NCBI GenBank assembly: GCA_041751215.1 | Contig: JBGSXW010000005.1 | Span: 3,664-67,663 of the forward strand | Reading direction: 5' to 3' | Source of the DNA: Candidatus Saccharimonadales bacterium | GTDB lineage: Bacteria > Patescibacteriota > Saccharimonadia > Saccharimonadales > JBGSXW01 | Length of the DNA: 64,000 nt | In this document: in pieces, positions 1-64,000 of the stretch | How the letters are laid out: each line of letters starts with the position of its first letter | How positions within the stretch are numbered: the first letter of the stretch is position 1 | Notes under the pieces: generated by a model | The model's input: the letters and a program-made list of their open reading frames with translations, nothing else | The model's database searches: none | Told to the model about the DNA's origin: nothing | Program-made: the position numbers and the translations under genes

Positions 1-29
1 GGGACAACAAGCAAACCTCGTTACTATTT

Positions 30-422
30 ATGGGTATTCATGCAGTAGCATTGATCATATCAGAGGCATTTTTTAGCAAAAGTGGGCTCGATGGGTACAA
101 GTTATTCCTAGAAACATATGTAGACGGCGATGAAGATGATAAAAAATTTTCTAAAATAGCTACAACTATTCATGACTGGCGTAATATCTTAGCGCATCAA
201 TGGATAGGATCTACTGGGCATGATATAGGTTACGATTACGAAATGGATCTAGGTTGGCAAACTCGCAACGAGGTTACCTTTATAAACCCGAAAATTTATT
301 GTGAACAATACTTGTCCGTATTTCGTGCTGGCGGGAGAATGTGGAGCTATAAAGAACTTTTTTCTGAGGAACAGCTCGAAGAAATTAAATCGAGAATCAT
401 CGCCAAGTACGTAAAAAAATAA
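30..422 (+). CDS. hypothetical protein (frame stays open to the window edge, so possibly 5'-truncated)
   Basis: 130-aa ORF immediately upstream of the RM gene; no motif I recognise. Confidence 0.4.
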   Translation: MGIHAVALIISEAFFSKSGLDGYKLFLETYVDGDEDDKKFSKIATTIHDWRNILAHQWIGSTGHDIGYDYEMDLGWQTRNEVTFINPKIYCEQYLSVFRAGGRMWSYKELFSEEQLEEIKSRIIAKYVKK

Positions 423-499
423 CTATGCTGTGGGTATTTGGGTTACTTTTGTTTATAGCCTAACAACGTTAGAATATAGTTAAGGATGAGAAAAATATA

Positions 500-3400
500 A
501 TGGCAAACCTTTTTGGAAAAAACAAACTACGTGATAAAGCACTGCGATTAGACACTGAGAGCCTAGAAGACAAAATCGCAATTGTTAAAACATGGCATCA
601 CGACTACCACAACGGTAGCCTCAAAAAAGATAAGGAAACCTCTCGCGAACAAGCCTACAATTCAGACTTTTTCATCAAGATTCTCGGCTACAAAGAAAAA
701 CCATCTGTTCCATATAGCTTAGAACCAAAGGCAACCACTGAAAAAGGTCAGTTGCCTGATGCGGTCTTAGGTTTCACAGATGTTACGAAAGGCATTGTTA
801 ATATTGCCGCTGCAGTTGAGCTAAAAGGTGCATCCGTTGAACTTGACCGGCCACAACGCCGCGAGGGTAACATGAGCCCTGTCCAGCAAGGGTTCAAGTA
901 TAAGAGCCAGTATCGCAATTGTCCGTTTGTGATTGTGAGTAATTTCTGGGAGTTTCGTCTCTATCACGATAACCAACTAGACTACGAGCTTTGGACACTC
1001 GACGATCTGATTGACCCTAAAGATGACTACATTAAGTTCAAAACCTTCTACACCCTTATCCATAGCGATAATCTCACAAGTCCGAAGGGTTCTAGCAAAA
1101 CAGAGGACTTATTGAGTGATGTTCGTCTTGAGCAGGAAGAAATCGGTAGAAAATTCTATAAAGTATACGGTCAGGCACGTCATGAACTATTGCGTGATAT
1201 TTATAAGAAAAATGAGCATATAAAAACTGATATTGATACCGGCATCGAAAAGGCACAAAAAATTATTGACCGTATTGTTTTTGCTTGTTTTGCCGAAGAT
1301 CGAGGTTTACTTCCTGACGATACATTGCAGCGAGTTATTAAGGCAGCAGATACTTCTACGTTTGGCGGGTCTTTATGGTCTACCTTTAAGGCGTTCTTTG
1401 AAGCGATTGACGCAGGTAGCGAGAAACTTGATATCCCAGATGGTTACAATGGCGGCCTATTTGCACATGACTCAGTGTTAAATAGTCTCCAGATTAGCGA
1501 TGATGCTTTGCGTTCCGTCGCTAATATTAGTAACTACAATTTCGCCGAAAGCCTGAGTGTTACCATTCTTGGTCATATCTTTGAACAATCCATAAGCGAC
1601 CTAGAGGAAATAAAAAATAAGGTTAATGAAAGTCACAGTCTCAATACATTGCAGCAGTCTCGACGTAAGAAGGATGGCATATTTTATACTCCTGACTACA
1701 TAGTTCGTTACATCGTAGATAACTCACTAGGCACTTACTTGCGTGAATACGAGGAGCGATTCAAGCAAGAGTTTAGCCTCAAAGGTGATATCAACGACAA
1801 AAATTATGAGAAACGCGAGAAGCAGGCTTACAGCAAGTACCAAGAATTTCTGCAAAATGTGAAGGTTGTTGACCCTGCTTGTGGTTCTGGTGCGTTTCTT
1901 GTCTACGTGTTTGACTACTTGCTAGCGGAAAACAAGCGGGTTGCGAGCATACTTGGTAACAACCTTTTCTCGAGTGAAGACTATATAAAGTCAATTCTAC
2001 AAAACAACATTTATGGTGTTGACCTAAATGAGGAGTCAGTTGAGATTACTAAGCTTTCACTATGGCTTAAGACTGCTCAAAAAGGTAAGAAACTTACTGC
2101 TCTTGATGACAATATCAAATGCGGTAATAGCTTGATTGACGATCCTACTATAGCTGGTAGCAAAGCCTTCAATTGGCAAGAACAATTTGCGGATATTTTC
2201 AAAGATGGTGGGTTTGACATAGTTGTAGGCAACCCACCGTATGGTGTTAGTTTTAGTGCCGAAGAAAAAGCATACTTGTCCAAGTTTGATAATCTTGTGT
2301 CAGATTACGAAGCCTATATTTATTTCATATCACTTGTAAAGAAACTAGTAAAACCTGCTGGGATGCTATCCTACATATTCCCAAATACTTTCCTATCGAC
2401 ACTGTACGGTAAGAAGTACCGAGAGCAGCTTTTCTCAAATTATTCAGTTTTTGAAATGGTTGATTTATCGCGTGACCCAACATTTAGTGATGCTAGCGTT
2501 CGCACAGTAATCGTTAGCATTAAAAATTCTTCTAAAAACTATAGTTCACAGCTTAATGTCATAGACATAAGTAAAAATATTGTCTCATTTGCAAAGTATA
2601 GTAAGGATGACTTGTTGAAGAATAGTGAGAATCTACTAGTCCTCTTTACGCGGAGTGACGAAGCCAGTGCGTTAGTACAAAAAATACTAAGACAATCTAA
2701 GCCACTCAAGGACTACTTTTCAATCTCTCAGGGCTTAATACCCTACGATAAGTATCGCGGGCATGATGAGCATACGATTAAAAATCGTATCTGGCATTCT
2801 GATACTAAGAAAGATGAAACATATCGTCGAGAGCTTAAGGGCGGTGATATTACTCGATACTCACTCAACTGGAATGGTGGCTTATGGATTAGCTATGGTG
2901 ATTGGCTTGCAGCACCTCGTGAACCTAAGTTTTTTAGAGAGCCACGAATACTTGTCCGGGAAATCACCGATGATCAGCTTTACTGTGTATTTACAGATGA
3001 GGAATATTACAATACGCCATCATTAATTAATTGTGTAGGTAATAAGGGCGTTGATCAAATGTCAATCCTCGCAATTATGAATTCAAAACTCCTAGGATGG
3101 TATCATAACAACACTTCACCGAAGGCTAACAAGGGATTATTTCCAAAAATTCTCGTCAATGACGTTCGCAACCTACCAATAGTTACACCTACCAACAGTA
3201 AAGAGCTGTCCAGTAGGGCTGCAGTTATGCTGAATTTAAATAACAAGCTCGAAAGTAATTCTCAACACTTTCAAAACCTCCTATCCAGCGAATTCAAGTT
3301 AGATAAGTGGCCCACCAAACTATCAAAGTGGTGGAGACTTGAATTTACTGACCTTGTGACAGCATTAAAACTTAAGTTGTCTCTTCAGCAAAAAGATGAG

Positions 3401-3541
3401 CTGTTGCAGCTTTTTGAAAAGTATCGCCTTGAATGCTCGGAGCTTGACTTAAAAATTAATCAATTCGACCGTGAAATCGACCAGCTTGTCTACGAACTTT
3501 ATGACCTCACTAATGAAGAAACTAACCTTATAGAAAAATAA
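500..3541 (+). CDS. type IIG restriction endonuclease / N6-adenine DNA methyltransferase (MmeI-like fused enzyme)
   Basis: 1013 aa. N-terminal PD-ExK-like motif (PDAVLGF...AAAVELKG). SAM motif I VVDPACGSGAFLV. Catalytic motif IV VVGNPPYG. Long C-terminal specificity-like region. Confidence 0.85.
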   Translation: MANLFGKNKLRDKALRLDTESLEDKIAIVKTWHHDYHNGSLKKDKETSREQAYNSDFFIKILGYKEKPSVPYSLEPKATTEKGQLPDAVLGFTDVTKGIVNIAAAVELKGASVELDRPQRREGNMSPVQQGFKYKSQYRNCPFVIVSNFWEFRLYHDNQLDYELWTLDDLIDPKDDYIKFKTFYTLIHSDNLTSPKGSSKTEDLLSDVRLEQEEIGRKFYKVYGQARHELLRDIYKKNEHIKTDIDTGIEKAQKIIDRIVFACFAEDRGLLPDDTLQRVIKAADTSTFGGSLWSTFKAFFEAIDAGSEKLDIPDGYNGGLFAHDSVLNSLQISDDALRSVANISNYNFAESLSVTILGHIFEQSISDLEEIKNKVNESHSLNTLQQSRRKKDGIFYTPDYIVRYIVDNSLGTYLREYEERFKQEFSLKGDINDKNYEKREKQAYSKYQEFLQNVKVVDPACGSGAFLVYVFDYLLAENKRVASILGNNLFSSEDYIKSILQNNIYGVDLNEESVEITKLSLWLKTAQKGKKLTALDDNIKCGNSLIDDPTIAGSKAFNWQEQFADIFKDGGFDIVVGNPPYGVSFSAEEKAYLSKFDNLVSDYEAYIYFISLVKKLVKPAGMLSYIFPNTFLSTLYGKKYREQLFSNYSVFEMVDLSRDPTFSDASVRTVIVSIKNSSKNYSSQLNVIDISKNIVSFAKYSKDDLLKNSENLLVLFTRSDEASALVQKILRQSKPLKDYFSISQGLIPYDKYRGHDEHTIKNRIWHSDTKKDETYRRELKGGDITRYSLNWNGGLWISYGDWLAAPREPKFFREPRILVREITDDQLYCVFTDEEYYNTPSLINCVGNKGVDQMSILAIMNSKLLGWYHNNTSPKANKGLFPKILVNDVRNLPIVTPTNSKELSSRAAVMLNLNNKLESNSQHFQNLLSSEFKLDKWPTKLSKWWRLEFTDLVTALKLKLSLQQKDELLQLFEKYRLECSELDLKINQFDREIDQLVYELYDLTNEETNLIEK

Positions 3542-3546
3542 TAGAA

Positions 3547-4098
3547 ATGGGCAAATTAGAGATTTTAGATGTGTTATTAAGCAATATGGCTGTTTCTATC
3601 GGTAGAAACATACAGACGATTGAATCCATTGCGACAATCGCTGCTATTTGCGCTGGTCTTTGGTGGTTCTATAAAAGACGAGAAAAAGCTCCCAGGGCTA
3701 ATGTAGAACACCAAGTTAAGTTCATTGACCTAAAAAATGGAACTGTCTATGTGGGTGTTCATGTAAGCATTCAAAATACCGGCAATGTGATAATACGGCC
3801 AAAGGTCGAACAGAATCCCTCAAGCGTTGTAGTTGTTGAAGAACTTATGCCATACCTCAATAAGAAGCTTGAGTCACAGGAGCTATCGCCTGAGTATAAA
3901 ATGGGCTTTCTTGGGTCACGGACTTTTCCGCCAAAGATATGCATAGAGCCAGGAGAGAAGCAATCAATTCTATTCGAGTTTGTAATTCAGGGCAGTACTA
4001 AATCGATTAAAGTTTATTCACATATAGATAACAGCTATAATGGTGGTATAGGTTGGGACGCAACAACAATTCATGAGGTAAGATATGAGCGAGAATGA
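3547..4098 (+). CDS. hypothetical membrane protein
   Basis: 183-aa ORF 6 nt after the RM stop; one N-terminal hydrophobic helix (IATIAAICAGLWWFY). Confidence 0.5.
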   Translation: MGKLEILDVLLSNMAVSIGRNIQTIESIATIAAICAGLWWFYKRREKAPRANVEHQVKFIDLKNGTVYVGVHVSIQNTGNVIIRPKVEQNPSSVVVVEELMPYLNKKLESQELSPEYKMGFLGSRTFPPKICIEPGEKQSILFEFVIQGSTKSIKVYSHIDNSYNGGIGWDATTIHEVRYERE

Positions 4099-4288
4099 CC
4101 AGAAAAAGATAATCCAAGAGCAAGCTGAGGCAAATCAGAGAATTATTCAAGCTGTTGAGCAACAGCAAGAGGGCACATTTCAAGGTCAAGCACCTGTCAA
4201 TGAAAGAATAAAGCAAATGGGACCAAACGAGAGAATAGAAAATAAACCACAGCCTTCACCTCCAGAAGAAGACAGTAAACCAGAATAG
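4085..4288 (+). CDS. hypothetical small Q/E-rich protein
   Basis: 67-aa ORF overlapping the previous stop by 14 nt; low complexity. Confidence 0.3.
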   Translation: MSENDQKKIIQEQAEANQRIIQAVEQQQEGTFQGQAPVNERIKQMGPNERIENKPQPSPPEEDSKPE

Positions 4289-4357
4289 GTAGCTCCTAAG
4301 CACAAGAATGTGTTAGGCTAGTCCTACATGATGTAAGGGTATACTCTCCTCGCTTTA

Positions 4358-4424
4358 CTATAGCTTTTTTGCGTTTTTATAGTATAGTTAGCGCATCAAC
4401 GCATGAGTTTTGTGTGTTGGGAAC
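4358..4424 (+). promoter_or_regulatory. conserved 5' module of GC-rich cassette 1 (putative -10 TATAGT at 4383-4388, then leader GCGCATCAACGC...TTGGGAAC)
   Basis: Aligns with 5630-5698 (CTATAG..TTTTT..TATA(G/A)T..GCG(C/T)ATCAA(C/T)GC..TTGTG..GTTGGGAAC). Confidence 0.5.
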
Positions 4425-4471
4425 TTTTCGGTGATGTCAGAAGTAATTTCGACGATTAGAAAGGTGTTACG

Positions 4472-4678
4472 GTGACGAACATCGGTAGAACACATGATAT
4501 CGGGCTCGTCTACGACGGCCCCGCCAACATGCCCGCCCCTCGACCGATCGAGGCCGCGGAAAACCGCTTCCTCGACGCAGTCGCAGTCCTGATGGTGATC
4601 GCCATACCCTTTGTGATCGCCATACCCTTTGTGTTCGCCTACCGCAAGTTCCGCGAGTTGATCTTCCGCAAGTCCTAG
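4472..4678 (+). CDS. small hydrophobic protein, GC-rich cassette 1
   Basis: GTG start 5 nt after AAAGGTG; 68 aa; contains a duplicated VIAIPF segment in a predicted TM helix. Confidence 0.45.
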   Translation: MTNIGRTHDIGLVYDGPANMPAPRPIEAAENRFLDAVAVLMVIAIPFVIAIPFVFAYRKFRELIFRKS

Positions 4679-4709
4679 CAGACGGTTCGCCGTCAGAAAG
4701 GAGCGTCCA

Positions 4710-5096
4710 ATGGAGACGCTGCGCAGCAATCAGATCAAGCTGAAGCCGCTCAGAACAACGGGCGACTATGTGTTGGCCGATGAGCTTGGCAACAACTTCT
4801 TCGGCCTGGGGACGATCGAGCAGGCTCTGACCTTTCGGGGTCAGCGCTTCCTCTACCGGGGCTGCACGATCACCATCATCGAGCATGATGAGATGCCCGG
4901 TGCCGTCTTGCCGGTAGTGAGAGTCCACTCCGCCCCCTGCAAGCAGTGCCAGGCCAAGGTTTCGACCATCTGCCATCTCGAGACCTCGTGGACCCTCGTC
5001 CAGCTCAGGCTCAAATACGAGATGTGGCGCCATCGTTGCAACTACGACCGCCTGGTCGTCGACGTCCTGCCGCCCATCAACGTCAAGCCCACCTAG
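4710..5096 (+). CDS. small CxxC protein, paralog 1 (GC-rich cassette 1)
   Basis: ATG preceded by AAGGAG. Shares the pattern GQxF..G...(~25 aa)..CxxC...(8 aa)..W with ORFs 5124-5501 and 5826-6578. Confidence 0.55.
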   Translation: METLRSNQIKLKPLRTTGDYVLADELGNNFFGLGTIEQALTFRGQRFLYRGCTITIIEHDEMPGAVLPVVRVHSAPCKQCQAKVSTICHLETSWTLVQLRLKYEMWRHRCNYDRLVVDVLPPINVKPT

Positions 5097-5123
5097 GTCA
5101 CCTACCACAAGCGAGGCGGTTCA

Positions 5124-5501
5124 ATGCCAAGCAACATCCAACTCCAACCCATCCGCAATCGAAGGGACCGGCGTCGAGCAGCTCAGTACGGCAATTCCCT
5201 GTTCGGGCTCGGTCTCCTTCCGGAAGAAGGCCTCACAAGCGGACAGAAGTTCACCTTCTGCGGCTATCTGATCCAGTACTTCGATGGTCGATTGGTTTCG
5301 CCGTCGAGAGATGGTCAATCCAACTTCTACCGAAGCAAGGTCACGTGCTTCTGCCCGTGCTGTGGCGAGGAGATGAGCGAACTGTTCAACTTCGACACCG
5401 AATGGACCGAGGTTCATCAGCACATGTGCGGAGAGCGTGACGCCCACCAGTGTGACGCGCCCGAGCTGGCTGTACCGGATGCGAACTTCGCTTCCGTCTG
5501 A
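5124..5501 (+). CDS. small CxxC/zinc-ribbon-like protein, paralog 2 (GC-rich cassette 1)
   Basis: SD-like GAGGCGG upstream; motifs SGQKFTFCGY, CPCCGEEM, TEW, and a second Cys pair MCGERDAHQC. Confidence 0.55.
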   Translation: MPSNIQLQPIRNRRDRRRAAQYGNSLFGLGLLPEEGLTSGQKFTFCGYLIQYFDGRLVSPSRDGQSNFYRSKVTCFCPCCGEEMSELFNFDTEWTEVHQHMCGERDAHQCDAPELAVPDANFASV

Positions 5502-5558
5502 CATCATCCACCGTGCGCCGGCAGGAACCACTCTTTCCCAAGAGACTCCTGCCGGCGC
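5499..5558 (+). repeat. conserved 3' module of cassette 1 (TGA-CATCATCCACC + 40-nt nested hairpin CGGCAGGAACCACTCTTTCCCAAGAGACTCCTGCCGGCGC)
   Basis: The 40-nt core 5519-5558 is identical to 6599-6638. Confidence 0.8.
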
Positions 5559-5575
5559 CATCAACTTTGTTTAAG

Positions 5576-5597
5576 CCCTCAGATTGAGGGATTTTTT
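5576..5597 (+). terminator. intrinsic terminator candidate
   Basis: CCCTC-AGATT-GAGGG followed by ATTTTTT. Confidence 0.5.
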
Positions 5598-5629
5598 ATG
5601 CTCAAAATCAACAAAAGCACTACCGTAAA

Positions 5630-5698
5630 GCTATAGACTTTTTACTGTTAATCTTGTATAATCTGCGTATCAATGCGTCTTGTGACGGGTTGGGAACG
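5630..5698 (+). promoter_or_regulatory. conserved 5' module of GC-rich cassette 2 (extended -10 TGTATAAT at 5655-5662, then leader GCGTATCAATGCG...TTGGGAAC)
   Basis: Homologous to 4358-4424. Confidence 0.5.
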
Positions 5699-5825
5699 TT
5701 AAGATGATGGTCAATTCCCCTAAGTTTAATTCGAGTACTCGAATGTGGCTTTGAGGTTGCACTAAACATAGGCAGCTTCTGAGCCATATTCGAGCAACAC
5801 TCGTGACAACAAGGGAGATAACAAC

Positions 5826-6578
5826 ATGTTCAAGTTCATCAGCAAGCTGTTCAAGAAGAAGTCGGAGGAATCGGCCTACAAGATCTGGGGTCGCCACGAG
5901 CTGCCGCTCCCCAAGGGCCCAAACAGCACCTGGACGGACCGCCTGATCGGTCAGGAGTTCGTGATCGACGGCTACAACTTCGTGATCGTCGGGGAATCGA
6001 ACGCCCACGAGGGGATCTCGGCCCGTCTCGAACTTCCGTGCAAATCCTGTGGCCAGCCACATCGCTTGTGGCTCAGCGTCACCGCGACCTGGGATGATGT
6101 GCTGATGACGATCTTGAGCTTCGCCGAGAAGAGCTGCGACGACTGCAACCAGGTGCTCAACGGTGATATCGACCGCGTCGAAGAGGAGATGGCGAAGAAC
6201 GTCGAGGAGTGGAAAGGCATCGAGAAAGCTCTCGTGGCTTCCGGCCTCGACCTCGATTCCCTCGACCTCTTGGTCAACGACTCCGGCGAAGTCGACTGCG
6301 TCAGCCAGTTCCTCTGGCTCAAGTCTGGCTGGGTACCGCTCTGGCTGTACAGCCGTCGTGGTTTCCCAAGGGATCTGAGCAAGATAAACGAGCTCAAGCA
6401 CATGCTCGGCGTCAACGCCCACATCGAGGGAAACCTGATCTGCTTCTCGCCGATCCATGTGATGCGACCCAGTCGGATCGAAGAGTTCAACGAAGAGCTG
6501 GCAGAACTCCGCAAGCACCAGAACACCATGGAAGCCCACCGCCTCGCCCGCGCGTCGCGCAACACGAGCTCCATCTGA
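5826..6578 (+). CDS. CxxC/zinc-ribbon-like protein, paralog 3 with a C-terminal extension (GC-rich cassette 2)
   Basis: ATG preceded by AGGGAG; motifs IGQEFVIDGY, CKSCGQ, TATW, CDDC; 250 aa. Confidence 0.55.
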   Translation: MFKFISKLFKKKSEESAYKIWGRHELPLPKGPNSTWTDRLIGQEFVIDGYNFVIVGESNAHEGISARLELPCKSCGQPHRLWLSVTATWDDVLMTILSFAEKSCDDCNQVLNGDIDRVEEEMAKNVEEWKGIEKALVASGLDLDSLDLLVNDSGEVDCVSQFLWLKSGWVPLWLYSRRGFPRDLSKINELKHMLGVNAHIEGNLICFSPIHVMRPSRIEEFNEELAELRKHQNTMEAHRLARASRNTSSI

Positions 6579-6638
6579 CCATCATCCACCCCTTGCGTCG
6601 GCAGGAACCACTCTTTCCCAAGAGACTCCTGCCGGCGC
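6576..6638 (+). repeat. conserved 3' module of cassette 2
   Basis: TGACCATCATCCACC plus the same 40-nt hairpin as 5519-5558, followed by a T-run. Confidence 0.8.
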
Positions 6639-6664
6639 ATTTTTCTTTTCATCGCCCTTTTCCA

Positions 6665-6854
6665 CGCATCAGCTAAAACTCCTGAATTTGGGAGGGAGAA
6701 ACCCGGCGTAGCGAGGACTGTCCGCCAGCCGGCGGACGGGTTCCGCAGCCGCCCGAGTCCTTGGGTGAGCCAAGCTCATGAGAGTTTTTACAGCAGCGGG
6801 AAAGTTTTGAGCCACTTTTTAAAAAGTGGCGACCACCCCCGTCGTGGAAACGAC
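6665..6854 (-). repeat. element A, copy 1 (subfamily A1)
   Basis: Near-identical over long stretches to 47225-47395, and reverse-complement homologous to 19134-19311 and 55449-55636. Contains the palindrome GCCACTTTTTAAAAAGTGGC (6811-6830). Confidence 0.8.
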
Positions 6855-6879
6855 AAGCAAATTTAAGTTCTTAAAACGC

Positions 6880-7296
6880 CTAGCTAGCTAAGAGCCCAAA
6901 AACCAGGCCCATCATCGCATAACTTGTAACCACAAACAGCGCGTCAATAACTAGTAGTTTCTTGCGTCGCTTACCGAAGCCGTACATGGTAACTAGCGTT
7001 GTAACGGCGATACCCGAGCCGATAAAGGCTGCGTCAAACATCCCGTCAACCACTCCTTTAACGCCAATTAGTACTAACCCCAGAACTGTTGCACTAACAA
7101 ACGCCATCACCACCATTACGGCCATCATGGTCATGTTGGTTGACTCTAAGTCCTTCTTTTTTAAGCCAGAGGCTTTCATCCACTCGTTGCCGGCTACTGC
7201 TGGGCTATACCAAAGCATTCCCCAAAGAATGCTAACTACAGCTGCCACGACAACAGCCGACCAATTTAGGTTTTCTAGTGCTAATGAGAAGTCCAT
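6880..7296 (-). CDS. DUF1761-like membrane protein
   Basis: 138 aa, four hydrophobic helices; N-terminus NWSAVVVAAVVSILWGMLWYSP..W is paralogous to ORF 32005-32421. Confidence 0.55.
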   Translation of the reverse strand: MDFSLALENLNWSAVVVAAVVSILWGMLWYSPAVAGNEWMKASGLKKKDLESTNMTMMAVMVVMAFVSATVLGLVLIGVKGVVDGMFDAAFIGSGIAVTTLVTMYGFGKRRKKLLVIDALFVVTSYAMMGLVFGLLAS

Positions 7297-7465
7297 AGCT
7301 CCCCTCCTTTGTAATTACTTAAGCTTATTCTAACACTGGCGCAATTAAACCCCAATTGACTCTGTGGTTGCTTGTGCTATAACTGAACAGTTCGCTTTAG
7401 GGGTGAACGAGGTGTACCAGAGGCCTCAGAAGCAAATACTCTGGTAGTACGTTGAGGAGGAAATC

Positions 7466-7816
7466 TTGGGCGTCATAACGGGTAACCGGGTTGGCCGCGA
7501 GGAACGAACTGCAAGTAGTGCTCGGCGAATCGATGAGGGCATGCTACCTGACGGACACGCCGTGGTGCTGATCCTGGGCAGTACGACCTACATCTGCTCA
7601 CACTGCCGCTACGCAGTCGTCATCGGTGAGTACACCCACAAAACGTCACCGGCCGGTACAGACCTGCTCGCTTTCAAAGACGAAGCTGGTGAGCACGACG
7701 AGCGGATCTGCGGCAAGCATTTCACCATGTACGACGATCGCCGCGACCAGGCCAAGCGCGCGCCGCTACCACAGTGGTTCGACCGCCTCGGATCAGTGAT
7801 CTACGACGAAGACTGA
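7466..7816 (+). CDS. hypothetical GC-rich Cys-containing protein
   Basis: TTG start 5 nt after GAGGAGG; CSHC...CGKH motifs; GC-richer than the flanks. Confidence 0.45.
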   Translation: MGVITGNRVGREERTASSARRIDEGMLPDGHAVVLILGSTTYICSHCRYAVVIGEYTHKTSPAGTDLLAFKDEAGEHDERICGKHFTMYDDRRDQAKRAPLPQWFDRLGSVIYDED

Positions 7817-7906
7817 CGGCTTTGGGTCGGGTGCGAGCGTAAGCTCACAAAGCACCCGGCCCTAGCCAGTCAATCCGAATCTCCTCCTCAACTTTTTTTC
7901 TTGAAT

Positions 7907-9004
7907 TTAGAGCTGTATATAGTCTTTAACAGATGACTTTGCTAGTTCGCTAAGTAGATATTCATCCAAGTTAAAGTAGTTAAACTGGATGTGAGCAACG
8001 GTAATTTTATCGCCTTTTCTGCCCAGGTGCTTAACGATGTGTAAGCCGTACGGAACTTCGATTATCTCGGAGGCTTGACCCTGAGTTAAGTTAAATGCGG
8101 CCTCTATAAACGCAGCTGGATAGGCAGTGTCACTTCTGGCAATATCTCCAACCACCCCGTCTTTGGCCCGCGAAATTTGGTTATCAGAGAACTCTTTGGC
8201 TAGATCGCCAAAGTCTGCACCACTTTTAACCCGAGCTAACACCGTCTCGGCCTGTTCTCTGGTAGCTGTATCGAGCATTGGCAGCAGCTTTTGGCGAATG
8301 ATTTGCTGCTTAATAACTTTGCGTAGATCTGATTCATTCCAACCATAATAATTACTTAGAACCTGATTCAAACCAGTCTCGCCGCTCTCTTGAGTAGCAC
8401 CAGCTTGGATTTTAATTGGATCAATAGCAGCGCTAATCTCCTCTGAAGAAACCGTGATTCCTCGCTCGCGAGCTAACTGATTAGTGAGAGCCTGAAGTTT
8501 TACCTTTTGATAGGCCTGCCGTTTGCTCTCAGCTACGAGCACTTGGCCTTCTTTTGAGTCGATGTCGACTCCCTCTTGAGGGTGTGTTCGGTAGTAATGT
8601 AACAGATGTCGAATCTCAAAAAGGTAGTCTTCATAGGCTACAAAATTACCATTGATGCGCGCCACCGGAAACGGCACGATCTGGCTAATTCGGTAGGCGA
8701 AGTCGTTGGTGCTTTTAAAGCGATAGAGCATCAGGCCCGAAGCCACAAACAACATGGCAACTACGCCAATAATTAGGGCGCTCGATATAATAACAACTCG
8801 GTGTTTTGAGTGCTGCAGAGGATAAATAAAGCGCCGCGCAGCCCCCAGAACTTCTTCACGAACTTCTTCAACAGTCTGACTAGTAACTCGGTCTTGATTG
8901 GGCGCTGGTTCTTCGTTAAGACTTAACTTGTCTTTAACCGCAGTCTTTACCCCATCAATACTTGGTTTCTTAGCCCCACCACTCTTTTTACGTCTCAATT
9001 TCAT
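7907..9004 (-). CDS. membrane-anchored parvulin-type peptidyl-prolyl isomerase (PrsA/SurA-like)
   Basis: N-terminal TM helix; C-terminal PpiC-type block (VKSGADFGDLAKEFSDN...GLHIVKHLG). Confidence 0.7.
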   Translation of the reverse strand: MKLRRKKSGGAKKPSIDGVKTAVKDKLSLNEEPAPNQDRVTSQTVEEVREEVLGAARRFIYPLQHSKHRVVIISSALIIGVVAMLFVASGLMLYRFKSTNDFAYRISQIVPFPVARINGNFVAYEDYLFEIRHLLHYYRTHPQEGVDIDSKEGQVLVAESKRQAYQKVKLQALTNQLARERGITVSSEEISAAIDPIKIQAGATQESGETGLNQVLSNYYGWNESDLRKVIKQQIIRQKLLPMLDTATREQAETVLARVKSGADFGDLAKEFSDNQISRAKDGVVGDIARSDTAYPAAFIEAAFNLTQGQASEIIEVPYGLHIVKHLGRKGDKITVAHIQFNYFNLDEYLLSELAKSSVKDYIQL

Positions 9005-9065
9005 GTCGCCCCATTGTACCAGATTTAACAGGCATTAGCCTTAAAGAGAAGTTTCTCAAAAAGGC

Positions 9066-9620
9066 CTAGTTTTTAGGCGCCTTGAGGGCTTGCTCGGCAA
9101 AGTTTCCAACACCCAGCTCTTTAAGAGTCTTCACTAGTTTTTCTTGCATCCGATCAGGATGATGTACAAAATCGATCACCAAGTCTCCCACAAAAGTCTG
9201 AACCAAAACTGTGCCGTAGCCTAAGACCGTCTCTTGAAACCCCGATATCTGATAGTTGATGTTCTGGATCTTATCTAAACCAACGTCGACTACGGTTTTA
9301 TCCCATAGCCCCTTTTGCGTAATGCTTATTAGGCGCTGGTCGGTCATGATGATGTAAGTAAAATGCCAGTCGATCCAAGACCAAAACATAAAAACCAAAC
9401 CGACCAGCAGACCAAGTAACACAAACCACAAAAATTCTAAACGGGTTGGCCAGATCAGAGAAGGAATCATGCCGATCAGCAGACAAATTAGCACCAAGAT
9501 CAGCCCTTTGCGCATAACTAAAGGATGCTTATGAAAAGTCATTAACACTTCTTCGTCTGCGTGTTGACCGTCGAACTCAGGCTTAAAATCGTCTTTAGCT
9601 TTGCTAGCCTTTTTAAACAT
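9066..9620 (-). CDS. bacterial PH-domain (YdbS/YdbT-like) membrane protein
   Basis: Two TM helices followed by a ~90-aa beta-rich domain, the typical bPH_2 architecture. Confidence 0.5.
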   Translation of the reverse strand: MFKKASKAKDDFKPEFDGQHADEEVLMTFHKHPLVMRKGLILVLICLLIGMIPSLIWPTRLEFLWFVLLGLLVGLVFMFWSWIDWHFTYIIMTDQRLISITQKGLWDKTVVDVGLDKIQNINYQISGFQETVLGYGTVLVQTFVGDLVIDFVHHPDRMQEKLVKTLKELGVGNFAEQALKAPKN

Positions 9621-9641
9621 GAGTTCTATTATAGCGGATTA

Positions 9642-9807
9642 TGGCGTCCCGGGAGGGATTGACCTGACGGTCCGTTTCCTCACGTGCTCTCCGCCTAAGG
9701 CGGATGTGCGCGTTCGTCACGAACGAACCCGCCGCTACGCGGCACGGGGTTCTCATCATTTTCGAAAAGCCAAACGTTACAGTCCACCTACGGTGAACCG
9801 CAGCGTT
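9642..9807 (+). repeat. 147-nt GC-rich insert related to element A, plus a 19-nt duplicate of the tRNA-Arg 3' end
   Basis: TGGCGTCCCGGGAGGGATT occurs at 9642-9660 and again at 9808-9826 (inside the tRNA). The interior has GAGAACCCC..CGTAGCG..TCCGCC-TTAG-GCGGA, resembling the A1 core. Confidence 0.6.
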
Positions 9808-9884
9808 TGGCGTCCCGGGAGGGATTCGAACCCCCGACGCCCGCCTTAGGACGGCGGCGCTCTATCCAGCTGAGCTACCGAGAC
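9808..9884 (-). tRNA. tRNA-Arg (anticodon CCT), CCA encoded
   Basis: Hand-folded cloverleaf. Acceptor GTCTCGG/CCGGGAC. D-arm GCTCAGCTGGATAGAGC. Anticodon arm CCGCC-GTCCTAA-GGCGG. T-arm GGGGGTTCGAATCCCTC. Confidence 0.85.
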
Positions 9885-9903
9885 ACACTACAGTTAGTAT
9901 GCC

Positions 9904-11022
9904 TCAACTCTGTTGCTCCGCCAACTGCTCACCCTGATTAGATCCATCGGGCTCAACAATTACCAAGTGGCACCGTCCGTAGGCTTGAGTCCAACGCGTA
10001 GTAAAGTCCGGCTTACCATACTCCATCTCTCCCCTGTGTTTGGGGTCGTGGACATTAATGTGCCGCCCAGTAGCATCAAGTAAGATGTTATTGTGCCAAA
10101 CTCCTCCCGCTCGGGCTCCAAGGCCATTCGACACTAAAGACAGGACGCAGTAAATTCTAGCTTCGGGAATTCTTTCTTTAATTTTTTCGGTAATCTTATC
10201 GACAAAGCCAATGTCCGCTCCAAACATACTTAAAGTTTGAACTTCTATGCCGGTTTTTCTTCGTATGGCGTCAGATTGAAGCATTTTTAGATATGTCTCA
10301 TCTTCCATCAACCCCGTTCCATGGACGTTACTTAAGCCATCATAAAGGCCTTGGTAGGCGTCCTCGCTGATTAAGTCCTGTACTACCATGGCAAAAGCAC
10401 TTAAGGCGCAGTCCTGGTGTGCGCGCTGCTTTATAAACGGAGGTACTGTGAGTCGCCCCGCTGGCAGCTCTTGCTTGGCTGTTTCTTCGTAGCGCATAAA
10501 GGCTAAGTCTCTAAGAGCACTCAACTTGGCTTCTCGGATTTCGTAAATCTGCACGTAGTGATCCTTGCGGTCTTTAAATATCTGATTCATCGCCAGTCTT
10601 GCGCTTGGCGATCGGTATTCATCTGGCATTATGTACTCCGGCGTATAGGACGGGTCGAGTTCGAGGAGTCGGTCGCTAGTTTCCTCAAGAACGGCGGTTA
10701 TGTCAGCTGCCATCGGGCCAGCTAGAGTTCGAGGTGCTGGCTGGACGTGCTTGGCCTCAAAGAAAGCTTCAGTAAAAACCTTTGCCCACACTTGACGTGG
10801 TGTTCTCTCGGGCAGGTTAGCGGGAATAATCTCGCCGTTCTCATCGTGTGTAACCCGCAGCGTTACACCCACCGATGCCAGTAGATCTAGCTGCGCTTGC
10901 GAAACATCGGCATCGCCAAGTGATGGATCTATCTCCTCTAGTGTCTCGATTGGAGCCAGTTCACCTTCAATAACATCCGCTACTTCCCACCCTGAGTCTT
11001 CTCCAGGGAGAACTGACGACAT
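9904..11022 (-). CDS. hypothetical protein with a possible C-terminal papain/C39-like cysteine peptidase domain
   Basis: 372 aa; HQDCALSAFAMV (Q..C nucleophile-like) and a later VWHNNILLD..H..HD block; weak motif-level call. Confidence 0.35.
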   Translation of the reverse strand: MSSVLPGEDSGWEVADVIEGELAPIETLEEIDPSLGDADVSQAQLDLLASVGVTLRVTHDENGEIIPANLPERTPRQVWAKVFTEAFFEAKHVQPAPRTLAGPMAADITAVLEETSDRLLELDPSYTPEYIMPDEYRSPSARLAMNQIFKDRKDHYVQIYEIREAKLSALRDLAFMRYEETAKQELPAGRLTVPPFIKQRAHQDCALSAFAMVVQDLISEDAYQGLYDGLSNVHGTGLMEDETYLKMLQSDAIRRKTGIEVQTLSMFGADIGFVDKITEKIKERIPEARIYCVLSLVSNGLGARAGGVWHNNILLDATGRHINVHDPKHRGEMEYGKPDFTTRWTQAYGRCHLVIVEPDGSNQGEQLAEQQS

Positions 11023-11027
11023 AGCGA

Positions 11028-11492
11028 CTACTTGCGTTCGTAGGTCTCGTAAATGTGGATGTATTCAGACTTGTCGTACGAAAACAGCTCGTCCTTGCCA
11101 AAGAATCGGCTAACTTCTGACTGTCCGCTACTCTTGCTGTCTGAGGCGTGAATTAGATTGCGTCCGGTTCCGATAGAAAAGTCGCCGCGGATTGTGCCAG
11201 CATCGGCTTCGCGCGGATTGGTAGCACCAACTAAAACTCGTACCGAGTTGACGCACTCAAATCCCTCAACCGCCATAACAACTACTGGCGAGCTCTGCAT
11301 AAACTTAGCTAGATCTTCGTAAAAAGGCTTCTCTAGGTGCTCTGAATAGTGCTGAGAAAGCAGTTCGCTATCAAGGCTGAGCATCTTCATGCCGATTAAC
11401 TTAAGGCCCTTGCGCTCTAGTCTGGAGAGAATTTCTCCGACCAATCCACGCTGCACGGCATCTGGTTTAGCAATAATTAAAGTTCGTTCCAT
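11028..11492 (-). CDS. ndk: nucleoside diphosphate kinase
   Basis: ERTLIIAKPDAVQRGLVGEI...NLIHASDS active-site His context. Confidence 0.9.
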   Translation of the reverse strand: MERTLIIAKPDAVQRGLVGEILSRLERKGLKLIGMKMLSLDSELLSQHYSEHLEKPFYEDLAKFMQSSPVVVMAVEGFECVNSVRVLVGATNPREADAGTIRGDFSIGTGRNLIHASDSKSSGQSEVSRFFGKDELFSYDKSEYIHIYETYERK

Positions 11493-11510
11493 TTTAAATC
11501 CTGTTCGATC

Positions 11511-12314
11511 TTAGATATTTATCAGTAGTAATAGTACCAAAGCTAGAGCGATTCGGTAATACCCAAAGATCGCCAGACCATGTGACTTCAAATATTTAAG
11601 CAACCAATGGACCACACCAAGCCCCACAATTGCCGCCGTTAAGATGCCGACCACTGTAAGTGCTAGGTCATCTGTGACTGCTGCGCGGGCTTCATCATCG
11701 AGCAGTGTCTGAACCGAAGCTCCAAATATTACCGGCACGCCAATTAAAAACGAGTACTCCGCCGCATTTCTATTATCTAGACCCTGGCTGCGACCAGCTA
11801 AGATAGTAATTCCTGATCTGGAAGTTCCCGGAATTAACGCTGCAGCCTGAGCTACACCAACTATCAGGGCAGTTTTCTTTGAGATCTGAGAAAGCTTTAT
11901 TTCTTTTCCCTTTTTTTGCGGAAATTTGGGCGGAAAAAGCCGATCCGAAGCAATAAAGAGCAGACCAACTAGCACTAACATGACAATCACCACCTCAACG
12001 TGGCGCACATCCTCGCTAAAAAAGTCGTTAAACAAAAATCCGACAACCGCAGCTGGAATTGTTGAGATCACTAGCAGTGTAAACAGCTTATAGTCACGCC
12101 CGCTCAGCACATTTTTAGCTATTTCAAAGAGTTTAGGCCAAAAGTAGATTACTAAGGCCAGGAGCGTTCCGACGTGGAGCATAACGTCAATTGCCAGTGA
12201 ACTATCAATACCGGCAACTTCATCTAGCGCCAAGAGATGTCCGGAGCTAGAAACCGGCAAGAACTCGGTTAGCGCCTGAGTTACGGCTAGAATTAATATC
12301 TCAATTAAAATCAT
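11511..12314 (-). CDS. uppP: undecaprenyl-diphosphate phosphatase
   Basis: BacA motifs LPVSSSGHL and PGTSRSG; polytopic. Confidence 0.9.
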   Translation of the reverse strand: MILIEILILAVTQALTEFLPVSSSGHLLALDEVAGIDSSLAIDVMLHVGTLLALVIYFWPKLFEIAKNVLSGRDYKLFTLLVISTIPAAVVGFLFNDFFSEDVRHVEVVIVMLVLVGLLFIASDRLFPPKFPQKKGKEIKLSQISKKTALIVGVAQAAALIPGTSRSGITILAGRSQGLDNRNAAEYSFLIGVPVIFGASVQTLLDDEARAAVTDDLALTVVGILTAAIVGLGVVHWLLKYLKSHGLAIFGYYRIALALVLLLLINI

Positions 12315-12987
12315 TGCTGTTATTGTAACTCATCTAGCCCTTACTGCTGGAGCTAATTTCGCGTCCGTTTCCTTTGTTGAGCACAGTGTAATGCTCCCCA
12401 GTTGCTGGTATTTTTATGGTGACTACAAAAATTATACAGCCTAGTTGCGTCGTCAAACCGACTTGAAACGGCAAAAATATCGCGCGAGATTTACAATATT
12501 TCGTTGTTTATTCGTCAGCTAAAAGCGTGCAGTCTAATCTGTTCTTTGATCGCATCCGCTCTTACGGATTTAAAGGCACAATCTAACGTGCCGCCGTTTT
12601 TAGTACAAATTCCGTTGTTTTTTTATCTATGCCCTAAACAGGAATTTTGTTATGTTATGTTTTTACTCGAGTAGCCATGGTCTATTCATTCATTCTAAAG
12701 CCAGGTGCTGCCATGACTGAAACCACGCAAGGTGCTCGGACAATGTTTTTGTTGTAAATGCTATTGGTGTTTTTACAACAGGTAAGTCCCCCTGAGTGAC
12801 ATTTAGTGCTCCGAGTCAGCTCCGCTGGTTTAGATCTTAGCCCTCTTGAATTTTCTTGGCCGACCTAACGACAACACTGCCAACGTCAGAATTAGGCCAC
12901 CACATTAATTAACATGGCGGCGAAACTAAAGCTGAGTACTAGCATTACCTTTTTGGTATTGTGCGACACTAAGCGTAATATTGATTT

Positions 12988-13902
12988 ATGAACTTAAGTA
13001 ACGTTATCGTCGACTTTTTAGAGCATTTAGAAATCGAGCAAAATCGCTCGCAAATGACAATTGCCAATTACCACCACTACCTTATGCGTTTAGTTGAGTT
13101 TAGTGACGATGTTGATATAAGCAAGCTAGACGCCGAAGTAATACGTCGATGGCGCCTTTGGCTCAATCGATACAAAGATGCTCACGGGACGGAACTATCT
13201 AAGACTACTCAGAACTACCACTTAATTGCGCTGCGCAGTTTGCTTCGCTACTGCATGAAAAGAGATATCAAAACCCTCAGCCCAGATAAGATTGAGTTAG
13301 CCAAAGTCAGCCGAAAACAGGTTACATTCCTAAGTATCGAAGAAGTTGAACGACTGCTAGACCAGCCTGATCTTAGTAAGCTAACAGGGATGCGAGACCG
13401 TGCAATTTTAGAACTACTCTTCTGCGGGGGCCTCCGAGTGTCAGAACTTGTTAACCTAAATATCGATCACATTAACCTAAAACGATTAGAGTTTACGGTC
13501 CGCGGAAAAGGCCAAAAAGACCGCCCGATCTTTATTAGTGAACAAGCCGGTGAAGCAATTGGACGCTATCTTCAGGCCCGTCAAGATAACTTTCGACCCC
13601 TGTTTATCCACGCTGGCGGAACGCAAAGTGCGTTAGACGAAGGCGAATACACAAGGTTGAGTACAAGGAGTGTTCAAAGACTAGTTAGTCGCTACGCTAA
13701 GCTTGCTGGAATTACGAAAAAAGTCAGCCCACATACTTTGCGTCACTCGTTTGCCACCGACCTATTGATGAACGGGGCCGACCTGCGCAGCGTGCAGTCT
13801 TTGCTGGGACACAGCAATATTGGCACCACCCAGATTTACACTCACATTACCGACCCTCACCTGCGCGACGTGCACAAGAAATTCCATGGTAAAAGCCGAT
13901 AG
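12988..13902 (+). CDS. tyrosine site-specific recombinase XerC/XerD family
   Basis: C-terminal HTLRHSFATDLL..GADLRSVQSLLGHSNIGTTQIYTH. Confidence 0.85.
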   Translation: MNLSNVIVDFLEHLEIEQNRSQMTIANYHHYLMRLVEFSDDVDISKLDAEVIRRWRLWLNRYKDAHGTELSKTTQNYHLIALRSLLRYCMKRDIKTLSPDKIELAKVSRKQVTFLSIEEVERLLDQPDLSKLTGMRDRAILELLFCGGLRVSELVNLNIDHINLKRLEFTVRGKGQKDRPIFISEQAGEAIGRYLQARQDNFRPLFIHAGGTQSALDEGEYTRLSTRSVQRLVSRYAKLAGITKKVSPHTLRHSFATDLLMNGADLRSVQSLLGHSNIGTTQIYTHITDPHLRDVHKKFHGKSR

Positions 13903-13943
13903 TAGCCCCTGCTTTTTTTGTTAGAGCTTAGAAGTTTACTAAG

Positions 13944-15107
13944 TTAGAAGTCGCACCAGCTGGAAGCAAAGTTTTCAGCCGTGTTCCGAGTGGCAAAGGT
14001 CTTACAAAGCGAGTTGCCGCTGATGGTTATGTAGTTGGCGTCAGCTGGATCAATCCAGCCATCAACGGTGTCGTCTGGAATCTGCAACAGAGCCTTAAAG
14101 AAGATGCGATTAAGGTCTAGGGTTGCCTCTATGCGGCGAAATACGTCACCTGAGCGCCCAGTTACATCGGCAATTATCTGTCCTTGGTCCATCCCAACAT
14201 CTACTCGCTCACCGGTGTTGCCAGGCTCTGACCAGCGGGTGGCGGTGACCTTAACGGTGGCGCTACGGTAACGGGTACTGACCGCTACAGCAATGATGTC
14301 ACTATTGGTCGGCAGGTTGCGGATTTCGCGCACGCAAGCAAACTCACCGGGGAAGAATTCAACGGTAAGTACCTCGCAGTAGGTTGCGTGAATGCCGCCA
14401 TCAAAAGCACCGCTAAAGTTGCTAAATGGAGACTGGCTGTCTGAGAAAGGATACAAAAATACAGTTCTTTGCCTAAACTCAATTCCCTCTCGGTAAAAGA
14501 AGGTTACGCGGAGCAATGCTGGATATTGACGCTCATTCCAATCATCTTTGCGTAGAAGCTCTTTTTCTACATCGGTTGAAACATCAAAGTGGCCGTCGTT
14601 CGTTGGAGCTCCGGCTCCCTGCTCGGGTGTCTTGTGCCAAGCAATGTTGGCTCCGTCAGCTTGGCCGGGCAGAATTATGGTCTGCACATCGCCCTCACCA
14701 AGCTCGCCTGTCCATTCTGGGGCGGCACTGAGCTTAAGACAGGTATATTCCATGTCTAAATCGTCGGGTTCGGAGACCACGCTATCAAAACCAGTAGCTG
14801 TATTGCAGTTGCCGGCATTGTAGTTGGCGTTTAAATAGCTCTGAAAGTTTCCACTATAGCCCTCTGCCACCTCAACAATATAGGCGTTGGCCGCGTTTTT
14901 AAGCATAACTCGAGCGTCTGATAAGCCTGCCTCGGCGGCGTAGTAAGCTCTGGCGGATAAATCGTCATCGATTGCTTGACGCTGTTCGTTAATGCTTAGT
15001 CGTAAGAAGCCAAGCGTTAGGATCGATAACACAATCACCAGCAGCAGAACCGTGATGATGGCTACAGCACCTTGTTCGTTATGTTTAATTGATTGACTAA
15101 AACGCAT
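13944..15107 (-). CDS. PilX-N-like pilus-associated protein
   Basis: N-terminus EQGAVAIITVLLLVIVLSILTLGFLRL..E..Q; last gene of the pilin cluster. Confidence 0.5.
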   Translation of the reverse strand: MRFSQSIKHNEQGAVAIITVLLLVIVLSILTLGFLRLSINEQRQAIDDDLSARAYYAAEAGLSDARVMLKNAANAYIVEVAEGYSGNFQSYLNANYNAGNCNTATGFDSVVSEPDDLDMEYTCLKLSAAPEWTGELGEGDVQTIILPGQADGANIAWHKTPEQGAGAPTNDGHFDVSTDVEKELLRKDDWNERQYPALLRVTFFYREGIEFRQRTVFLYPFSDSQSPFSNFSGAFDGGIHATYCEVLTVEFFPGEFACVREIRNLPTNSDIIAVAVSTRYRSATVKVTATRWSEPGNTGERVDVGMDQGQIIADVTGRSGDVFRRIEATLDLNRIFFKALLQIPDDTVDGWIDPADANYITISGNSLCKTFATRNTAENFASSWCDF

Positions 15108-15115
15108 ATGCTCTC

Positions 15116-15742
15116 CTACTGCCTTGAGGTTATCACACTTGTTAAGTCCACGACATCACAGTAAGCGGAGGCTGGTCCAGACACAACTGCACATCTAGGC
15201 AGACCGGTATCAGTATCAACGGTCAGTCGCTCACCGGTTGCCACCATTGCCACCATCAATCTGTAGGTTTCATCCGCCCCAGGAACAGGGGTAACGTTAA
15301 TGTCCCAGACCGAAACTTGATCAGGCAACAACGGTTCTCTATCGCTCCACCCAGAAAGACAGCCCTGCCCTGTCCAGAGCCGAGCATTAACCCCGGCTGC
15401 AGCCTCATCGGCATCGGGTTCCTGCCAGTAATAGGTTTGTCCGTTCTCAAGACAAAGCATGCGCTCAATCTCCGGCGGTAATAGCGAAGCACAAGTTGCA
15501 GTTCCTTCATCGCACTTAGCATAAAGGGCGGTGTCGATGCGATTATGTCGAAGGTTGCGGGCCAAATCTTCAATCATTATACGAGCGTTATTGTGGACTT
15601 CTCGGACCACCACACCCTTGGTGTATTGCCGATTTATAAAGATGAACCCAGTGGTCATAAACACTAAAATAAAAGCAAAGAAGGTCATAGCCAGTAAAAG
15701 CTCGATGATCGTAAATCCGCGCTGGTTGTTTGGTCGGCTCAT
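15116..15742 (-). CDS. minor pilin (prepilin-type N-terminal cleavage/methylation domain)
   Basis: NQRGFTIIELLLAMTFFAFIL. Confidence 0.7.
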   Translation of the reverse strand: MSRPNNQRGFTIIELLLAMTFFAFILVFMTTGFIFINRQYTKGVVVREVHNNARIMIEDLARNLRHNRIDTALYAKCDEGTATCASLLPPEIERMLCLENGQTYYWQEPDADEAAAGVNARLWTGQGCLSGWSDREPLLPDQVSVWDINVTPVPGADETYRLMVAMVATGERLTVDTDTGLPRCAVVSGPASAYCDVVDLTSVITSRQ

Positions 15743-16242
15743 GTTCGTGGCACCCTCAACACTAGTCCGGTTTCTTGAGCCGGGCTATCACCTATGCCTT
15801 CCCAGCACGCCCGAATAGTAAAGTCGACGGTCTCACTGGTGGGAGATAAAGCGGGTGGTCGCTCTACCCAAATATAATAAAACTCACCCACTAAAAGCGG
15901 CTCTGGCTGATATACCAAGCCTGATTCGGTAGTGTCAATGCTAAATCCAGGACCGGTCGGAGCAGAATCACAAAAGCCAGGCGTTACAGCAGTGATATCG
16001 CCCTGTGTCGTTGTCAGCGGCGTTCCGATGTCCATACCGCGCTTTACGAGTTCGGCTTGACCCCTTAACAGATTAGAGACTTCGGTTTTTTCTAGTGCCG
16101 ACTGATTAATGCGGGTCGCTCGGTTAGAAATAGTAAACGAGCCAGCTAAAACCATCGAAAGCACCACGGTTGCTAGCAAAACCTCTACTAACGTATCCCC
16201 CCGCTGGTTGAGTCTATTCTTAAAACTCATTACATCGCTCAT
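15739..16242 (-). CDS. minor pilin (prepilin-type N-terminus)
   Basis: QRGDTLVEVLLATVVLSMVLAG. Confidence 0.6.
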   Translation of the reverse strand: MSDVMSFKNRLNQRGDTLVEVLLATVVLSMVLAGSFTISNRATRINQSALEKTEVSNLLRGQAELVKRGMDIGTPLTTTQGDITAVTPGFCDSAPTGPGFSIDTTESGLVYQPEPLLVGEFYYIWVERPPALSPTSETVDFTIRACWEGIGDSPAQETGLVLRVPRT

Positions 16243-16987
16243 CGTTAAACGTTAACTGACTAACATTGTTGGTGGTCTGGGCAGAAACTTCTATACTAAC
16301 GCGCTCGTTGTTAGCACCTCTAAAGCAATAGATTGAGTCTCTCATGTCGGTACCTCCGACCATAACCATCTGTGGAAACTGCATGCCTTCGGTGATGTCA
16401 TCCTCTGCTCGATAAGAAATTGCTACCACACCCGAGCTTCTGGGCAGCCTAATGAAGCCGATGTTATTGTTGGCAATTCGCGGATCATCAGTGGTTGCTA
16501 GGTCTACTACATTTCCACCCAAGAACACGGTGCCCCATTCGATTAAGTATCTCGACTGAGCAACCGAGCGAATGTTTGCTCGGAATAACTGTGTGTTTAA
16601 GCTGTTGGCACTATCGACTTCAGCCTGCGTTAAGTTTTCGCCAATCATAGTGTGAATAGTAACTTCACCGTTTGGCTTAGCCGGATTCCCGGCATAATGG
16701 AACTCCATCACGTAGCCCATCAAGATGCAGTCATCTGCCTTGCCCGGAAGTCTTACCTCAGAGGAATTACAGAAATTATTGGCCTCACGAGTGTTAACGC
16801 CTGTATAAACATCGCTAAATACGTCTTTAACCTGAGCATTAAGCGACTGCATTGAGTCAGTTAACTGAACGCTTCGAGTTCTAGCGCTAATACCAAAAAA
16901 GCCAATTATAAATAGCAACCCGCTAATAGCTAAGAAAAGCGTGACTTCTATAATCGTAAAACCGGACTGATTGGACCGCCCGCTCAT
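16220..16987 (-). CDS. minor pilin (prepilin-type N-terminus)
   Basis: NQSGFTIIEVTLFLAISGLLFI. Confidence 0.7.
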   Translation of the reverse strand: MSGRSNQSGFTIIEVTLFLAISGLLFIIGFFGISARTRSVQLTDSMQSLNAQVKDVFSDVYTGVNTREANNFCNSSEVRLPGKADDCILMGYVMEFHYAGNPAKPNGEVTIHTMIGENLTQAEVDSANSLNTQLFRANIRSVAQSRYLIEWGTVFLGGNVVDLATTDDPRIANNNIGFIRLPRSSGVVAISYRAEDDITEGMQFPQMVMVGGTDMRDSIYCFRGANNERVSIEVSAQTTNNVSQLTFNDERCNEF

Positions 16988-17032
16988 ATCTGTTGAATTA
17001 TATCATAAGCGTAATCAGAATGATTGCTGATT

Positions 17033-17851
17033 TTAGCCAGTGAGCAGAATGCTTGCACTATACCAATCAACTAGAGATTGGCCCCAAAGCACGGCAATAA
17101 AGAAGCCGAGGATTAAGTATGGACCAAATGGCACTTGTTGGTTACGGCTAAGTTTATGGGTACTCATCAACACAATCGATACAAAAGAACCAAGTAAGCT
17201 AGCCGTAAAGATCGCAAGCAATGCTAGTTGAGGTCCGAGCATAAGGCCCATCAAAATACCAAGCTTAACGTCGCCGCCGCCGATCCACCGACCCTTAGAC
17301 GCAGCAAACAATGCCCAAAAGATTCCAGCACCGCACAGCAGCCCTAAGGCAACGTGTCTTAGCTGATCTTGCAGTCCTCCATATAGCAGTACTTCTAGGC
17401 CAAGATAGCCCGCTGCTAAGGCAATTAACGGGAAGAGAATCCGATTTGGCAGAATCATCCACTTCAAGTCATAGACGAACAGAGCGACTAAGCCCACTAA
17501 AATAACCTCCCAAACTACGAAGCGCAGCAAACCAGCATCTACAAAGCCGTCTGGCCACCAAACATACGAAATCACCAAGCACAGCGCTGTAGCGGCCTCA
17601 ACTAAGGGGTACTGAGCGCTTATTGGCTTCTTGCAGTAACGACAGCGCCCTTTAAGGCTTAGCCAGCTTAAAACTGGCACTAGGTCTTTAGTCTCTAGTT
17701 GATGTTTGCAGCTAGGACACATGGAGCGCCCGCGTACAACCGAGAACTTCTTTGACTTAGGCTTGAGCTCCTGCTGTCGCAGTCGCCAAACCAGGGCATT
17801 TACAAAGCTTCCCAGCGCAAGCCCAAATACAGCTATAGCAAAAATTATCAT
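17033..17851 (-). CDS. pilD: prepilin peptidase (A24 family)
   Basis: N-terminal CPSC...CRYC zinc motif; polytopic; GGGDVKL aspartyl site. Confidence 0.85.
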   Translation of the reverse strand: MIIFAIAVFGLALGSFVNALVWRLRQQELKPKSKKFSVVRGRSMCPSCKHQLETKDLVPVLSWLSLKGRCRYCKKPISAQYPLVEAATALCLVISYVWWPDGFVDAGLLRFVVWEVILVGLVALFVYDLKWMILPNRILFPLIALAAGYLGLEVLLYGGLQDQLRHVALGLLCGAGIFWALFAASKGRWIGGGDVKLGILMGLMLGPQLALLAIFTASLLGSFVSIVLMSTHKLSRNQQVPFGPYLILGFFIAVLWGQSLVDWYSASILLTG

Positions 17852-17861
17852 TGTCCTTATG

Positions 17862-17898
17862 CTAGCAAAGAAATAACCCGGCGCAAGTCCGGGTTATT
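17862..17898 (-). terminator. intrinsic terminator candidate after the pilin genes
   Basis: AATAACCCGG-N7-CCGGGTTATT stem, followed on the minus strand by TTCTTTG. Confidence 0.45.
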
Positions 17899-17925
17899 TA
17901 ATCGGTGCTAGATTATCTAAGTAAA

Positions 17926-18414
17926 CTAAGCGTTGTCCTCGCAGTAGCTACCGCCACCCTCAAGCATAATAACAACAGCTACGTTTCTTGCGCCGCCTGA
18001 GGCCAAGCCAGCAAGAGCTGATCCGGACTGACATACAAGTCCCGATCCAACCACGATGTCGCCTGGTTCAGGGTCATAGGTGCCACCAGCGTATGCAGCA
18101 AGATAAACAGTTACGTTTTCCACCTGGTAGTTATTGCCAGTAGTAGGATCGGTTATTCCCTCTGGCAAATAATCTTCCATTATTGGATCAAACGTTGCAT
18201 TGTTAAGAATAGCGGGGTACTGTCCGTTATTGTTGCCGGCATAAGTTTCAAGTGCGCCCAGTATCCTAGCGGCGTCCTTCTTTCGCTGCGTATCACGACG
18301 TGATTTTTGCAGTTGTGGCAAGGCCAAGAAGACTATCAGAAAGATCAATCCTGCGATTGCAAGGACGAGCACGACCTCGATGATCGTGAAGCCGCGCTCG
18401 TTTTTCTTCAACAT
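17926..18414 (-). CDS. type IV pilin (paralog 1)
   Basis: ERGFTIIEVVLVLAIAGLIFLIVFLALPQ; C-terminal Cys pair. Confidence 0.8.
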   Translation of the reverse strand: MLKKNERGFTIIEVVLVLAIAGLIFLIVFLALPQLQKSRRDTQRKKDAARILGALETYAGNNNGQYPAILNNATFDPIMEDYLPEGITDPTTGNNYQVENVTVYLAAYAGGTYDPEPGDIVVGSGLVCQSGSALAGLASGGARNVAVVIMLEGGGSYCEDNA

Positions 18415-18434
18415 ATTATGTTGCCCTTAGTTGC

Positions 18435-18938
18435 TTATTGGTTATCCTGGCAGTAAGAACCAGTTTCTAATCGCATCACTATAGCGATATCTCGGCTACC
18501 AGAACCAGTTGCAATGGCTTCGCCAGAACAGACACCGTTAGTAGCATATCGGAAGTTACCTGGTGTGGTCCCTGCGCTACCTACTCCAAAAGTTGAAGTA
18601 GTTGGTGTTGTGCCAGTTGATGGTGGGTTAACACCATAACCAAGACCGCTGGTTGGGTCTAAGTAGTTGTCCGATAGGTACGTTGTTGCAAAGCTGGTGA
18701 AGCTGTTTGCTCCACTGGCAGCAGCAGCTGGATATACTCCGCTGTTGTTACCGGCATAGCTCTCAAGTGATGAAAGCATACGGCCAACGTCATTCTTGCG
18801 CTGTGTGTCGCGTCGTGAACGTTGTAATTGTGGCAAGGCTAGGAAGACGATCAAAAAGATCAATCCTGCGATTGCCAGTACTAATACGACTTCGATGATG
18901 GTGAAGCCTGATTCTTTACGATTGGTTGTTTTTTGCAT
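18435..18938 (-). CDS. type IV pilin (paralog 2)
   Basis: ESGFTIIEVVLVLAIAGLIFLIVFLALPQ; ATG at 18938 chosen because AGGAGGG lies 8 nt upstream (the track ORF extends to 18965). Confidence 0.8.
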   Translation of the reverse strand: MQKTTNRKESGFTIIEVVLVLAIAGLIFLIVFLALPQLQRSRRDTQRKNDVGRMLSSLESYAGNNSGVYPAAAASGANSFTSFATTYLSDNYLDPTSGLGYGVNPPSTGTTPTTSTFGVGSAGTTPGNFRYATNGVCSGEAIATGSGSRDIAIVMRLETGSYCQDNQ

Positions 18939-18988
18939 GTTTGCCACCCTCCTGTTAGTTGGCATTACATATAAATGCTCATGCCCTG

Positions 18989-19016
18989 ATTGTACTAAAG
19001 CTTAACCGTATTGCAA
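18989..19016 (-). promoter_or_regulatory. sigma70-like promoter candidate for the pilin genes
   Basis: Minus-strand TTGCAA-16 nt-TACAAT about 50 nt upstream of the pilin ATG. Confidence 0.4.
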
Positions 19017-19072
19017 TAGATAAAATCAGATGGATGCAATAACTATCCACAGGGTGCCTGCAAGGCGGCTAT

Positions 19073-19126
19073 GACACCTTTTAAAAAAGGTGCCCCAAAA
19101 CCTTCCCGTTGCTACCAAAACATAGT
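19073..19126 (+). repeat. partial element A head (palindrome GACACCTTTTAAAAAAGGTGCC + CCAAAACCTTCCCGTTGCTACCAAAACA)
   Basis: Reverse-complement match to 47341-47393. Confidence 0.7.
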
Positions 19127-19133
19127 TTCTTTT

Positions 19134-19311
19134 GTCGCTTGCCAGCGACGTGGCATTGCCACTTTTTAAAAAGTGGCTCAAAACTACCCCGCTGCTACTA
19201 AAACACTCATGAACTTGTTTCGCACAGAACTTGGGTTACTGCGGAGTACGTATGAACAGTCCTCGTCACGCCATGTTCTGTCCTTACAAGTTCAGAGATT
19301 TTAGTAGATGC
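19134..19311 (+). repeat. element A, copy 3 (subfamily A2)
   Basis: Hairpin GTCGCT-TGCC-AGCGAC; palindrome 19158-19177; closing helix CTACTAAAA../..TTTTAGTAG; core GCGGAGTACG..ACAGTCCTCGTCACGCC. Confidence 0.8.
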
Positions 19312-19350
19312 GGGTTTATCCGAACATCTGACCCTATTTTCAGGGATGAA

Positions 19351-19430
19351 GCACAAGGAAGTTGTGAGTAGTGGAAGGGTTGCTGTGCGTATAGCACTGC
19401 GCCCTGAGCAAGGGAACAACTAACGCAGAG
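19351..19430 (+). repeat. element B, copy i (intergenic, divergent)
   Basis: GCACAAGGAAG....GTGC-GTATA-GCAC hairpin....AACGCAGAG; aligns with 55728-55802. Confidence 0.6.
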
Positions 19431-19490
19431 CTCGTGGTGCGAGCTGCTCCGCAGCTCGGCAGACGAGCGGTGATTCGCCCTGAAAAGAGG

Positions 19491-20708
19491 TCAGACGGCT
19501 ATGGATTGGCCAACTAGGCCGTAAACTGGTAGCAAAATCGCCGCCACCAACAGTCCCGCCACCAAGGCCAAAACAATCATTAACACTGGTTCAATGGTCG
19601 AGGAAATCGCTTTAATTTCGTCATCAAGTTCTCGCTCGTAGTAAAGGGCGGTCTTTTCAAGCATCTTGTCTAAGCTGCCAGACTGCTCACCAATTCGGAT
19701 CATCTGCGGAACCAATGGCAAAAAGTTCTGATCGTCTTTTAGAGACTCAGACAGCGCCGTACCAGACTTAACTCTCTCGGACGCATGCATAACTGATTCT
19801 TTAATATGTACGTTATTTACAGCGTCTCCGGTAATGCGAAGCATTTCTAGCATCGGCACTCCACTGGCAGTTAGCGTTGTAGCGGTTCTAGCAAACCGAG
19901 CCATGTACATCTTCATAAACAAACGACCAAATATCGGAGCTGTCATCTTTAGCCTGTCACCGGCTCTACTGCCGCTACTGGACCTAAAGTATTTGGCGAT
20001 CATGTAGCCAACAATTCCAAAAAGAACGATTAGCGCATACCAGAACTTGATAATAAACTTAGCGATTGCCAGCATAAAAGCTGTAATAAATGGCAGTGAT
20101 TGTCTCAAGTCAACGTAAAGCTGCTCAACCTGGGGCAAGACAGTGGTTAACATGAAGATCACAACGCCACAAATAACCACCAACACAATGATTGGATAGA
20201 TCATGGCTCCACGAACTTTGGCAATAACTTCGGCGTCTTTTTCTTGCTGATCAGCGATGCGCTCCAGGGCTTTATCGAGCGTACCCGACGCCTCACCGGC
20301 TGCCACCAAGCTAACAAAAACTGTGTTAAATACCTTAGGGTGTTTTGCCAGCGAGCTAGCAAAAGTGCCACCGGCTTCAACATCTGTAATAACCTCGCTG
20401 ATTATCACCTGTAGAGGCTTGCTATCAGTTTGCTCTGACACGGTTCTAAGCGACTGCACCAGCGGAAGACCAGAGTTAATCATGGTCGAAAGCTGACGAG
20501 AAAACAGAACTTTATCTTTAGACTTAATGCGGTTTCCAAACCGACCCTTCAGACTGGTGTCTTTGGCGTCTTTGAGCTTGATTTCAATTGGCGCCAAACC
20601 CTCTTTGCTGAGTTGCTTGGCAGCTGCCCGCTCGTTATCAGCCTGCATCAGTGCGGTGATTTTTTCACCGGTCTTGGAATCTCTGGCTGTATATTCAAAA
20701 GTTAACAT
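19491..20708 (-). CDS. pilC: type IV pilus assembly platform protein (GspF family)
   Basis: 405 aa, two GspF-type repeats, three TM segments. Confidence 0.85.
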   Translation of the reverse strand: MLTFEYTARDSKTGEKITALMQADNERAAAKQLSKEGLAPIEIKLKDAKDTSLKGRFGNRIKSKDKVLFSRQLSTMINSGLPLVQSLRTVSEQTDSKPLQVIISEVITDVEAGGTFASSLAKHPKVFNTVFVSLVAAGEASGTLDKALERIADQQEKDAEVIAKVRGAMIYPIIVLVVICGVVIFMLTTVLPQVEQLYVDLRQSLPFITAFMLAIAKFIIKFWYALIVLFGIVGYMIAKYFRSSSGSRAGDRLKMTAPIFGRLFMKMYMARFARTATTLTASGVPMLEMLRITGDAVNNVHIKESVMHASERVKSGTALSESLKDDQNFLPLVPQMIRIGEQSGSLDKMLEKTALYYERELDDEIKAISSTIEPVLMIVLALVAGLLVAAILLPVYGLVGQSIAV

Positions 20709-20714
20709 GGTTGT

Positions 20715-21782
20715 TTAGCCGCGCATTAGGCGGTCAAGCTCCTCGATATCAACCGCAAAGTTGCGGGCTTCTTCGTAAGTTATGGTTCCGGCGTGAATTA
20801 GCGATACTAGTGTCTTGTCCATCGATTGCATGCCGTGCTCAGCACCGGTTTGAATTACGGCATCAAGCTGGTGAGATTTGCCTTCACGGATGATGTTACG
20901 AACAGCTGGCGTAGCTACCATGATTTCAGCCGCCACCATTCGCCCACCGCCGATAGCCGGAACTAGACGCTGCGACACAATGGCCTGCAACATGGCGGAG
21001 AGCTGAGCCCGAATCTGTGGCTGCTGGTGTGGCGGGAAAACGTCAATCATACGGTCAATCGACTGAGCAGCCGAGTTGGTGTGAAGGGTTGCAAACACCA
21101 AGTGGCCAGTTTCGGCAATGGTTATGGCTGCAGCAATAGTTTCGAGGTCGCGCATCTCACCGATCAGCACAACGTCGGGGTCTTGGCGCAAGCTTGAACG
21201 CAAAGCTGCCGAGAATGAATAGGTGTCGTAGTGAACTTCTCGTTGCACTACTACAGACTTCTTGGATTTGTGCGTAAACTCAATTGGATCTTCGATGGTA
21301 ACAATGTGCTCAGCACGCTCGGTGTTAATCTTGTCGATAATTGCAGCCAGCGTTGTTGACTTACCTGAACCGGTTGGACCGGTTACAAGAACTAGGCCAC
21401 GTGGATACTCGGCAAATGAGCTAACTACTTGAGGCAGACTCAGCTCGTCGATGGTTTTAATCTCATTAGGAATAAGGCGAAGTGCTGCCGCCATGTTTCC
21501 TCGCTCATGAAAAGCGTTAACACGGAAGCGACCAAGATCGCCAAAGGCAAACGAAAAGTCGAACTCTTTATCTTTAATAAGTATCTGCTTTTGGTCCTCG
21601 TCTAAAATTGCAAAGACTAGAGATTCTACTTGTTCTTCATTAAGATTTTCGGCACCGCTAACGGCTTTAAGTGAGCCATCAACACGGAGCATTGGCGGTA
21701 AGCCAACTTGCAAGTGAAGGTCAGAAGCTTTTTGCTTGATGACTTCTTCTAGTAGTAGTTCGATTCTTAGATTATTCGCCAT
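20715..21782 (-). CDS. pilT: twitching-motility retraction ATPase
   Basis: Walker A GPTGSGKST; TIEDPIE; Walker B/Asp box DPDVVLIGEMRD; His box ATLHTNSA; ~355 aa. Confidence 0.85.
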   Translation of the reverse strand: MANNLRIELLLEEVIKQKASDLHLQVGLPPMLRVDGSLKAVSGAENLNEEQVESLVFAILDEDQKQILIKDKEFDFSFAFGDLGRFRVNAFHERGNMAAALRLIPNEIKTIDELSLPQVVSSFAEYPRGLVLVTGPTGSGKSTTLAAIIDKINTERAEHIVTIEDPIEFTHKSKKSVVVQREVHYDTYSFSAALRSSLRQDPDVVLIGEMRDLETIAAAITIAETGHLVFATLHTNSAAQSIDRMIDVFPPHQQPQIRAQLSAMLQAIVSQRLVPAIGGGRMVAAEIMVATPAVRNIIREGKSHQLDAVIQTGAEHGMQSMDKTLVSLIHAGTITYEEARNFAVDIEELDRLMRG

Positions 21783-21805
21783 TTGTGTGTCCCCTCCCCG
21801 GAGTA

Positions 21806-23617
21806 TTAGGCGCTGTCAATGGCAGCGACGCGATTAACTTCCTCGAGCGTTGTCATCCCAGCCAGAGCCTTCAGGTAGCCGTCCTCGCGCATGGTAATCA
21901 TACCTTGCGCTTGCGCTGCTCGTTGAATCTCACTACTGGTTGAATGATTAAGGATTAACTCCTCAATGTGCTCGTCGATCTCGAATACCTCATAGAGGCC
22001 GAGACGACCTTTATAGCCGCCCGGGGCAGATCGCGTGTCTTTGCCCTTATATAAAGTATAAGCATTTTGGTTAGCCAAGGGCAAGCTCTCGTATCCGAGG
22101 TCCTTGGCAACCGCCGACATCTCTTCCTGGTTTTTGGGCAAAATGTGACCGATAGTTTCATTGATAGCCTGAGTCTCAACCTTGCTAGACTGATAGACCT
22201 CAGGCTCGCCGCCGATTCGTCTAACCAATCGTTGACCGATAACAGTATTAACCGTCGACGCAATCAAAAATGGCTCGATTTGCATGTCGAGAAGTCGAGG
22301 CAAGATGCCGGCAGCCGAGTTGGTGTGAAGCGTAGAGAAAACCAAGTGACCAGTCAAAGCTGCCTGAGTTGCCAGCTCGGCGGTTTCTTTGTCGCGGATC
22401 TCTCCGACCATCACTACGTCTGGGTCTTGGCGCAAGATTGAGCGCAAACCAGTAGCAAAAGTTAGACCAACTCCAGGGTTAATCTGAATCTGGTTAACGC
22501 CGCTAATTTTGTACTCTACCGGATCCTCGAGCGTCACAATGTTGATTTGCTCGTTCTTAATTTCCTTGATCATGGCGTACATCGAGGTCGACTTACCAGA
22601 ACCAGTTGGGCCGCTGGTTAGAACCATGCCGTTAGGACTAAGCAGGCCTTTTTTAATGGTTCGTAGTGCTCGGCCGGTGTAGCCCATGTCCGCCAAATCC
22701 ATGCTAGTGCCGGTTTTATCCAGCAAACGAATTACTATCTGCTCGCCCCAAACGGTTGGCGAAATCGCAATACGCAGGTCGATCTCTTTTTGCTTCACTT
22801 TAAGAGTAAACTGTCCGTCCTGAGGAACTCGGTGTTCATCAATCTTTAAGTTTGAGAGAATCTTTACTCGAGACACCAGCGCGGCTTCGGTGCTTTTGGG
22901 CAGATGCATGACTTCGCGCAGCACGCCGTCGACTCGAACTCGAATTTTGACTTCTTTTTCGGTTGGCTCGATGTGAACATCGGAAGCTTCGCTATCGGCA
23001 GCAAATTCCAAAATTGTAGTTAGCGCGCGGCTAATCGGCGAATCTTGTGAAACCGTAACAACTTCTTTATCACGGCCCAGCTCGGTGGTGGCGTCCGCTA
23101 GTTCTTTGGTATCGATACCTTTTATGCCTCCGCCGGTGGCTTGTCCTAAGGCGTCTGTAACTCCCCGCTTTATATCAGTGCCATACTGGCTAATAACATG
23201 CTTAATTCCCTCCTCGGAGGCCATATAGACCTTAAGGGGGCGTCCAATCTTCTGACTTAGGTAGTCGGCTGCCTGAACGTTATCGGCATCTAGCATGGCA
23301 ACTACTAGCCGATTCTGCATTTCTCCTAGCGGAACCGCCATAAAACGCTCAGCCGCATCTTGTGGCAGTAGATTTAAGATATCTGGGCTAACAGTTGCTT
23401 TGCTTAAATCAACGTATGGCAGATTTAAAACTTTTGCCGTTGCTTTGGTTAGTTGTTCCTCGCTAACTTTGTGGTTCTTAATAAGGTACGTTAGCAGCGG
23501 CTCGCGCAGCTGGCTGGCCGTTTTTTTGGCATCATCTAGTTGGGGCTTGGTCATTGCCCCTTGGGTTACAAGCAGATCGTAGACCTGCTGCTGATTGGTT
23601 TCAGATAGAACGCTCAA
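21806..23617 (-). CDS. pilB: type IV pilus assembly ATPase (GspE family)
   Basis: N-terminal MshEN/GSPII-like repeats; GPTGSGKST; LEDPVE; DPDVVMVGEIRD; STLHTNSA. Confidence 0.85.
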   Translation of the reverse strand: MSVLSETNQQQVYDLLVTQGAMTKPQLDDAKKTASQLREPLLTYLIKNHKVSEEQLTKATAKVLNLPYVDLSKATVSPDILNLLPQDAAERFMAVPLGEMQNRLVVAMLDADNVQAADYLSQKIGRPLKVYMASEEGIKHVISQYGTDIKRGVTDALGQATGGGIKGIDTKELADATTELGRDKEVVTVSQDSPISRALTTILEFAADSEASDVHIEPTEKEVKIRVRVDGVLREVMHLPKSTEAALVSRVKILSNLKIDEHRVPQDGQFTLKVKQKEIDLRIAISPTVWGEQIVIRLLDKTGTSMDLADMGYTGRALRTIKKGLLSPNGMVLTSGPTGSGKSTSMYAMIKEIKNEQINIVTLEDPVEYKISGVNQIQINPGVGLTFATGLRSILRQDPDVVMVGEIRDKETAELATQAALTGHLVFSTLHTNSAAGILPRLLDMQIEPFLIASTVNTVIGQRLVRRIGGEPEVYQSSKVETQAINETIGHILPKNQEEMSAVAKDLGYESLPLANQNAYTLYKGKDTRSAPGGYKGRLGLYEVFEIDEHIEELILNHSTSSEIQRAAQAQGMITMREDGYLKALAGMTTLEEVNRVAAIDSA

Positions 23618-23629
23618 AGCTAACTACTC

Positions 23630-23869
23630 CTACTGAAAGGGGTTGTTGCTGTTGGACTCACCGATGCGTATAAGTTCGGTTGGGTTGAGGTAACCCTCCG
23701 CAAAAATCTTGGTGTCCGGTTGCGGAAAGTCAGCATCGATTGGAGCTACAATTTCGACTTCCGTGCTACGACTAGCCTCGGTATTGATCAGCATGTCAAA
23801 GACAAACCATGAAACCATTAAGCTGACCCCGACTACTAGAATCAGTGCTGCTATATCTTTTTGTTTCAT
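23630..23869 (-). CDS. small single-TM protein in the pilMNO block
   Basis: 79 aa, N-terminal TM, translationally coupled (4-nt overlap) to the upstream gene. Confidence 0.45.
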   Translation of the reverse strand: MKQKDIAALILVVGVSLMVSWFVFDMLINTEASRSTEVEIVAPIDADFPQPDTKIFAEGYLNPTELIRIGESNSNNPFQ

Positions 23870-24498
23870 TGGATTACTCCTTTGCTAATGTCGAGGTTGG
23901 TAGAAGGCTGGTAGAAGGTGCTGATCTGTAAGTCGGCGGTCATGACATTATCGCTACCACTCATGCGCATGCTGTCGATTCTAAATGGTCGTATTGAGCG
24001 TTCTAGTGATCTCACAAACGACTGGACATCACCATATGTTCCCTCAATAGAAACGCTAAACGGAATCTCTACTGGTTCTGGTGTAGCGCTGGTTCCTACC
24101 GCATCAGTTGATGCGTCGGTTCCGGCAAACGAAGCTAGGCTCCCACCGGTTCCGGTAACGATTTTCTCGACTGATGTCGCAACGGCTGGAAAGTCATATT
24201 TGCTTGGCAGCGCATCAAGTATCAACTGTGAGTCAATGTCCGAAGCCTCAAGCGCCACAAACGAGTTTTGGAGTTCTTCGGCGTTAGTGAGGTTAGTGTC
24301 TAGCTGGTTGCGCGCTGTTTCTTGCGCTGCAATGACCCTACTCTGATAACCTCGCTGATCCCACAAAATCTTACCAATGACCAAAGAGGCCGATACGATA
24401 ATTGAACTCACAACGAGAGTAATAAAGATATGCGCGTTGGCCTGCTGAATTAGGACTCGCTTGTCGTACGATTTTTTGATTGGTTTCATGCCAAGCAT
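23866..24498 (-). CDS. pilO: PilO-like pilus assembly protein
   Basis: TM + coiled-coil + C-terminal ferredoxin-like segment; position after pilN. Confidence 0.55.
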   Translation of the reverse strand: MLGMKPIKKSYDKRVLIQQANAHIFITLVVSSIIVSASLVIGKILWDQRGYQSRVIAAQETARNQLDTNLTNAEELQNSFVALEASDIDSQLILDALPSKYDFPAVATSVEKIVTGTGGSLASFAGTDASTDAVGTSATPEPVEIPFSVSIEGTYGDVQSFVRSLERSIRPFRIDSMRMSGSDNVMTADLQISTFYQPSTNLDISKGVIQ

Positions 24499-25197
24499 TT
24501 AGTTACCCTCCGAAAAGACTGATGGTTTTTCTTTACTAGACACCGTGCTGGCGATAGATGGAATCGACATAGTAACTACTTTGTCCGAAGCAAAGATTGC
24601 TGGATCAAACTGCATCGATAAAACAAAGCCAGTTGCAAACCGAGACTCAGCCTGCGGGTCGCGGCCAATGCTGGTTAGAACTACATTTGGAAAGGCCGGT
24701 AGCGACACGTCTTTTAGGTCAGCCGTTACGTATGAGGCGTTTTTGATGGTGTCGACATAGCGGTTTACGGCTTTAAAGTTAGTGGATCGTCCGGTCAGTT
24801 GGATCTGTTGAACTGCCCCTTCAACTGAGCCACCGAGACTCATCTCGCTGGCATCAAGCACGACATCAGCGGGTGTAATCTGCGACAAATATCTAAAGAA
24901 TCGACTTATCTCGGGCGCCTGAGCATGAAGTCCGGGCAAAGCCTTAAGTTGAGACTGAACAGTTAGAATCTCTGGCAGTTCTGGAATTGCCTGAAGCTCG
25001 CTGGCCTTGCTAGAAATATCGGTCTCTAAGTTAGCAATGTGACGCTTTTGCACCACGTATACACTTAGCGTCAAAATAACGACGATCGCTAAGAAGAAGC
25101 CACCTATTCCGAGTGCGGTGAGCACGATAATCCGCTTTGCTCGCTGAGCCTTTAGGAATTCTTGCTTAACATTTGGTACCAGGTTTAGTTGTATCAT
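24499..25197 (-). CDS. pilN: PilN-like pilus assembly protein
   Basis: N-terminal IQLNLVPN motif, then a TM helix. Confidence 0.6.
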   Translation of the reverse strand: MIQLNLVPNVKQEFLKAQRAKRIIVLTALGIGGFFLAIVVILTLSVYVVQKRHIANLETDISSKASELQAIPELPEILTVQSQLKALPGLHAQAPEISRFFRYLSQITPADVVLDASEMSLGGSVEGAVQQIQLTGRSTNFKAVNRYVDTIKNASYVTADLKDVSLPAFPNVVLTSIGRDPQAESRFATGFVLSMQFDPAIFASDKVVTMSIPSIASTVSSKEKPSVFSEGN

Positions 25198-25198
25198 A

Positions 25199-26236
25199 TT
25201 ATTCCACCCTCAATGCTAGTCCGGTAGCCACGCCAAACTGGCTGGATACGGCAATTAATTCGTTGTAACGATCCCTCGGGTAGCTCACGTTTGTCCAAGT
25301 ATTACCGATCTCGACCGGTATGTGGGTTTGATTAGCTAGGTAAAGTGGAAATTCTGGCAAAGTTGAAGCGCCGCCGGTTACGACAATCTTTTCTAAATCT
25401 TGGTTGTAGCGAGTTTTAAAGAACTTAACAGACTTATCGACTTCGCTAACTAGGCTGTCTACGGTGTGCTGCAGGGCTCGGAATACTTGGCCTTCGAGCT
25501 TATCTTGGCTCAGTCCAAACTTGTAGACGAACTGTTTTGCCTGGGCTTCGTCGACATTCAAGTTTTGCATGGCAGCTTTAATGAATGATGATCCGCCAGT
25601 TGGAATCGAGCGCACCAGTTTTGGATTGGCAGCGGCGCTAATTACTAAGTCTGTAGCGTGGTTGCCGATATCTAAAATCATTTGCGGGGTTGAGGTGGCT
25701 GGCGGCGTCAAAGAACGCACCAGCGCCAAGGCTTCAGGCTCTAAGGCAATGACGTTAAAACCTGCACCCTCTAGGCTGTTGAGCCGAGATTCAGCAAAGT
25801 CGTTTGGAACAGATGCGAATAGAACTTCTACTTTTCCGCGATCGGCTGGAGAATCTCCCAGTAGTGACCAGTCAAGCTTAACTTCGTTTAGTGGCTGTGG
25901 AATAAAACTTTCTGCCTGGTAGGCGACCGTTTTGCGCAGCTCAGCTTCTTCTAGCTTTGGAATATCGGCTACGGTCACAAAGCTTCGGTTGGCGGGTACG
26001 CCAACAGCGACATTGCGAGTTGTGATGCCAGTTTCGTTAACTAGAGCAACAATGGCGTCGATTAAACGCTTTTGATCTGCCGGAGCATCACTTTGTGCAG
26101 TTTTAACGTCTACTGCCTTTTGGCCGTAGCGCATTAGCACGCTTTGTCTTCCGGAGGTTTTTATCTGGACCACCCGTATCGCCGAGCTTCCGATATCCAA
26201 ACCGAAGAAATCGCCGATACCGCTTAAGATTCCCAT
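25199..26236 (-). CDS. pilM: PilM, actin-like ATPase of the pilus alignment complex
   Basis: GLDIGSSAIRVV phosphate-1 motif; ...VVTGGAS. Confidence 0.8.
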   Translation of the reverse strand: MGILSGIGDFFGLDIGSSAIRVVQIKTSGRQSVLMRYGQKAVDVKTAQSDAPADQKRLIDAIVALVNETGITTRNVAVGVPANRSFVTVADIPKLEEAELRKTVAYQAESFIPQPLNEVKLDWSLLGDSPADRGKVEVLFASVPNDFAESRLNSLEGAGFNVIALEPEALALVRSLTPPATSTPQMILDIGNHATDLVISAAANPKLVRSIPTGGSSFIKAAMQNLNVDEAQAKQFVYKFGLSQDKLEGQVFRALQHTVDSLVSEVDKSVKFFKTRYNQDLEKIVVTGGASTLPEFPLYLANQTHIPVEIGNTWTNVSYPRDRYNELIAVSSQFGVATGLALRVE

Positions 26237-26327
26237 GGCGTCATTCTAGCATAAGCGTAATGTTGCTGCGATGGTTTTTCGTACTCTGTTGTGTATTCGG
26301 ACTTGCCCACCCTATGCTCCTCTTCTT

Positions 26328-29072
26328 TTAATATATTGGCGGTAACTCTTTTATCAACGAAATGTTCGGTAAATCTGCATCCTCACTGTCACCGTCGAGC
26401 TGGCCACCTTGCGCTCCAAGAGGCGCTAGCAATAGCTCGCCGGGGTCAAAGCTGATAACTTCGCTGGCCCACAGTAACTGCTGGGCTGGAGTCGCGCTGT
26501 CACCGATCCTAAACAGGCCATTGGTAGTACCGCCGGTTCGCATCAAGAACAGCGACTTTGCGAAAATCTGCCCTTCCATCACTAAGCTTATTGGGCAAAT
26601 CGTAGTAGACAGATTAAACCGTGGCGTATACGGCGCAGCGGTTGTGGCACAGGTGTAAATATTTCCGCCGTTGCCGGGTTCGTTAGGCAAAGCAATTAGC
26701 CGAGCATCGACTCGATCAACAGTTTCGGTTACCTTAATATCTCCGCCTCTGGTAATGATGCTGATCTGAGGAAAGAACAGCTGACCGCCCGATTCGTAAA
26801 TCTCGTTGTTTAAGATGTTGTTCCTGATTATCACGTCTTGCTCAGTAATAATGGTGATCCTCCGAGGGTTGGAGTATGAGCCTGGAGCCGGCCGGGTGAT
26901 CACAAGCGGTCCGCTGCCGGTGTGCTTATACAGTCTGTGTCCGTGTCCGCCAGGAGGCGTAGCTAGCACGAAGCTGTTGGTGTTAAACACGTGCGTTTCG
27001 CTGGGACTAAAGTAGGCTTCGGCGGCTTTGTAGTAGTCGTCAATACAGCGTGGTGTCGAAATAACCGAGTGTTGGGTTTTATCTTGGCCATCACTGTAGT
27101 AGTAGCCACGGTGGATAAGATTTCCGCCGCCTAGCAAGAAGCCTTCGCCTGGGACAGAGTTGGCAAACATTAAGCCGATTGCGTTAAGCAGGTTGTAGGG
27201 TGGATTCAGCCCAAGATCCATTTGCCTGGTGTTGGCGGAGGCAATTCTAGTGTTGCCGAGCCCATAAATTCCGTACTCTCCAGATGAACCTTGAGTGTTG
27301 GGAAGATTATTGCCATAAATGTGTCCGTCGTTGGTTGGGTCGCCGTCACTCAGGTTTCCGTAAGTCACCCCTGACATAGCCGAAGCGTCACAGCGCCCTA
27401 GAGCATCTGACCCATGTTGACTGGCAAAAACAGCCCCAGCCCATAGATCAGCACCTTGAACTTTAAAGTAAGGGCGATTGACTACAATGAAACAACGCCG
27501 TGTGCCAGAATTTGTTACCGAACTTGCACCGGTAGATGGCGGGCCTGTGTTGCCAGTATGCGGAGCCACGATTGCTCTAAAGCAGTATTCTTCCCCCGGG
27601 ATAACATTATTAGGGACGTCGTATGAGACCTCTATCCAGCCACGACCCGAACCATACCCCCCGGTGCCCGGTGAGTCCGTACCATTACAGTTGCTTGCGG
27701 TACCAGATCCCGCCCCTGGAACACCAGCTGGGTGTCTAATTTCCCATCTTGAATGGCCAGCATGGTCCGGGTTTGGACTGTTGGCCACAATAATATTGTC
27801 GTTTGGCGTAGATGGATTACCTTCATAGCTGTTATAGGTTGAATTTATGCGCGTAAATCGACGACTGTTATCAAGCGTGCCATCTCCGTTAACTATAGAT
27901 GGCGCTTCGATCCTAATTGCTAACGGATTAGCCGCCGATGCATGGTAAATGCCGTCGCCAATGTTACATACACTGGCCCTAACAGTAACGACATCTCCCG
28001 GTCCTACCTCTGTTGGCTGCCCATCCGGTACACCGTGCTTAACGACATGGTCGTATTCTGGCGGATCGCCTACACACTCGGTGTAAAAGTTTGTTCCGTG
28101 ATAGCCGTTTGGCAGGTAAAACTGCACTCCATTGTTGCCGTCCACGTCGTACCAGATCCACTCGTATTTATGGTTTGCTTGGGGCGTAAAGTTAAATTGG
28201 CCCTCGGCATCATTGCCACCCATCGGCGCATCTCCTGGAACTGTAGCAAGCCTAGTGTTGGTAGTTCGATTCCAGAGCTCAAACCTAATGTTCAAGTCTT
28301 GAGGAATGCCTGCAGCTCCCCGGTCGGCATCATACCAACGAAGGGTTGTCGAGCTCCCAACAGAGCAGGGCGCGCCGAAACGTATATGAAAGTTATCTTC
28401 GCCGGAGGGATTAACTCTGTTCTGCATAGCCACACGGTTAGCATTTGAAGTAGCTCCAGTACCAGCAAAGCCTACATACCCCCCAGGAGCATGCACCTTA
28501 AATCCGTTGTTGCGCCCTCCCCACTCGCCCGAAGCATTTGCATACGTAACACGTAGTAGCGTACTTGAACTATTCGTGGTTGGATCATAAGTAAACCTAG
28601 CAGCCCCCACGGTAACGGTGCGCCATAACATGTGCCAATCCTTTCCTGCAGTGTCGGTGGTAGCTGGATTGCTGCCGTTTAATCGAGAAAAGGTGTAGTT
28701 GACCACATTTCTGGCATGGCCGCTTCTGCACTGTGTATTATTGTCTTGTTCGAACCAACCCAGAATAGGGTTTGCAGCAAAGGTGTCTACTGCGCCAGCT
28801 TTTGCCCTACAGAGAGCGCCATCAAATATCTCAACGTCTCTGCTTCCGCTAGTTATCTCTCCTGGGAAGGTGACGATAACACTGGCGGATGGCGCATCAA
28901 TATTCGTCCCTGGAGGGTCGTGTATGTAGGTTGCGAGGTAAATCTGACTGCTGTGCAGGTCGCTATCGGGCAGCAGGCTGGGTGTTTGGGCTGAGGCGTC
29001 TTGGGCCAAGATTACACTAGAAGCCACGAGTAGAAAGGTGATTGCCAATAATCGATGGGCTTTTCTTTTCAT
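26328..29072 (-). CDS. large secreted protein of unknown function (signal peptide)
   Basis: 914 aa; N-terminus KRKAHRLLAITFLLVASSVILAQDASAQ; G/N/T/S-rich; directly upstream of pilM on the same strand. Confidence 0.6.
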   Translation of the reverse strand: MKRKAHRLLAITFLLVASSVILAQDASAQTPSLLPDSDLHSSQIYLATYIHDPPGTNIDAPSASVIVTFPGEITSGSRDVEIFDGALCRAKAGAVDTFAANPILGWFEQDNNTQCRSGHARNVVNYTFSRLNGSNPATTDTAGKDWHMLWRTVTVGAARFTYDPTTNSSSTLLRVTYANASGEWGGRNNGFKVHAPGGYVGFAGTGATSNANRVAMQNRVNPSGEDNFHIRFGAPCSVGSSTTLRWYDADRGAAGIPQDLNIRFELWNRTTNTRLATVPGDAPMGGNDAEGQFNFTPQANHKYEWIWYDVDGNNGVQFYLPNGYHGTNFYTECVGDPPEYDHVVKHGVPDGQPTEVGPGDVVTVRASVCNIGDGIYHASAANPLAIRIEAPSIVNGDGTLDNSRRFTRINSTYNSYEGNPSTPNDNIIVANSPNPDHAGHSRWEIRHPAGVPGAGSGTASNCNGTDSPGTGGYGSGRGWIEVSYDVPNNVIPGEEYCFRAIVAPHTGNTGPPSTGASSVTNSGTRRCFIVVNRPYFKVQGADLWAGAVFASQHGSDALGRCDASAMSGVTYGNLSDGDPTNDGHIYGNNLPNTQGSSGEYGIYGLGNTRIASANTRQMDLGLNPPYNLLNAIGLMFANSVPGEGFLLGGGNLIHRGYYYSDGQDKTQHSVISTPRCIDDYYKAAEAYFSPSETHVFNTNSFVLATPPGGHGHRLYKHTGSGPLVITRPAPGSYSNPRRITIITEQDVIIRNNILNNEIYESGGQLFFPQISIITRGGDIKVTETVDRVDARLIALPNEPGNGGNIYTCATTAAPYTPRFNLSTTICPISLVMEGQIFAKSLFLMRTGGTTNGLFRIGDSATPAQQLLWASEVISFDPGELLLAPLGAQGGQLDGDSEDADLPNISLIKELPPIY

Positions 29073-29641
29073 TGACCCAACCTCTGTATCGAAAGCTTAA
29101 TTAGCTGAACGGCTTCGACTGCCTCGTCACCTTGTTGCTCTGCTGTTTTTAAGGCCTTGTTGTACCAAGACAAAGCTAACTGATCTTGATTCAACTGCTC
29201 GTACAGCTGAGCCAGATGAAATTCTCCATGCAGCGTAAGGTCTTGATCGTTTGGCATTGAACCGAGAGCTGTCTCTAAGCACTCGGTGTCCTTAGCCTCT
29301 ACGCAGACGGTTATCTTTGCCCGCACTGCAGGTATCTTCTCTTCGTCTGCTGACTGCTGGTAAATAGCCTCCAGCTGAGAAATTGCTTCATCGGTAGATA
29401 GCTCTTTACTTTTATGGGCAGCTACAACGTCCGTAATAGGATGAGCTATGGTAACAGGCCCACCTTCTACCAATTCTATGGATTCATTTAAACTCTCGGT
29501 ATTAGAGTCTGTTCTAGTTATTAGCCAAACAACAAAAACCACACCCAACACCAGCAACCCCAATATCAATAGGGTGCTTCTTTTGTTGCTAAGCAAGGCT
29601 ATAGTTTTAATCTTCATTTCCCTCAAAAAGCTTATGCCCAA
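29069..29641 (-). CDS. membrane-anchored TPR-like protein
   Basis: N-terminal TM; C-terminal helical repeat (HLAQLYEQLNQDQLALSWYNKALKTAE); 4-nt overlap with the downstream gene. Confidence 0.45.
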   Translation of the reverse strand: MGISFLREMKIKTIALLSNKRSTLLILGLLVLGVVFVVWLITRTDSNTESLNESIELVEGGPVTIAHPITDVVAAHKSKELSTDEAISQLEAIYQQSADEEKIPAVRAKITVCVEAKDTECLETALGSMPNDQDLTLHGEFHLAQLYEQLNQDQLALSWYNKALKTAEQQGDEAVEAVQLIKLSIQRLGQ

Positions 29642-29689
29642 ATTGTAGATGTCCTCTAGGGTAAAAGCAAATTAAAGTGCTTATGTGTA

Positions 29690-29718
29690 TTGACATTTTA
29701 AGCATTAGAGTGTATAGT
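29690..29718 (+). promoter_or_regulatory. sigma70-like promoter (TTGACA-17 nt-TATAGT)
   Basis: Consensus -35 at 29690-29695 and -10 at 29713-29718, about 175 nt upstream of the GC-rich surface-protein gene. Confidence 0.6.
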
Positions 29719-29892
29719 GTTGCTCACTGTGATTTTGAGGTGGAAATCTCGTTAATCGCGGCACTTTTACAAACTGGGCTATCCAGGGAACAATGACTGC
29801 AAGATCAAGATTGTGGCCATCGTCCCCTGGATAACCATGGGAAAAACCGGCGCCTAACCAAGCGCCCCGAACCTCAGAAAGAGGTGATTTTG

Positions 29893-30594
29893 ATGAAGCA
29901 TCCCCGCTTCCTCATCGGAGCGCTCGCCATCATGGCGCTGTCGCTCTTCGCAACCCCGGCCTTCGCGGCCACCGCAACCATCAGCCCCGCCATGGGGCCG
30001 GCTGGCACCATCGTCAACATCAGCGGTGGCGAGTGCCTGCCGACGGAGGAGTTCCCGGTCCATCCTCGGGTCGGTTTCCTCGTCCGCGACGACGACGGCA
30101 ACGAGATCCACTTCGACCTCAACGTCGATGTCGACGAAGAAGGCATGTGGAGCTTCAGCTACGAGATCCCTCTGGTGGATACGGAGTACCTGGAGTTCCT
30201 CGCGTTCTGCAGCGGTGGAAACGGTACGGATCCGGCTCAACTCGTCGACTACGACAGCCTGATCTTCACCTACGCCGAGATCGGCCCGCCTCCGACCACG
30301 GAACCCGAGCCGACCACGACCACCACCGAGGCACCGCCGACGACCGAGCAGCCGACCACCACGGTCGAGCAGCCCGAACCCACGACGGCCCCGACGGTCG
30401 CACCCACGGTCATCACCAACCCCGAGTTCACCTCGCCTCCCGGCGGCGGTGTCCAGACGGACGGTGGTGTCCCTGATGAGGCTGCGCACGAGCAGAACAA
30501 CGCGCTCGTGTTCGGGATCATGGCCGGGTTCTTCGCCCTCATGCTGTTCCTGACCAGGAACAAGAAGGCCAAGAAGGTCAACAGCACGGAGTAG
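29893..30594 (+). CDS. GC-rich secreted surface protein: signal peptide, Pro/Thr-rich linker, C-terminal hydrophobic helix + basic tail
   Basis: ATG after AGAGGTG; signal peptide MKHPRFLIGALAIMALSLFATPAFA; PTTEPEPTTTTTEAPPTTEQPTTT; C-terminus ALVFGIMAGFFALMLFLTRNKKAKK. Confidence 0.7.
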   Translation: MKHPRFLIGALAIMALSLFATPAFAATATISPAMGPAGTIVNISGGECLPTEEFPVHPRVGFLVRDDDGNEIHFDLNVDVDEEGMWSFSYEIPLVDTEYLEFLAFCSGGNGTDPAQLVDYDSLIFTYAEIGPPPTTEPEPTTTTTEAPPTTEQPTTTVEQPEPTTAPTVAPTVITNPEFTSPPGGGVQTDGGVPDEAAHEQNNALVFGIMAGFFALMLFLTRNKKAKKVNSTE

Positions 30595-30804
30595 TTCTTC
30601 CCAGCAATGCCCAGCAAGCGAGCGGTCCGGGTGGGTCATTTGATTACAGACTCAACATCTGAACATCATCTGATCCACCCGGCCCTCGCAACACACTTTT
30701 CTAGGATAGATACAGATCTCACATCTGATTAACAGATGAGAAACCTATACCTGAACTAGAAACAACAGAGGTGACACTTTATTTCCACCCCTGTTATAAT
30801 GGTA

Positions 30805-30833
30805 TTGCTTTTTATTGACTAATTTGGTATAAT
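30805..30833 (+). promoter_or_regulatory. promoter candidate (TTGCTT-17 nt-TATAAT with TG extension)
   Basis: AT-rich block upstream of a ~250-nt leader preceding the sortase gene. Confidence 0.45.
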
Positions 30834-31091
30834 ATACAAGTTCAGTTGGGAGACTCTTAACTGATGAAGGATCAACATAATGATCCGACCTTACCAAGCT
30901 TTGGCAGCAAATTGTCTAGGGATTCTTACCCGGAACTACACCCCGCCCTCCCTGGGAGCACACCATCCAATCTATTCCATCGTACTCCTCATTCGCTTAA
31001 ATAATCGTGAGAATCATCTGAGAACTTTCCGCGTAGGACTCCCTAGACAAGGGACATTCGTCATCTGGCGAATTACAACAAAGGAGCAACA

Positions 31092-31835
31092 ATGCGCTTC
31101 CCCAAGCACATCCTGTTTCTGGTCTGGTTGACACTCGTGTTTTCCCTGACCAGCGGGTCGGTGCAGCAGGAGCGCTTCATGCTCCCTCCGCAACCCACCC
31201 AGGCGGCCGCAGAAGCACCTGCGACCACCACAAGCACCACCGAAAGGCGGGATCGTGTACCAACGTCCCAGGCGTCGACCAGACCCAGCAACCCGGCAAC
31301 AACAGCTCCAGCGCAGCCGACAACGACAGCGCCGGAAACCACGCCGGAACCCGCGGGAATCCCCCGCGTGGTGGTCGAATCGATTGGGGTGGATGAACCG
31401 CTCGTCGTAGGCAACTACTTCGACGAGAACGGCAACATCTCCCCGCCGTGGCAGACAGCCAACCTCTACGGGGGCGGCTCCATGCCTGGACAGGTTGGCA
31501 CGAGCCTCATCGCAGGCCACGTTTCGTCATCGACCTATGGACCCGATGTGTTCTACAACCTCGGGAACATCCAGATCGGCGACATCGTACAGGTCAGCGA
31601 TGGCACCACCAACTTCACCTATCAGGTGACGCTCATCCGCGTTCAGGACAAGCGCCTGCTCGCAACCAGCGAAGCCCCTGGTGAAGATCCCGACGCCGTC
31701 ATTCAGTGGTCTGACATGGAACGCGTGACCGATTGGTCCGTGCTCTACCTGATCACCTGTGGTGGCGAGTTCGGAAATGTCCGCCCGGGTAGTTTCGATT
31801 CGAACATCATCGTTCGAGCCGAGATCGTCCCCTGA
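31092..31835 (+). CDS. sortase family transpeptidase (class F-like), GC-rich
   Basis: AAGGAG SD; N-terminal TM; catalytic His context LIAGHVS; catalytic Cys motif LYLITCGG; conserved Arg near the C-terminus (IIVRAE). Confidence 0.8.
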   Translation: MRFPKHILFLVWLTLVFSLTSGSVQQERFMLPPQPTQAAAEAPATTTSTTERRDRVPTSQASTRPSNPATTAPAQPTTTAPETTPEPAGIPRVVVESIGVDEPLVVGNYFDENGNISPPWQTANLYGGGSMPGQVGTSLIAGHVSSSTYGPDVFYNLGNIQIGDIVQVSDGTTNFTYQVTLIRVQDKRLLATSEAPGEDPDAVIQWSDMERVTDWSVLYLITCGGEFGNVRPGSFDSNIIVRAEIVP

Positions 31836-32004
31836 CCCCGCTCAGCCAGAGCAAAACCAGGGCTGGAGGCCGCATGAGGAGAAGGTTGATCGTACTTAAC
31901 GATCCCCTTTACACTCCCTTGCGCGCCTCCAGTCCTAATCACACCCTTTGATTATTCGAACAGTTGGCCTAGCAAGGCTTAAGCCAAGAGTTCGAGAAAT
32001 TAAG

Positions 32005-32421
32005 CTAGTTTAACCAGCCGACAACGGCTCCCATTACTAACAGAGTTATGAGCTCGTTAGCTACCGTCATTAAAGTAAGTAGTCGCGGTCGTTGCTCAAA
32101 TAGGTCGTGTACGGAGACTCTGGTTAGCACAATTCCCAACCACAACCAAAAAGCCGTCATAACACCGGCTTCGATCTGAGAGACCTCAAAATAGGCCTCA
32201 GACACCTCCATAAACAGCACGAGCACGTAGGCTGTCACAAGCGATAGTAAAAAGGCCAAGCCCATTGCTGCGGGAGCACCGCGTTGCATGTCTTTATCGG
32301 TTAGTTTGACTAGTTTTTGCCACTTTGCACCCACCATCGGCTTGGAGTACCACCAGGCACCGACCAACATACTAGAGGCCGCACCGGCTAGCACAGCCCA
32401 CAAATTTACATGTACGTCCAT
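32005..32421 (-). CDS. DUF1761-like membrane protein (paralog of 6880-7296)
   Basis: NLWAVLAGAASSMLVGAWWYSKPMVGAKW. Confidence 0.55.
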   Translation of the reverse strand: MDVHVNLWAVLAGAASSMLVGAWWYSKPMVGAKWQKLVKLTDKDMQRGAPAAMGLAFLLSLVTAYVLVLFMEVSEAYFEVSQIEAGVMTAFWLWLGIVLTRVSVHDLFEQRPRLLTLMTVANELITLLVMGAVVGWLN

Positions 32422-32472
32422 AATTATTCCTCCTGTGTTTATAGAGGAATTATACTCCCACCTGGCAAGGTT

Positions 32473-32559
32473 CTAGTCCTTTAGCAAGTCGTCGATCCAG
32501 TTTGGATCTAGATCGTTCGAGTCGAGAATAGTTGTGATGGTTTCTGGTTGTTTTTGCAT
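32473..32559 (-). CDS. candidate 28-aa acidic micro-protein
   Basis: MQKQPETITTILDSNDLDPNWIDDLLKD; sits behind a copy of the duplicated promoter box; below the ORF-track cutoff. Confidence 0.25.
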   Translation of the reverse strand: MQKQPETITTILDSNDLDPNWIDDLLKD

Positions 32560-32583
32560 TTTTGTTTTAACTTTAGTTTTTAT

Positions 32584-32612
32584 ATACTAGCATACTTCTT
32601 GTGTTTTGGCAA
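32584..32612 (-). promoter_or_regulatory. promoter candidate TTGCCA-17 nt-TAGTAT within a 26-nt repeat
   Basis: 26 nt TAGCATACTTCTTGTGTTTTGGCAAG at 32588-32613, identical to 33176-33201. Confidence 0.45.
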
Positions 32613-32659
32613 GAGCCTGCTAGCGACTCTTAAGCCACGGCTCAGAGCGCAGGAATAGT

Positions 32660-33133
32660 TTACTGCTCTTCTGTTGGCTCTTCGGGCTCTTGGTTGCTCT
32701 CTAGCAGCTTAGCGTCTTGCTCAGGGATAGTTAGAGAATTAGGGTCCTGAGCGTAGTGCATCCTTAAGCGCTCTTGCTCCGATGGCGTTGTAGCCTTTGC
32801 CGAGAGATACTTAAAGGCCGCGCGTTTTTTGGGATCAATGGATGAATAGGCGTCGGCATTGTAGTTAGCGTAGCGCTCAGCCTGATCACCAACCGTATCA
32901 GACAAGCCAGCTTCAAGAGATTTTACAAAGTTACCGCTCAAATCATTTTCTGCCAGAAACTGTTCGGCTTCGTCGGCTAATTGTGAACCTTGTGCATCGG
33001 CTTGAGTAGTTAAGTGTGCATCCGCCACAAGAAGCCTTGCTAGATCCTCAACGACTGGCTCAGTAGCCTCGCGAACTGCTTCGGCTGCGTTTTCTAGGTA
33101 GGCTTGTTCACGTTCTGGCGGGATCTGATTCAT
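32660..33133 (-). CDS. hypothetical acidic protein
   Basis: ATG at 33133 (MNQIPPERE...) chosen; the track ORF extends to 33181 through the promoter box. Confidence 0.5.
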   Translation of the reverse strand: MNQIPPEREQAYLENAAEAVREATEPVVEDLARLLVADAHLTTQADAQGSQLADEAEQFLAENDLSGNFVKSLEAGLSDTVGDQAERYANYNADAYSSIDPKKRAAFKYLSAKATTPSEQERLRMHYAQDPNSLTIPEQDAKLLESNQEPEEPTEEQ

Positions 33134-33171
33134 TGTTGTTGAGCTTGTTTGTATCTTATATTTACAAACAT

Positions 33172-33200
33172 ACATTAGCATACTTCTTGTGTTTTGGCAA
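33172..33200 (-). promoter_or_regulatory. promoter candidate TTGCCA-17 nt-TAATGT within a 26-nt repeat
   Basis: Second copy of the box described at 32584-32612. Confidence 0.45.
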
Positions 33201-33220
33201 GGTTGGTAGTTTAGTGGTGA

Positions 33221-34027
33221 CTAAAATCTGCTGCGCGCTTCTCTTAGCTCTTCTTTGACCAACTGCATACGCTCTTTTGAACCTCTAAATGTGCCTTCTG
33301 CTATCAAACGCTCTACCAATCTAATCTGACCCCTAGTTTCAATCGTCGGTAGTTCAGAGTGAGGCTTGCTGTCTAAAAATCTTTGCAGCTCGCTTGTAAG
33401 CTCGTCGAATTCACTAGTCCGACCAGAGTGCCCATTATTTTTTCGGTGTTCGGTATTGCGCCGAATCATCGCCAGCCGCGAGGACGTAGAAATAACTTCC
33501 GGCTTAGGGACTATGGTCTTTGCTGGTTGAGAGGGCTCCGGCTTAGCTATCGGCTCTACAACTTCTGCCTCTTGAGTTATCGCTTCAGGCTCATTCTCTT
33601 CGTCTTCAAACATAGCGGCCACCAGACCTCTCAGCTCTTCATCGCTCTTGCCAATTGCTATGTCTATGATGATGCTTACATCCTGGGCTAGATCTGAGTC
33701 TGCGTCGGGCTCGTCCTCCAACGCTATCCTGATGAAATCATTGCAAAAAATTATCATGTCGGCGTAGCGCCGATCAAGAATCTGGTTGCCAATAAGGCGA
33801 CCGTCTACGTCTTGAGCAATCGCCAGCAGAGCTTTTGGATACTCGCCGAGCTCCCCGCTAGCAGGCTGCTTCTGCGCAAATTCCTTAACCACACCAAGAT
33901 AAGCCTCGGGGTTGGTGGCTAGCACTCGGATTAGATGCTCGTCGACTTCATCCGCATCATTTGCTGCCACTAGGCTCTCGACTTCACTCGAAACTAGCTG
34001 CTCATCGCTCACAGAACTGCTGCTCAT
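33221..34027 (-). CDS. hypothetical acidic protein
   Basis: ATG at 34027 preceded by GGAGGGG; the track ORF extends to 34111. Confidence 0.5.
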   Translation of the reverse strand: MSSSSVSDEQLVSSEVESLVAANDADEVDEHLIRVLATNPEAYLGVVKEFAQKQPASGELGEYPKALLAIAQDVDGRLIGNQILDRRYADMIIFCNDFIRIALEDEPDADSDLAQDVSIIIDIAIGKSDEELRGLVAAMFEDEENEPEAITQEAEVVEPIAKPEPSQPAKTIVPKPEVISTSSRLAMIRRNTEHRKNNGHSGRTSEFDELTSELQRFLDSKPHSELPTIETRGQIRLVERLIAEGTFRGSKERMQLVKEELREARSRF

Positions 34028-34119
34028 CGCCCCTCCGGTTTGTAAATTTATGTCCTGATTTTGGTTGATGACACAAGAAACGGCAAGCATGAGCGTAATC
34101 AACTGATACACTAGGCGCT

Positions 34120-35202
34120 ATGAGTTTATCTATCGGAATCGTCGGCTTGCCTAATGTTGGTAAGTCCACCCTATTTAACGCCCTGACCAAGAACAATGTT
34201 CTGGCAGCTAACTATCCTTTTGCCACAATCGAGCCCAATACCGGCGTGGTTCCGGTTCCGGACGAGCGTTTACCAAAACTCGCCGAGCTTTTTAGCTCGC
34301 AAAAGACTATTCCGGCGACTGTAACTTTTATTGATATCGCTGGCATTGTAGCTGGAGCTCACAAGGGCGAGGGTATGGGCAACGCCTTCCTATCTCACAT
34401 TCGTGAAACCGATGCTATTGCCCAAGTTGTGCGAGCTTTTGATGACGGTGATGTCCAGCACGTTAGCAACGAAGTTAATCCCAAGAACGATATCGAAACA
34501 ATTAATACAGAGCTGATTTTGGCCGACCTACAAACAATCGAAAACCACCTGCCAAAAGTTGCTCGCCTGGCTAAAAGTGACCCAAAACTTAAGGGCCAAG
34601 TTGAGCTACTTGAGCAAATAAAGCACGTGCTAGAGCAAGGCAAGTTAGTGATTGAGCTCGAGTTTAGCGAGGATCAGCAAGCAGCCTTAAAGCAGATTCA
34701 TTTACTTACAAACAAGCCTTTTATCTACGTTTTTAACGTCGATGAGGCGACGCTTGCCGACAAAGCCAAGCAAGAAGAACTAAAATCTCTCGCCCCAACT
34801 GAACACGTTGTCTTTGTGAACGCCAAGCTAGAATCTGAGCTAAGCGAACTTGACGACGCTGATGCCAAAGAACTGATGGCCGAATACGGCATTAACGAGC
34901 CAGGACTAGACCTTTTAGCTAGGGTTGGCTACGAAACACTCGGCCTGCAAAGCTACTTAACGGCGGGCGAAAAAGAAGTTCGCGCCTGGACGATCAAGAC
35001 TGGCTATACTGCCCCGCAAGCTGCTGGAGTGATTCACGGTGACTTTGAGCGCGGCTTTATTGCCGCTGATGTAATTGATTATGACGATCTAATCACCGCT
35101 GGCTCCTGGAGCGCCGCTCGCACCGCCGGCAAAGTGCGCATGGAGGGTAAAACCTACGTGATGCGCCCTAGCGACGTCGTTGAGTTTAAGTTTAACGTCT
35201 AG
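34120..35202 (+). CDS. ychF: ribosome-binding ATPase YchF
   Basis: [18 protein letters not shown]; NxxD-type G4; C-terminal TGS domain. Confidence 0.9.
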
Positions 35203-35204
35203 AG

Positions 35205-35912
35205 TTACGTACTAAGAATCCACTCGATAACTTGTTTTTTGAGCTTGTAATACTGCTCTTCTTCCATCTGGATGTTGGCTATGCAAAACCTCTTCCCTCT
35301 GGTGTGTGAACAAAACATACATTCGTACATATCTCCTGCATCACTAATAAATAAGCTGTTTGTAATGTTCGCAGACCAAGAAACCGAAAAGCTATTACTA
35401 CAGTTTGTGGAGTCCTCTACCCGAGCGGAGTAGGCTAGGTTGTTAGATCTCTGTGAACCGACAACAAACTCGCTGTTTTTTGCGCCATCACTAAACAAAA
35501 TGTTCTTGGAGTAATGTACATCCAACGATCGATAGACCATCTCCGACTCGTAGATATTGTCGCTTTCAAAAACATTTAGCGAGTCTAAGTACCGCTCGGT
35601 GGTCGTGTAGTTAATTTCATTCCAGGCAGCTAAAACATCTTCGAGACTGTTCATCTCCCTCGGAGGCGGTGTAAAGTCCTGAAACGGCACCACACCACTC
35701 TCGTTCTGAGAGTTTTTCATCGTGATGAACTTGACCGGATTGGCAGACTGAGCCCAAGTTGACTCGCCAGTGATTGAGTCGTTTACTTCGACTGGCAAAC
35801 GCACATCGAACAAAAACTTCTGCTGAAATTGTTCCAATGTGTAGGGGTTCTTGTAGCCAAATATTTGAGCCACAATTTTATCCAAAATCTCTTGGGCGAC
35901 CTTCTCGTTCAC
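35205..35912 (-). CDS. hypothetical protein (downstream partner of the split ATPase)
   Basis: 235 aa; start abuts the stop of the ATPase gene; C-terminal CMFCSH..C motif. Confidence 0.5.
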   Translation of the reverse strand: MNEKVAQEILDKIVAQIFGYKNPYTLEQFQQKFLFDVRLPVEVNDSITGESTWAQSANPVKFITMKNSQNESGVVPFQDFTPPPREMNSLEDVLAAWNEINYTTTERYLDSLNVFESDNIYESEMVYRSLDVHYSKNILFSDGAKNSEFVVGSQRSNNLAYSARVEDSTNCSNSFSVSWSANITNSLFISDAGDMYECMFCSHTRGKRFCIANIQMEEEQYYKLKKQVIEWILST

Positions 35913-37883
35913 TATTGATCCTTCTTTCTGCGGTTAACCTTGAATCTACTAGACGAATGTTCGGACAAAATTGTACTTAGGTTAAGAAACTCTTCCTCGG
36001 GCTTTGGTTCTTCGGACACCTGCCCTTCAGTCTTTTGCTCTGTTTCTGAGGCTCTCTCAACAAACTTTGTTGGTACGGCTTTCTGCTCAACTGGAATCAG
36101 GTCGGCCGTACCATGTTGAAGCGGCGTAGCTAAGAAGTTTGCGTCAACGGTTCTAGCTTTTACGCACGGTATGATTTGACCATTAGCCGCTAATCTAACC
36201 AAGCATTCGCGTGGATTAAGCTCGGTTAAGATCTTAACGCGAATATCACTTTCTTTGAGCCCGCGGTCTTTCTCGGACTCAACTAGGGCTTTTGGTAGGT
36301 TAATCGATAAGTTTCCCTCAAGTGCGCGCGCATCTTCCTGAGAAACCTTGAACACATAGTAGTTGTAAACGTTGGCAAAAATTGCCGCCTGCAAATCGCG
36401 CTCAATCTGGCCAAAGTACTGCTGGCTCAAGATAACTGACAGATTAAACTTACGCGCCTCGGCCAAGACTTGAGCCAACGCGGGCGTCTGCACCACTGAT
36501 ACCTCATCAATAATTAAGATAATCTTTTCGTTAAAAGCTCTTGCCTGAGCCAGCAAGAAAATCTGTTGAATCAGCAAGCCAGCCACCGTCTTAACAACCT
36601 TCTCGCCCATGCTGACTTTGTTGAGCGAGAAGATGGTCAAGAAATTGCCCTTAACAACACTGGCCAGCGAGATATCGCTCTCTGCCCCCAAAGATGGTTG
36701 TAGTTGCATCTCCTCCACCAACGAAGTGATTGGCTGAATAGCCTCAGCGTAGTGTTGAGTGCGCATTTCGTTAAAGTCAGAGCCAAAAAAGTGCACAATG
36801 TTAGTCGGCACGTAGCCTTTAACATGCGCTAGTATCTGATTCCTAAACTCCAGATCAGTTAGCAGACGCTTCAGAGAGTCTAGCGACATGTTTTGAGCAG
36901 TAAATAGAACATATAGACTGAATCTTAAGGTTCGCTCCAGCCGTGGGTTAAACTGCTCACCAATCAGCGACCTAAACAGCACGGTTGTAAGTTCGGTTGC
37001 GGCTTGAATATCTTGGGCGCCCTCTGTAAACAGTTGGGTGCCTTCGTCGTGCGTGAAGTTGATGTTTTTACTAGATGGAATGTGCTTTAGGTCCTCGGCT
37101 AGTGCAGCGTGGGGGGTCAACAACGATAACTCGGTAGTTGTTGCGTTGCTCCGAGGCAGCCAAACGATCAATCATCAGACTTATGAGCTTAGATTTTCCG
37201 CTGCCGGTTGCTCCAACTAAAAACGAATGCTTATCAAACTCGTATTGAGGCAAGCCGATGAAGTACTGCTGGTTAAAGTAAGGAAAGCCATCAACACTAA
37301 AGAGCGCTCCGTGTTCGTCGCTGCTAAATAGAGGTGTAGCTTTTTCGATATCAAGATATTTAGAAATCGTCTTTTTGGTGTAACGACCGTTGTTGCCGGA
37401 AAAGTCGGCAGCAAGCAGGTTGGTTGGCAAAAATGTAAACATCTTGGGCGCTACAGAGTAAGTCCCAGCGGCGGTTTTAAAGTAGAACCGCCCTTTAACC
37501 ACGGCTTTGTCTTTATTGACGGCTCTGACGTTTAGAACAGCGTATTCCAGATCCTCGCCACTTTTTACAGCATACTTTTCTTTAAAGTCTAGTAAGTTAC
37601 CGCCGGCAACAAATTGCAGCATCCGCTTCTTTTTTCTGGTTTCAGGGATGTGGAACGCGTTTTTTGCAACTGGGCGCAAAAGCAATCCATCTAGGTTATT
37701 GGCAACCGCTCCAAGATCTTGATCGCTAAGCAAAAAATATCTAACGATGTTGTCTTTGATGCTGGTTACAATCTGAAACTTTGGCAAAACACCACTATAG
37801 GCATTTACCGCGTCATAGAGTTTTTGCCACTGTTTTCTCTCAACAGAATCAGTGAGCACATAAATTTCAAAGCAGTGTTTCAA
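35912..37883 (-). pseudogene. P-loop ATPase (HerA/VirD4/TraD-like) split by a +1 frameshift in a C6 tract
   Basis: ORF 37071-37883 carries Walker A (GATGSGKS) and ends ..[15 protein letters not shown] 35912-37171 continues ..[10 protein letters not shown].. and carries Walker B (IILIIDEVS). Removing one C of the run at 37111-37116 joins them as [14 protein letters not shown]. Confidence 0.65.
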
Positions 37884-37930
37884 GTTTGTTAATCCTTCTC
37901 AAGGATAGATTATATCAGGAAGTAAAGTGT

Positions 37931-38560
37931 TTAGGCTTTTCGGGCGGTAATTGCAAAACTATCGGACTCAAGATAGTCGGCTTGGCCGGCTTTAATGTAC
38001 TCGGCTTTAAAGTCTTTATCGTGGCGTTTGTGGTAGGCAATCCCCTTAAAACCCAAACCCTCAAGTAACTCCCTTGCCTTGTCGGGATCATAAAAGTCGC
38101 CAGCGTAACTTGGCGAAATTGTTTCGATAATTGTTAGTTCAGCACCTGGCCTCATGAGTTCGCGAGCATGCAAAAGCGTTTCGATCTTTGAGTCAAACTT
38201 CGACACCCGAGGCTGAATAGAGGCTGAGGTTTCTGGTTCTCCGAAAACGTTAGCCACTAAGACCCGACTTACTTTTTCTTCCGGTATAAGTTCGTGAATT
38301 AAATCTCTATCATGTAAGGCCGTGTAAACCGCGTAGCGGCTAGGTCCGATGTGCTTTTCGTTCATATGCCGGTGAGATCTGGGATCGATGTTCCAAGCCA
38401 CGTAAACGTTGTCTTCATCAAAATTATTCACCGAATCAGTCATGAGCATCGGGCGGCCTAAACCAGTGCCAACTTCTAAGGTCACTTCTTCGGCGGCTTC
38501 AATAGCCTCCTGAAACCTGGTGACCTCAGCGGCAAATGGATCTTCTAGGGTCTCAGTCAT
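37931..38560 (-). CDS. putative class I SAM-dependent methyltransferase-fold protein (paralog a)
   Basis: LEVGTGLG (motif I-like), WNID, ANVFGE, RPGAELTIIE; paralogous to 38777-39487. Confidence 0.4.
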   Translation of the reverse strand: MTETLEDPFAAEVTRFQEAIEAAEEVTLEVGTGLGRPMLMTDSVNNFDEDNVYVAWNIDPRSHRHMNEKHIGPSRYAVYTALHDRDLIHELIPEEKVSRVLVANVFGEPETSASIQPRVSKFDSKIETLLHARELMRPGAELTIIETISPSYAGDFYDPDKARELLEGLGFKGIAYHKRHDKDFKAEYIKAGQADYLESDSFAITARKA

Positions 38561-38566
38561 GATTAA

Positions 38567-38704
38567 TTAGCTTAGGTGGCTAAAACTACCGTCGGGCTGT
38601 TGGCCAAACAATTCACCTTCGTCGTCGGTAAATTGTAAGATATTGCCAACTTTTTGGTAAGCAATGGCTTGTTCGGGTGGTTCGAGTGTTAGTAGCTCGC
38701 TCAT
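38567..38704 (-). CDS. candidate 45-aa protein between the two paralogs
   Basis: MSELLTLEPPEQAIAYQKVGNILQFTDDEGELFGQQPDGSFSHLS; stop lies 6 nt before the next ATG; below the ORF-track cutoff. Confidence 0.3.
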   Translation of the reverse strand: MSELLTLEPPEQAIAYQKVGNILQFTDDEGELFGQQPDGSFSHLS

Positions 38705-38776
38705 GATTTTGCCTTTTGGATTTTGCTTTTGTTTTAGTTAAGTACAAAGCTACTGTAACAAAACTTAAGCGTTTTG

Positions 38777-39487
38777 TCAATTTTGTGATGTTGCGGGCTT
38801 TTCCCCCACCACCAGGTAGCTAAACGACGACATCCCGTAAGCAACACTGTACTTCATTAGCGCAGTGCGAAAGCGAATAGGAGTTTCATCGCCAGTCGTA
38901 ACAATGTTAACAAATCCCGCCTCCTCAAGAAGACGCTCAGGCCCTAGCCTACTATCATCGCCTGCTAATAGGCGCGACGAATGCTGTGAGCCATTCCATG
39001 GAGTGTAAGTTTCAATCAGTACTATTTGGCCTCCAGGCTTAATCAGCTCCCTTGCGAGCCTAAGGCTTTCGAACTTTTGAGTAAGCGGCGTTGCGCCTAG
39101 GTATTTGGGAAGCTGGCCAGTACTAGGGTTAATCTTGGTACCAAGATAGTGCTCGAGCCCAGGTCTCTCCCCGAGCACGTTAATTGCTACCGCCTCATCT
39201 ACGCTGTTGGACGGGACAATATCAAGCAGTCGTTCGGACTCTTCTATTGGCACGTGCACCGCTAGGCACCCATTGCCCATAAGTCTTTCCGTGTAGTAAC
39301 GATGTTGCCGCGAATCTATGTTCCAGCCAACGTAGACATTGCCTTCGTCAAAGTGATGCGGCCCCAGATTGCGTGGCAACGGATTAAGTCCAGTGCCAAT
39401 CTCAAAAGTGACGTGCTGAGCGCCTAAAATTGCATCTTGAAACTGATTGATTTCCGCTTGCCACGGATCGGTCATAACTTCTGTCAT
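38777..39487 (-). CDS. putative class I SAM-dependent methyltransferase-fold protein (paralog b)
   Basis: FEIGTGLN, WNID, INVLGE, KPGGQIVLIE. Confidence 0.4.
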   Translation of the reverse strand: MTEVMTDPWQAEINQFQDAILGAQHVTFEIGTGLNPLPRNLGPHHFDEGNVYVGWNIDSRQHRYYTERLMGNGCLAVHVPIEESERLLDIVPSNSVDEAVAINVLGERPGLEHYLGTKINPSTGQLPKYLGATPLTQKFESLRLARELIKPGGQIVLIETYTPWNGSQHSSRLLAGDDSRLGPERLLEEAGFVNIVTTGDETPIRFRTALMKYSVAYGMSSFSYLVVGEKPATSQN

Positions 39488-39552
39488 CGGCGCGACTATA
39501 ACAGATTAAAACTAAGTAAACAAAAGCGCTTAGCGCCTACTCGTGAGCTGAG

Positions 39553-40296
39553 CTATCGGCCAACGCTGCTAACAGACTTAAGCAAGTAAAACCGTTCGCG
39601 GTTTCCTTTGGCACCTGATACTGCCGAATCGGCTTTGCCCAGGACTAAAAACTCTCGGTTAAGCCACTCTTCAAAGTTCTTGATGATACGACGACGCAAG
39701 GTGTCGTTTTTAATGACTCCGTTGTGCTTCTCGCGGTCTCCAGCCTCAAACTGGGGCTTTAGCATAGCTACAATTCGAGTTCTGGTGCCAGCTAGCTGCT
39801 TAACAGTTGGCAAAACTCCGCGCAATGAAATAAACGAGACGTCTATGAGAATAATGTCAGGAGGTGTAGAGAGTTTGCCAATTAAACGAATGTCGGTTTT
39901 TTCGTGCAGCTCAATTCTTTTGTCGCCGTGCAAGCTTTTGTGCAACTGATCTGTACCAACATCTACAGCGATCACCTTTTTAGCTCCGTGCTGCAACGCA
40001 AAGTCTGTAAAGCCGCCCGTTGATGAGCCGACATCGAGCACTACTTTGTCTTTAAAGTTCAGCTTAAAATCACCAGCAACCGAGGCTAGTTTGTATCCAG
40101 CGCGGGAAACATACTGTTCGTCACTGCCTAAAGTAACTTCGGTTTCTGCAGTTACTAGCTTTGCTGGCTTGGTGACAACAACTCCGGCTACCTTAACTTT
40201 GCCTAGCTGAATAAGAGTCTCCGCGTGAGATCTGGTGTCTGCGAGCTTGCGATCAACCATGGCTTGATCTAGTCTGATTTTTTCCGATGAACTCAT
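39553..40296 (-). CDS. tlyA: TlyA-family rRNA 2'-O-ribose methyltransferase
   Basis: N-terminal S4 domain (RLDQAMVDRKLADTRSHAETLI..G.V.V); YVSRAGYKL; LDVGSSTGGFTD. Confidence 0.85.
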   Translation of the reverse strand: MSSSEKIRLDQAMVDRKLADTRSHAETLIQLGKVKVAGVVVTKPAKLVTAETEVTLGSDEQYVSRAGYKLASVAGDFKLNFKDKVVLDVGSSTGGFTDFALQHGAKKVIAVDVGTDQLHKSLHGDKRIELHEKTDIRLIGKLSTPPDIILIDVSFISLRGVLPTVKQLAGTRTRIVAMLKPQFEAGDREKHNGVIKNDTLRRRIIKNFEEWLNREFLVLGKADSAVSGAKGNRERFYLLKSVSSVGR

Positions 40297-40856
40297 GTTT
40301 TTTGCCGTTCTACGTAAGATCCGTCTCTTGAATCAACTAAAATCACGTCGCCAGTTTTAATAAAGATCGGAACCTGAACTTCTGCGCCAGTCTCTAGTTT
40401 GGCGACTTTCATAACCGTAGACTGGGTGTCACCCTTTACTACGTCTGGCGCTTCGGTAACTTTGAGCGGGACTTTAATTGGCAGCTCTACATTAATGACC
40501 CGGCCATCAAAAAGCTGAGCAGTAGCAGTTGCTCCATCCTTTAAAAGCTTGGCGCTCTCGCCCATAGAGTCGGACGAGACCTCGAACTGATCGTAGGTTT
40601 GCTCGTTCATAAAGAAAAGCTTGCCGCCGTCTTCGTATAAAAATTGAACTTTTTGCAGACTGACGTCGGCTTCTTCGACTTTGTCGGCACCCTTAAAGGT
40701 TTTGGGGATCACACTGCCATCGAGCAGGTTCTTAAGACGAGTATTCACAATTGAACCACCGCGACCCATCTGTTTTTGGTTGTATTCAACAACTTTATAC
40801 GGGACCCCATCCATTTGGATAATGGTGTCTTTTTTTAGGTCGGTTATTGAGTACAT
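40293..40856 (-). CDS. efp: elongation factor P
   Basis: 187 aa; typical N-terminus SITDLKKDTIIQMDGVPYKVVEY.....GRGGS. Confidence 0.9.
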   Translation of the reverse strand: MYSITDLKKDTIIQMDGVPYKVVEYNQKQMGRGGSIVNTRLKNLLDGSVIPKTFKGADKVEEADVSLQKVQFLYEDGGKLFFMNEQTYDQFEVSSDSMGESAKLLKDGATATAQLFDGRVINVELPIKVPLKVTEAPDVVKGDTQSTVMKVAKLETGAEVQVPIFIKTGDVILVDSRDGSYVERQKT

Positions 40857-40858
40857 GA

Positions 40859-41260
40859 TTAGAACTCTCTTTTGTGCTTAGCGTAAAATGCGCCAAAAAC
40901 CATGGAGCCAAAGATAACTGAGTTGGCGATAAAGGCAAGGGCCGAGTAACTATCGGCTTCTAGGTTGCAGCTTGGAATTTCTTGGTGGGTTTTCCAAGAG
41001 AACGGCAGCCCGTAGTTAGTCTCCTGAATAATTACCCCTTTGCCGTCAGCAGTTAGGCCAAATACTTCGGATACGAATACGGATCCTCCGTCTGAGCCAT
41101 CAACACCTTCACCCGAGTTAGTAGACTGGCATTGCATATAGTCTATGCTCCGATTCGGTGAAAATAAGCCGGTTACGAAGATCTTGGGAGCTGGAACTAA
41201 GCCCAACAGCAAAGAGATAAACATCCCTGAAAGTAACGATAACGCGATGGCCTTTTGCAT
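40859..41260 (-). CDS. hypothetical membrane protein
   Basis: 133 aa with N- and C-terminal hydrophobic helices. Confidence 0.45.
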   Translation of the reverse strand: MQKAIALSLLSGMFISLLLGLVPAPKIFVTGLFSPNRSIDYMQCQSTNSGEGVDGSDGGSVFVSEVFGLTADGKGVIIQETNYGLPFSWKTHQEIPSCNLEADSYSALAFIANSVIFGSMVFGAFYAKHKREF

Positions 41261-41262
41261 TA

Positions 41263-41466
41263 CTACCTAACTACGAAAGGTAGTAATGCGAGGTGTCGGG
41301 CGCGCTTGATGGCAGTCGCTAGTTCACGTTGCTGTTTTGCGCTAAGTCCACTGCGGCGGCGTGATTCGATCTGCCCGTAAGCATTCACGTAACGTTGCAG
41401 GGTCTTGTAGTCTTTGTAGTCAAAGAATTCGACTTCTGGTTTCTTCATTCGTTGGGTATAACTCAT
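41263..41466 (-). CDS. rpsR: 30S ribosomal protein S18
   Basis: [43 protein letters not shown]. Confidence 0.9.
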
Positions 41467-41566
41467 ATCTTCTTATTCCTGTTTACTTATATTGTAACTG
41501 ATTGTTCTGGATTCTCGATCAGGTCGAGAATGACGTTTGCTAGGTTTTAACGATTTTGGTGAATCA

Positions 41567-41650
41567 GATGCACGGAAGATGCGAGTCGCGGAGTCCAGTT
41601 GTACATCAGCGTACCACTGGCGAGCAACGGAGCACCTGACACAGCAGATG
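41567..41650 (+). repeat. element B, copy vii (inside the ssb-rpsR spacer, antisense to the operon)
   Basis: GCACGGAAGATGCGAGTCGCGGAGTCCAGTTGTACATCAGCGTACCACTGGCGAGCAACGGAGCACCTGACACAGCAG aligns with 55728-55802. Confidence 0.75.
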
Positions 41651-41664
41651 GCCACCATAAATTG

Positions 41665-42144
41665 TTAAAAGGGGATTTCGGAGAGATCAACTGGCTCATC
41701 ATCAATATCTTCGATGACAACATCTTCGTCTTTCTTTTTGCTATCAACTTTTGGTGCTGACGACTCGGTGTTAGAAGACTTAAAGCTCCCACCGCCAGAG
41801 CCACCGCCCTCACCTTGACCGCCAATAAAGTTAAAGTCTTCTACTACGACCTCAACCTTTGAGCGCTTTTGGCCATCTTGTTCCCAAGATCGACTCGATA
41901 AACGACCAGAAACTAGTAGTGGTCGGCCTTTTTGGACGTACTGATTAATAATCTCGCCAGCTTTGCCCCAAGCGACGCAGTCAAAAAAGTCGACGGCTTC
42001 TTGAGTTTCGCCGGCTTGATTCTTCCAGCTACGATTAACAGCCAGCGCAAACGAACAAACATTTTGCCCGTTTGGAGTAGTTCTTAGCTCTGGATCCCTG
42101 GTTAGGTTGCCAAGTAGTGTAACTTTGTTAAAACCTTTAGCCAT
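41665..42144 (-). CDS. ssb: single-stranded DNA-binding protein
   Basis: OB-fold N-terminus (NKVTLLGNLTRDPELR); Gly-rich linker; acidic tip DLSEIPF. Confidence 0.9.
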   Translation of the reverse strand: MAKGFNKVTLLGNLTRDPELRTTPNGQNVCSFALAVNRSWKNQAGETQEAVDFFDCVAWGKAGEIINQYVQKGRPLLVSGRLSSRSWEQDGQKRSKVEVVVEDFNFIGGQGEGGGSGGGSFKSSNTESSAPKVDSKKKDEDVVIEDIDDEPVDLSEIPF

Positions 42145-42146
42145 AT

Positions 42147-42542
42147 TTACGCTTCCTTATCTTCCTTAGGTTTCGGAGCCTGTTCGCCTGCTGGCGAATT
42201 AGCTTCTGAATCTTCATCGGTTTTGGTGTCTGCTTGCGTTGATTCAACTGCTGTCGGCACGGGTCCAGGCTTAGCAATAAGATATCGCAAAACTTCGTCG
42301 GTAATATTAAGAGTTGATTCAATCTTAGCAATTGACTCAGCTGGTAGCTCTACTTCGTAGTAAACGTAAACTGCGTTGTCCTGTTTTTTAATCGGATACG
42401 CAAGCTTGCGCTTGCCCCAGTTGTCGGTCTTGTTGATCTTGCCACCGTTGGCGCTTAGGATCTTCTCGACCTTTTGCATTGGTTTTTCCAGATCAATCTC
42501 TAGATCCGGGTGGTAGAGTGCGACAAATTCGTACTCATTCAT
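42147..42542 (-). CDS. rpsF: 30S ribosomal protein S6 (with an acidic C-terminal tail)
   Basis: YEFVALYHPDLE...; rpsF-ssb-rpsR synteny. Confidence 0.85.
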   Translation of the reverse strand: MNEYEFVALYHPDLEIDLEKPMQKVEKILSANGGKINKTDNWGKRKLAYPIKKQDNAVYVYYEVELPAESIAKIESTLNITDEVLRYLIAKPGPVPTAVESTQADTKTDEDSEANSPAGEQAPKPKEDKEA

Positions 42543-42698
42543 GTAAAAACTCCTTTGGACCCTATCGAATAGATAGGGGCTCGCTCTTAAACGAGCAGGT
42601 TAAATTGTTATACCCAAACTATATCTGTTTTACCCCTGTTAGTCAAGCGGCTGAACCGAAGTTCTAAGTAAGTTCTAATAAAGCTCGGTGTTACAATT

Positions 42699-43538
42699 AT
42701 GCCCATGAACGTACCAAAACTCGCTCTCGGCACCTACGGTTTCGGCGGCGCAAAAGAACGAGACCCAAACAACGACGACAGCAAAGATGTAGAGGTCGTA
42801 AAGCTAGCAATACACAACGGTGTCAGCCTCATTGACACTGCTCAGGTTTACGCAGAGGGTAAAAGTGAGGAATTGATCGGACAAGCCACCAAAGACCTTG
42901 CTCGCTCTTCCTACATGGTTGAGACCAAGCAATTGCCCGGAAGCATTAGCTACACCGACACAATGTTGGGGGTGGAAGCCAGCTTAAAGCGCCTTGGTGT
43001 GGACTACATAGATATATTTCTCTGTCATTCTCCAGATGCCAGCACAGACCTACGCGAGTTCTTTAAGGCTACCAATGAGCTTCATGAATTGGGCAAGATT
43101 AAACACGTTGGGGTCAGTAATTTTGGCCCTAAAATGCTCAAAATTGCCATGGAGACTTCTGACACTCCGATTGTCCTAAATCAGGTTAACGTTTCGCCTA
43201 GTTTTGATGACGTATTTGCGAGCGGAACATACGATTTTTGTAGAGAAAACGGAATTGAGGTCCAAGCCTACAGTGTCTTACGACGACTTCGTGAGAATGA
43301 AAAAACCGTCAAAGTCTTAGAAAGCATAGCCAAGCATAGAGATAAGACAATAGAACAACTGGCAATCGCCTTCGTAAACTCGTTGGGTGTGAAGATGGTC
43401 ATCAAGGCAAGCTCTCAAGAACACTGGGATCAAGTTAAAGAAGCGCTGGATATATCACTTACCGATCAAGAAATACTAAAGATAAAAGACGCTCAGAAAG
43501 CGAATAGCAGTAAGTTTGGACATCTACTCGAGCTCTGA
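42699..43538 (+). CDS. aldo/keto reductase
   Basis: LGTYGFGG, IDTAQVY, HVGVSNF. Confidence 0.8.
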   Translation: MPMNVPKLALGTYGFGGAKERDPNNDDSKDVEVVKLAIHNGVSLIDTAQVYAEGKSEELIGQATKDLARSSYMVETKQLPGSISYTDTMLGVEASLKRLGVDYIDIFLCHSPDASTDLREFFKATNELHELGKIKHVGVSNFGPKMLKIAMETSDTPIVLNQVNVSPSFDDVFASGTYDFCRENGIEVQAYSVLRRLRENEKTVKVLESIAKHRDKTIEQLAIAFVNSLGVKMVIKASSQEHWDQVKEALDISLTDQEILKIKDAQKANSSKFGHLLEL

Positions 43539-44195
43539 TTGATAGTAAATCGTGCGCTGAATTGTAGTTTGGCGCGAAAAGTTGTTAATCGCGCTGACCT
43601 CTAGGCTGTTGCGTCCTTCTTGAAGATAAATCGTAACCGCAAACTCTCCGTCCTCGCTTAACACCACCGGATCGCCGTTTACTAAGACACTGGTGTCGGC
43701 ACCAGCTCGGCCTCTTACCTCGTAGTCAGATTGGGTTGCCACAGTATCGCTGGCTGGCTCAGTTACAGTTAGCCTGGGGTTCGAGGTTAGTCCGTATATT
43801 TGGAACAGCGCGTAGCCAGCAACCACCGCTGCTGCTACTCCAACCGCGGCAATAGACGTTAAACGAGACAATACAATCGGCGATCGGGACTTTCGTTGGC
43901 GGCGTCTTTGCAAACCGCTAGCCTGAGTTTTGTCGGGATCGGCTAGCATCGACTCGATATCCCCATCGGCCAAGCCCAGGTGTTGGGCGTAGCGCCGGGC
44001 GAGGCCTGGAAGATGGCTTGCAGGAATGGTTGTGTCGCTACTGTTCTCTAGATCTTTGAGCGTAGATTCTGGGATCTTTAGCTCTTTGCTTAACTTGCCG
44101 ATACTTAGTTTGCGGTCTAACCTAGTCTGCTTTAACTGGTTAGCGATCCGCTCACGCGTCGAGTGGTTGGTCGTCATCGCTGCTGTCGTCGGCAA
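43524..44195 (-). CDS. RodZ-like HTH + TM + beta-domain protein
   Basis: HTH (LKQTRLDRKLSIGKLSKELKIP), central TM, C-terminal DUF4115-like segment; start uncertain (alternative M at 44177). Confidence 0.55.
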   Translation of the reverse strand: MPTTAAMTTNHSTRERIANQLKQTRLDRKLSIGKLSKELKIPESTLKDLENSSDTTIPASHLPGLARRYAQHLGLADGDIESMLADPDKTQASGLQRRRQRKSRSPIVLSRLTSIAAVGVAAAVVAGYALFQIYGLTSNPRLTVTEPASDTVATQSDYEVRGRAGADTSVLVNGDPVVLSEDGEFAVTIYLQEGRNSLEVSAINNFSRQTTIQRTIYYQSELE

Positions 44196-46326
44196 ATTGA
44201 TCGACGCTTGAAATCAAGACGTCGCGTGGTCTTGCGCCATCGGCCTGGCCAACGATTCCTTGTTCTTCCATGGTTTCTATCAAGCGCGCGGCTCTGGCAT
44301 AGCCAACTCTTAGTCGGCGTTGCAGAAGCGACGCAGAGGCTTTGCCGCTCTCTACAACCACCTTTACGGCTTCTTGGTAGAGACTGTCGTCAGCTGAGTC
44401 CATGCTGCCACTCATGCCGCCCTTGGCTAACTGAACTGGTTGAGCAGTAACTTCATCGTCATACTCTGGAGCTCGCTCGTCACGGAGGAAGTCTGCAACC
44501 GAACCAACCTCTTTGTCGTCTACTAATGCGCCTTGGATACGACGAGGTTTAGCGATGTCTGGCGTGGTGTAGAGCATGTCTCCTTGGCCTAATAGCTTTT
44601 CGGCGCCCATCCCATCTAAGATGGTGCGTGAATCAACCTGGCTGGTGACAGTAAAGGCAATACGAGCTGGAACGTTAGCCTTGATTAGGCCGGTAATAAC
44701 GTCTACGGATGGACGCTGAGTGGCTAACACCAAGTGAATTCCAACTGCTCGAGCTTTTTGCGCTAAGCGTACAATCAGAGCCTCGACGTCTCGGGCCGCG
44801 AGCATCATCAAGTCGGCCAACTCATCAATTACGATCACGATGTAAGGCATGCCCTCTTCTTTTTTAAGCTCGTTGTATTCAGCAATGTTGCGCTTTTTAG
44901 CTTCAGACAAAGCATGATAGCGACGATCCATCTCCGCCACCGCCCATTTGAGCGCTGAGATACACTTTTCTGGATCGGTAATAACTGGGGTGAGCAGGTG
45001 TGGAATCTCGTTGTACGGCGTAAGTTCAACGTGCTTTGGATCAACCATAATTAGCTTCATATCGGCCGGTGAATTGCGATAAAGCAAGCTAAGCAAGAAG
45101 CTGTTGATCATGACTGATTTACCAGAACCCGTAGCTCCAGCGATCAACAAGTGAGGCATTTTAGTTAAGTCCGCCACCACAGGTTGGCCAGAAATATCTT
45201 TACCGACAACAAAAGCTAATTGAGTCTTAAGGCCAGTCCAGTCGTTAGACTTAAAGATGTCATGCAAGCGAACTGTTGCCGCCTTTTGGTTAGGTACTTC
45301 GATACCAACTGCGCGCTTACCCGGAATTGGAGCCTCAATACGAATGGAGTGAGCTGCTAGGTTTAAGGCCAAGTTGTTCTCTAGAGCCGTAATCTTTGTT
45401 AGGCGCACGCCACTAGGTGGAGTAAGTGTAAACTGAGTCACTCGCGGACCAACATTTGCGCCCTGCATCTCGACATTAATACCAAAGTCCTCAAGGGTTT
45501 CTTTGATGATTTTGGCGTTACCTTCGATGTCTCCAGCGTCAGCAGTATCTTGTTTCTTGTTTAGTAAGTCCAGTCCCGGAAACTTCCAATTAGGGTCGCT
45601 GGTAGTAACTAGCGCCACTCCGGACTCGCTTTCCATCGCCCGCTCGGCTGTGTCTTTAAGAGATCGCAAGCCGCGCGATCGCTGAACCGGTACGCCCTCG
45701 TTTAGAGTAAACTCTGGTTTTTTCTCTTCTTCCTGCTCGGATTCGTCCTCTTCTTCGCCCTCGGCCCGTTCTCGGCGCATGATGCCAACCGCGCGCATGA
45801 AAGTAGTTAGCGGAATGCTAAGTACGTAGTGCAAAGAAATTACGATCGCAACTATCAATAAGAGTCCGGCCGTAAAGGTATTAAGGATTGTTAATAGACC
45901 GCTAGCTGCGACGTGTCCGGCAATTCCGCCGCCCTGCCCGTTATCTACCGCTGCCAGCGACTCGGCGCTATCTATAAATAAGTGCAAAAATCCGCAAACC
46001 GAAGCCAAGAAAACAAACAACCCAATCATGGTTGAGCGTGGCAGCCGAGTAGTTTCTGAGCGCAATCTAACTACCGCTACAAAAACTAGAACCAGAGGTA
46101 AAACAAACGAGAACGAACCAGACGCAAACCGCGCCCAATCGTGAAGTTTAAGTGCTAAAGGGCCGCCAGTGTTTAAGCTACCGATGAACATCAATGCCGC
46201 AACTAAAATCAGAATCAGGGAAAAGGCCTGACTCCAAAAGTTCTCGGGCAAGCTAGAAGCTGCTGCCTTGCTCTTTGCCCCTTTTTTGCTAGTTGTTTTC
46301 TTGCTTTGTTTACGTTTCTTGGCCAT
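44152..46326 (-). CDS. ftsK: DNA translocase FtsK/SpoIIIE
   Basis: N-terminal TM block; Walker A GATGSGKS; Walker B VIVIDELADL; C-terminal gamma (winged-helix) domain. ATG at 46326 (MAKKRKQ) preferred over 46380. Confidence 0.9.
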   Translation of the reverse strand: MAKKRKQSKKTTSKKGAKSKAAASSLPENFWSQAFSLILILVAALMFIGSLNTGGPLALKLHDWARFASGSFSFVLPLVLVFVAVVRLRSETTRLPRSTMIGLFVFLASVCGFLHLFIDSAESLAAVDNGQGGGIAGHVAASGLLTILNTFTAGLLLIVAIVISLHYVLSIPLTTFMRAVGIMRRERAEGEEEDESEQEEEKKPEFTLNEGVPVQRSRGLRSLKDTAERAMESESGVALVTTSDPNWKFPGLDLLNKKQDTADAGDIEGNAKIIKETLEDFGINVEMQGANVGPRVTQFTLTPPSGVRLTKITALENNLALNLAAHSIRIEAPIPGKRAVGIEVPNQKAATVRLHDIFKSNDWTGLKTQLAFVVGKDISGQPVVADLTKMPHLLIAGATGSGKSVMINSFLLSLLYRNSPADMKLIMVDPKHVELTPYNEIPHLLTPVITDPEKCISALKWAVAEMDRRYHALSEAKKRNIAEYNELKKEEGMPYIVIVIDELADLMMLAARDVEALIVRLAQKARAVGIHLVLATQRPSVDVITGLIKANVPARIAFTVTSQVDSRTILDGMGAEKLLGQGDMLYTTPDIAKPRRIQGALVDDKEVGSVADFLRDERAPEYDDEVTAQPVQLAKGGMSGSMDSADDSLYQEAVKVVVESGKASASLLQRRLRVGYARAARLIETMEEQGIVGQADGARPRDVLISSVDQFADDSSDDDQPLDA

Positions 46327-46399
46327 CCGTAACAGTATAGCGCTAGAGACTAGATGTAGAAAGTCGAAAGATTGTGACAATAACTGGTATCCTCACAGT

Positions 46400-47173
46400 A
46401 TGAAAATAGAGTTCACAAAAATGAACGGGCTGAAAAACGACTTTGTGGTTATTAAGGGACCTCAGTCGCTCGATACCGATCAAATTCAGCAACTATGCGA
46501 TCGAAAGTCTGGCATTGGCGCTGATGGCTTGTTAATTGTTACGCCGGTGGACGACTCGCACGTGCAAATGAAGTACTACAACGCAGACGGATCGGTGGCG
46601 GAAATGTGCGGCAATGGGCTGCGCTGTGTCGCGCGCTTTGCAGTTGAGAATAAACTTGTTAAGTCTGGTGACTTTATCGTGAATACCGATGCTGGTCCAC
46701 TAAGAGTTACTTGCAACGAATCAGACTTCAAACAGATTGAAGTACAGGTCGGAAGGCTGGTTATTGAAGCTGGATCGCTTAATTTACTCGGCTTTGATTT
46801 CATTCAAGTTAACGTAGGTAATCCGCACGTCGTAGTGTTTGTTGACGATGTGTCCACTGCCCCGGTCAAAGAAATCGGACCAAAAGTTGAAGTAGATAAA
46901 CACTTCCCAAACAAAACTAATGTCGAGTTCGTAGAATCAATTAGCGAACATGAAATTAGGATGAGAGTTTGGGAGAGGGGCGTTGGTGAAACTCAAGCTT
47001 GCGCGACTGGAATGGTTGTGGCGGCAGGAGCTGCAGTGAAGTCTAAAAAAGCGAGCTACCCTGTTAGGGTTACGGTGCCCGGCGGTTCTGCGAAGGTTTG
47101 GCTCGATGATGACAGTTTTGTCAGAATGATCGGCCCAGCAGAAATCGAGTTCAAAGATTCTCTAGAGTTCTAG
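46400..47173 (+). CDS. dapF: diaminopimelate epimerase
   Basis: MKIEFTKMNGLKNDFVV; catalytic Cys contexts EMCGNGLRC and TQACATG. ATG at 46400 chosen; the track ORF starts at 46268 inside ftsK. Confidence 0.85.
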   Translation: MKIEFTKMNGLKNDFVVIKGPQSLDTDQIQQLCDRKSGIGADGLLIVTPVDDSHVQMKYYNADGSVAEMCGNGLRCVARFAVENKLVKSGDFIVNTDAGPLRVTCNESDFKQIEVQVGRLVIEAGSLNLLGFDFIQVNVGNPHVVVFVDDVSTAPVKEIGPKVEVDKHFPNKTNVEFVESISEHEIRMRVWERGVGETQACATGMVVAAGAAVKSKKASYPVRVTVPGGSAKVWLDDDSFVRMIGPAEIEFKDSLEF

Positions 47174-47224
47174 ATTCCTGCTTTCGCAGGAATGACCTGC
47201 CTAGCGGCAGGCAGGCTGGAGCCG

Positions 47225-47395
47225 CGCATCAGCTAAAACTCCTGAATTTGTGAGGGAGAAACCCGGCGTAGCGAGGACTGTCCGCCAGTTGGCGGACGGA
47301 CTCCGCAGCTACCCGAGTTTTGACTGAGCAAATTCAAGGATTGTTTTAGCTGCAGCGTGAAAGGTTTTGGGGCACCTTTTTTAAAAAGGTGTCGT
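47225..47395 (-). repeat. element A, copy 2 (subfamily A1)
   Basis: CGCATCAGCTAAAACTCCTGAATTTG.GAGGGAGAAACCCGGCGTAGCGAGGACTGTCCGCCAG..GGCGGACGG matches 6665-6740 almost base for base; palindrome at 47371-47393. Confidence 0.85.
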
Positions 47396-47399
47396 TACG

Positions 47400-49370
47400 T
47401 TAGCCTTGACCGCGAAGCTCGGCTCTCTTAGCCGCCTGCTCATTAAGCTCACCCTTGCTCCCCACGACATTAACAACCGGAATCACGATTGGTGATCGTT
47501 GGGTATGTTCGTAGAGGAAGTAAGTGATGTGATCTTTGAGCTCGGCTTTAAATCGCTCGAGATCCACGCGCTTAAAGCGCTGCAGAACTGTTCGTCTTAG
47601 TTCGGCGCGGAAGGTGTTCATCAGCTCCTCGTTATCACGCATGTAAATAAATCCGCGCGAGATAATATCTGGGCTGGTCATTAGTTGTCCGCTCTTGCGG
47701 TCAACTGTCAGCAGCACTACAACTAAGCCTTCTTCGGCTAGCATCAAACGGTCTTTAACAACTACGCCGGATACCAGCGCACCAGTGTTATCAACTAGCA
47801 TTGTGCCGTGCGGAACAGTGCCGCCAAGGGTAGCTTTTTCTTTTGTTAGCTCAATAACCTCGCCTGGCTCAGCGTTGATGCAGTCTTTTCGGGTCATGCC
47901 GTGGTTGATGGCAATGTCGATGTGTCGCTTCTTAGCATGGTAACTACCGTAAATTGGCACAAAAAACTTTGGTTTGGTCATGTCGATCATTGCGCCGTAT
48001 TCCTCGATAGCCGAGTGGCCAGAAACGTGCAGCGGGCCCATGCCGTCGAGTTCTTGGGTAACGTGCTGAAAGACGTGCACTCCCATTCTCATCAACTTAT
48101 CTACCATACGGGTGATGTGAGCGTCGTTGCCAGTCTCCGGAATTGGAGTAGAGCTGAGGATGACCGTGTCTTGTTCGGCCATCTTGACGTGCCTGTGCTC
48201 ACCGGCTGCCATACGCTGCAGGGCGGCATTTGGTTCGCCCTGTGAGCCAGTACAGACAACTATTAAGTCTTTGCCCTTCATATTGGCTGCAGCAGCAATT
48301 GGTACGAATGTCCCCTTAGGGATCTTGATCATGCCCAAACGTACGGCGGTTTCTAGAGTCGACATCATTGATCGGCCGTCCATGGCAATCTTACGACCAT
48401 GTTTAGCGGCTGAGTTTACAATCATCTGAATGCGGTTAATGTTGGTAGAGAAACAAGCCACAAAAACTCGGCCTTCTGCGCGCGAGATAATCTCGTGAAA
48501 AGCCGGTTCGATGACATGTTCGGTTGGAGTTCGGCCAAGTCTCATGGTGTTTGTACACTCAGAAAGCAAGGCTAATACGCCTTCTCGTCCGAGCTCTTCG
48601 AGTCGGGCAGTGTCGGTTGGCTTTTGGTCTAGCGGATCAGGGTCAATTTTAAAGTCGCCGGTGTTAATAATCGTTCCGACTGGAGTTCTGACCACAATGG
48701 CCGTGCTATCAGGAATTGAGTGCGTTACGCGAACGAATTCGATGCCGAATGATTCACCAATTTGTAATCGTTCGTGATTGTCCTGGTTCATGACAACGGT
48801 TTTAAGCTCAAAGCCATCTACTTGATGGTCGCTGCCCTTAACAATTTGCTCGACCATACCAATGGTAAAGCGCGAGCCATAAACTGGTGCCGGAAACTTA
48901 GGCACGATGTATGGCAGTCCACCGATGTGATCTAGGTGGCCGTGAGTAATTACGTAGGCTTTGATTTTATGCTTAATGCTTTCTAGGTAACTAGTGTCGG
49001 GGATGCCGAAGTTTACTCCTGGCAAATCAACTCCGAGGTCGTTGCCGCAGTCCATGATGATGGCGTCGTTTTGGTACTCGACCACGATCATGTTTTTAGA
49101 GCCGGTGGCATCCATGCCGCCTAGGCCGATTATTTTCAGCCTTGGGCTGTCATCGATCTGATTAGCGCGCCGATGGGTGTTCTTAACCGATGAAGCGTCT
49201 TGATATAGGTTGACTACGCGGTGAGCGTCGTCAGAGTTGCGCCGGCTGGCGCGAATAGCTTGTCCTCGACTCGATCCTCTTGCCCCGCGGGGTTTAGAAG
49301 AAGGTCGATTAGACTTTTGGCCTTGGCCTTGGGGCCTTGGTCTGTTGTTGTTATTTGGTTGGTTTGACAT
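47400..49370 (-). CDS. rnj: ribonuclease J (metallo-beta-lactamase/beta-CASP) with an R/G/N-rich N-terminal extension
   Basis: ITHGHLDHIGG; beta-CASP region; 656 aa. Confidence 0.85.
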   Translation of the reverse strand: MSNQPNNNNRPRPQGQGQKSNRPSSKPRGARGSSRGQAIRASRRNSDDAHRVVNLYQDASSVKNTHRRANQIDDSPRLKIIGLGGMDATGSKNMIVVEYQNDAIIMDCGNDLGVDLPGVNFGIPDTSYLESIKHKIKAYVITHGHLDHIGGLPYIVPKFPAPVYGSRFTIGMVEQIVKGSDHQVDGFELKTVVMNQDNHERLQIGESFGIEFVRVTHSIPDSTAIVVRTPVGTIINTGDFKIDPDPLDQKPTDTARLEELGREGVLALLSECTNTMRLGRTPTEHVIEPAFHEIISRAEGRVFVACFSTNINRIQMIVNSAAKHGRKIAMDGRSMMSTLETAVRLGMIKIPKGTFVPIAAAANMKGKDLIVVCTGSQGEPNAALQRMAAGEHRHVKMAEQDTVILSSTPIPETGNDAHITRMVDKLMRMGVHVFQHVTQELDGMGPLHVSGHSAIEEYGAMIDMTKPKFFVPIYGSYHAKKRHIDIAINHGMTRKDCINAEPGEVIELTKEKATLGGTVPHGTMLVDNTGALVSGVVVKDRLMLAEEGLVVVLLTVDRKSGQLMTSPDIISRGFIYMRDNEELMNTFRAELRRTVLQRFKRVDLERFKAELKDHITYFLYEHTQRSPIVIPVVNVVGSKGELNEQAAKRAELRGQG

Positions 49371-49389
49371 TTAAGTCCTTTCTTAATTT

Positions 49390-50145
49390 CTAGGCTTTTG
49401 CCTTATCTTTTTCTATAAGTTCCAAAATTTTAGGTATACGGGCGAAGTCTTCTAGTAGCACTGTTCTCATTCCCCCGTTGTAGAGTGCTGCGGCCGGGTG
49501 GTACAGGGGCAGGATGACGAACGCCAGCTGGGACTGCTTACTGACTCCGTCAGTAACTCCTCCCAGCTTCGCGGCGATCTGCTGCGTTGACGCCTCCAGT
49601 GCTCCGTCTTCGGATGCTCGATCCGTGTCTGTCCGCGCTTCGGCGTCGCCTTGCAGCTCATCCGCGCGCTCGCCCCCTGGAGTCTTTTCGATATTAAAGC
49701 GCTTCCTCTTTGGCTGCCCATGCGCCTCGCCGATGCGAACATCAGGCAGGAATGCATTGGTCGAGTGGCGCCCGAGCGTGACAATCAAATCTGGTTTAAT
49801 TGCCTCGATCTGGCGCGTTAGAAACGGCATAAACTGAGCTTTTTCCTCTGGCAGAGGGTCTCGGTTAGCCGGAGGTCGATACTTAACAATGTTGGTAATG
49901 TACACGTCTTCTCGATTGAGATTAATGCTTTGCAGCATTTTGTTTAGAAACTTCCCAGCGGCTCCAACAAACGGCTTGCCCTGCTTGTCTTCCTGAGCGC
50001 CAGGAGCCTCGCCGATAAACATAAGTTTAGCATCGAGACTGCCATCGCCCATTACCAGTTGAGTGGCTCCAGCGGCCAGCTCCGAGCAAATGTTTTGATT
50101 TTTAATGTCCTGTTCGATGCGATCTAGCTGCTGTTGCTTGCTCAT
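49390..50145 (-). CDS. family-4 uracil-DNA glycosylase carrying an in-frame element B insert
   Basis: Motif A FIGEAPG; motif B LYHPAAALYN; about 50 extra residues before motif B. Confidence 0.8.
   Translation of the reverse strand: MSKQQQLDRIEQDIKNQNICSELAAGATQLVMGDGSLDAKLMFIGEAPGAQEDKQGKPFVGAAGKFLNKMLQSINLNREDVYITNIVKYRPPANRDPLPEEKAQFMPFLTRQIEAIKPDLIVTLGRHSTNAFLPDVRIGEAHGQPKRKRFNIEKTPGGERADELQGDAEARTDTDRASEDGALEASTQQIAAKLGGVTDGVSKQSQLAFVILPLYHPAAALYNGGMRTVLLEDFARIPKILELIEKDKAKA
49531..49689 (-). repeat. element B, copy ii (in-frame within the UDG gene; boundaries approximate)
   Basis: Coding strand GATGAGCTGCAAGGCGACGCCGAAGCGCGGACA..CGGAT-CGAGC-ATCCG..GGAGCACTGGAGGCGTCAACGCAGCAG. Confidence 0.75.
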
Positions 50146-50208
50146 GGTTGTATCTCGTATTTAGTATCCTGCGGCTAGATACTAAATACTAGCCGCTAGA
50201 TACGACGT

Positions 50209-52323
50209 TTAATCGGCTTGCTTCATCGAAAGCACTAGTCGTCCGCGATCATCAATGGCTACTAGTTTGGCGCGAACCGCCTGGCCTTCTTCAACTAGGT
50301 CGCTTGGGTGTTCGACGCGCTTGTCATCCATTTCAGATACGTGCACAAGGCCTTCTTTGCCTGGCATGATCTCGACAAAGGCACCAAATTCCATGATCTT
50401 AACTACCTTGGCGTCGTAGGTCTTACCAACTTCTGGATCAACTGTTAGGTTGGTAATCCATTCTTTGGCAGCATCTATCGCCTTTTTGTCTGGAGCCGAT
50501 ACCATGACTAATCCACCGTCACGAATATCAATTTCGGCACCGGTTTCATCAATTATCTTGTTGATGGTCTCTCCGCCCTTACCGATGATGTCCCGAACTC
50601 TATCGGGGTTAACCATGATTGATTCAACCTGAGGAGCAAATGGTGAAAGTTCATCTCGTGGCTTAGCGATGGTTTCAATCATGTGCTCAAGAATTTTAGC
50701 GCGACCAGCCTTAGCTTGCTCAATAGCCTGAGCTAAGATGTCGATGCTTAAACCGTGAACCTTCATGTCCATCTGCAAAGCGGTAATTCCTTCGGATGTT
50801 CCGGCTACCTTAAAGTCCATGTCGCCAGCAAAGTCCTCGGCATCGGCAATGTCGCTAAAGACAATTGGGCGATCGCCGTCGAGCATCAAGCCCATCGCAA
50901 TACCAGATACTGGAGCCTTGATCGGCACACCAGCGTCCATTAGAGCCATACAGCTCGAGCAGGTTGCAGCCATGCTTGATGATCCGTGTTGGCTCATAGT
51001 TTCGGTAACGCTGCGAATAGCGTACGGGAAGTCTTCTTCGCTAGGAATAACTGGTAACAAAGCTCGTTCAGCTAAAGCGCTGTGGCCGATTTCGCGCCGA
51101 CCTGGGCTACCCAGACGCTTAATCTCACCGACTGTATAGCCAGGGGCGTTGTAGTGGTGCATATAGCGCTTTTCTTGGTCTTTTTCCATCGTATCGATGA
51201 CCTGGGTGTAGCTTAGTGGTGCTAGGGTTACGATGTTTAGCCCTTGAGTGATTCCTCGGGTAAACAGGCTTGAGCCGTGAGTTCGTGGTAAAACGCCGAC
51301 TTCGCTTGATAGCGGACGAATCTCGTCCATGGCTCGCCCATCAGGACGGACATTTTCTTCAATGATGCCTTTACGAACATCTTTGTTAGCCGCTGCAGCA
51401 AATGCGTCTTCGTAATCGCGTTTCACAGCTTCCCATTCGTCTCCGAGCTTTTCTTCAAAGTGAGCTAGTACGCCTTCGCGCAGTTCATGCATCTTTTCGT
51501 GTCGCTCAGGATAAGGCAAGCGGATGCTTTTACCCATTTTTCCATCAAGCCAAGCATCAACTTCTTTTTGAATGTCTTCGCTAGGCAAAATAAGTTCGTA
51601 TTCCTGCGCTTCTACACCGACCTTTTTTACCAACTCTTCTTGCAGTTCGATAGCTGGACGCATCTGTTCTTGAGCAAATTTTAGTCCGGCAATGACTTGA
51701 TCTTCTGAAACTTCGTTAGCACCAGCTTCAACCATCATGATGGCATCTTTAGTCCCGGCTACAATTAGATCAAGTTTGCCTTGATCGAGCTTTTCCATAG
51801 GCAAGAAAGCCGCTAGTTTGTCGCCGTCTAGGCCAATTCGTAGACCGGCCACCGGTCCATCAAATGGTGCTCCGGTAAGCATAAAGGCAGCACTCAAAGC
51901 GATCATCGCAATCATATCTGGGCGAAACTCTGGGTCCATGCTCAAAACTGTTGCTACGCCTTGAACTTCGTGGCGATAGCCTTTTGGCCACAATGGACGA
52001 ATTGGACGATCGATCAAACGACCGATTAAAATTGCATCCTCTGAAGGACGGCCTTCGCGCTTAATAAAGCGGCTGCCGCTGATTTTTCCAGCTGCGTACA
52101 TCTTCTCTTCGTAATCGATACTTAGAGGAAAGTAATCAAAGCCCTTCATTGTCTTTGGGCTGACCATTGCCGTGCCGAGCACAACCGTGTCGCCGTAACG
52201 CGCTGTAACTGAGGCGGTGGTTCTAAAGCCAAGGCGATTAACCTCTAGGCTTAGCGTTCGACCGCAAAACTCAGTCTCTACTTTAATAATGTCTTTACCG
52301 AATGGGTTAATGGTTTGTCCCAT
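50209..52323 (-). CDS. pnp: polyribonucleotide nucleotidyltransferase (PNPase)
   Basis: Two RNase PH domains + KH + S1. ATG at 52323 preceded by AAGGAG (the track ORF extends to 52347). Confidence 0.9.
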   Translation of the reverse strand: MGQTINPFGKDIIKVETEFCGRTLSLEVNRLGFRTTASVTARYGDTVVLGTAMVSPKTMKGFDYFPLSIDYEEKMYAAGKISGSRFIKREGRPSEDAILIGRLIDRPIRPLWPKGYRHEVQGVATVLSMDPEFRPDMIAMIALSAAFMLTGAPFDGPVAGLRIGLDGDKLAAFLPMEKLDQGKLDLIVAGTKDAIMMVEAGANEVSEDQVIAGLKFAQEQMRPAIELQEELVKKVGVEAQEYELILPSEDIQKEVDAWLDGKMGKSIRLPYPERHEKMHELREGVLAHFEEKLGDEWEAVKRDYEDAFAAAANKDVRKGIIEENVRPDGRAMDEIRPLSSEVGVLPRTHGSSLFTRGITQGLNIVTLAPLSYTQVIDTMEKDQEKRYMHHYNAPGYTVGEIKRLGSPGRREIGHSALAERALLPVIPSEEDFPYAIRSVTETMSQHGSSSMAATCSSCMALMDAGVPIKAPVSGIAMGLMLDGDRPIVFSDIADAEDFAGDMDFKVAGTSEGITALQMDMKVHGLSIDILAQAIEQAKAGRAKILEHMIETIAKPRDELSPFAPQVESIMVNPDRVRDIIGKGGETINKIIDETGAEIDIRDGGLVMVSAPDKKAIDAAKEWITNLTVDPEVGKTYDAKVVKIMEFGAFVEIMPGKEGLVHVSEMDDKRVEHPSDLVEEGQAVRAKLVAIDDRGRLVLSMKQAD

Positions 52324-52509
52324 GGTTCTCCTTTTCTTAAGACCCAAGCACGTCGTGCCTGTGTAACAAAGTCCAAAGCATTCTTACGCTCTCAACTCTG
52401 TCACACACATGTAACACGCGGGGGTCTGTTGATTAATGATGGTACGACGACCTCTAGGTCTGTCTAAAAGCCGTTCCCAGAGTGGCAAAAGCCCGCCTAG
52501 GAATAACTT

Positions 52510-52776
52510 CTATACTCGAATGCCAAACTTTTTAGCAATGTCAGCGTGAGCTTGAGCGTCTTGGCGCTTTAGGTAAGCTAGCAATCGCTTACGTTTACCA
52601 ACTAGCTGCAGCAGGCCGCGGCGTGAATGAAAGTCATGCTTGTGAATCTGAACGTGACCAGTTAATTCCTTGATCCGCTCAGACATAATAGCAATCTGGA
52701 CCTCTGGCGAACCAGTGTCTACTTTGCTCTTTTGGTTATCTACAACCAACTTGGTTTTTTTCTCACTACTAATCAT
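52510..52776 (-). CDS. rpsO: 30S ribosomal protein S15
   Basis: DTGSPEVQIA..S.RI..LT.H...HKHDFHSRRGLL.LVGKRKRLL.YL. The 88-aa form from ATG 52776 matches canonical length; upstream alternative starts exist. Confidence 0.8.
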   Translation of the reverse strand: MISSEKKTKLVVDNQKSKVDTGSPEVQIAIMSERIKELTGHVQIHKHDFHSRRGLLQLVGKRKRLLAYLKRQDAQAHADIAKKFGIRV

Positions 52777-52807
52777 TCGAGTCCGTATATTACCAGATGT
52801 CGTCATC

Positions 52808-53659
52808 TTATTCAAGAGGAATTACTGATGAAATTATTTTCTCGGCATCAGCTTCCGGAGATACCGCTTCATCTACCCTGTAGCTGGCAATGGTAGTTCG
52901 TCTCAGATCTGTTAGGTAGGCGCCGGTGTTTAGCCCCTTACCGATGTCCTCTGCCAAGCTACGAATGTAGGTTCCGCTAGAAACTTTGGTCCTGCATTTA
53001 AGTTTTGGGTACTCATAAGAAACAACTTCAAGCGAATGAATAACAACTGTGCGCGACTTTAACTCAATTGGCTGACCTTTGCGGGCCTGTTTATAGGCTG
53101 GCTGACCGTTTACTTTAATCGCCGAATAGCTGTGTGGGCGTTGCATAATCTCGCCCGTAAATTGCTTAATGACCTCTGTTATTTGCGATTCTGTGGGCGC
53201 CTTGGCATTTGGCCATGGTTCAGGTTCGCCTTCGGCATCACCGGTGACTGTAGTTGCTCCGAGTTGAGCCGTGAAGTCATATGACTTATCAAGCTTTAAA
53301 AGCCTGTCGGCTTGCTTGGTGGCCGATCCAATAAGCAAAATCATCAGTCCAGAAGCTAGAGGATCTAATGTTCCGGCATGCCCAACGCGAAGCTTCCGCA
53401 CCGCGTCGCCCTGTTGTCCGGCTACGCCGGCCATGCCGGCGAGCTTGTGGCGCAGCGCTGTGTCAGCTGGCGTCTGTCGCTCGCTCACCGTGTCATTTAC
53501 ACGACGCGCTCGCTCCTCCTGGCTTCCTTGCGCTGCATCCACATGCGAAAGTCGCGCACTTTCCGCCAGTTGAGCTCTTCGCAGAGTTCCGCGGACCTTC
53601 GCCACTACGTCAAAAGACGACCAGCCTTTTGGTTTATCTACTAGCAAAATGCCGTTCAT
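52808..53659 (-). CDS. truB: tRNA pseudouridine-55 synthase carrying an in-frame element B insert
   Basis: GILLVDKPKGWSSFDVV...VGHAGTLDPLASGL, with about 59 extra residues between the two conserved blocks. Confidence 0.8.
   Translation of the reverse strand: MNGILLVDKPKGWSSFDVVAKVRGTLRRAQLAESARLSHVDAAQGSQEERARRVNDTVSERQTPADTALRHKLAGMAGVAGQQGDAVRKLRVGHAGTLDPLASGLMILLIGSATKQADRLLKLDKSYDFTAQLGATTVTGDAEGEPEPWPNAKAPTESQITEVIKQFTGEIMQRPHSYSAIKVNGQPAYKQARKGQPIELKSRTVVIHSLEVVSYEYPKLKCRTKVSSGTYIRSLAEDIGKGLNTGAYLTDLRRTTIASYRVDEAVSPEADAEKIISSVIPLE
53399..53575 (-). repeat. element B, copy iii (in-frame within truB; boundaries approximate)
   Basis: Coding strand GTGGATGCAGCGCAAGGAAGCCAGGAGGAGCGA..CGTGT-AAATG-ACACG..GACGCCAGCTGACACAGCG. 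Confidence 0.7.
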
Positions 53660-53692
53660 TGCCTAATTGTATAACTTTTTAGAGCTAAGAAC

Positions 53693-55345
53693 TTAAGACT
53701 GTGGCTGCGGCGGAATCGGTGGTGGCGATCCGGGCAGGTTTGGAATCACAAAATCATTGCTCGATGGCGGCGGTGGTGGTGCTTGAGGAGGAGACTGCAT
53801 GGCTTCTGGTTGAGTTTGCGGTGCTTGAGGTGGAGTTGGGACCGGGCTTAAGCCTGGGGGCGGAAATGGAGGGGGCATGTCTGGTGGCATATCAGTTGGA
53901 GCGCTTGGCATCGGCGCCGGAACTGTTGCTGGTGGTGGCGAGAATGTATCTAGAACCGGTGCCTGATCTAAAACTGGCATGTCTGGCAGCGGCTGCGAGC
54001 CTACCCCCTGCTTGGGGTTGTTGTCAGGAAAGAAATCTCCGCCGGAAATTGCGTTTTCAACCGCAGCTCGAGCTTCATCTACACCAACCTTTGGTGCTTG
54101 AACTGGATTGGTTGGCTCAGGTGCCGAAGTTGCTGGCTGACTAAAGTCTAGCTGCCCTGTGGGCTCAACAGGATGGGCTAAAATCTCGTTATTGAGCTTC
54201 TCTTTTTTAGCTGCAGCCTCTTCTTGCGCGTAAGACGAGGTGGCGTTAAATGTTCCTCCAAGCGTTGGATTCTCGGAAGCATCTTGCTCTTTTGGTCCGG
54301 ATCCGCGTGCAGGGCTTATAAACGGCGCTTTGTTGTCTATAAGTGAACTATCTAAAGGCTTGACCTCTGGAATTGCTGGTTCGGGGGCCTTTTCGGGAGT
54401 GTCGATGATCGCCGGAGTTGGTTCGTTGATTGGCTCGGGAAGTTTTATTTCTTCGGTTGGCTTAGATTCCTCGGATTTTTCGGTAGGCTTTGGTACTTCC
54501 GGTAGGTCTTCGTCATCGTGCGAAACCTTGGCACTGGCCTCAGTTGGAGCGCCCTCTTCATTAATGTTTAGCTCGGTGCTGCTTTTGACTGGCTTGCCGT
54601 CCTCTCCTAGATTCTGAGCAATTAACTGCTGGTTTGCACCGGCTGCCATAAGCTGAGCTGACATTGTCATAACCTTAGGACTGGTGCGCTCGTTACTAAA
54701 GCGATCGGTGGCTGCTACAATTCCGGTTAAGAAAGCGGTGGCCATCTGGGCATCTATAATGTTGCCCTCTAGTGATTCGCTGATGCTAACAAGCATCTCG
54801 CTTAGACTGCCCGCGCTTGGTTCGTGCCAGTCGATTGAACCAATATTACTGGTAGTCTCACCGGTGTTAACGCCAATAACTGATGCGTCGTGCAAGATTC
54901 GGCCGTGTGCAGCAATTGCTGCATCGATGTCGTCACGATTGGTAACGCCTAGGGCAACTACGGCATCAACATTAAAGTCCCCTTGCTCAAATCGGATATC
55001 ATCTTTGCCAATCTTAGTTCTATAAGGAGTAATAAAGATTTTTACTACATCGCCATCAACTTTGTAGCGAAGCTTGTCGGCTTTGTCTTTATCGAGCGAA
55101 ATAATGAAGTCCCGAAGCGAATCAACTGTAGTTTCGATAGTTTTTTGAGGCTCCAAAAACTCCATGGTGTCGGGCACTTTGCCGCTAAATACACAGGTGG
55201 TGTGCTTGCCGAGTTTGTTGAGCATCAAAGTCAATCCAACTGCCGATGCTAACTGATCGACGCTTGGATTTTTGCTTACCGTCACCAAGACGTTATTGGC
55301 TTGGCGAAGCTTTTCGGCAACTTGCTGTTTCGCGGTTTGTTCCAT
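53693..55345 (-). CDS. DHH/NrnA-like N-terminal domain protein with a long Pro-rich C-terminal tail
   Basis: The N-terminal ~300 aa resemble the degenerate DHH-DHHA1 architecture. The last ~250 aa are P/A/E/Q-rich low complexity. ATG at 55345 (MEQTAKQ) preferred. Confidence 0.45.
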   Translation of the reverse strand: MEQTAKQQVAEKLRQANNVLVTVSKNPSVDQLASAVGLTLMLNKLGKHTTCVFSGKVPDTMEFLEPQKTIETTVDSLRDFIISLDKDKADKLRYKVDGDVVKIFITPYRTKIGKDDIRFEQGDFNVDAVVALGVTNRDDIDAAIAAHGRILHDASVIGVNTGETTSNIGSIDWHEPSAGSLSEMLVSISESLEGNIIDAQMATAFLTGIVAATDRFSNERTSPKVMTMSAQLMAAGANQQLIAQNLGEDGKPVKSSTELNINEEGAPTEASAKVSHDDEDLPEVPKPTEKSEESKPTEEIKLPEPINEPTPAIIDTPEKAPEPAIPEVKPLDSSLIDNKAPFISPARGSGPKEQDASENPTLGGTFNATSSYAQEEAAAKKEKLNNEILAHPVEPTGQLDFSQPATSAPEPTNPVQAPKVGVDEARAAVENAISGGDFFPDNNPKQGVGSQPLPDMPVLDQAPVLDTFSPPPATVPAPMPSAPTDMPPDMPPPFPPPGLSPVPTPPQAPQTQPEAMQSPPQAPPPPPSSNDFVIPNLPGSPPPIPPQPQS

Positions 55346-55448
55346 GTAGTTAATCTTTTTTGTTTTTTGCAATAAGCTATCAGGGGTAGAGTAGCATAAC
55401 CACATTGCTAGGTCAACCGGGACGCATTACAGAGCAAGGATCTGCATT

Positions 55449-55636
55449 GTCGCTCCCGCGACGGGGCAATGCCACTTTTTATAAAGTGGCGTTGGAACTC
55501 TCCCGCTAACTACCAAAACAAAACTCATTAGTCTATGGGGCCAAAGAACTCGGGCAACTTGCGGAGTCCGTCTGAACAGTCCTCGTTGCGCCGGGTCTTT
55601 GGCCGCACAGCCTTAAAGAGGTTTTGGTAGAGACGG
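55449..55636 (+). repeat. element A, copy 4 (subfamily A2)
   Basis: Hairpin GTCGC-TCCC-GCGAC; palindrome GCCACTTTTTATAAAGTGGC (55471-55490); helix CTACCAAAAC../..GTTTTGGTAG; core GCGGAGTCCGTCTGAACAGTCCTCGTTGCGCC. Confidence 0.8.
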
Positions 55637-55727
55637 AAAGTTACAGGAAGGGCTTTACATCTCACCTCTGTTAGTGTATATTCATCCCCTGAAACTAAAT
55701 TAAGTACGGGTTTCGTACTTAGGTGTA

Positions 55728-55802
55728 GTGCAAGGAAGAAGCGAAGCGCGGAGCCTAGTTGTACAGTCGTACTGCTAGCGAGCACTAGAGCGTCTGACGC
55801 AG
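55728..55802 (+). repeat. element B, copy iv (intergenic, upstream of rpsT)
   Basis: GTGCAAGGAAGAAGCGAAGCGCGGAGC-CTAGTTGTAC-AGTC-GTACTGCTAG-CGAGCACTAGAGCGTCTGACGCAG. Confidence 0.8.
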
Positions 55803-55878
55803 TAATACACTAAGAACCTTGACGGGTGGCCAGTTCAACTGGACAGCAGGTCAAGGTGATACGAAAGCCAGAGGTCAT

Positions 55879-56265
55879 ATGCCAATTATTCAATCAGCCA
55901 AGAAAAGAGCACGACAAGAAGTTATACGCCGTGAGCGCAATGTTAAGACTAAGCGCGACATGAAGTCGGCTCTTAAGAGTCTTGAGGCCGCAGTTGCTAA
56001 AAACTCCCCTGCTGACGTTGCAAAAGCTATGTCACAAGTTCAAAGTAGCCTTGATAAAGCCGTAAAGAAGAATCTAATTCACAAGAACAAAGCTGCACGA
56101 AAAAAGGTTCAGGCCAGTAATCTTGCCAAGACCGTGCTTAAGACCAAAGACATCAAGCCAAGTGCTAAAAAAACTGCAGCCAAGCCTGCTGCTAAGAAGG
56201 CGGCTCCTGCTAAAAAGCCAGCAGCCAAAAAAGCTCCAGCCAAAAAGCCTGCTGCTAAGAAGTAG
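55879..56265 (+). CDS. rpsT: 30S ribosomal protein S20 with a Lys/Ala-rich C-terminal tail
   Basis: MPIIQSAKKRARQEVIRRERN...; ATG at 55879 after AGAGGT; tail KPAAKKAAPAKKPAAKKAPAKKPAAKK. Confidence 0.85.
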   Translation: MPIIQSAKKRARQEVIRRERNVKTKRDMKSALKSLEAAVAKNSPADVAKAMSQVQSSLDKAVKKNLIHKNKAARKKVQASNLAKTVLKTKDIKPSAKKTAAKPAAKKAAPAKKPAAKKAPAKKPAAKK

Positions 56266-57187
56266 TCAGCACTCCCACTCTTAGTAAGTACTGCTCTAAA
56301 CAGTCGTCGGGTTCGGCGCCGTTTTTTAGTTCTAGATCGGCATTAAGTGTTAGTTCAACCAGTTCTCGCAGCCGTTGCTTGCTCAGATTTCGAGTTACGC
56401 CGGTTAGTTTCTTGGCAACATAAGGAGAAATCCCGGCCGAACGCGCAATCTGATCTGGATCGCTCATCTTTGAGCTACCAACCACGGCAATGTTATTAAT
56501 CTGCCAAGCCAACATGCTCATAATGTAGCCGGTCTCGAGCCGAGCGTTGCGCAAGGCACGGTAAGTCGCGATCGCCTGCTTGCTATTACCCTGGGTTGCC
56601 TGATCTAGCAGCTGAAAGATGTTGTCTTTAGGTGCAAGCTGAACTAATTCATCGATAGCCTGGCGACTAATTTTGGGCTCGTACGCCACCAATTTATCTA
56701 GCTCGTTAGATAGACGCCACTGGTCATTACCGCATCTATCAATCAGATAGCTGGCGTCGCCTTGACTAAGCTCGCCGCCTCGCTCTTTAGCCTCATCGAC
56801 CAGCCACTTAGACAGCTGGTAAGGCTCTAGGTTCTTGTACTCAATGACTTCGGCGGATTTTTTAAGATCTTTATAAAAAGTTTGTCGCTTGTCTATGCTT
56901 GGTTCGTGCAGAATCAATGTACTATCGGGGTCTTTAGCCTTAGCGCGCTCAATGATCAACTCGTGCAAAGCCTTGTTGCCGCTGGCGCCATCAACAATTG
57001 TTAGCACTGTGGGCGCAAACAACGAACCTCCTGAAGTTGCCTCGGCTAGCTGGTTGGCAGTTAGGTCCTCGGCCTCCATGCGCTGAACACTTAAGTCGCC
57101 GTGATCGGCCTTAAAATCAGCAATTCTTCGTCCTAATTCCTGACGACGAAGATAAGCATTTTCCCCTGTTATAAGAACTACTGACAT
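56255..57187 (-). CDS. holA: DNA polymerase III delta subunit
   Basis: 310 aa; N-terminal ..LITGENAYL...; helical C-terminal domain; call based on overall pattern and length. Confidence 0.65.
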   Translation of the reverse strand: MSVVLITGENAYLRRQELGRRIADFKADHGDLSVQRMEAEDLTANQLAEATSGGSLFAPTVLTIVDGASGNKALHELIIERAKAKDPDSTLILHEPSIDKRQTFYKDLKKSAEVIEYKNLEPYQLSKWLVDEAKERGGELSQGDASYLIDRCGNDQWRLSNELDKLVAYEPKISRQAIDELVQLAPKDNIFQLLDQATQGNSKQAIATYRALRNARLETGYIMSMLAWQINNIAVVGSSKMSDPDQIARSAGISPYVAKKLTGVTRNLSKQRLRELVELTLNADLELKNGAEPDDCLEQYLLRVGVLTTS

Positions 57188-57367
57188 AATTTGCTCTTGG
57201 TCATAAGGTCAGACTTTTCGAGCGAAAAGAATGAAGAGCGAGGAGGCATATCCGTAGGACTATGGTGACGAACTATGAGTTCTTTGCAGCCGAAAAAGAT
57301 GACTTTAGGACGAGATGAAATTATATAAGTAGTTCTATCCACTACACTCATGGTCTATATCATAGCA

Positions 57368-58402
57368 CTACTTAGGGGCTAAGAAGCACTCCTCGGGTAC
57401 TAATCTCAGCATCTCTAGCGTGCGATTAGCAGTGCCGGGAAATACTTGGTCGCCACCATCGAACAAATGTTCAAGATGCATGGCTTGGCTGCGCTGACGA
57501 TAAGACATGAGTGACGCAACCGACCAGTCTTCTAGCTCCTCTTCGCTCAGCGGAGGCGTAATGTGATGTCGAACGGTGTTGTAGCCCTGACCGGGTAGCC
57601 TAATTATTTCGAACTGGTCGGCAAGGCCCGAGGATGTGTCTTCTACATAAACAAAGGCAGACTCACGGTTAAAGTCGCTGTGCATTCTAATAAAGCCTCG
57701 GCTGGATCCTTCATCATCCTCGTGTGCAAAACACGTAACAGCAACGCCCCCATGCATGAGCTGAGAAACCGGAATATTCGGATTGGATACAATGTCTTTT
57801 ATTGCACCGAAGAATTGGCTGCCGATTTCAGATTCGGCAACAATTTCTTCGCTGGTTCGATAATCACGAACTACCATCCAGCTGTCCCGCGCTCTAGCTT
57901 CATATAACGTAGTTTCTAACCTATTGCCAGGTGTGGTCTCTAGCACCGCTCGGTAGATGCGTTCGGGCATTGCGCCCAAGTGCCCTCGGTATCTATCGGT
58001 GAATTTTTCTCTAATTTTTGCTCCAAGACTGCCCGCCACCAACTCAAGATATCCGTAATTTAGATCAATTTGTTGGTCAGATTCATTAACTACTAGCCTG
58101 GCGATTGCATGTCGCTGCGCACGACCTGGCTGGTCACGATCATCGGGACTCAGTGCTCGAGGCAGCCTATCGACAACATTAATGATAAATGGATTGTCCC
58201 CTCTGGCGGCAGCGCCAATCAATGGACGACTCGGTATTCGACCTGGCCGCTCAACAAAGAGCATTGACTCAGAGGTCTTAAAATCAGCAAAGTTGCTGCC
58301 AACTGCCTTGCGTGGCACTAGTATGCCAAGTCGATCGATTACATCTTGTTTGGCTAAAATCGGGTCATGGAGACGTTCGTTGGGGAATTTATCACCGCTC
58401 AT
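57368..58402 (-). CDS. hypothetical protein
   Basis: 344-aa ORF, no recognisable motif. Confidence 0.5.
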   Translation of the reverse strand: MSGDKFPNERLHDPILAKQDVIDRLGILVPRKAVGSNFADFKTSESMLFVERPGRIPSRPLIGAAARGDNPFIINVVDRLPRALSPDDRDQPGRAQRHAIARLVVNESDQQIDLNYGYLELVAGSLGAKIREKFTDRYRGHLGAMPERIYRAVLETTPGNRLETTLYEARARDSWMVVRDYRTSEEIVAESEIGSQFFGAIKDIVSNPNIPVSQLMHGGVAVTCFAHEDDEGSSRGFIRMHSDFNRESAFVYVEDTSSGLADQFEIIRLPGQGYNTVRHHITPPLSEEELEDWSVASLMSYRQRSQAMHLEHLFDGGDQVFPGTANRTLEMLRLVPEECFLAPK

Positions 58403-58509
58403 ATCCCTATAGCTATACCACTTTTTAAGCAGTTGTTGCTACTTATGCTTCCCTGAACTCTTTTCACTACCAATCACCGTTCACCTGCCTAGCTGCAAAG
58501 CAGCTAGCA

Positions 58510-58595
58510 CTGCGAACTCTTTGTCAGACACTCCGCTGCTCGCAAGTAGTACGCAATGTACAACTTGGCTGCGCTGCTCACGTCTTCCGCGTGCT
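58510..58595 (-). repeat. element B, copy v (immediately 3' of mutM)
   Basis: Minus strand CACGCGGAAGACGTGAGCAGCGCAGC-CAAGTTGTAC-ATTGC-GTACTACTTG-CGAGCAGCGGAGTGTCTGACAAAG. Confidence 0.7.
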
Positions 58596-58612
58596 TGGTT
58601 AGTGCAACGAGC

Positions 58613-59650
58613 TCAAGGTTTTTGGCACCGCGGACAATAGTGCGTACCCCGGCCAGCAACTCTCGTCTTTAAAATCTCCGACCCACAAACTCGGCAAGCC
58701 AAGCCCTCGCGCTTAAACACTCGAGCGTGCTCTAAATAATCGCCTCTCGTTCCCAAAACATTTACATAATTAGTAAAGCTCGTGCCGCCACGTTCAATGC
58801 CATCGTGCAGAGTTGATTTGACTGCCTCGTACAAAGTTTCAATCTGTTTATCGCTAAGTTTAGAAGACTTTATAGCTGGGTGAATTTTGGCTAAGTGAAG
58901 TGATTCGTCGGCATAAATGTTGCCGATTCCAGCCACGGTAGTCTGATCTAAAAGTACGGCTTTGATTGGAGCGTTTCGTTTCTTAACGACACCCTTAAAG
59001 TGCGCCAGCGTAAACTCCTTGCCGTGCGGTTCTGGGCCAACTTTGAGCAAAAATGGATCCTCATCCACGCTCTGCGTGCGCACTAACTTTACCCAGCCAA
59101 ACTTGCGTTGGTCGTTAAAGTAAACTATAGAACCACTTGCAAAGTGAAAGATCAGGCGAGTGCTGCTGTCAGGAAGCGAATTCTTGAGATCCATACTGGT
59201 ACTTGGATGGCCGCCCGCAAATCTTTCAAAACTCATAGATTGTGAGCTGCGAGGCGCCTGCCGTCTAGTAGCACTAGCCGCACCGCGCCTCTCTGCGTCA
59301 GTGGCTCCGGTACTCTCGCCCAGTACGCTGTTGTACTGATTGGTCCGTTCCTCGTCACTTCCTTGCAGCTCATCGGCCTGATGAGCTTTGAACCCAACTT
59401 GATTATCTACAATAACTTGGCCGGTCATCTTGAGGTGAAACATCAAAGAGTAGCCAGATGCCAAGTCGATGATCAAAACTTTGGCACGTCGGCGAACGGC
59501 CGTAACTTTGCTTCCAATCGCATTGAGGTAATCATCCTGCTCAAATAATGCAGTCTTAGGTGTTAATACATCGATGCTAGTTAGTGTGTCGCCAACAATC
59601 CGCGGCTCCAAGCCACGTTTTATTGTCTCGACCTCAGGTAATTCAGGCAT
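58613..59650 (-). CDS. mutM: formamidopyrimidine-DNA glycosylase carrying an in-frame element B insert
   Basis: MPELPEVET N-terminus; H2TH; C-terminal zinc finger CRVCGSEI....GRGTHYCPRCQ; 345 aa versus the usual ~270-290. Confidence 0.85.
   Translation of the reverse strand: MPELPEVETIKRGLEPRIVGDTLTSIDVLTPKTALFEQDDYLNAIGSKVTAVRRRAKVLIIDLASGYSLMFHLKMTGQVIVDNQVGFKAHQADELQGSDEERTNQYNSVLGESTGATDAERRGAASATRRQAPRSSQSMSFERFAGGHPSTSMDLKNSLPDSSTRLIFHFASGSIVYFNDQRKFGWVKLVRTQSVDEDPFLLKVGPEPHGKEFTLAHFKGVVKKRNAPIKAVLLDQTTVAGIGNIYADESLHLAKIHPAIKSSKLSDKQIETLYEAVKSTLHDGIERGGTSFTNYVNVLGTRGDYLEHARVFKREGLACRVCGSEILKTRVAGRGTHYCPRCQKP
59231..59389 (-). repeat. element B, copy vi (in-frame within mutM; boundaries approximate)
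   Basis: Coding strand GCCGATGAGCTGCAAGGAAGTGACGAGGAACGGACCAAT-CAGTAC-AACAGC-GTACTG-GGCGAGAGTACCGGAGCCACTGACGCAGAG. Confidence 0.8.
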
Positions 59651-59780
59651 AGTTCAATAGTAACAGAACGTGTATTCAAACATTGTTGCCTTTTTTGCAA
59701 ATAGTTGTAGTATTAACTCAAGTGTACGGTTGGTGCCGTGGACTTGTACCTATACATTCTAGTGATGCAGGAGGTGCATC

Positions 59781-60374
59781 GTGTTTGATGATAGAGGTTC
59801 AACGACAGGCACCGCAGCCGGTGTCTTTGTGGGTGCAGTTGGCCTGTACTCCATCGTGCAGTTCTTTCTGCTGTTCATGGCAGCAGCTGCCATGGGAGTG
59901 GGCATCCTGGTGTTTCTGGCGGTTCTTTGTGTGTACGGAGTGATCAAGTTCCTCATTCGAGCTGCAGAGTTCGATGAAGAGTGGTACCGCAATGTCGGCC
60001 TCGCTCTGTTCTGCACCGGTGTTGCCGCAGCCGCGGGATACTTCATCGGTGTCGAGCTGGGCTTTTCTCAGGTTCTGGCCGACTTCATCGTGAACGGCGA
60101 GGAAGCGAGCGAGATGCGCAGCAACTCGATCATCTACCCGCTGATCACTCTCTTCTTCGGCATCCTGCTCGCGGGCTCGTACTTCTTGGGTCTCCCGATC
60201 ACGCTGTGGATCTTCGCGACGGACGATTTCGATGAGTGGTGGGAGATGGCTTGGTTCCCGAGCCTCAACTTCTTCATCCTGATCGTCCTCATGGAGGCTG
60301 CTCGTCTCGATCTGGGACCCCTCCAGGACGAGATGCCGACCCTGTGGGAGGCGTTCACGCAACCCTTCGGTTGA
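59781..60374 (+). CDS. polytopic membrane protein, tandem paralog 1 (GC-rich)
   Basis: GTG start after GGAGGTG; N-terminus VFDDRGSTTGTAAGVFVG; C-terminus TLWEAFTQPFG; 4-5 TM helices. Confidence 0.6.
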   Translation: MFDDRGSTTGTAAGVFVGAVGLYSIVQFFLLFMAAAAMGVGILVFLAVLCVYGVIKFLIRAAEFDEEWYRNVGLALFCTGVAAAAGYFIGVELGFSQVLADFIVNGEEASEMRSNSIIYPLITLFFGILLAGSYFLGLPITLWIFATDDFDEWWEMAWFPSLNFFILIVLMEAARLDLGPLQDEMPTLWEAFTQPFG

Positions 60375-60402
60375 CCCCTAGTTACTTCGGAAAGGAGTAA
60401 TC

Positions 60403-61092
60403 GTGTTTGATGACCGTGGTTCCAGCAGCGCTGGAACGGCCGTAGGTGTATTCCTCGGTATGGCCGGTATGTACTGGCTTGCTGTGCTCTGCACCTATGT
60501 GCTCTTCGCGTCCATAGTGGGTGCCCTGGTGGGTATCATCCTGGTCGTGGTTTACATCAGCTTCGTTATCTTTGCGGTTGGCAAGGTCCTGATGTCGATT
60601 TCTAAAGCAGGAACTGCTGGCTTCAGGATTATCGGAGTAGCCCTTGGCTTTGGAGCTGTGGCTGGAGTAATAGCTAGCTTCGCGTCTGGTTTCGGTGTAG
60701 CCGAGTGGATTGATGTAACGCTCGCTAGCTTCGGGAGCTACAACGAGGAGAGCCTGCCAGAAGTGCCTGCTTGGCGCACATATATCGTTGCTCCAATACT
60801 CGGCCTGCTCACTGTCGGCGCATACTTCGGTGGCATTCCATACGTCCTGGTCACATTGAGCTTCACTCTGGATGAAATTTTGGAGGATGAAGACGACTCG
60901 ATAGCCAAAACACCAGAAGGGTCGTTTGACCCGGACTACATCCTCATCGGAGGAAGCCTGGTGGGGTTCCATCTTGCGATAGTGACCTTCATCATGGTCA
61001 TGTTCATCGAGTCCGAAAGAGCGCACATGCTGCGACTCGGCGAGGACGTTCCATCACTACTCGAGGCCTTTTTCCAACCTTGGATAATGTAA
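60403..61092 (+). CDS. polytopic membrane protein, tandem paralog 2
   Basis: GTG start after AAGGAG; N-terminus VFDDRGSSSAGTAVGVFLG; C-terminus SLLEAFFQPWIM. Confidence 0.6.
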   Translation: MFDDRGSSSAGTAVGVFLGMAGMYWLAVLCTYVLFASIVGALVGIILVVVYISFVIFAVGKVLMSISKAGTAGFRIIGVALGFGAVAGVIASFASGFGVAEWIDVTLASFGSYNEESLPEVPAWRTYIVAPILGLLTVGAYFGGIPYVLVTLSFTLDEILEDEDDSIAKTPEGSFDPDYILIGGSLVGFHLAIVTFIMVMFIESERAHMLRLGEDVPSLLEAFFQPWIM

Positions 61093-61253
61093 GGTCTCGC
61101 AACGGACAACATAGCCTCATCTGCCTTTGGTGGATGGTCCGTGTACAAGTCTGCTTCCCGCACCGGAAGATCAACAGACTTGTATGTTAGGCGCCCTACA
61201 CGCTTAGCGTCTGATGAGACCTGGGAAGTTCAGGTCGAATAGGGCAACACTCG

Positions 61254-61272
61254 GCTACTTTTATAAAGTAGC
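61254..61272. repeat. stand-alone palindrome GCTACTTTTATAAAGTAGC (same type as the element A palindrome)
   Basis: Compare GCCACTTTTTATAAAGTGGC at 55471-55490. Confidence 0.55.
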
Positions 61273-61276
61273 GTGG

Positions 61277-61855
61277 TTAAGAAAGAAGATCGTCGATTTG
61301 CTGTTTGGCATTGATAACATCTATGTACCTAATCGCATTCAATCCAGCCTCGCTGGCCCCTACAACATGCCTGGGGCTGTCATCGAGCATGAGAGCTTCT
61401 TCGGGCTTAACTCCAGGTGCAACCAACTCCAAAGCTTTTAAAAATGCCTCTGGTGCTGGCTTATATGTGCCTAGCTGTGAGGAAACAATGATCTCATCAA
61501 AAACATCACCGTAACCGCCTTGCTCAACCAGCTCTATTACATCCTGACGATACCCGTTAGAAAACAAGCCAATCCTGACCGAGCCATGCAAACTTCGCAG
61601 ATATTCTAGCAGCGCACGGTTGATGGTAGGACGCGCATAAACAGCGGGCTGATCAGGATGTTTGCTGTCTTCTGCCAGGATCGATATGGCCTGCTGAAAA
61701 GTTTCGTTATCGATTAAGCCTTGGTTGATCTGCCGAATAATTCCCTGCAGTTGTTCAGACTTTTCGGGATCGCTGTGTACGCGCTCGTAAATCACCTGCC
61801 AATCGAAGTTGTCATAAACCACGCCGTAAAAGTCGGTGAGAATTACTTTGATCAA
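61277..61855 (-). CDS. HAD-superfamily hydrolase
   Basis: N-terminal VILTDFYGVV (degenerate DxD), LFSNG, MLDDSPRHV. Confidence 0.6.
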   Translation of the reverse strand: MIKVILTDFYGVVYDNFDWQVIYERVHSDPEKSEQLQGIIRQINQGLIDNETFQQAISILAEDSKHPDQPAVYARPTINRALLEYLRSLHGSVRIGLFSNGYRQDVIELVEQGGYGDVFDEIIVSSQLGTYKPAPEAFLKALELVAPGVKPEEALMLDDSPRHVVGASEAGLNAIRYIDVINAKQQIDDLLS

Positions 61856-62247
61856 CTAGAAACTCTCTCGACCTTAACTTTATTACGAAAAGTCTGAACC
61901 AACTCCTCGCTGGAAAGTTTAGACATGTAAAATTCCTCTGGGGCACCTTCTTTAGGGATATCAAAGTAAACTTCTTTGATACCAGCCCAGGCCGCACTTG
62001 ATAAACACATAATGCAAGGTTCGTGTGAAGCCCATAATACACAGTCAGACAAATCCGGATTGTTTAAAGCTTTGGCAGCGTTTCTGATAGCATCAACTTC
62101 CGCATGACAAGATGGGTCACGCGTTTCGGCTACCCTAGCCCTTCCGCTTGCAACTAAATTTCCGTCTTTGGTAATTGCAGCGCCAAATTGGTATGGAGCT
62201 GGGCATTTTTTGGCTTCTTTCCAAGCAATCTCTATAAACTCATTCAT
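61852..62247 (-). CDS. CMP/dCMP-type zinc deaminase (tRNA-adenosine/guanine deaminase-like)
   Basis: CHAEVDAI and PCIMC zinc motifs; ATG at 62247 follows AAGGAG (the track ORF extends to 62292). Confidence 0.75.
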   Translation of the reverse strand: MNEFIEIAWKEAKKCPAPYQFGAAITKDGNLVASGRARVAETRDPSCHAEVDAIRNAAKALNNPDLSDCVLWASHEPCIMCLSSAAWAGIKEVYFDIPKEGAPEEFYMSKLSSEELVQTFRNKVKVERVSS

Positions 62248-62680
62248 CTTTGGCTCCTTTAAGTTTCCGTTGCTTACAATATACTTCAACACCAGCTGCC
62301 AAGTTATCTATGAGCATTTCGCGGGCTTGCTTTGGCTCAGCCCAAAGGTATTCGCCGTGCTCATCATCGAGCTCAATTGGATCTGGTAGGTCGGCTTTAA
62401 CGTGATAAAACAAAAAGACTAAGCTCACACCGTCATCTGTAATGTCGTTATGAACGCGTTTGGCAAACACCAAATCGCCAACTTCAATATTCTTAATGCC
62501 GGGTAGCTCTTCTGCTAGTTCGCGGTGCAGCGTGTCTTCGATCGACTCATCGCCGTCGATGCGACCACCGGGAATCTTCCAGAAAGAATTATCGCCCGCA
62601 CCTTTGAGGATCAGGATCTTGCCGTCTTGCTCGAAGATAGCTTTGACGCCGACGTTAAAGACTTTCATGCTACTTCCCAT
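62240..62680 (-). CDS. NUDIX hydrolase
   Basis: Nudix box GGRIDGDESIEDTLHRELAEELPG. Confidence 0.8.
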   Translation of the reverse strand: MGSSMKVFNVGVKAIFEQDGKILILKGAGDNSFWKIPGGRIDGDESIEDTLHRELAEELPGIKNIEVGDLVFAKRVHNDITDDGVSLVFLFYHVKADLPDPIELDDEHGEYLWAEPKQAREMLIDNLAAGVEVYCKQRKLKGAKDE

Positions 62681-62722
62681 TCACCAACTCCAGTGCTCGA
62701 TCCAGTGCCTCGCTATCTGGAG

Positions 62723-63112
62723 TCATAACATCATAATTTGCACGATCTTCGATTCCCCGATCCAAGCATATTTGTCGTGTTCTGGACTTAGTTTTACCGC
62801 GCCCTTTTTAACAGTGCACAAAGTAAAGATAGCGATAATCTGTAGCTGCTGACCTTTGATTGTTGGGTGCCACTCGCCCAGATAAACAGGTGTTTTAATA
62901 AAATCAACTTCTAGGCCTGTTTCCTCCTTAGCTTCTCGTTTTAAGCCGTCTTCGTAGGCTTCTCCTTCATCTAAGCGCCCACCAGGAAATTGATACTGGC
63001 CGGCTTTGCTGCGCTCTTCGTCATCTGCCGACTCACGCAGCATCAAGATGCGACCTTTGTCGTCGGTTATGACGGCTTTTGCAGAGACTTTAAGTTGCAT
63101 GCTATTTGACAT
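62723..63112 (-). CDS. NUDIX hydrolase
   Basis: Nudix box GGRLDEGEAYEDGLKREAKEETGL. Confidence 0.8.
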   Translation of the reverse strand: MSNSMQLKVSAKAVITDDKGRILMLRESADDEERSKAGQYQFPGGRLDEGEAYEDGLKREAKEETGLEVDFIKTPVYLGEWHPTIKGQQLQIIAIFTLCTVKKGAVKLSPEHDKYAWIGESKIVQIMML

Positions 63113-63914
63113 CTGACGGATCCCAGCAAGTTCTTAGGTTGCTATCGAGCTTCTTGATTTTAGCTAGATCAGATTTGTCGAGTTCAAAGTCAAAGATATC
63201 GAGGTTCTCGGCTTGGCGCTCAGCATTGTTCGACTTAGGAATCGTGACAAAGCCCTGCTCGATGCACCAGCGCAGCATAACTTGAGCAGCGGTTTTTTTG
63301 TACTTGGCTCCAATCGTTTGCAGCACTTCGTTGTCCAGTCCGTGATTGTGGGCTAGCGGCGAGTACGCCTCCAGCACAATTCCGTTGTCCTGACAGAACT
63401 TGACCAGCTCCGGTTGTTGCAAATACACATGCAGCTCAACTTGGTTGACGGCCGGAATAACCTCAGCATGCTTGAGGAGTTCTTTGAGATGCTTAACGGT
63501 GTAGTTGCTGACCCCGATCGAGTTAGCGCGACCAGAATGATAGATTTCCTCAAGCTGCTTCCAGGCCTCAGCCCGGGTCTCTGTGACCGGAAAGTGAATT
63601 AGCAACATATCTACATAGTCGGTTCTGAGCTTACGCAGCGAGTTCTCAAAACTAGGCATCAGCTTGTCTTTAGCCTGGTTGCCATTCCAGATTTTGGTGG
63701 TAACAAAGATTTGCTCGCGCGGAATCCCGCTCTCGGCAATTGCCGCCCCCACTTGCCCCTGATTTAGGTAAATCTGGGCCGTATCAATGTGGCGATAACC
63801 AATTTTAAGTGCCGATAAAACCGCTGGCTTGGCGGGATGGTTAAGCTTCATCTTCCAGGTGCCAAGACCTAGTTGTGGGATTTCACGATCGTTGTTGAGT
63901 TTTATATTCTTCAT
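63102..63914 (-). CDS. aldo/keto reductase (2,5-diketo-D-gluconate reductase-like)
   Basis: LGTWK, HIDTAQIY, IGVSNY, LEAYSPL. Confidence 0.85.
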   Translation of the reverse strand: MKNIKLNNDREIPQLGLGTWKMKLNHPAKPAVLSALKIGYRHIDTAQIYLNQGQVGAAIAESGIPREQIFVTTKIWNGNQAKDKLMPSFENSLRKLRTDYVDMLLIHFPVTETRAEAWKQLEEIYHSGRANSIGVSNYTVKHLKELLKHAEVIPAVNQVELHVYLQQPELVKFCQDNGIVLEAYSPLAHNHGLDNEVLQTIGAKYKKTAAQVMLRWCIEQGFVTIPKSNNAERQAENLDIFDFELDKSDLAKIKKLDSNLRTCWDPSDVK

Positions 63915-64000
63915 AGCTACATCCTAACAAATTATTGATATGGAGGTCGTTTGCCGATATCGGTTCTAAATATTGCCGGCTGGCCATCGTAGCGAATTTT

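Follow-up and report, generated by a model that had tools for sequence, protein, structure and literature searches.

An intergenic repeat of Saccharibacteria sits in-frame inside a family-4-type uracil-DNA glycosylase gene and is of the same kind as the palindromic elements of Rickettsia

In the summary given in PMC10969869, the palindromic elements of Rickettsia (RPEs; Ogata et al. 2000, 2002) are hairpin-forming repeats of ~100-150 nt that occur both between genes and in-frame within unrelated housekeeping genes. In that summary they are inserted where the protein fold tolerates them, are kept at orthologous sites in the genome of a reduced-genome obligate symbiont or parasite, and have no known transposase. 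The repeat described here, element B, is like them in all of these respects. The original prediction had likened an insert in a uracil-DNA glycosylase (UDG) gene to RPEs, and this likeness was borne out, the element being dispersed, hairpin-forming, ~100-150 nt long, both in-frame and intergenic, and, in UDG, placed in a predicted disordered surface loop. Another relative in kind is bcr1 of the Bacillus cereus group (Klevan 2007, Kristoffersen 2011), a MITE-like repeat of ~155 nt whose cruciform-like fold is upheld by compensatory changes and read at the RNA level. In the account given in PMC3184786, however, bcr1 is intergenic, is flanked by 5-bp direct repeats and does not keep its positions, whereas element B has in-frame coding copies, sits at orthologous positions in different genomes and shows no flanking direct repeat that we could see. 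ERIC, BOX, Coxiella QMITE1 and the Anabaena MITEs are likewise small non-autonomous repeats with in-frame fusions or insertions, but their usual hallmarks are terminal inverted repeats and target-site duplications, and for the most part they lengthen or break genes (PMC10969869, PMC5896051); element B lies inside conserved enzymes, and its 5' end pairs at position ~100 and not with the 3' end. The coding palindromes of Nematomorpha mitochondria (PMC6649704) are also hairpin-forming inverted repeats kept in coding sequence, but these are perfect, long and gene-specific, and form no dispersed family. They raise the question of whether the arms of such repeats are kept complementary by template switching or by selection; in element B, bulges, internal loops and a U-G wobble persist, features that palindrome correction would tend to erase.

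Element B differs from RPEs in several ways. It belongs to an unrelated phylum (Saccharibacteria, of the Candidate Phyla Radiation, CPR), and the likeness claimed is one of kind, not of RPE sequence family; it folds into two hairpin domains in which internal-loop boxes are conserved; and its orthologous copies are found in different frames, with stems that co-vary in situ over deep divergence. We regard it as a new family within a known kind of element, the in-frame palindromic repeats to which the Rickettsia RPEs belong. No prior description of element B was found in the searchable literature, in agreement with the remark in the original prediction that none was known from this kind of genome. 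An unrelated RPE-like family in Saccharibacteria would extend the phenomenon to the CPR, another reduced-genome, host-dependent bacterial group, and suggests that reductive, symbiotic genome evolution gives rise to in-frame palindromic elements time and again as a side effect. Such inserts also lengthen and distort alignments of the conserved marker proteins of the CPR, account for hitherto unexplained length variation in UDG, MutM and TruB, and can serve Saccharibacteria phylogeny as presence/absence and frameshift characters.

The stretch of DNA analysed here (the window) comprises 64 kb. The product of the UDG gene matches Pfam PF03167 (UDG; E=2e-35) and contains motif A as GEAPG (in IGEAPGAQED) and motif B as HPAAAL (in LYHPAAALYN). 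The solved structures closest to the core of its AF2 model are all of family 4 (4zbx, 1l9g and 1ui0; TM by target 0.84-0.85). Alignment with 4zbx (194 aa), the closest of these, places query residues 133-201 opposite chain residues 130-149, which leaves ~50 extra residues in the query. The same alignment keeps C20 alone of the 4zbx cysteines, which we take to be the 4Fe-4S cluster ligands, with Q17, Y89 and F105 replacing the rest. Because of this, we name the protein family-4-type by sequence and fold, and regard it as probably cluster-free. The extra peptide lies, as predicted, between GEAHGQPKRKRF and LPLYHPAAALYN, and its DNA is GC-rich, also as predicted, with a GC content of 0.60-0.64 against ~0.45-0.50 in the flanks. 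The element itself is 139 nt long, corresponding to 47 aa. The span first proposed for it, 49531-49689, covers, besides the element proper (49527-49665), ~24 nt of host linker, i.e., TPGGER and part of the strand extension; a KRIRVKFTGRVGGQ stretch in insert-bearing orthologs is comparable to the host strand extension and linker, KRKRFNIEKTPGGER. In the AF2 model, pLDDT is ~90 in the core and below 50 for residues 154-204, between strands 146-151 and 206-214. When the insert was mapped onto this structure, as had been suggested, the model predicted a site at the tip of the beta-hairpin preceding the HPAAAL motif, with the insert disordered and the core intact.

Homology of the insert to intergenic copies of element B, another point of the original prediction, was recovered with covariance model R2, which was built from 15 copies, none of them from UDG. 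This model matched the UDG insert over its full length at 49511-49665 (minus strand; 73.5 bits, E~6e-16), as well as 11 other UDG inserts (38-113 bits). The data support the view that the UDG segment is an intergenic repeat element sitting in-frame inside the UDG gene.

The window holds exactly seven copies of element B, in UDG, MutM, TruB and four intergenic spacers (Table 1). All seven score at least 68 bits with covariance model R1, and the next-best match scores below 10 bits. The element B model is ~145 nt long. In 2.1 Mb of Saccharibacteria DNA we counted 30 copies, and 8 further matches were obtained in five more loci; the census loci are nearly all UDG +/- 10 kb, a bias through which some host genes have probably been missed. 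In a metagenome scan with insert-bearing UDGs as the query, nearly all the orthologs recovered were insert-free, and two more element copies were gained; a pattern scan of viral contigs gave 13 chance matches, none of which fits the element B model. Pfam TruB_N begins only at residue 89 of the truB product, and two other loci carry element B at the same truB site. In MutM, Pfam leaves a gap between the Fapy N (1-86) and H2TH (204-293) domains, and the element lies there. Independent insertions are seen at one site in UDG, two sites in MutM (in different frames) and one site in TruB, and intergenically in both orientations.

It is from these multiple insertion sites only that we infer mobility. 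The called genes of the loci examined included no transposase Pfam families, and no flanking direct repeat was seen to be shared among the copies. Terminal inverted repeats were not found in element B: the two termini are not mutual inverted repeats because the 5' end pairs with column ~100, at the base of domain 1, and domain 2 is separate. A target-site duplication was sought by comparing filled and empty spacers downstream of rnj, which were too diverged to align. We also considered element A and element B as a single composite; the two are adjacent at two loci, but their spacing differs and the intervening sequence does not align. Apparent frame-breaking inserts at six loci, seen as truncated tblastn matches, turned out to be contig ends or short-loop forms.

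Table 1. Coordinates in the window of the UDG host gene, the parts of its insert and the other copies of element B
Feature	Position	Strand	Basis and remarks
UDG host gene	49390..50145	-	251-aa ORF; family-4-type uracil-DNA glycosylase, DNA repair
Outgoing beta-strand extension and linker codons (KRKRFNIEKTPGGER), host	49666..49710	-	Strand E146-151 in AF2 model; directly before element
Element B copy in UDG, in-frame, residues 161-207 (ADELQG...SKQSQL)	49527..49665	-	Full-length; covariance model R2 73.5 bits, R1 129.9 bits
Domain 1, long imperfect hairpin; 5' box GCGGATGAGCTGCAAGG pairs with 3' box ACGCAGCAGATCGCC	49571..49665	-	RNAalifold; reproduced by single-sequence MFE
Apical hairpin of domain 1, CGGAT-CGAGC-ATCCG	49609..49627	-	Co-varies with CGTAC/GTACG and CGTAT/ATACG elsewhere
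Domain 2 hairpin; outer stem GCTGGGA/TCCCAGC, inner stem TTACTGAC/GTCAGTAA	49527..49567	-	RNAalifold
Element B in truB ORF 52808-53659, in-frame	53389..53542	-	R1 114.6 bits
Element B in mutM/fpg ORF 58613-59650, in-frame, site 1	59236..59377	-	R1 92.4 bits
Intergenic element B immediately downstream of mutM	58463..58603	-	R1 91 bits; stops in all three sense frames
Intergenic element B just upstream of rpsT (S20; ATG 55879), sense	55719..55871	+	R1 126.9 bits
Intergenic element B in ssb-rpsR spacer, antisense to operon	41559..41693	+	R1 68 bits
Intergenic element B, missing from the original prediction	19342..19484	+	nhmmer; R1 79.9 bits

By RNAalifold, element B is a module of ~140 nt with two hairpin domains and 43 consensus pairs, in place of the single hairpin of ~85 nt that had been pictured. 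Helices 1-5 of domain 1 are 90-97% paired, and helices 6 and 7 of domain 2 show double changes in 15/15 pairs, also when UDG orthologs are taken alone. Paired cells amount to 92.9%, compared with 67% after shuffling and 27-44% when the partners are slid, and double (compensatory) changes are found in 37/43 pairs, a level reached by none of 500 shuffles. Among the 11 UDG orthologs alone, pairing stands at 93.2% with double changes in 27/35 pairs, again matched by 0/500 shuffles. The UDG copy of the window forms 40 of the 43 consensus pairs (39 Watson-Crick and one G-U), retains the central hairpin CGGAT-CGAGC-ATCCG as predicted, and has a single-sequence MFE of -67 kcal/mol (z = -3.7). Single-sequence folds were rejected as a guide to the folding strand, both strands folding well (z = -3.7 and -5.2). 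The preference for the sense strand rests on an excess of G-U over A-C there (47 to 17), which is partly owing to one conserved U-G pair.

The explanation that we consider highly probable as a whole is that of an old in-frame repeat insertion, vertically kept, whose fold has been maintained. A non-autonomous mobile element of the RPE/MITE type would have entered a UDG gene at the codons for the tip of the beta-hairpin before motif B, in an early representative of a large clade within Saccharibacteria (Saccharimonadales). Ribosomes would read through the insert, adding 47-55 residues as a hydrophilic, disordered loop on the protein surface, one that the glycosylase fold would tolerate, so that the gene would stay functional. 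The UDG copy would then have been passed on vertically and deleted, wholly or partly, in many lineages, the closest relative included. Where it was kept, compensatory substitutions uphold the nucleic-acid fold, and the peptide, its frame included, is nearly free to change. A dead selfish element should decay in place, so compensatory evolution in situ calls for further explanation. Our suggestion that the sense strand works as a structured RNA within the transcript, e.g. as a stability, processing or protein-binding element, is a tentative one, to which we give rather less than an even chance; the alternatives for keeping the fold are a single-stranded DNA hairpin used in mobilisation and non-selective palindrome correction.

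A different starting point would be that the host selects element B as a functional cis-acting or processed RNA, the coding copies being instances embedded in mRNA and the peptide a by-product. The in-situ compensatory evolution among the 11 orthologous UDG copies speaks for this, as do the conserved internal-loop boxes, the U-G wobble that is invariant in 11/11 of these copies, and the G-U excess on the sense strand. Moreover, copies group by insertion site and not by genome, so within-genome homogenisation is not the cause, and intergenic copies hold orthologous positions in several genomes, in the ssb-rpsR spacer (three further loci) and downstream of rnj; one copy lies in the rpsT leader. 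Against these points, the element can be dispensed with, whole or partial deletions of it having occurred in many lineages, the closest relative among them, and several intergenic copies are antisense to the co-directional genes around them. No Rfam family matches it: with Rfam 15 the gathering score was reached in the window by a tRNA alone, and a permissive scan of the copy at 55690-55900 gave one chance-level match (E=8.5). MITE-like repeats with compensatory changes are, in addition, already known from the account of bcr1 (PMC3184786). We therefore hold host selection for a functional RNA to be possible but doubtful, and are no more confident that element B is more than selfish DNA, namely an undescribed structured nucleic-acid module of ~140 nt, with two domains, conserved internal loops and an invariant U-G pair, whose fold is under purifying selection at fixed positions, including inside DNA-repair and RNA-modification genes. 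On that reading, a single stretch of mRNA would encode a loop that the protein tolerates and would at the same time serve as a functional RNA, for instance as a signal for processing, stability or protein binding.

The age of the UDG insertion was considered from its orthologs. Among the 120 best-scoring Saccharibacteria UDG orthologs, more than 100 carry an insert at this site. That family-4 UDGs normally lack the insert is true of solved structures and of most species representatives in Saccharibacteria, but not of this set. Homologous peptides are thus shared among orthologs, a finding that would count against the original prediction had the underlying DNA not resembled the intergenic copies; the DNA is, however, clearly homologous to them. 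Insert-free orthologs also exist, interspersed with insert-bearing ones, and four orthologs carry partial forms. The closest relative of the window (locus L001; 85.6% core aa identity, same synteny) reads only PKR-LKGQ-VYLP at the site. In the search for an empty site, which had been proposed as a check, insert-free sites were found, but the L001 junction is not that of a precise excision. We rejected L001 as a clean empty site, its imprecise junction and tree context pointing to a probable secondary deletion, and from these sequence comparisons it most likely lost the insert. The UDG insertion is no peculiarity of this genome, and it is judged to be ancient and repeatedly lost, in part from an NJ tree of 180 columns without support values.

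The opposite history, in which the site in L001 was never occupied and the insert reached the window late, by transposition or by allele recombination from another Saccharibacterium, is improbable. It would suit the minimal KGQVYLP turn that L001 shares with several other orthologs, and the insert flanks, which match exactly or almost exactly in the window and L001. But the next-nearest orthologs, at ~70% identity, bear the insert, the minimal-turn forms are scattered in the tree, and the partial deletions indicate that loss is ongoing. The window copy also has derived characters specific to UDG (AAGGCG, CAAC for CTGAC, and GCCGCGAAGC) and groups with UDG copies from other genomes, apart from the copies that its own genome has in mutM, in truB and between genes; these characters and this clustering make a fresh transposition within this genome unlikely, with allelic recombination a possible route.

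The 5' boxes of UDG (GAT GAG CTG CAA GGC), mutM (GAT GAG CTG CAA GGA) and truB (GAT GCA GCG CAA GGA) agree in frame, and the three inserts share orientation, as had been claimed. UDG orthologs read the centre of the element as either RTEPYKKYGEGALEPATQQ or RASRTSGTKSESRKQLTQQ, two readings explained by a 1-nt deletion and a 1-nt insertion ~50 nt apart; two orthologs have a 1-nt deletion offset in this way by a downstream 1-nt insertion. Within the element, UDG orthologs share a nucleotide identity of 0.64, compared with 0.42 at third and 0.79 at first and second codon positions of the core, and codon periodicity within the insert is weak (0.66/0.66/0.56). Since the stems co-vary while orthologs use two frames, it is the fold that is conserved and not the peptide. 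This co-variation at orthologous coding sites under a changing frame makes the locus well suited to asking whether selection acts on the structure of the nucleic acid in a translated region, a question addressable in cultivable, genetically tractable Saccharibacteria if a cultivable strain carries element B.

That the element is read through and translated in UDG we infer from the maintained reading frame. The intragenic copies are all free of stops in the frame used, compared with stops in all three sense frames in 7/7 of the intergenic copies tested; the CTGAC box of the element, which contains TGA, has become CAAC in UDG copies; and insert lengths differ among orthologs with the downstream frame always kept. 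Two points favour a segment that is not translated, whether bypassed by the ribosome or removed like an intron or intein: the RNA of element B is strongly structured, and hairpin-dependent translational bypass of mobile GC-rich inserts is known from T4 gene 60 and the yeast mitochondrial byps. Such a fate is nevertheless very improbable in view of the open frames, the purged TGA box and the compensating 1-nt indels. At 47 aa the insert is also far too short for an intein and has no splicing domain (>=~130 aa, with N- and C-terminal splicing blocks), and no intron or ribozyme family matches.

The link between the UDG insert and the intergenic repeats became clear once relatives and structure were added, window-only sequence HMMs having fallen short: one built from the four intergenic window copies did not match the UDG insert, and one from the six other window copies gave E=2.5. 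An nhmmer model made without the window UDG copy detected the insert at E=7e-7, and one made without any UDG copy at E=0.012. Composition bias scores in the nhmmer searches were high, ~6 to 15. A chance likeness of an unrelated GC-rich, low-complexity UDG loop, which these bias scores and the weak window-only HMMs might suggest, is refuted by the full-length match to covariance model R2, with 40/43 pairs formed and with UDG inserts from other genomes ranking among the highest-scoring members of the family, and its probability is negligible. The insert is predicted to yield the tryptic peptides ADELQGDAEAR and ASEDGALEASTQQIAAK.

The peptide that the original prediction had placed within a family-4 uracil-DNA glycosylase (UDG) was found in a UDG open reading frame flanked by genes for PNPase and RNase J; the best database relatives are from Saccharibacteria/Saccharimonadales MAGs. 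The insert is GC-rich, as claimed (0.60-0.64, against about 0.45-0.50 in its flanks), and contains the claimed CGGAT-CGAGC-ATCCG hairpin. An nhmmer model of the window's four intergenic element B copies matched the mutM insert (E=8e-10) and, marginally, the truB insert (E=0.028), leaving the UDG insert unmatched; a model of six other window copies reached the latter at E=2.5 only. We fetched related DNA from 80 GTDB species representatives, 80 metagenome contigs and ten contigs encoding chosen orthologs. Iterated nhmmer searches recovered element B copies in other genomes, including UDG inserts that outscored the window's own, and models without the window UDG copy, or without any UDG copy, matched the window insert at E=7e-7 and E=0.012, respectively. 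A covariance model of 15 element B copies, none of them from UDG, matched the window at 49511-49665 (-) across its full length (73.5 bits, E~6e-16), as well as the UDG inserts of eleven other genomes (38-113 bits), which upholds the proposed homology. Taken together, the data confirm the observation of an in-frame element B copy in UDG and support its interpretation in the original prediction, with three corrections.

Element B had been described as an element of ~85 nt with one hairpin. Aligning 20 full-length copies with MAFFT and folding the alignment with RNAalifold showed it to be larger and far more structured, i.e., ~140 nt with two hairpin domains. Domain 1 spans ~100 nt and forms a long, imperfect hairpin in which a 5' box (GGATGnAGTGCAAGG...) pairs with a 3' box (...CTGACRCAGCAATCCGCC) and of which the hairpin originally noted is the apex; in domain 2 (~40 nt), an outer stem and an inner stem make up another hairpin, with a GGCTTTGCC-type loop. 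Compensatory double changes occurred at 37 of 43 pairs (mean in shuffles, 27.5), 92.9% of cells were paired (67% after column shuffling, 27-44% when partners were displaced by 1-3 columns), and double-change cells numbered 226, compared with 70 in shuffles. None of 500 shuffles reached the observed pairing and covariation values, and the window UDG copy forms 40 of the 43 consensus pairs. Single-sequence folding gave good folds on both strands. On the strand shown, the coding one where a copy lies within a gene, G-U cells exceed A-C cells by 47 to 17, hinting that the coding-sense strand is the one that folds. No matching Rfam family was found for element B.

A covariance-model scan of the 64-kb window with filters off yielded exactly seven copies (68-130 bits) and no further match above 10 bits. 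Six of these lie in the ~18 kb of the MutM..TruB..UDG..SSB neighbourhood (41559-59377) and one in the remaining ~46 kb, a clustering that may be only apparent, since the fetched loci are mostly from the same neighbourhood. The copy upstream of rpsT (ribosomal protein S20, ATG at 55879) stops ~15 nt short of the Shine-Dalgarno sequence and the start codon and is sense-oriented, and is therefore in a 5'-leader position. A second repeat family, element A (~100-190 nt), occurs in both orientations as pieces 72-96% identical (6662-6830, 47222-47318, 19057-19312, 55455-55625). Two element B copies (19342 and 55719) have an element A piece 130-260 nt upstream of them, with unequal spacing and intervening sequences that do not align between the two loci.

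Features of the UDG gene and copies of element B in the window and in related Saccharibacteria loci (L handles)
Feature	Position	Strand	Remarks
UDG ORF	49390-50145	-	251 aa; Pfam UDG PF03167 at E=2e-35
Element B in UDG	49527-49665	-	residues 161-207
Domain 1, UDG copy	49571-49665	-	alignment-column mapping
Domain 2, UDG copy	49527-49567	-	alignment-column mapping
Element B copy	19342-19484	+	covariance model; absent from the original list
Element B copy	41559-41693	+	covariance model; ssb-rpsR spacer
Element B copy, UDG	49512-49665	-	covariance-model match; element proper mapped to 49527-49665
Element B copy, truB	53389-53542	-	covariance model
Element B copy	55719-55871	+	covariance model; intergenic, upstream of rpsT
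Element B copy	58463-58603	-	covariance model; intergenic
Element B copy, mutM site 1	59236-59377	-	covariance model
mutM element B copy, L084	418-571		within mutM, site 2
mutM element B copy, L085	2091-2244		within mutM, site 2
mutM element B copy, L167	2501-2655		within mutM

The closest solved structures to the window UDG are the family-4 enzymes 4zbx, 1l9g/1vk2 and 1ui0. Residues 6-132 and 202-240 align to 4zbx chain residues 3-129 and 150-188, and with both flanks thus matched ~50 residues are extra. Modelling with AlphaFold2, using 29 orthologs, gave a core of pLDDT ~90 that superposes on family-4 UDGs (TM 0.84-0.85, normalised by target); residues 154-204 score below 50 in pLDDT and lack secondary structure. 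Given the flanking strands (146-151 and 206-214) and this superposition, the insert is placed at the tip of the beta-hairpin that precedes motif B (HPAAAL). The prediction is of a surface loop without ordered structure, which answers the original proposal to ask whether the insert maps to a surface loop. Of the four cysteine positions of 4zbx presumed to bind the 4Fe-4S cluster in family-4 UDGs (residues 17, 20, 89 and 105 of the window UDG), only C20 is kept. NIVKYRPP stands for NVVKCRPP, and Y89 is invariant among orthologs. With one of the four presumed ligand positions retained, this Saccharibacteria UDG is probably cluster-free.

The original statement that UDGs normally lack the segment holds for most species representatives, which have short loops of three types (KRxKGQVYLP, KRIxFGDxKxVILP and one ~10 residues longer), but not for the best-scoring orthologs: in a ranking that favours insert-bearing sequences, more than 100 of 120 carry a ~50-aa insert at exactly the same site, with a recognisable peptide (..AD.vQG..E.RTE.Y...G....TQQSAAK.G....SA..Q..). 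Intermediate or clearly truncated forms are present in the ortholog proteins P0112, P0117, P0077 and P0105 and in locus L002. The closest relative, L001 (85.6% core amino acid identity, ~85% nucleotide identity as read off the alignment, pnp-udg-rnj synteny as in the window), has PKR-LKGQ-VYLP for the window's PKR-KRFNIEKT[insert]QLAF-VILP, an 'empty site' that probably reflects loss. In a neighbour-joining tree of the UDG core (180 columns, no support values), insert-bearing and insert-free UDGs are interspersed, and the window's nearest orthologs after L001 are insert-bearing (~70% identity). The UDG insertion is ancient and widespread, and the most economical account is a single old insertion that was later deleted many times, wholly or in part, L001 being one such case. 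Less probably, the window insert was gained late through allelic recombination.

Every intragenic copy is free of stop codons in the frame used, whereas stops interrupt each of the three sense frames in all seven of the intergenic copies examined. UDG copies no longer have the TGA of the CTGAC box, which reads CAAC or CCAC in them, frame-breaking indels in UDG inserts are compensated, and the downstream HPAAAL motif is always in frame although insert length varies. This is as predicted under selection for translation through the element, and indirectly suggests that it is translated as part of the host protein. The same features oppose removal by splicing or bypass by the ribosome.

Comparison of UDG orthologs indicates that the fold of the insert, and not its peptide, is conserved. 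The central peptide is of two types, RTEPYKKYGEGALEPATQQ and RASRTSGTKSESRKQLTQQ, and DNA alignment of eight inserts traced both types to one stretch of nucleotides translated in either of two frames; in L082 and L085, a 1-nt deletion upstream of the apical hairpin is followed ~50 nt downstream by a 1-nt insertion that restores the frame. Nucleotide identity among orthologs is 0.64 in the element, compared with 0.42 at third and 0.79 at first and second codon positions of the core. Within the insert it is 0.66, 0.66 and 0.56 at positions 1, 2 and 3, so codon periodicity is weak. In the 11 orthologous UDG copies alone, 93.2% of cells are paired, 27 of 35 pairs show double changes (83 double-change cells versus 23 in shuffles), and one U-G pair is invariant in all 11. 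The stems are kept paired in situ, within a region that appears to be translated. The sense strand possibly works as a structured RNA within transcripts, the explanation that we prefer, if tentatively; alternatively, the fold may be kept as a single-stranded DNA hairpin needed by a putative mobilisation system. Mechanistic palindrome correction is a further alternative, but the conservation of bulges and of the wobble pair is hard to reconcile with it. Intragenomic homogenisation does not account for the pairing, since copies group by insertion site (UDG with UDG, TruB with TruB, MutM site 2 with MutM site 2) and not by genome.

Element B sits at independent sites in UDG, in TruB, at two positions in MutM and, in either orientation, between genes, which is the evidence for its putative mobility. 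The window's MutM copy, at site 1, precedes FGAGHP; site 2 precedes FFNDQRKFGW in another reading frame (LESNVRKLRSTEE...; LESNVRKLRS...), and MutM was therefore hit at least twice independently. The TruB copy is present in the window, L040 and L006, and orthologous intergenic copies occupy the ssb-rpsR spacer (window, L024, L060, L135) and the region downstream of rnj (L084, L008, L167). No transposase was found among the called genes of the fetched loci, and no target-site duplication, the filled and empty spacers downstream of rnj being too diverged to align. Unlike classical MITEs, element B has no terminal inverted repeats in its consensus fold. Closest in kind are the Rickettsia palindromic elements (RPEs), which are ~150-bp repeats inserted in-frame into unrelated genes at fold-compatible positions (PMC10969869); the originally noted resemblance holds in kind. 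Among known repeats, bcr1 of Bacillus, which is transcribed, likewise keeps its fold through compensatory changes (PMC3184786). The original prediction was aware of no earlier account, and a full-text literature search on Saccharibacteria and Patescibacteria (TM7, CPR) likewise found no description of such elements. We class element B as a new family of in-frame palindromic repeats, a known kind, and claim no membership of an RPE sequence family for it.

Several smaller features were also noted. In L168, the annotated 5' end of mutM overlaps an antisense element copy (1960-2116, -), and the predicted 364-aa ORF has thus probably been extended too far, across the copy; immediately after mutM comes a 97-aa GIY-YIG gene (3057-3350). 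Other expansions, apparently unrelated to element B, occupy loop sites of the same proteins, such as a low-GC-looking 40-aa insert in L003 MutM and, at the TruB site of L084 and L085, an excess of 20-25 residues; these could be decayed element remnants. The pnp-udg spacer (50146-50208) contains a 62-nt AT-rich palindromic stretch (..CGTATCTAGCGGCTAGTATTTAGTATCTAGCCGCAGGATACTAAATACGAGATAC..), missing from L001, which may be a further small insertion or a regulatory hairpin. Finally, a 183-nt direct repeat of 75% identity (18211-18393 and 18726-18908) across the adjacent small ORFs 17926-18414 and 18435-18965 suggests a tandem gene duplication.

Follow-up and report, generated by a model that had tools for sequence, protein, structure and literature searches.

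The window analysed here, a stretch of 64,000 nucleotides from Candidatus Saccharimonadales bacterium (contig JBGSXW010000005.1), carries on its minus strand a gene for the tRNA pseudouridine-55 synthase TruB (positions 52808-53659; 283 aa). The product matches Pfam TruB_N (PF01509; E=3e-48) and TruB_C_2, the sole Pfam matches of the protein, and it displays the TruB_N fold, motif I and the GH.GTLDP motif with the catalytic Asp; G93, G96, T97, L98, D99 and P100 are invariant among 76 homologs. An identical protein (P0001) is encoded on a 262-kb contig. Between motif I and GHAGTLDP, the gene harbours 56 extra codons. The PDB matches to TruB structures (phmmer; E=1.6e-36) align on both flanks of this segment: query residues 3-24 correspond to residues 7-28 of M. 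tuberculosis TruB and residues 90-274 to 33-221, which leaves ~61 residues unmatched between the two blocks, and the Pfam TruB_N match begins only at residue 89. The closest homolog (P0002; 82% identical, 227 aa) reads VRGTLSRELGHKIKVGHAGTLDP where the window protein carries 56 more residues. An earlier interpretation of this DNA from the letters alone (hereafter, the sequence-only reading) had counted ~59 extra residues here, and the segment is indeed real, if slightly shorter.

As likewise proposed in that reading, the segment is GC-rich (0.60-0.71 versus 0.48 for the window) and is overlain by three plus-strand ORFs in three frames (53271-53573, 53368-53682 and 53378-53644). A GC-rich block within a lower-GC gene might hint at a chimeric join inside truB introduced by assembly or binning. 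However, the same insert occupies the same site, with the frame intact, in independent NCBI, ENA, JGI and Logan assemblies, and we regard the chance of such an artefact as negligible.

The 56 extra codons represent one copy of a dispersed 169-nt element. While its limits had been drawn at 53399-53575, alignment A4 places the element proper at 53388-53556 on the minus strand, encoding roughly ARLSHVDAAQGSQEERARRVNDTVSERQTPADTALRHKLAGMAGVAGQQGDAVRKLR. This copy is in frame, free of stop codons and three codons 5' of GHAGTLDP, so that in the protein it falls between helix alpha-1 and the strand bearing the His and the catalytic Asp. A structure model of TruB was confident in the core (mean pLDDT 89.3) and reached only 46-71 for residues ~40-90, with a helix (residues 15-56) that continues alpha-1 and then passes into coil.

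Plain-sequence searches did not uncover further copies in the window: blastn of the truB insert returned no match there, and a 30-mer of the insert is unique, because the copies are too diverged and profiles are needed. A profile of 67 copies, all from other contigs and none from the window, identified seven copies in the window (nhmmer), including that in truB (E=2.1e-26; model positions 4-167 of 169). The kinship between the truB segment and other repeat copies that had been claimed is hence true, yet weak in plain sequence. A full-length intergenic copy (55705-55872, plus strand; E=8.7e-25) lies directly upstream of rpsT, whose ATG is at 55879; it was also recovered with a profile of three truB copies only (E=4.9e-8) and contains stop codons in the frame used by gene-internal copies. 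Two minus-strand copies are in frame within other genes. The first, at 59265-59386 in fpg/mutM (58613-59650; E=3.5e-12), is degraded and keeps 55% of the model base pairs; in fpg, a Pfam gap of ~70 aa separates the Fapy N-terminal domain from H2TH. The second, at 49514-49678 (E=1.9e-7), resides in a family-4 UDG gene (49390-50145), where the Pfam UDG match spans 195 aa on 127 profile positions. The orthologs of syntenic relatives are without insert in both cases (289-291 aa for fpg, 191-200 aa for UDG). The remaining three are intergenic: partial copies at 58464-58597 (minus strand; E=2.7e-10), immediately downstream of fpg, and at 41548-41661 (plus strand; E=1.5e-9), antisense to both neighbour genes, as well as a weak copy at 19333-19482 (plus strand; E=1.4e-5) beside an 'A' repeat.

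Outside the window, a profile search of 2.05 Mb of DNA yielded 128-132 element matches and a pattern scan of metagenomes at least 120. On the protein level, an exhaustive HMM search with a profile of the 51-aa insert peptide matched 180 clusters and was the informative one, as a word-index homology search with the same profile gave 2 matches. Roughly half of these clusters consist of ORFs of 55-65 aa that stand alone; the others are inserts in unrelated proteins. Altogether, the sequence occurs inside at least 20 unrelated proteins, with TilS, Dus, PrmC, FolD, PheT, DinB, IMPase, PilM, malic enzyme, MPG, DHFR, MsrA, ApbE and TsaE among the hosts, and it is also found with stop codons between genes, where most copies reside. 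This family of intergenic and intragenic copies, together with the open frame, supports the main claim of the sequence-only reading, namely that a dispersed repeat is translated in frame just before the catalytic block. No element match was obtained in viral contigs (pattern scan) or in phages and plasmids (blastn).

Comparison of the copies revealed a three-way junction of 55 base pairs, with compensatory changes in 53 of them. Paired cells amounted to 92.0%, compared with 69.6% in shuffles (0/500 reached 92.0%) and 29-45% when the partners were slid, and the covariation score was 0.643 versus at most 0.133 with slid partners. Since G·U pairs exceed A·C pairs on the coding-sense strand (266 versus 81), the fold belongs to that strand. 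Single-sequence folding gave a weak signal (z-scores of -1.5 and -1.7), and the comparative analysis alone was decisive.

The junction is closed by stem P1, formed by the inverted-repeat ends, and comprises an arm P2-P3-P4, which bears near-invariant GCAAGGAAG and CTGACGC blocks, and a second arm P5-P6. In truB, the 5' arm of P1 (CGCGACTTTCGCA; 53544-53556, minus strand) pairs with the 3' arm (TGCGGAAGCTTCG; 53388-53400, minus strand), the latter overlapping the codons R-K-L-R directly before VGHAGTLDP. All 13 pairs of P1 covary across 71 copies, with pairing in 86% of cells; its seven inner base pairs (TTTCGCA/TGCGAAA) are conserved, while the outer pairs are locus-specific and covary among truB orthologs, along with the R/K codons preceding VGH. 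The nearly invariant GCAAGGAAG block (53523-53531, minus strand; columns at least 90% conserved in A4) is predicted to hold tandem G·A / A·G pairs against the conserved CTGAC block. Helix P4 (helices 6-7 of the model; 53487-53505, minus strand) is the CGTGT-AAATG-ACACG hairpin already spotted by eye in the sequence, with compensatory variants in orthologs, e.g. CGTAC..GTACG and CGTAT..ATACG. The P6 hairpin on the 3' arm (GGCCGGC GTA GCCGGAC; helix 9; 53415-53433, minus strand) has 8 pairs, all with compensatory changes and with 95% of cells paired. A junction fold with very strong covariation, in place of a simple palindrome, goes beyond what the sequence-only reading had described.

The element constitutes a new family without a match in Rfam. 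At the gathering threshold, Rfam 15 reported only tRNAs in the window and in 18 copy-bearing loci, and permissive searches with the truB copy, a consensus-like copy and a high-GC relative produced chance matches only (E>0.4). A likeness of P4 to the lower helix of group II intron domain V (GAGCCGUAY...RUACGGU, with a G·U at the AGC position) was discarded, as there was neither a model match nor an upper helix or bulge, and a likeness to SRP RNA (AAGGAAGC) was dropped on the same grounds.

Gene-internal copies are always in sense orientation and always use one and the same reading frame (S0: GAT GCA GTG CAA GGA, i.e. D-A-V-Q-G). This frame is open in 15/15 gene-internal copies; of the 56 intergenic copies, 11 have S0 open, as against 23-24 for each antisense frame. 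Hydropathy is -0.61 for the S0 peptide, compared with +0.06 to +0.25 for the antisense frames. The exclusive use of S0 could, instead of selection on the peptide, stem from an orientation-specific insertion mechanism. The presence of the element between genes and, in frame and in a single frame, in many conserved protein genes agrees with the insertion pattern of Rickettsia palindromic elements (RPE).

Several of these features are reminiscent of inserts that are removed or skipped at the RNA level, be it by self-splicing, by an endonuclease plus ligase or by ribosome bypass, in which case TruB would be made without the 56 residues: P1 holds the two host junctions close to each other, the fold is preserved at its site, as for introns of essential genes, and the insertion sites adjoin strongly conserved motifs, a trait of homing introns and inteins. 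However, each of the 14 sense copies inside genes for which the flanks are adequate is read through, in frame and stop-free, and none is split-like; neither this nor the uniformly open S0 frame would be required if the element were removed ahead of translation or in its course. Besides, group I and group II intron models and Rfam ribozyme families did not match the element at E<=10, and it is shorter than any self-splicing intron known to us. We therefore deem removal or skipping very unlikely. An intein was rejected as well, since a Hint domain needs at least ~130 aa, whereas the insert has 56 aa, TruB_N and TruB_C_2 are the only Pfam domains, and the constraint acts at the nucleotide level.

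That constraint emerged from the truB orthologs, in which divergence at the first, second and third codon positions is 0.27/0.21/0.27 for the insert and 0.36/0.25/0.64 for the remainder of truB. The equal divergence at the three positions implies a constraint on nucleic-acid structure, not on the peptide. Synonymous sites of the truB orthologs are near saturation, yet the fold is kept in place; this, together with the covariation of the outer P1 pairs, is unlike a decaying parasite and suggests that the folded RNA or single-stranded DNA has a function under selection, one for which the explanation favoured below does not account. Conservation of the insert as nucleotides and not as a peptide had not been anticipated by the sequence-only reading.

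The same-site insert is present in P0003-P0015, P0017-21, P0023, P0029 and P0043. The nearest TruB relatives, P0002 and P0016, are without it, as are P0100/P0118, P0032 and P0076, which are nested within the insert-bearing clade. The truB insert is thus old, shared across many Saccharibacteria and patchy on the tree. Distances of insert and host correlated with r=0.15 across 6 truB orthologs, a value that says little because the host tree is star-like, and a locus search of genome contigs found distant TruBs only (at most 50% identity), few of them with an insert. The sequence-only reading had set itself against an ancestral domain present in all relatives and unrelated to intergenic repeats. 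One half of that description applies, in that the insert is old and not genome-specific, being found at the same site in many relatives; the other half does not, given its relation to intergenic repeats and its patchy presence.

These data also bear on the view that the segment is a lineage-specific TruB extension selected for a peptide function, e.g. extra RNA contacts, with the repeat likeness being secondary. Consistent with such an extension, many Saccharibacteria TruBs share the site and a recognisable peptide consensus, the C-terminal R-K-L-R adjoins the active-site His, and a long helix is predicted to continue alpha-1. However, the third codon positions show no relaxation, the same sequence recurs between genes with stop codons and inside unrelated proteins, close relatives lack the segment, and the model has low confidence over the insert. 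This makes a peptide-driven origin highly improbable.

A more serious alternative, overlapping with the explanation we favour, is that the primary role of the element is that of a structured RNA with a function for the host or for itself, whose gene-internal copies double as coding sequence. The 169-nt fold might then be a hitherto undescribed functional RNA class (a scaffold for protein binding, a cis-regulatory sensor, or an RNA with a catalytic or guide-like role linked to its own dispersal), selected at each resident site including essential genes and kept for local action, such as control of mRNA fate or translation, or release of a small RNA. Strong purifying selection on structure across deep divergence, outer P1 pairs that covary in place, near-invariant unpaired blocks typical of ligand, protein or tertiary contacts, and a G·U excess indicative of a strand-specific fold all speak for it. 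So does the setting of certain intergenic copies: some occupy orthologous sites in several genomes, the Shine-Dalgarno sequence of the downstream gene lies within the 3' arm of P1 for the rpsT copy and for L085, L095 and L101, and three copies (L140, L186 and L092) directly adjoin a tRNA gene on its 5' side, from which RNase P would free them. In addition, the core of the element occurs in high-GC organisms too, and copies in the same genome are as diverged as copies in different genomes, as expected of old functional loci and not of a recent burst. On the other hand, intergenic copies are of mixed orientation relative to their neighbour genes (opposite to both in 29 cases, the same as both in 18, by a crude ORF call), and many would need a promoter of their own. 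Some copies are clearly decaying, such as the fpg copy and the partial ones; no gene or pathway was consistently associated with the copies, and no known RNA family matched. We hence consider a primary RNA function possible, though unlikely. If true, Saccharibacteria would possess a dispersed dual-use RNA module with relatives in high-GC bacteria, the same bases of which encode a tolerated peptide.

With regard to mobility, the element shares with MITEs its terminal inverted repeats, that is, the 13 pairs of P1. In the paralogous copies L203 and L125, identity is 90% in the core, 73% in P1 and 33% in the flanks, indicating that P1 travels together with the core. No direct repeat was seen at the boundaries of 71 copies, which are old and whose boundaries are uncertain by a few bases, and the copy boundaries share no general flanking motif or tetranucleotide and no general T-runs after P1 that might act as terminators. 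Neither a transposase among the called genes of syntenic loci nor a RAYT/TnpA gene was found. The high within-genome similarity of MITEs is lacking: core identity stands at 0.57 between copies on one contig and at 0.62 between copies on different contigs. As the former are no more alike than the latter, we see no trace of recent transposition, in contrast to active MITE families.

Taken together, we think it likely that the extra codons of truB are a resident copy of an old, dispersed, ~169-nt non-coding RPE-like element of Saccharibacteria that is translated into a disordered surface loop. The element probably is, or was, mobile DNA: an enzyme would have spread copies into intergenic DNA and genes, and those in the S0 frame would yield a peptide of hydrophilic character and low complexity, which a surface loop is able to accommodate. 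In truB, the ribosome would read through the copy, giving rise to a poorly ordered protrusion. The peptide may accordingly be a tolerated passenger, and TruB presumably still works and remains active with the insert.

In-frame translation of small repeats is established for RPE, YPAL, ERIC and the Correia 107-bp form (PMC2229807, PMC10969869). The closest parallel, as far as they are summarised in these two articles, are the Rickettsia palindromic elements RPE-1 to RPE-10 (Ogata et al. 2000). As portrayed there, they too are small non-coding repeats (100-170 bp) with terminal inverted repeats of ~12-13 bp in a reduced-genome, host-dependent bacterium; their copies are intergenic as well as embedded, in frame, in many conserved housekeeping genes, the peptide specified by one of the frames is conserved and regarded as a passenger tolerated at the protein surface, and related species share insertions at orthologous sites. 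The present element belongs to another phylum, and the comparison is one of descriptions, with no sequence kinship expected. It also differs in its three-way junction with two arms and invariant unpaired blocks, as opposed to the single long stem-loop that these accounts give for RPEs, in its very strong covariation, in a nucleotide conservation above that of host synonymous sites and in its related core in high-GC organisms.

YPAL/RU-2, of 168 bp with a 56-aa ORF, is essentially identical in size (PMC2229807). In YPAL, ERIC and the Correia 107-bp form, 5' and 3' ends pair and in-frame fusions occasionally arise, and these families are transcribed as stem-loops able to affect neighbouring mRNAs, which we count as a further likeness (PMC2229807). 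They display, however, TA target duplications, high within-genome similarity and links to IS630/IS-type transposases (PMC2229807), whereas our element shows no duplication, the low within-genome identity given above and no transposase partner in the syntenic loci. Moreover, the YPAL peptide is hydrophobic and that of the element hydrophilic.

With homing introns and inteins, the element shares a location in the best-conserved stretches of essential genes, a patchy occurrence among close relatives and a structure kept in place, but it matches no ribozyme and no Hint domain, is too small (169 nt or 56 aa), is always in frame and read through (14:0) and is mostly intergenic. REP/REPIN-RAYT systems and IS200/IS605-derived palindromes resemble it in being a strand-specific folded single strand without terminal duplication, at the ends of which structure counts above sequence; the element, however, has no visible RAYT/TnpA gene or conserved flanking tetranucleotide, and REP hairpins are far smaller and simpler, as well as extragenic. 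Ribosomes skip the mitochondrial 'byp' insertions of Magnusiomyces and that of T4 gene 60, for which an in-frame state is not required. They, too, are GC-rich structured mobile inserts in coding sequence that are retained in the mRNA; the strictly in-frame, stop-free state of our element differs from theirs and argues for read-through.

In the literature on Saccharibacteria and Patescibacteria repeats, MITEs, RNA motifs and in-frame insertions, we found nothing relevant. The colonisation of housekeeping genes by small repeats in frame is best documented in Rickettsia, with isolated in-frame fusions of other MITEs elsewhere. Its recurrence in Saccharibacteria, an unrelated genome-reduced, host-dependent lineage, suggests a general outcome of this lifestyle. 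With more than 120 copies and nearly all pairs compensated, the element ranks among the better-supported uncurated RNA-like folds, and it is kept at the nucleotide level inside the gene of an essential enzyme. It offers a testable system for how structure and coding share the same bases, how proteins gain surface segments and how such elements are maintained. On a practical note, gene callers turn intergenic copies into ~60-aa 'proteins', which account for the stand-alone half of the matched clusters.

The truB gene (52808-53659, minus strand, 283 aa) carries an extra in-frame segment, as the sequence-only reading had claimed. When the window TruB was compared with solved TruB structures by phmmer, query residues 3-24 and 90-274 were aligned and ~61 residues had no counterpart; the aligned blocks lie just five residues apart in M. 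tuberculosis TruB (28 and 33), and the Pfam TruB_N match begins only at residue 89 of the window protein. The segment is also as GC-rich as that reading had described it (0.60-0.71 vs 0.48 in the window), is overlain by the three antisense ORFs noted there (plus strand, in three frames) and contains the quoted hairpin CGTGT-AAATG-ACACG. In an AlphaFold2 model of the window TruB (76 homologs), the TruB core is confident (mean pLDDT 89.3) and residues ~40-90 have low pLDDT (46-71); the alpha-1 helix is prolonged to residue 56, followed by a predicted coil that returns to the core at the strand leading into GHAGTLDP.

The same reading had aligned the truB insert with other copies of element B, a dispersed folded repeat (truB copy at 53388-53556, minus strand). 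This kinship was recovered by profiles but not by blastn, in which the truB insert had no match in the window; element B is a repeat whose copies have diverged. Seven window copies were matched by a profile of 67 copies taken from other contigs only and none from the window, with E-values from 2e-26 (truB) to 1.4e-5. GC-rich in-frame extras are present in the genes for a family-4 UDG (49390-50145; 195 aa for 127 positions of the Pfam profile) and Fpg (58613-59650; ~70 aa gap between its domains), and the truB, UDG and Fpg inserts have GATG..G.GCAAGG in common, read in the same frame as D-x-x-Q-G. Besides, a profile from three truB copies detected an intergenic copy of full length upstream of rpsT (55705-55872; E=4.9e-8), whose end is 7 nt from the start codon of that gene (ATG at 55879).

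Across an alignment of 71 full-length copies (166-173 nt, mode 169), RNAalifold predicted 55 pairs, 53 of which showed compensatory double changes. Paired cells amounted to 92.0% vs 69.6% in shuffles, a value reached by none of 500 shuffles, and dropped to 29-45% after partners had been shifted by 1-3 columns. Covariation scored 0.643, compared to at most 0.133 for shifted partners. The architecture is a three-way junction. Its 13-bp closing stem, P1, is built from both element ends, with a conserved inner 7 bp (TTTCGCA/TGCGAAA) and outer pairs that differ by locus. One arm (P2-P3-P4) contains the near-invariant GCAAGGAAG, repeated GAG blocks and CTGACGC, and the second (P5-P6) has GCAG in an internal loop. 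G·U pairs exceed A·C mismatches (266 vs 81), which places selection for the fold on the displayed strand; in every host gene this is the coding-sense strand. Rfam 15 returned no match for element B, at gathering or permissive thresholds. In the copy upstream of rpsT, the 3' arm of P1 includes AGAGG, so that the rpsT ribosome-binding site likely resides within the closing stem; similar arrangements were seen at loci L085, L095 and L101.

According to a crude ORF call for 126 distinct copies, 100 are intergenic, 21 lie in sense within long ORFs and five are 'antisense' within probably spurious ORFs. One frame, S0, is used by all 15 gene-internal copies of the alignment and is open in just 11 of 56 intergenic copies; each antisense frame is open in 23-24 of these 56. 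The S0 peptide is hydrophilic (hydropathy -0.61) and rich in A, R, S, G, Q and E; antisense-frame peptides are rich in L, C and P (+0.06 to +0.25). Of 83 good copies, 14 showed in-frame read-through between two long open flanks, and no out-of-frame or stop-bearing copy appeared to split a gene. Together with the in-frame use, this argues, at the sequence level, for translation through the element in its host genes, and disfavours its splicing or bypass. The earlier reading of a dispersed repeat translated in-frame inside truB is supported.

When a 51-aa profile of the insert peptide was used for an exhaustive HMM search, it matched 180 protein clusters. Roughly half of these are free-standing 55-65 aa ORFs, intergenic copies wrongly called as genes; dozens of 50-70 aa database 'proteins' (P0128-P0270) are translated intergenic copies, and such entries are systematic artefacts of gene calling. 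In the other half, the peptide is internal to unrelated proteins, with TilS, Dus (three clusters), PrmC (three), FolD, PheT, DinB, inositol monophosphatase, PilM, malic enzyme, methyltransferases, MPG (two), DHFR, MsrA, ApbE, TsaE and a pilin as hosts. At the DNA level, a degenerate pattern had at least 120 matches in a metagenome collection and nhmmer found 128-132 copies in 2.05 Mb of collected DNA; the viral contigs, phage genomes and plasmids searched held no copy. Related P3-P4 cores (GCAAGGAAGCG.CGAG.AGCG...GAGCGCAT..ATGCGTGAGCGAGCAGCGCAG.AGCTGACGC) occur in metagenome contigs of 65-71% GC (L111, L121, L175, L153, L090, L114 and L088), and the motif's range is therefore wider than Saccharibacteria. 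Each of these high-GC cores is closed by a 13-bp stem of its own and has an additional 5' hairpin, and they are wedged between one gene's stop codon and its neighbour's start codon. Two cores from contigs in this GC range immediately precede a tRNA-Trp gene. Element copies or high-GC relatives stop 0-3 nt 5' of tRNA genes (L140:3882-4075; L186:~420-640 and L092:~340-520, both at tRNA-Trp), where RNase P processing would provide a defined 3' end for the element RNA.

Among six truB orthologs, divergence by codon position was 0.36/0.25/0.64 for the enzyme and 0.27/0.21/0.27 for the insert, with equal amino-acid divergence (0.41 vs 0.40). Insert nucleotides are thus conserved above nearby synonymous sites, with no coding signature. 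Among these orthologs, compensatory substitutions fall in P4, in P6 and in the outer pairs of P1. The 3' arm of P1 shares bases with the R-K/R-L/I-R/K codons that directly precede VGH, and the R/K choices in these codons are mirrored by the 5' arm. Of the model pairs, 87% are retained in copies within genes and 92% in intergenic ones. Copies on the same contig are no more alike than those on different contigs (identity 0.57 vs 0.62), so the family is old, with no sign of recent bursts.

The TruB homologs assign the organism to Candidatus Saccharibacteria. Many Saccharibacteria TruBs carry the insert at this same site, and this loop is an insertion hotspot. The closest TruB relative (P0002, 82% identical) has no insert, and several insert-less sequences nest among insert-bearing ones in a neighbour-joining tree. 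P0007 combines the ancestral KSLKIK linker with an insert that its sister sequences lack, and the window TruB linker RRAQLAESARLSH resembles that of distant insert-bearing TruBs (e.g. P0008), not that of its sister P0002. This mosaic suggests that truB alleles are exchanged through recombination. Syntenic relatives carry the TruB insert but have Fpg (289-291 aa) and UDG (191-200 aa) without inserts; these two window copies, also the most degraded, are therefore lineage-specific. A partial second copy or extra sequence adjoins the insert in P0018, P0045/L164:5518-5710, P0014 and P0007, giving linkers of 92-124 aa, and five TruBs (P0075, P0084, P0099, P0039, P0048) have a different, unrelated insert (LSVISNQSK...) at the site. 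Genes of the bAvd / 23S_rRNA_IVP family, accessory proteins of diversity-generating retroelements, adjoin truB or fpg in relatives (L205:3838-4254; L082:4491-4844).

The closest known phenomenon, by analogy, is that of the Rickettsia palindromic elements, repeats of ~105-150 bp with ~12-bp inverted ends that lie in-frame in many conserved genes of another reduced-genome bacterium (PMC2229807, PMC10969869). Element B resembles these and YPAL (168 bp, 56 aa; a match in size; PMC2229807) in the respects tested. However, it differs in its complex three-way-junction fold, which covaries strongly and includes invariant unpaired blocks, in showing no visible target duplication, in low similarity within a genome and in being conserved in place at the nucleotide level. 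Given the latter, a purely parasitic, decaying element falls short as an explanation; that the folded RNA or folded single-stranded DNA is functional is conceivable, if rather doubtful. The Saccharibacteria and Patescibacteria literature searched contained no description of such an element, and element B is a new family, and a structural variant, within the known class of small, dispersed repeats with in-frame translation.

A second repeat family of ~190 nt, apparently the 'element A' of the sequence-only reading, has four window copies (nhmmer, E=1e-49 to 1e-57), at 6650-6858 and 47216-47402 on the plus and 19128-19328 and 55442-55638 on the minus strand. It ends in a terminator-like hairpin (GCCACTTTTTAAAAAGTGGC), and twice it lies directly beside an element B copy in divergent orientation; it had no match in Rfam or in 2 Mb of other Saccharibacteria loci. 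Two long blocks (4463-6816 and 29847-31566; GC 0.65-0.76), which have overlapping ORFs on the two strands and match nothing in Pfam, adjoin a sortase gene (31092-31835), and a 48-nt repeat recurs at 5511-5558 and 6591-6638 with 96% identity.

Follow-up and report, generated by a model that had tools for sequence, protein, structure and literature searches.

The RPEs of Rickettsia are the described system to which the element reported here comes closest. As PMC10969869 relates in summarizing Ogata et al. (2000, 2002), they are palindromic, multicopy repeats of ~150 bp that occur in intergenic DNA and in frame within housekeeping ORFs, where they add a conserved peptide at fold-compatible positions, and in that account no transposase is known for them. 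The preliminary description of the present locus, from a Candidatus Saccharimonadales bacterium, had proposed selection on nucleic-acid structure, as in REP/RAYT-type or RPE-type elements. The comparison with RPEs fits, since the element is a multicopy palindrome of ~150-180 nt that keeps the frame of housekeeping genes open, codes there for a conserved hydrophilic peptide and forms loops missing from solved homologues. A repeat unit, open in-frame copies, a fold-compatible site and compensatory pairing place it in an RPE-like class, which is functional and not a sequence family. Both hosts are host-dependent bacteria with reduced genomes. However, Saccharibacteria belong to an unrelated phylum and the two elements are likened by behavior rather than by sequence; because phylum and consensus differ, homology to RPE families is not expected. 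The Saccharibacterial element also differs in its fold, a three-helix Y with internal loops that are near-invariant across the whole clade, in its locus-specific outer stems and strand-specific wobble pairs, in the retention of a truB copy since the host proteins diverged to about 50-55% identity, and in the concentration of its host genes among tRNA-modification enzymes and DNA glycosylases.

Other described repeats share some of these features. REPs and REPINs are likewise extragenic palindromes that are selected as single-strand hairpins, lie near gene ends and persist vertically over long times, and their mobilization in trans by a single-copy gene would be a further likeness. MITEs (Correia/NEMIS, ERIC, RUP, BOX) resemble the element in their length of 100-200 bp, in their many copies, in forming co-transcribed hairpins beside genes, and in occasional insertions that are in frame or replace a C-terminus. 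Integron attC sites are similar by description, being recognized as a folded single strand, conserved in structure above stem sequence, strand-specific and located just 3' of ORFs; however, our element has neither arrays nor a nearby integron integrase, its internal loops are conserved in sequence, and it occurs inside genes. These sites, like retrons, K-turns and known ribozymes, were weighed by description, with the Rfam scan as the only sequence test. At gathering threshold, Rfam returned one tRNA (tRNA-Arg) alone and no element match in the whole window, that is, the complete 64-kb stretch of DNA that was analyzed. E-value scans gave nothing better than E = 3 for the canonical element copy and no match for the second repeat family.

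Seven copies, as the preliminary description had counted, are the full complement of the window. They score 61.3-101.1 bits and the next match 10.2 bits in a covariance-model (CM) scan of the whole window with filters off, the window copies having belonged to the model's training alignment. An nhmmer profile seeded with four of the copies recovered the remaining three, and 100 shuffles of the window gave 0 matches to the box pattern that fits three copies. Units of the element measure ~125-180 nt overall, the full units in the window 126-170 nt.

Two of the seven copies lie at mutM (fpg), whose ORF (58613..59650, minus strand) has the 345 aa, the peptide and the DNA previously given for it and carries the Pfam domains Fapy_DNA_glyco, H2TH and zf-FPG_IleRS in addition to PDB matches to MutM. 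The copy inside the gene (unit 59225..59392, CM match 59268-59390, minus strand, 79.1 bits) is in frame, as had been claimed, and encodes Fpg residues 87-142 (56 residues), with the peptide FKAHQADELQGSDEER...SQSMSFE. Its outer stem (UUCAAAGCUCAU/AUGAGUUUUGAA) is followed by hairpin I and hairpin II, and the MFE of the fold is -70.1 kcal/mol (z = -3.08). The closest Fpg homologues (290-300 aa) are without the insert, and in the PDB alignment a wider segment, residues 82-162, replaces 9 residues of Geobacillus MutM 1L1T. AlphaFold predicts the protein confidently except at residues 88-136 and 298-302, the only ones with pLDDT < 50, and the insert is thus modelled as a disordered loop. The same loop is variable in length in other lineages and holds unrelated inserts in six homologues (P0004, P0007, P0013, P0038, P0049 and P0055); it is simply permissive. 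The inserts of P0007, P0013 and P0055 were rejected as recognizable element copies, there being no CM match in their DNA, and that of P0055 is unstructured (z = -0.48). An exact-sequence look-up of the window's Fpg found no identical entry on record.

The second mutM copy follows the gene in the same orientation (unit 58451..58618, CM match 58496-58616, minus strand, 67.2 bits). Its orientation was correctly described; its supposed start ~20 nt past the stop codon was not, as the 5' arm of the outer stem (CCUUGAGCUC) covers the final mutM codon together with the TGA stop (58613-58615). With outer stem and second hairpin included, both mutM units measure 168 nt, so that the size first assigned to the element was too small. 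We also considered that the downstream copy had shortened the C-terminus of Fpg, and set this idea aside because the C-termini of homologues are too variable to judge it by. A copy after fpg is missing both from L132, a syntenic relative, and from L119-L121, and L132 lacks the in-frame fpg copy as well.

The remaining genic copies of the window lie in truB (ORF 52808..53659; unit 53392..53555, CM match 53432-53555, minus strand, 79.5 bits) and in a family-4 UDG gene (ORF 49390..50145, Pfam UDG; unit 49510..49679, CM match 49558-49678, minus strand, 77.3 bits). According to PDB alignments, residues 25-89 of TruB replace 4 residues of 1SGV, and residues 133-201 of UDG replace 20 residues of 4ZBX. 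The three intergenic copies are all on the plus strand. One occupies the leader of rpsT, identified as S20 by Pfam (unit 55708..55870, CM match 55706-55826, 101.1 bits); it is in sense orientation, between a promoter-like site (55654-55682) and the start codon, and L132 has no copy upstream of rpsT. Another lies in the gap between ssb and rpsR (unit 41545..41670, CM match 41546-41668, 89.5 bits), antisense to both genes, with SSB assigned by Pfam and an S18-like flank. The third, between a pilin gene and pilC (unit 19327..19496, CM match 19329-19447, 61.3 bits), is antisense as well and runs over the pilC stop codon at its 3' end, and its flanks match Pfam N_methyl and T2SSF. Promoter and terminator scans round the intergenic copies gave no consistent signal of independent transcription, the sole match being the one upstream of the rpsT-leader copy.

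The element folds into a Y made up of an outer stem particular to each copy, hairpin I (~105 nt) and, usually, hairpin II (~45 nt), which the rod-type copy in the ssb/rpsR gap is without. In hairpin I, the internal loops (CAAGGA / CUGACRCAG and GA / GGA) are nearly invariant throughout the clade, and 92.2% of its 31 pairs are formed over 48 copies, compared with 23.5-42.3% when partners are slid; double changes occur at 28 pairs, and 0 of 500 shuffles equaled the observed values. Compensatory changes are found at all 16 of the 16 pairs of hairpin II. The covariation thus supports the proposed selection on nucleic-acid structure well beyond the seven copies of the window, and both mutM sequences are members of this family and share its covarying fold. 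Outer stems pair more stably with their own flanks than in cross-pairings (-14.9 vs -9.2 kcal/mol), and copies of the same genome whose cores are ~93% identical have entirely different outer stems. Wobble pairs are strand-specific: G.U outnumbers A.C by 98 to 32 overall, and by 30 to 0 at a single position. The flanking boxes, described at first as conserved across all copies, are indeed well conserved, but not perfectly: the fpg_post copy has CGCGGAAG/GACAAAG, the UDG copy CAAGGCGA/CAACGCAG and copy c19345 CTAACGCAG. Similarly, pairing of the central stem is kept in differing copies, but its sequence does not change completely, as a GTAC core is common to four of the seven; the central hairpin carries a conserved CGUAY core.

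The three genic copies of the window (fpg, UDG and truB) have one orientation and share one frame at the 5' box, as first noticed. This shared frame is largely forced, because stop codons interrupt both remaining sense frames in almost every copy: among 43 intergenic copies, sense frame s0 is stop-free in 14, s1 in 1 and s2 in 2, with 22-24 for each antisense frame. The peptides differ too, that of s0 being hydrophilic (GRAVY -0.72) and those of the antisense frames hydrophobic. Fpg, UDG and TruB all have an in-frame insert of ~50-60 residues that is missing in solved homologues, which hold short connecting segments of 4-20 residues where the insert segments lie. We infer that the inserts are translated and are tolerated as protein loops. 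A HMMER search with a peptide profile found internal in-frame copies in TruB, TsaE, TsaD, TilS, Dus, MPG, MsrA, DHFR and DUF488, and those in TruB and TilS of other genomes were confirmed in DNA by the CM. The copies in TruB, TsaE, TsaD, TilS, Dus and MPG reinforce the early hunch that the host proteins are DNA/RNA-modifying enzymes, a concentration for which a rough p < 1e-7 rests on an assumed base rate of 2.5-5%.

Beyond the window, 44 further copies were collected in 38 loci, nearly all of them in MAGs of Saccharibacteria, Saccharimonadales or Patescibacteria, and, as far as almost all fetched copies go, the family is confined to Saccharibacteria and other Patescibacteria. Most adjoin stop codons or sit in leaders; of those adjoining a stop codon, ~22 are antisense and ~13 sense to the neighboring gene. 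Copies elsewhere showed no conserved gene in their neighborhood. Many intergenic copies have been annotated by gene callers as hypothetical proteins of 50-70 residues. One candidate in-frame copy (L028) was rejected because the ORF had been called too long at its N-terminus, the peptide being Cys-rich and the copy lying at the gene start, and N-terminal matches in the pilin-like P0138, P0171 and P0232 were read likewise. Viral contigs were also discarded as carriers, as the seven pattern matches in them all scored <= 17 bits by the CM and none was real.

Turnover and persistence are both apparent. In one MAG, three 98%-identical, sharply bordered copies of 180 nt occur at unrelated loci, flanked by ordinary housekeeping genes. 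An epimerase gene (L011) takes its final 9 codons and its stop from one of them, comparable to the C-terminus-replacing insertions of MITEs. The three copies have a perfect 29-bp terminal inverted repeat with TA at both ends, and the only possible target-site duplication is this TA, inseparable from the repeat itself. Relatives, in which a search for empty sites had been put forward as a check, do show loci that lack the copy: L132 and L133 share or miss the truB and UDG copies in differing combinations, and the fpg, fpg-3' and rpsT-leader copies of the window are missing from L132. The UDG loop holds a copy in L132 (87 bits) and none in L133. A nucleotide identity of 41% obtained for the UDG copy by protein-guided alignment was discarded as meaningless, since the orthologues are out of frame with each other through indels.

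Many copies, by comparison, occupy orthologous positions of different species and keep the fold there: in truB, downstream of rpsG, and upstream of rpmA, where the Shine-Dalgarno lies within the outer stem. The site in truB is identical in three syntenic lineages, namely the window, L132 (76.4 bits) and L133 (73.2 bits), with 49-55% identity among the TruB proteins; L133 truB has an additional antisense in-frame copy. Third-position identity in truB is higher inside the element (56-62%) than outside (33-39%; p = 6e-4 to 0.03). In its hairpin-I region, the truB in-frame copy resembles an intergenic copy of another MAG, with most columns identical by eye, and the whole two-sequence alignment of the two has 81% mean column identity. 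Judged from sequence, the extra third-position conservation looks more like selected function than selfish DNA, and the element possibly has a function.

It is tempting to regard the family as mainly a functional structured RNA kept locus by locus by selection, either as a protein-bound cis module in mRNAs or as a processed small RNA, with the genic copies dual-coding for RNA and peptide, and with multiplicity owed to an old gene family and occasional duplication. This explanation, which overlaps with the one we favor, is possible though doubtful. The near-invariance of the internal loops over a phylum-level clade while all helices covary, loop sequences that would permit tandem G.A pairs, the G.U pairs of one strand, the orthologous copies at rpmA and rpsG together with the rpsT-leader copy, and both the third-position conservation of the truB copy in three lineages and its closeness to an intergenic copy elsewhere are all consistent with it. 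However, because orientation beside stop codons is mixed, most copies would be inactive if a strand-specific RNA acted within the mRNA of its host; promoter and terminator scans gave no consistent sign of separate transcription units, and no Rfam family matched; turnover is evident among relatives and from the near-identical copies at unrelated loci; and gene conversion between copies could mimic nucleotide conservation. A related, unlikely reading is that of a dual-coding module, in which the folded strand, be it RNA or single-stranded DNA, serves a conserved function (catalytic, or as a site bound by protein) and in-frame copies are selectively kept in base-flipping enzymes (DNA glycosylases and tRNA-modification enzymes), whose regulation or activity the mRNA structure or the disordered peptide would aid.

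Another explanation would have single-stranded DNA of a REP/REPIN-type or IS200/IS605-derived element moved by a Y1 protein (RAYT/TnpA) encoded elsewhere in the genome. The strand-specific, hairpin-based structure, the CGUAY core of the central hairpin, the mostly extragenic positions beside gene ends and the vertical persistence known from REPINs speak for it, yet we judge it very unlikely, and the RAYT part of the preliminary comparison is left without support. A Pfam scan of the 67 ORFs in the 64-kb window found no transposase, reverse transcriptase, RAYT or Y1_Tnp; the only recombinase there is a Xer-like tyrosine recombinase (12988-13899), and the same scan found an MmeI-like RM enzyme. 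Moreover, the anatomy is unlike that of REPs, which are short hairpins with a 5' GTAG and often form inverted doublets: the unit is much larger and more complex (125-180 nt in three helices with conserved internal loops, not a 20-40-nt REP or inverted doublet), consensus and fold have no GTAG/CTAC box at the stem base, copies occur inside ORFs, and the orientation bias relative to genes is weak. Descent as a classical MITE of Correia/ERIC type, by deletion from an IS, is highly improbable. Its copy number and intergenic placement are MITE-like, and the three near-identical copies have the terminal repeat and TA ends expected, but they are the exception. What defines a MITE is conserved inverted repeats at its ends, together with target-site duplications, whereas this family has hypervariable termini and is most conserved in its interior, the reverse of a MITE; no direct repeats were found at the three copies beyond the ambiguous TA, and no parent IS was found. 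Finally, we give practically no weight to chance or compositional similarity, or to ancient, vertically inherited protein domains without a common nucleic-acid origin. The length-variable Fpg loop with its unrelated inserts could be cited in their favor, but the other Fpg inserts have no CM match and the one that was folded is unstructured, and the same element recurs in unrelated proteins and, on either strand, between genes. Similarity no better than that of shuffles is refuted by the covariation, with its shuffle and slide controls, and by the CM gap of 61-101 vs 10 bits.

Thus, we suggest that the family is probably a non-coding, long-lived, RPE-like repeat element that depends on structure, with both mutM sequences as copies. 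We infer that it is mobile at the DNA level and that this mobility is structure-dependent. New copies would arise at fresh DNA sites through a trans-acting activity that recognizes the folded single strand and not fixed terminal sequences; a cut-and-paste element with fixed ends would not predict outer stems that differ wholly between copies of the same genome. A copy that lands in a protein surface loop may survive when it is stop-free, normally by using the one open sense frame, which encodes a hydrophilic, disordered peptide, and would then be translated. The copies in Fpg, UDG and TruB of the window would be such surviving, translated loop insertions. Once fixed, copies would endure for very long, and their nucleotide sequence may stay constrained even within coding regions. 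Against this reading speak the transposase-free window, the absence of a conserved gene beside copies elsewhere, target-site duplication limited to the ambiguous TA, the locus-specific outer stems, the many copies at orthologous positions and the third-position conservation in truB.

To our knowledge, palindromic repeats translated within housekeeping proteins have so far been essentially peculiar to Rickettsia. Saccharibacteria would represent an independent second case of the phenomenon, again in bacteria with tiny genomes and a host-dependent lifestyle. They also offer a more tractable one, with thousands of MAGs, a clean covariance model, and relatives that display gain, loss and deep retention of copies, and therefore phylogenetic profiling for the mobilizing gene and tests of selection on RNA structure are feasible. 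The element has consequences for annotation, as intergenic copies are called as hypothetical proteins and pilin and other ORFs are extended at their N-termini. That in-frame copies concentrate in DNA glycosylases and tRNA-modification enzymes offers a biological lead, and if the dual-coding reading were true, the family would represent structured RNAs of a new class, spreading as mobile elements do and exapted within coding sequences.

Four related segments were first recognized by repeat finding and by eye, and an nhmmer profile built from them recovered three more. A covariance model (CM) of element B, trained on the seven window copies plus 41 from other genomes (48 in all), was applied to the full window with filters off and gave exactly seven matches at 61-101 bits, the next best scoring 10 bits, with the window copies forming part of the training set. 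The seven copies of the preliminary description are thereby borne out, and its observation of element copies at mutM is confirmed. The mutM/fpg ORF (58613..59650, minus strand) encodes 345 aa with all three Fpg Pfam domains and does contain a translated in-frame copy (unit 59225-59392, CM match 59268-59390, minus strand), which encodes Fpg residues 87-142; the peptide originally quoted sits between HLKMTGQVIVD and RFAGGHP. The second copy had been placed 3' of the mutM stop: a same-strand copy is present there, but its unit (58451-58618, CM match 58496-58616, minus strand) takes in the last codon and the TGA. The extents of both mutM units include the outer stem and the second hairpin. Of the other copies, bounded by CM and fold, two are genic, in the family-4 UDG gene (49510-49679) and truB (53392-53555). 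The remaining three occupy the rpsT leader (55708-55870), the gap separating ssb from rpsR (41545-41670), and that separating a pilin gene from pilC (19327-19496). GC content is higher in the three in-frame copies (59268-59390, 53432-53555 and 49558-49678; 0.59-0.68) than in the intergenic copies of the window (0.50-0.54).

Selection on nucleic-acid structure, as initially proposed, is supported by the fold. Hairpin I has 31 consensus pairs, and pairing is kept in 92.2% of cells, compared with 23.5-42.3% for slid partners; its covariation score is 0.651 (slid partners, 0.06-0.12), and double changes occur in 28 pairs. These values were reached in none of 500 shuffles, which argues against a similarity no better than that of shuffles. 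The loops between its helices are almost invariant (CAAGGA opposite CUGACRCAG; GA opposite GGA), and a CGUAY core marks the central hairpin. A second hairpin of ~45 nt, carried by most copies, has compensatory changes in 16 of 16 pairs. The full unit, closed by a 6-16-bp outer stem, is a Y of some 155-180 nt; some genomes carry a rod-only form. Usually outside helix P1, the second hairpin lies inside helix P2 in window copies 59225-59392, 58451-58618 and 19327-19496, so that it acts as a module separable from the rest of the unit. In many copies, its sequence is compatible with an alternative pairing as well, GCAGAG/CUCUGC. G.U pairs outnumber A.C mismatches by 98 to 32 (30:0, 19:2 and 11:0 at three positions), and thus the structure is selected on one strand, as RNA or single-stranded DNA.

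The outer stem is complementary in every copy, while its sequence is copy-specific. The mean duplex energy is -14.9 kcal/mol for own flanks and -9.2 (sd 3.1) for cross-pairings, and the own flank ranks first in 19 of 47 cases. Copies within one genome whose cores are ~93% identical have unrelated outer stems (for example, L086:2328-2448 and L115:4217-4337), and one MAG holds three 98%-identical 180-nt copies with sharp borders and a common perfect 29-bp outer stem. The outer stem of the Fpg copy falls within the inserted segment. Palindromes extended by template switching, or gene conversion confined to the cores, might produce such stems; we offer both as ideas only. Of the three near-identical copies in one MAG, one (L011:2435-2613) forms the end of an NAD-dependent epimerase gene, whose final nine codons (TPFPVNCDI) and stop it provides, with a 58-nt half copy ~830 nt away.

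After an identical database entry, the nearest Fpg homologues are 54% identical, 290-300 aa long and without the inserted segment. Alignment with solved structures puts Fpg residues 82-162 in place of 9 residues of Geobacillus MutM, TruB residues 25-89 in place of 4 of M. tuberculosis TruB, and UDG residues 133-201 in place of 20 of the Sulfolobus enzyme. AlphaFold models Fpg with confidence (block means mostly 81-97) outside residues 88-136 and 298-302. Other lineages carry unrelated low-complexity inserts of 12-45 residues in the Fpg loop after HLKMTGQ (P0004, P0007, P0013, P0038, P0049 and P0055); the element was undetectable in the three examined, and these inserts are either copies that have decayed or the product of a loop that varies independently.

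An HMMER search of 1.84 billion representative proteins with a profile of the insert peptide gave 139 matches at E <= 1e-3. Most are 50-70-aa ORFs, which we interpret as intergenic copies called as genes; the one such case checked, P0124 in L129, has a gene on either side and a CM score of 87.7 bits. At least 12 longer proteins have an internal copy, among them TruB and TsaE (two representatives each), TsaD, TilS, Dus (two inserts), methylpurine-DNA glycosylase, MsrA, DHFR, a DUF488 protein and P0228, which has no Pfam match; the TruB and TilS copies were confirmed in DNA by CM (76.4 and 49.4 bits). By raw count, DNA glycosylases or tRNA-modification enzymes make up 8 of the 11 annotated host families, window Fpg and UDG included, in support of the DNA/RNA-modifying hosts first noted. 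The shared frame of the three genic inserts also stands, but is largely forced, because the other two sense frames are rarely stop-free: among 43 intergenic copies, frame s0 is open in 14, the remaining sense frames in 1 and 2, and each antisense frame in 22-24. Frame s0 encodes a hydrophilic peptide (GRAVY -0.72), the antisense frames hydrophobic ones; the limits of what is tolerated in a surface loop can account for the sense bias of genic copies. This bias is not absolute, since truB of contig L133 has a second, antisense, in-frame copy (L133:522-643, minus strand; canonical, 90 bits) that adds ~60 residues at a second site. In public gene calls, many intergenic copies are annotated as 50-70-aa hypothetical proteins (P0121-P0136 and about 100 others), and the pilin-like ORFs P0138, P0171 and P0232 are called too far upstream, through a copy; such calls are an annotation artefact that recurs systematically across Saccharibacteria MAGs.

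Two contigs, L132 and L133, show synteny with the window over 43.5-63 kb (fpg-x-holA-rpsT-x-truB-rpsO-pnp-udg-rnj-ftsK), with identities to the window proteins of 55% and 49% for TruB and 55% and 62% for UDG. The first-site truB copy is present in all three, and the antisense second-site copy in L133 but not in L132 or the window. Other copies are missing from one relative or the other: the in-frame and 3' fpg copies and the rpsT leader copy of the window are absent from L132 (the L133 locus covers neither fpg nor rpsT), and the UDG loop copy, shared with L132, is absent from L133. Intergenic copies also occupy orthologous sites across species, upstream of rpmA and after rpsG, and adjoin the same trehalase-like and peptidase genes. 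Upstream of rpmA the position is conserved in four genomes (L012, L054, L089 and L062), and the 3' arm of the outer stem holds the Shine-Dalgarno sequence (CCAGAAAGGA). The rpmA copies and the window rpsT leader copy (55708-55870) are sense-oriented in ribosomal-protein leaders, an arrangement that hints at translational control.

Orthologous truB copies retain the fold, with compensatory changes. Within the element, 56-62% of third codon positions are identical, compared with 33-39% in the rest of truB (Fisher p = 6e-4, 3e-3 and 0.03); amino-acid identity is similar in the two regions. The main alternative to constraint at these positions is gene conversion among copies. Taken together, deep conservation, selection on one strand and the constraint on third positions make a function at the RNA or single-strand-DNA level a real possibility.

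Further repeats occur in the window. Element A, an unrelated family, comprises a ~140-nt rod-like hairpin followed by a terminator-like hairpin (GCCACUUUUUAAAAAGUGGC), in four copies (6665-6830 and 47225-47395, plus strand; 19130-19312 and 55455-55600, minus strand); two of the four directly adjoin element-B copies, some compensatory changes are seen, and Rfam has no match. A possible third type of repeat is a 48-nt palindromic segment (CCGUGCGCCGGCAGGAACCACUCUUUCCCAAGAGACUCCUGCCGGCGC) whose two copies, at 5511-5558 and 6591-6638, lie 1080 nt apart and share 96% identity. The window also encodes an MmeI-like type IIG restriction-modification enzyme (500-3541), a Xer-like tyrosine recombinase (12988-13902), a complete type IV pilus cluster with duplicated pilin and ATPase genes (13944-26236), and adjacent paralogous membrane proteins without a Pfam match, both starting MFDDRGS (59781-60374 and 60403-61092).

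A pattern scan with one genome per species gave at least 118 loci. Among the matches listed, 44 genuine copies in 38 loci were confirmed by HMM and CM, nearly all in MAGs labelled Saccharibacteria, Saccharimonadales or Patescibacteria; the other loci were rejected as chance pattern matches unconfirmed by HMM or CM. The viral collection held no genuine copy, Rfam no matching family, and a literature search found no description of the element. In anatomy and behaviour its closest match is the Rickettsia palindromic elements (RPEs; summarised in PMC10969869), which supports the RPE-type reading of the preliminary description and its interpretation more generally. The REP/RAYT-type reading fared worse: the element fails the defining REP features because of its size and the missing GTAG box, and neither a RAYT nor another cognate Y1 transposase lies within the 64-kb window. 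Defining MITE features fail because the termini are variable. By analogy, we would say that the element works like an RPE, and we do not file it in the RPE sequence families.

Element B is thus a structured repeat family, undescribed until now, that Saccharibacteria carry in part as RPE-like in-frame copies, and two features, the locus-specific outer stems and the host-gene bias, are worth following.
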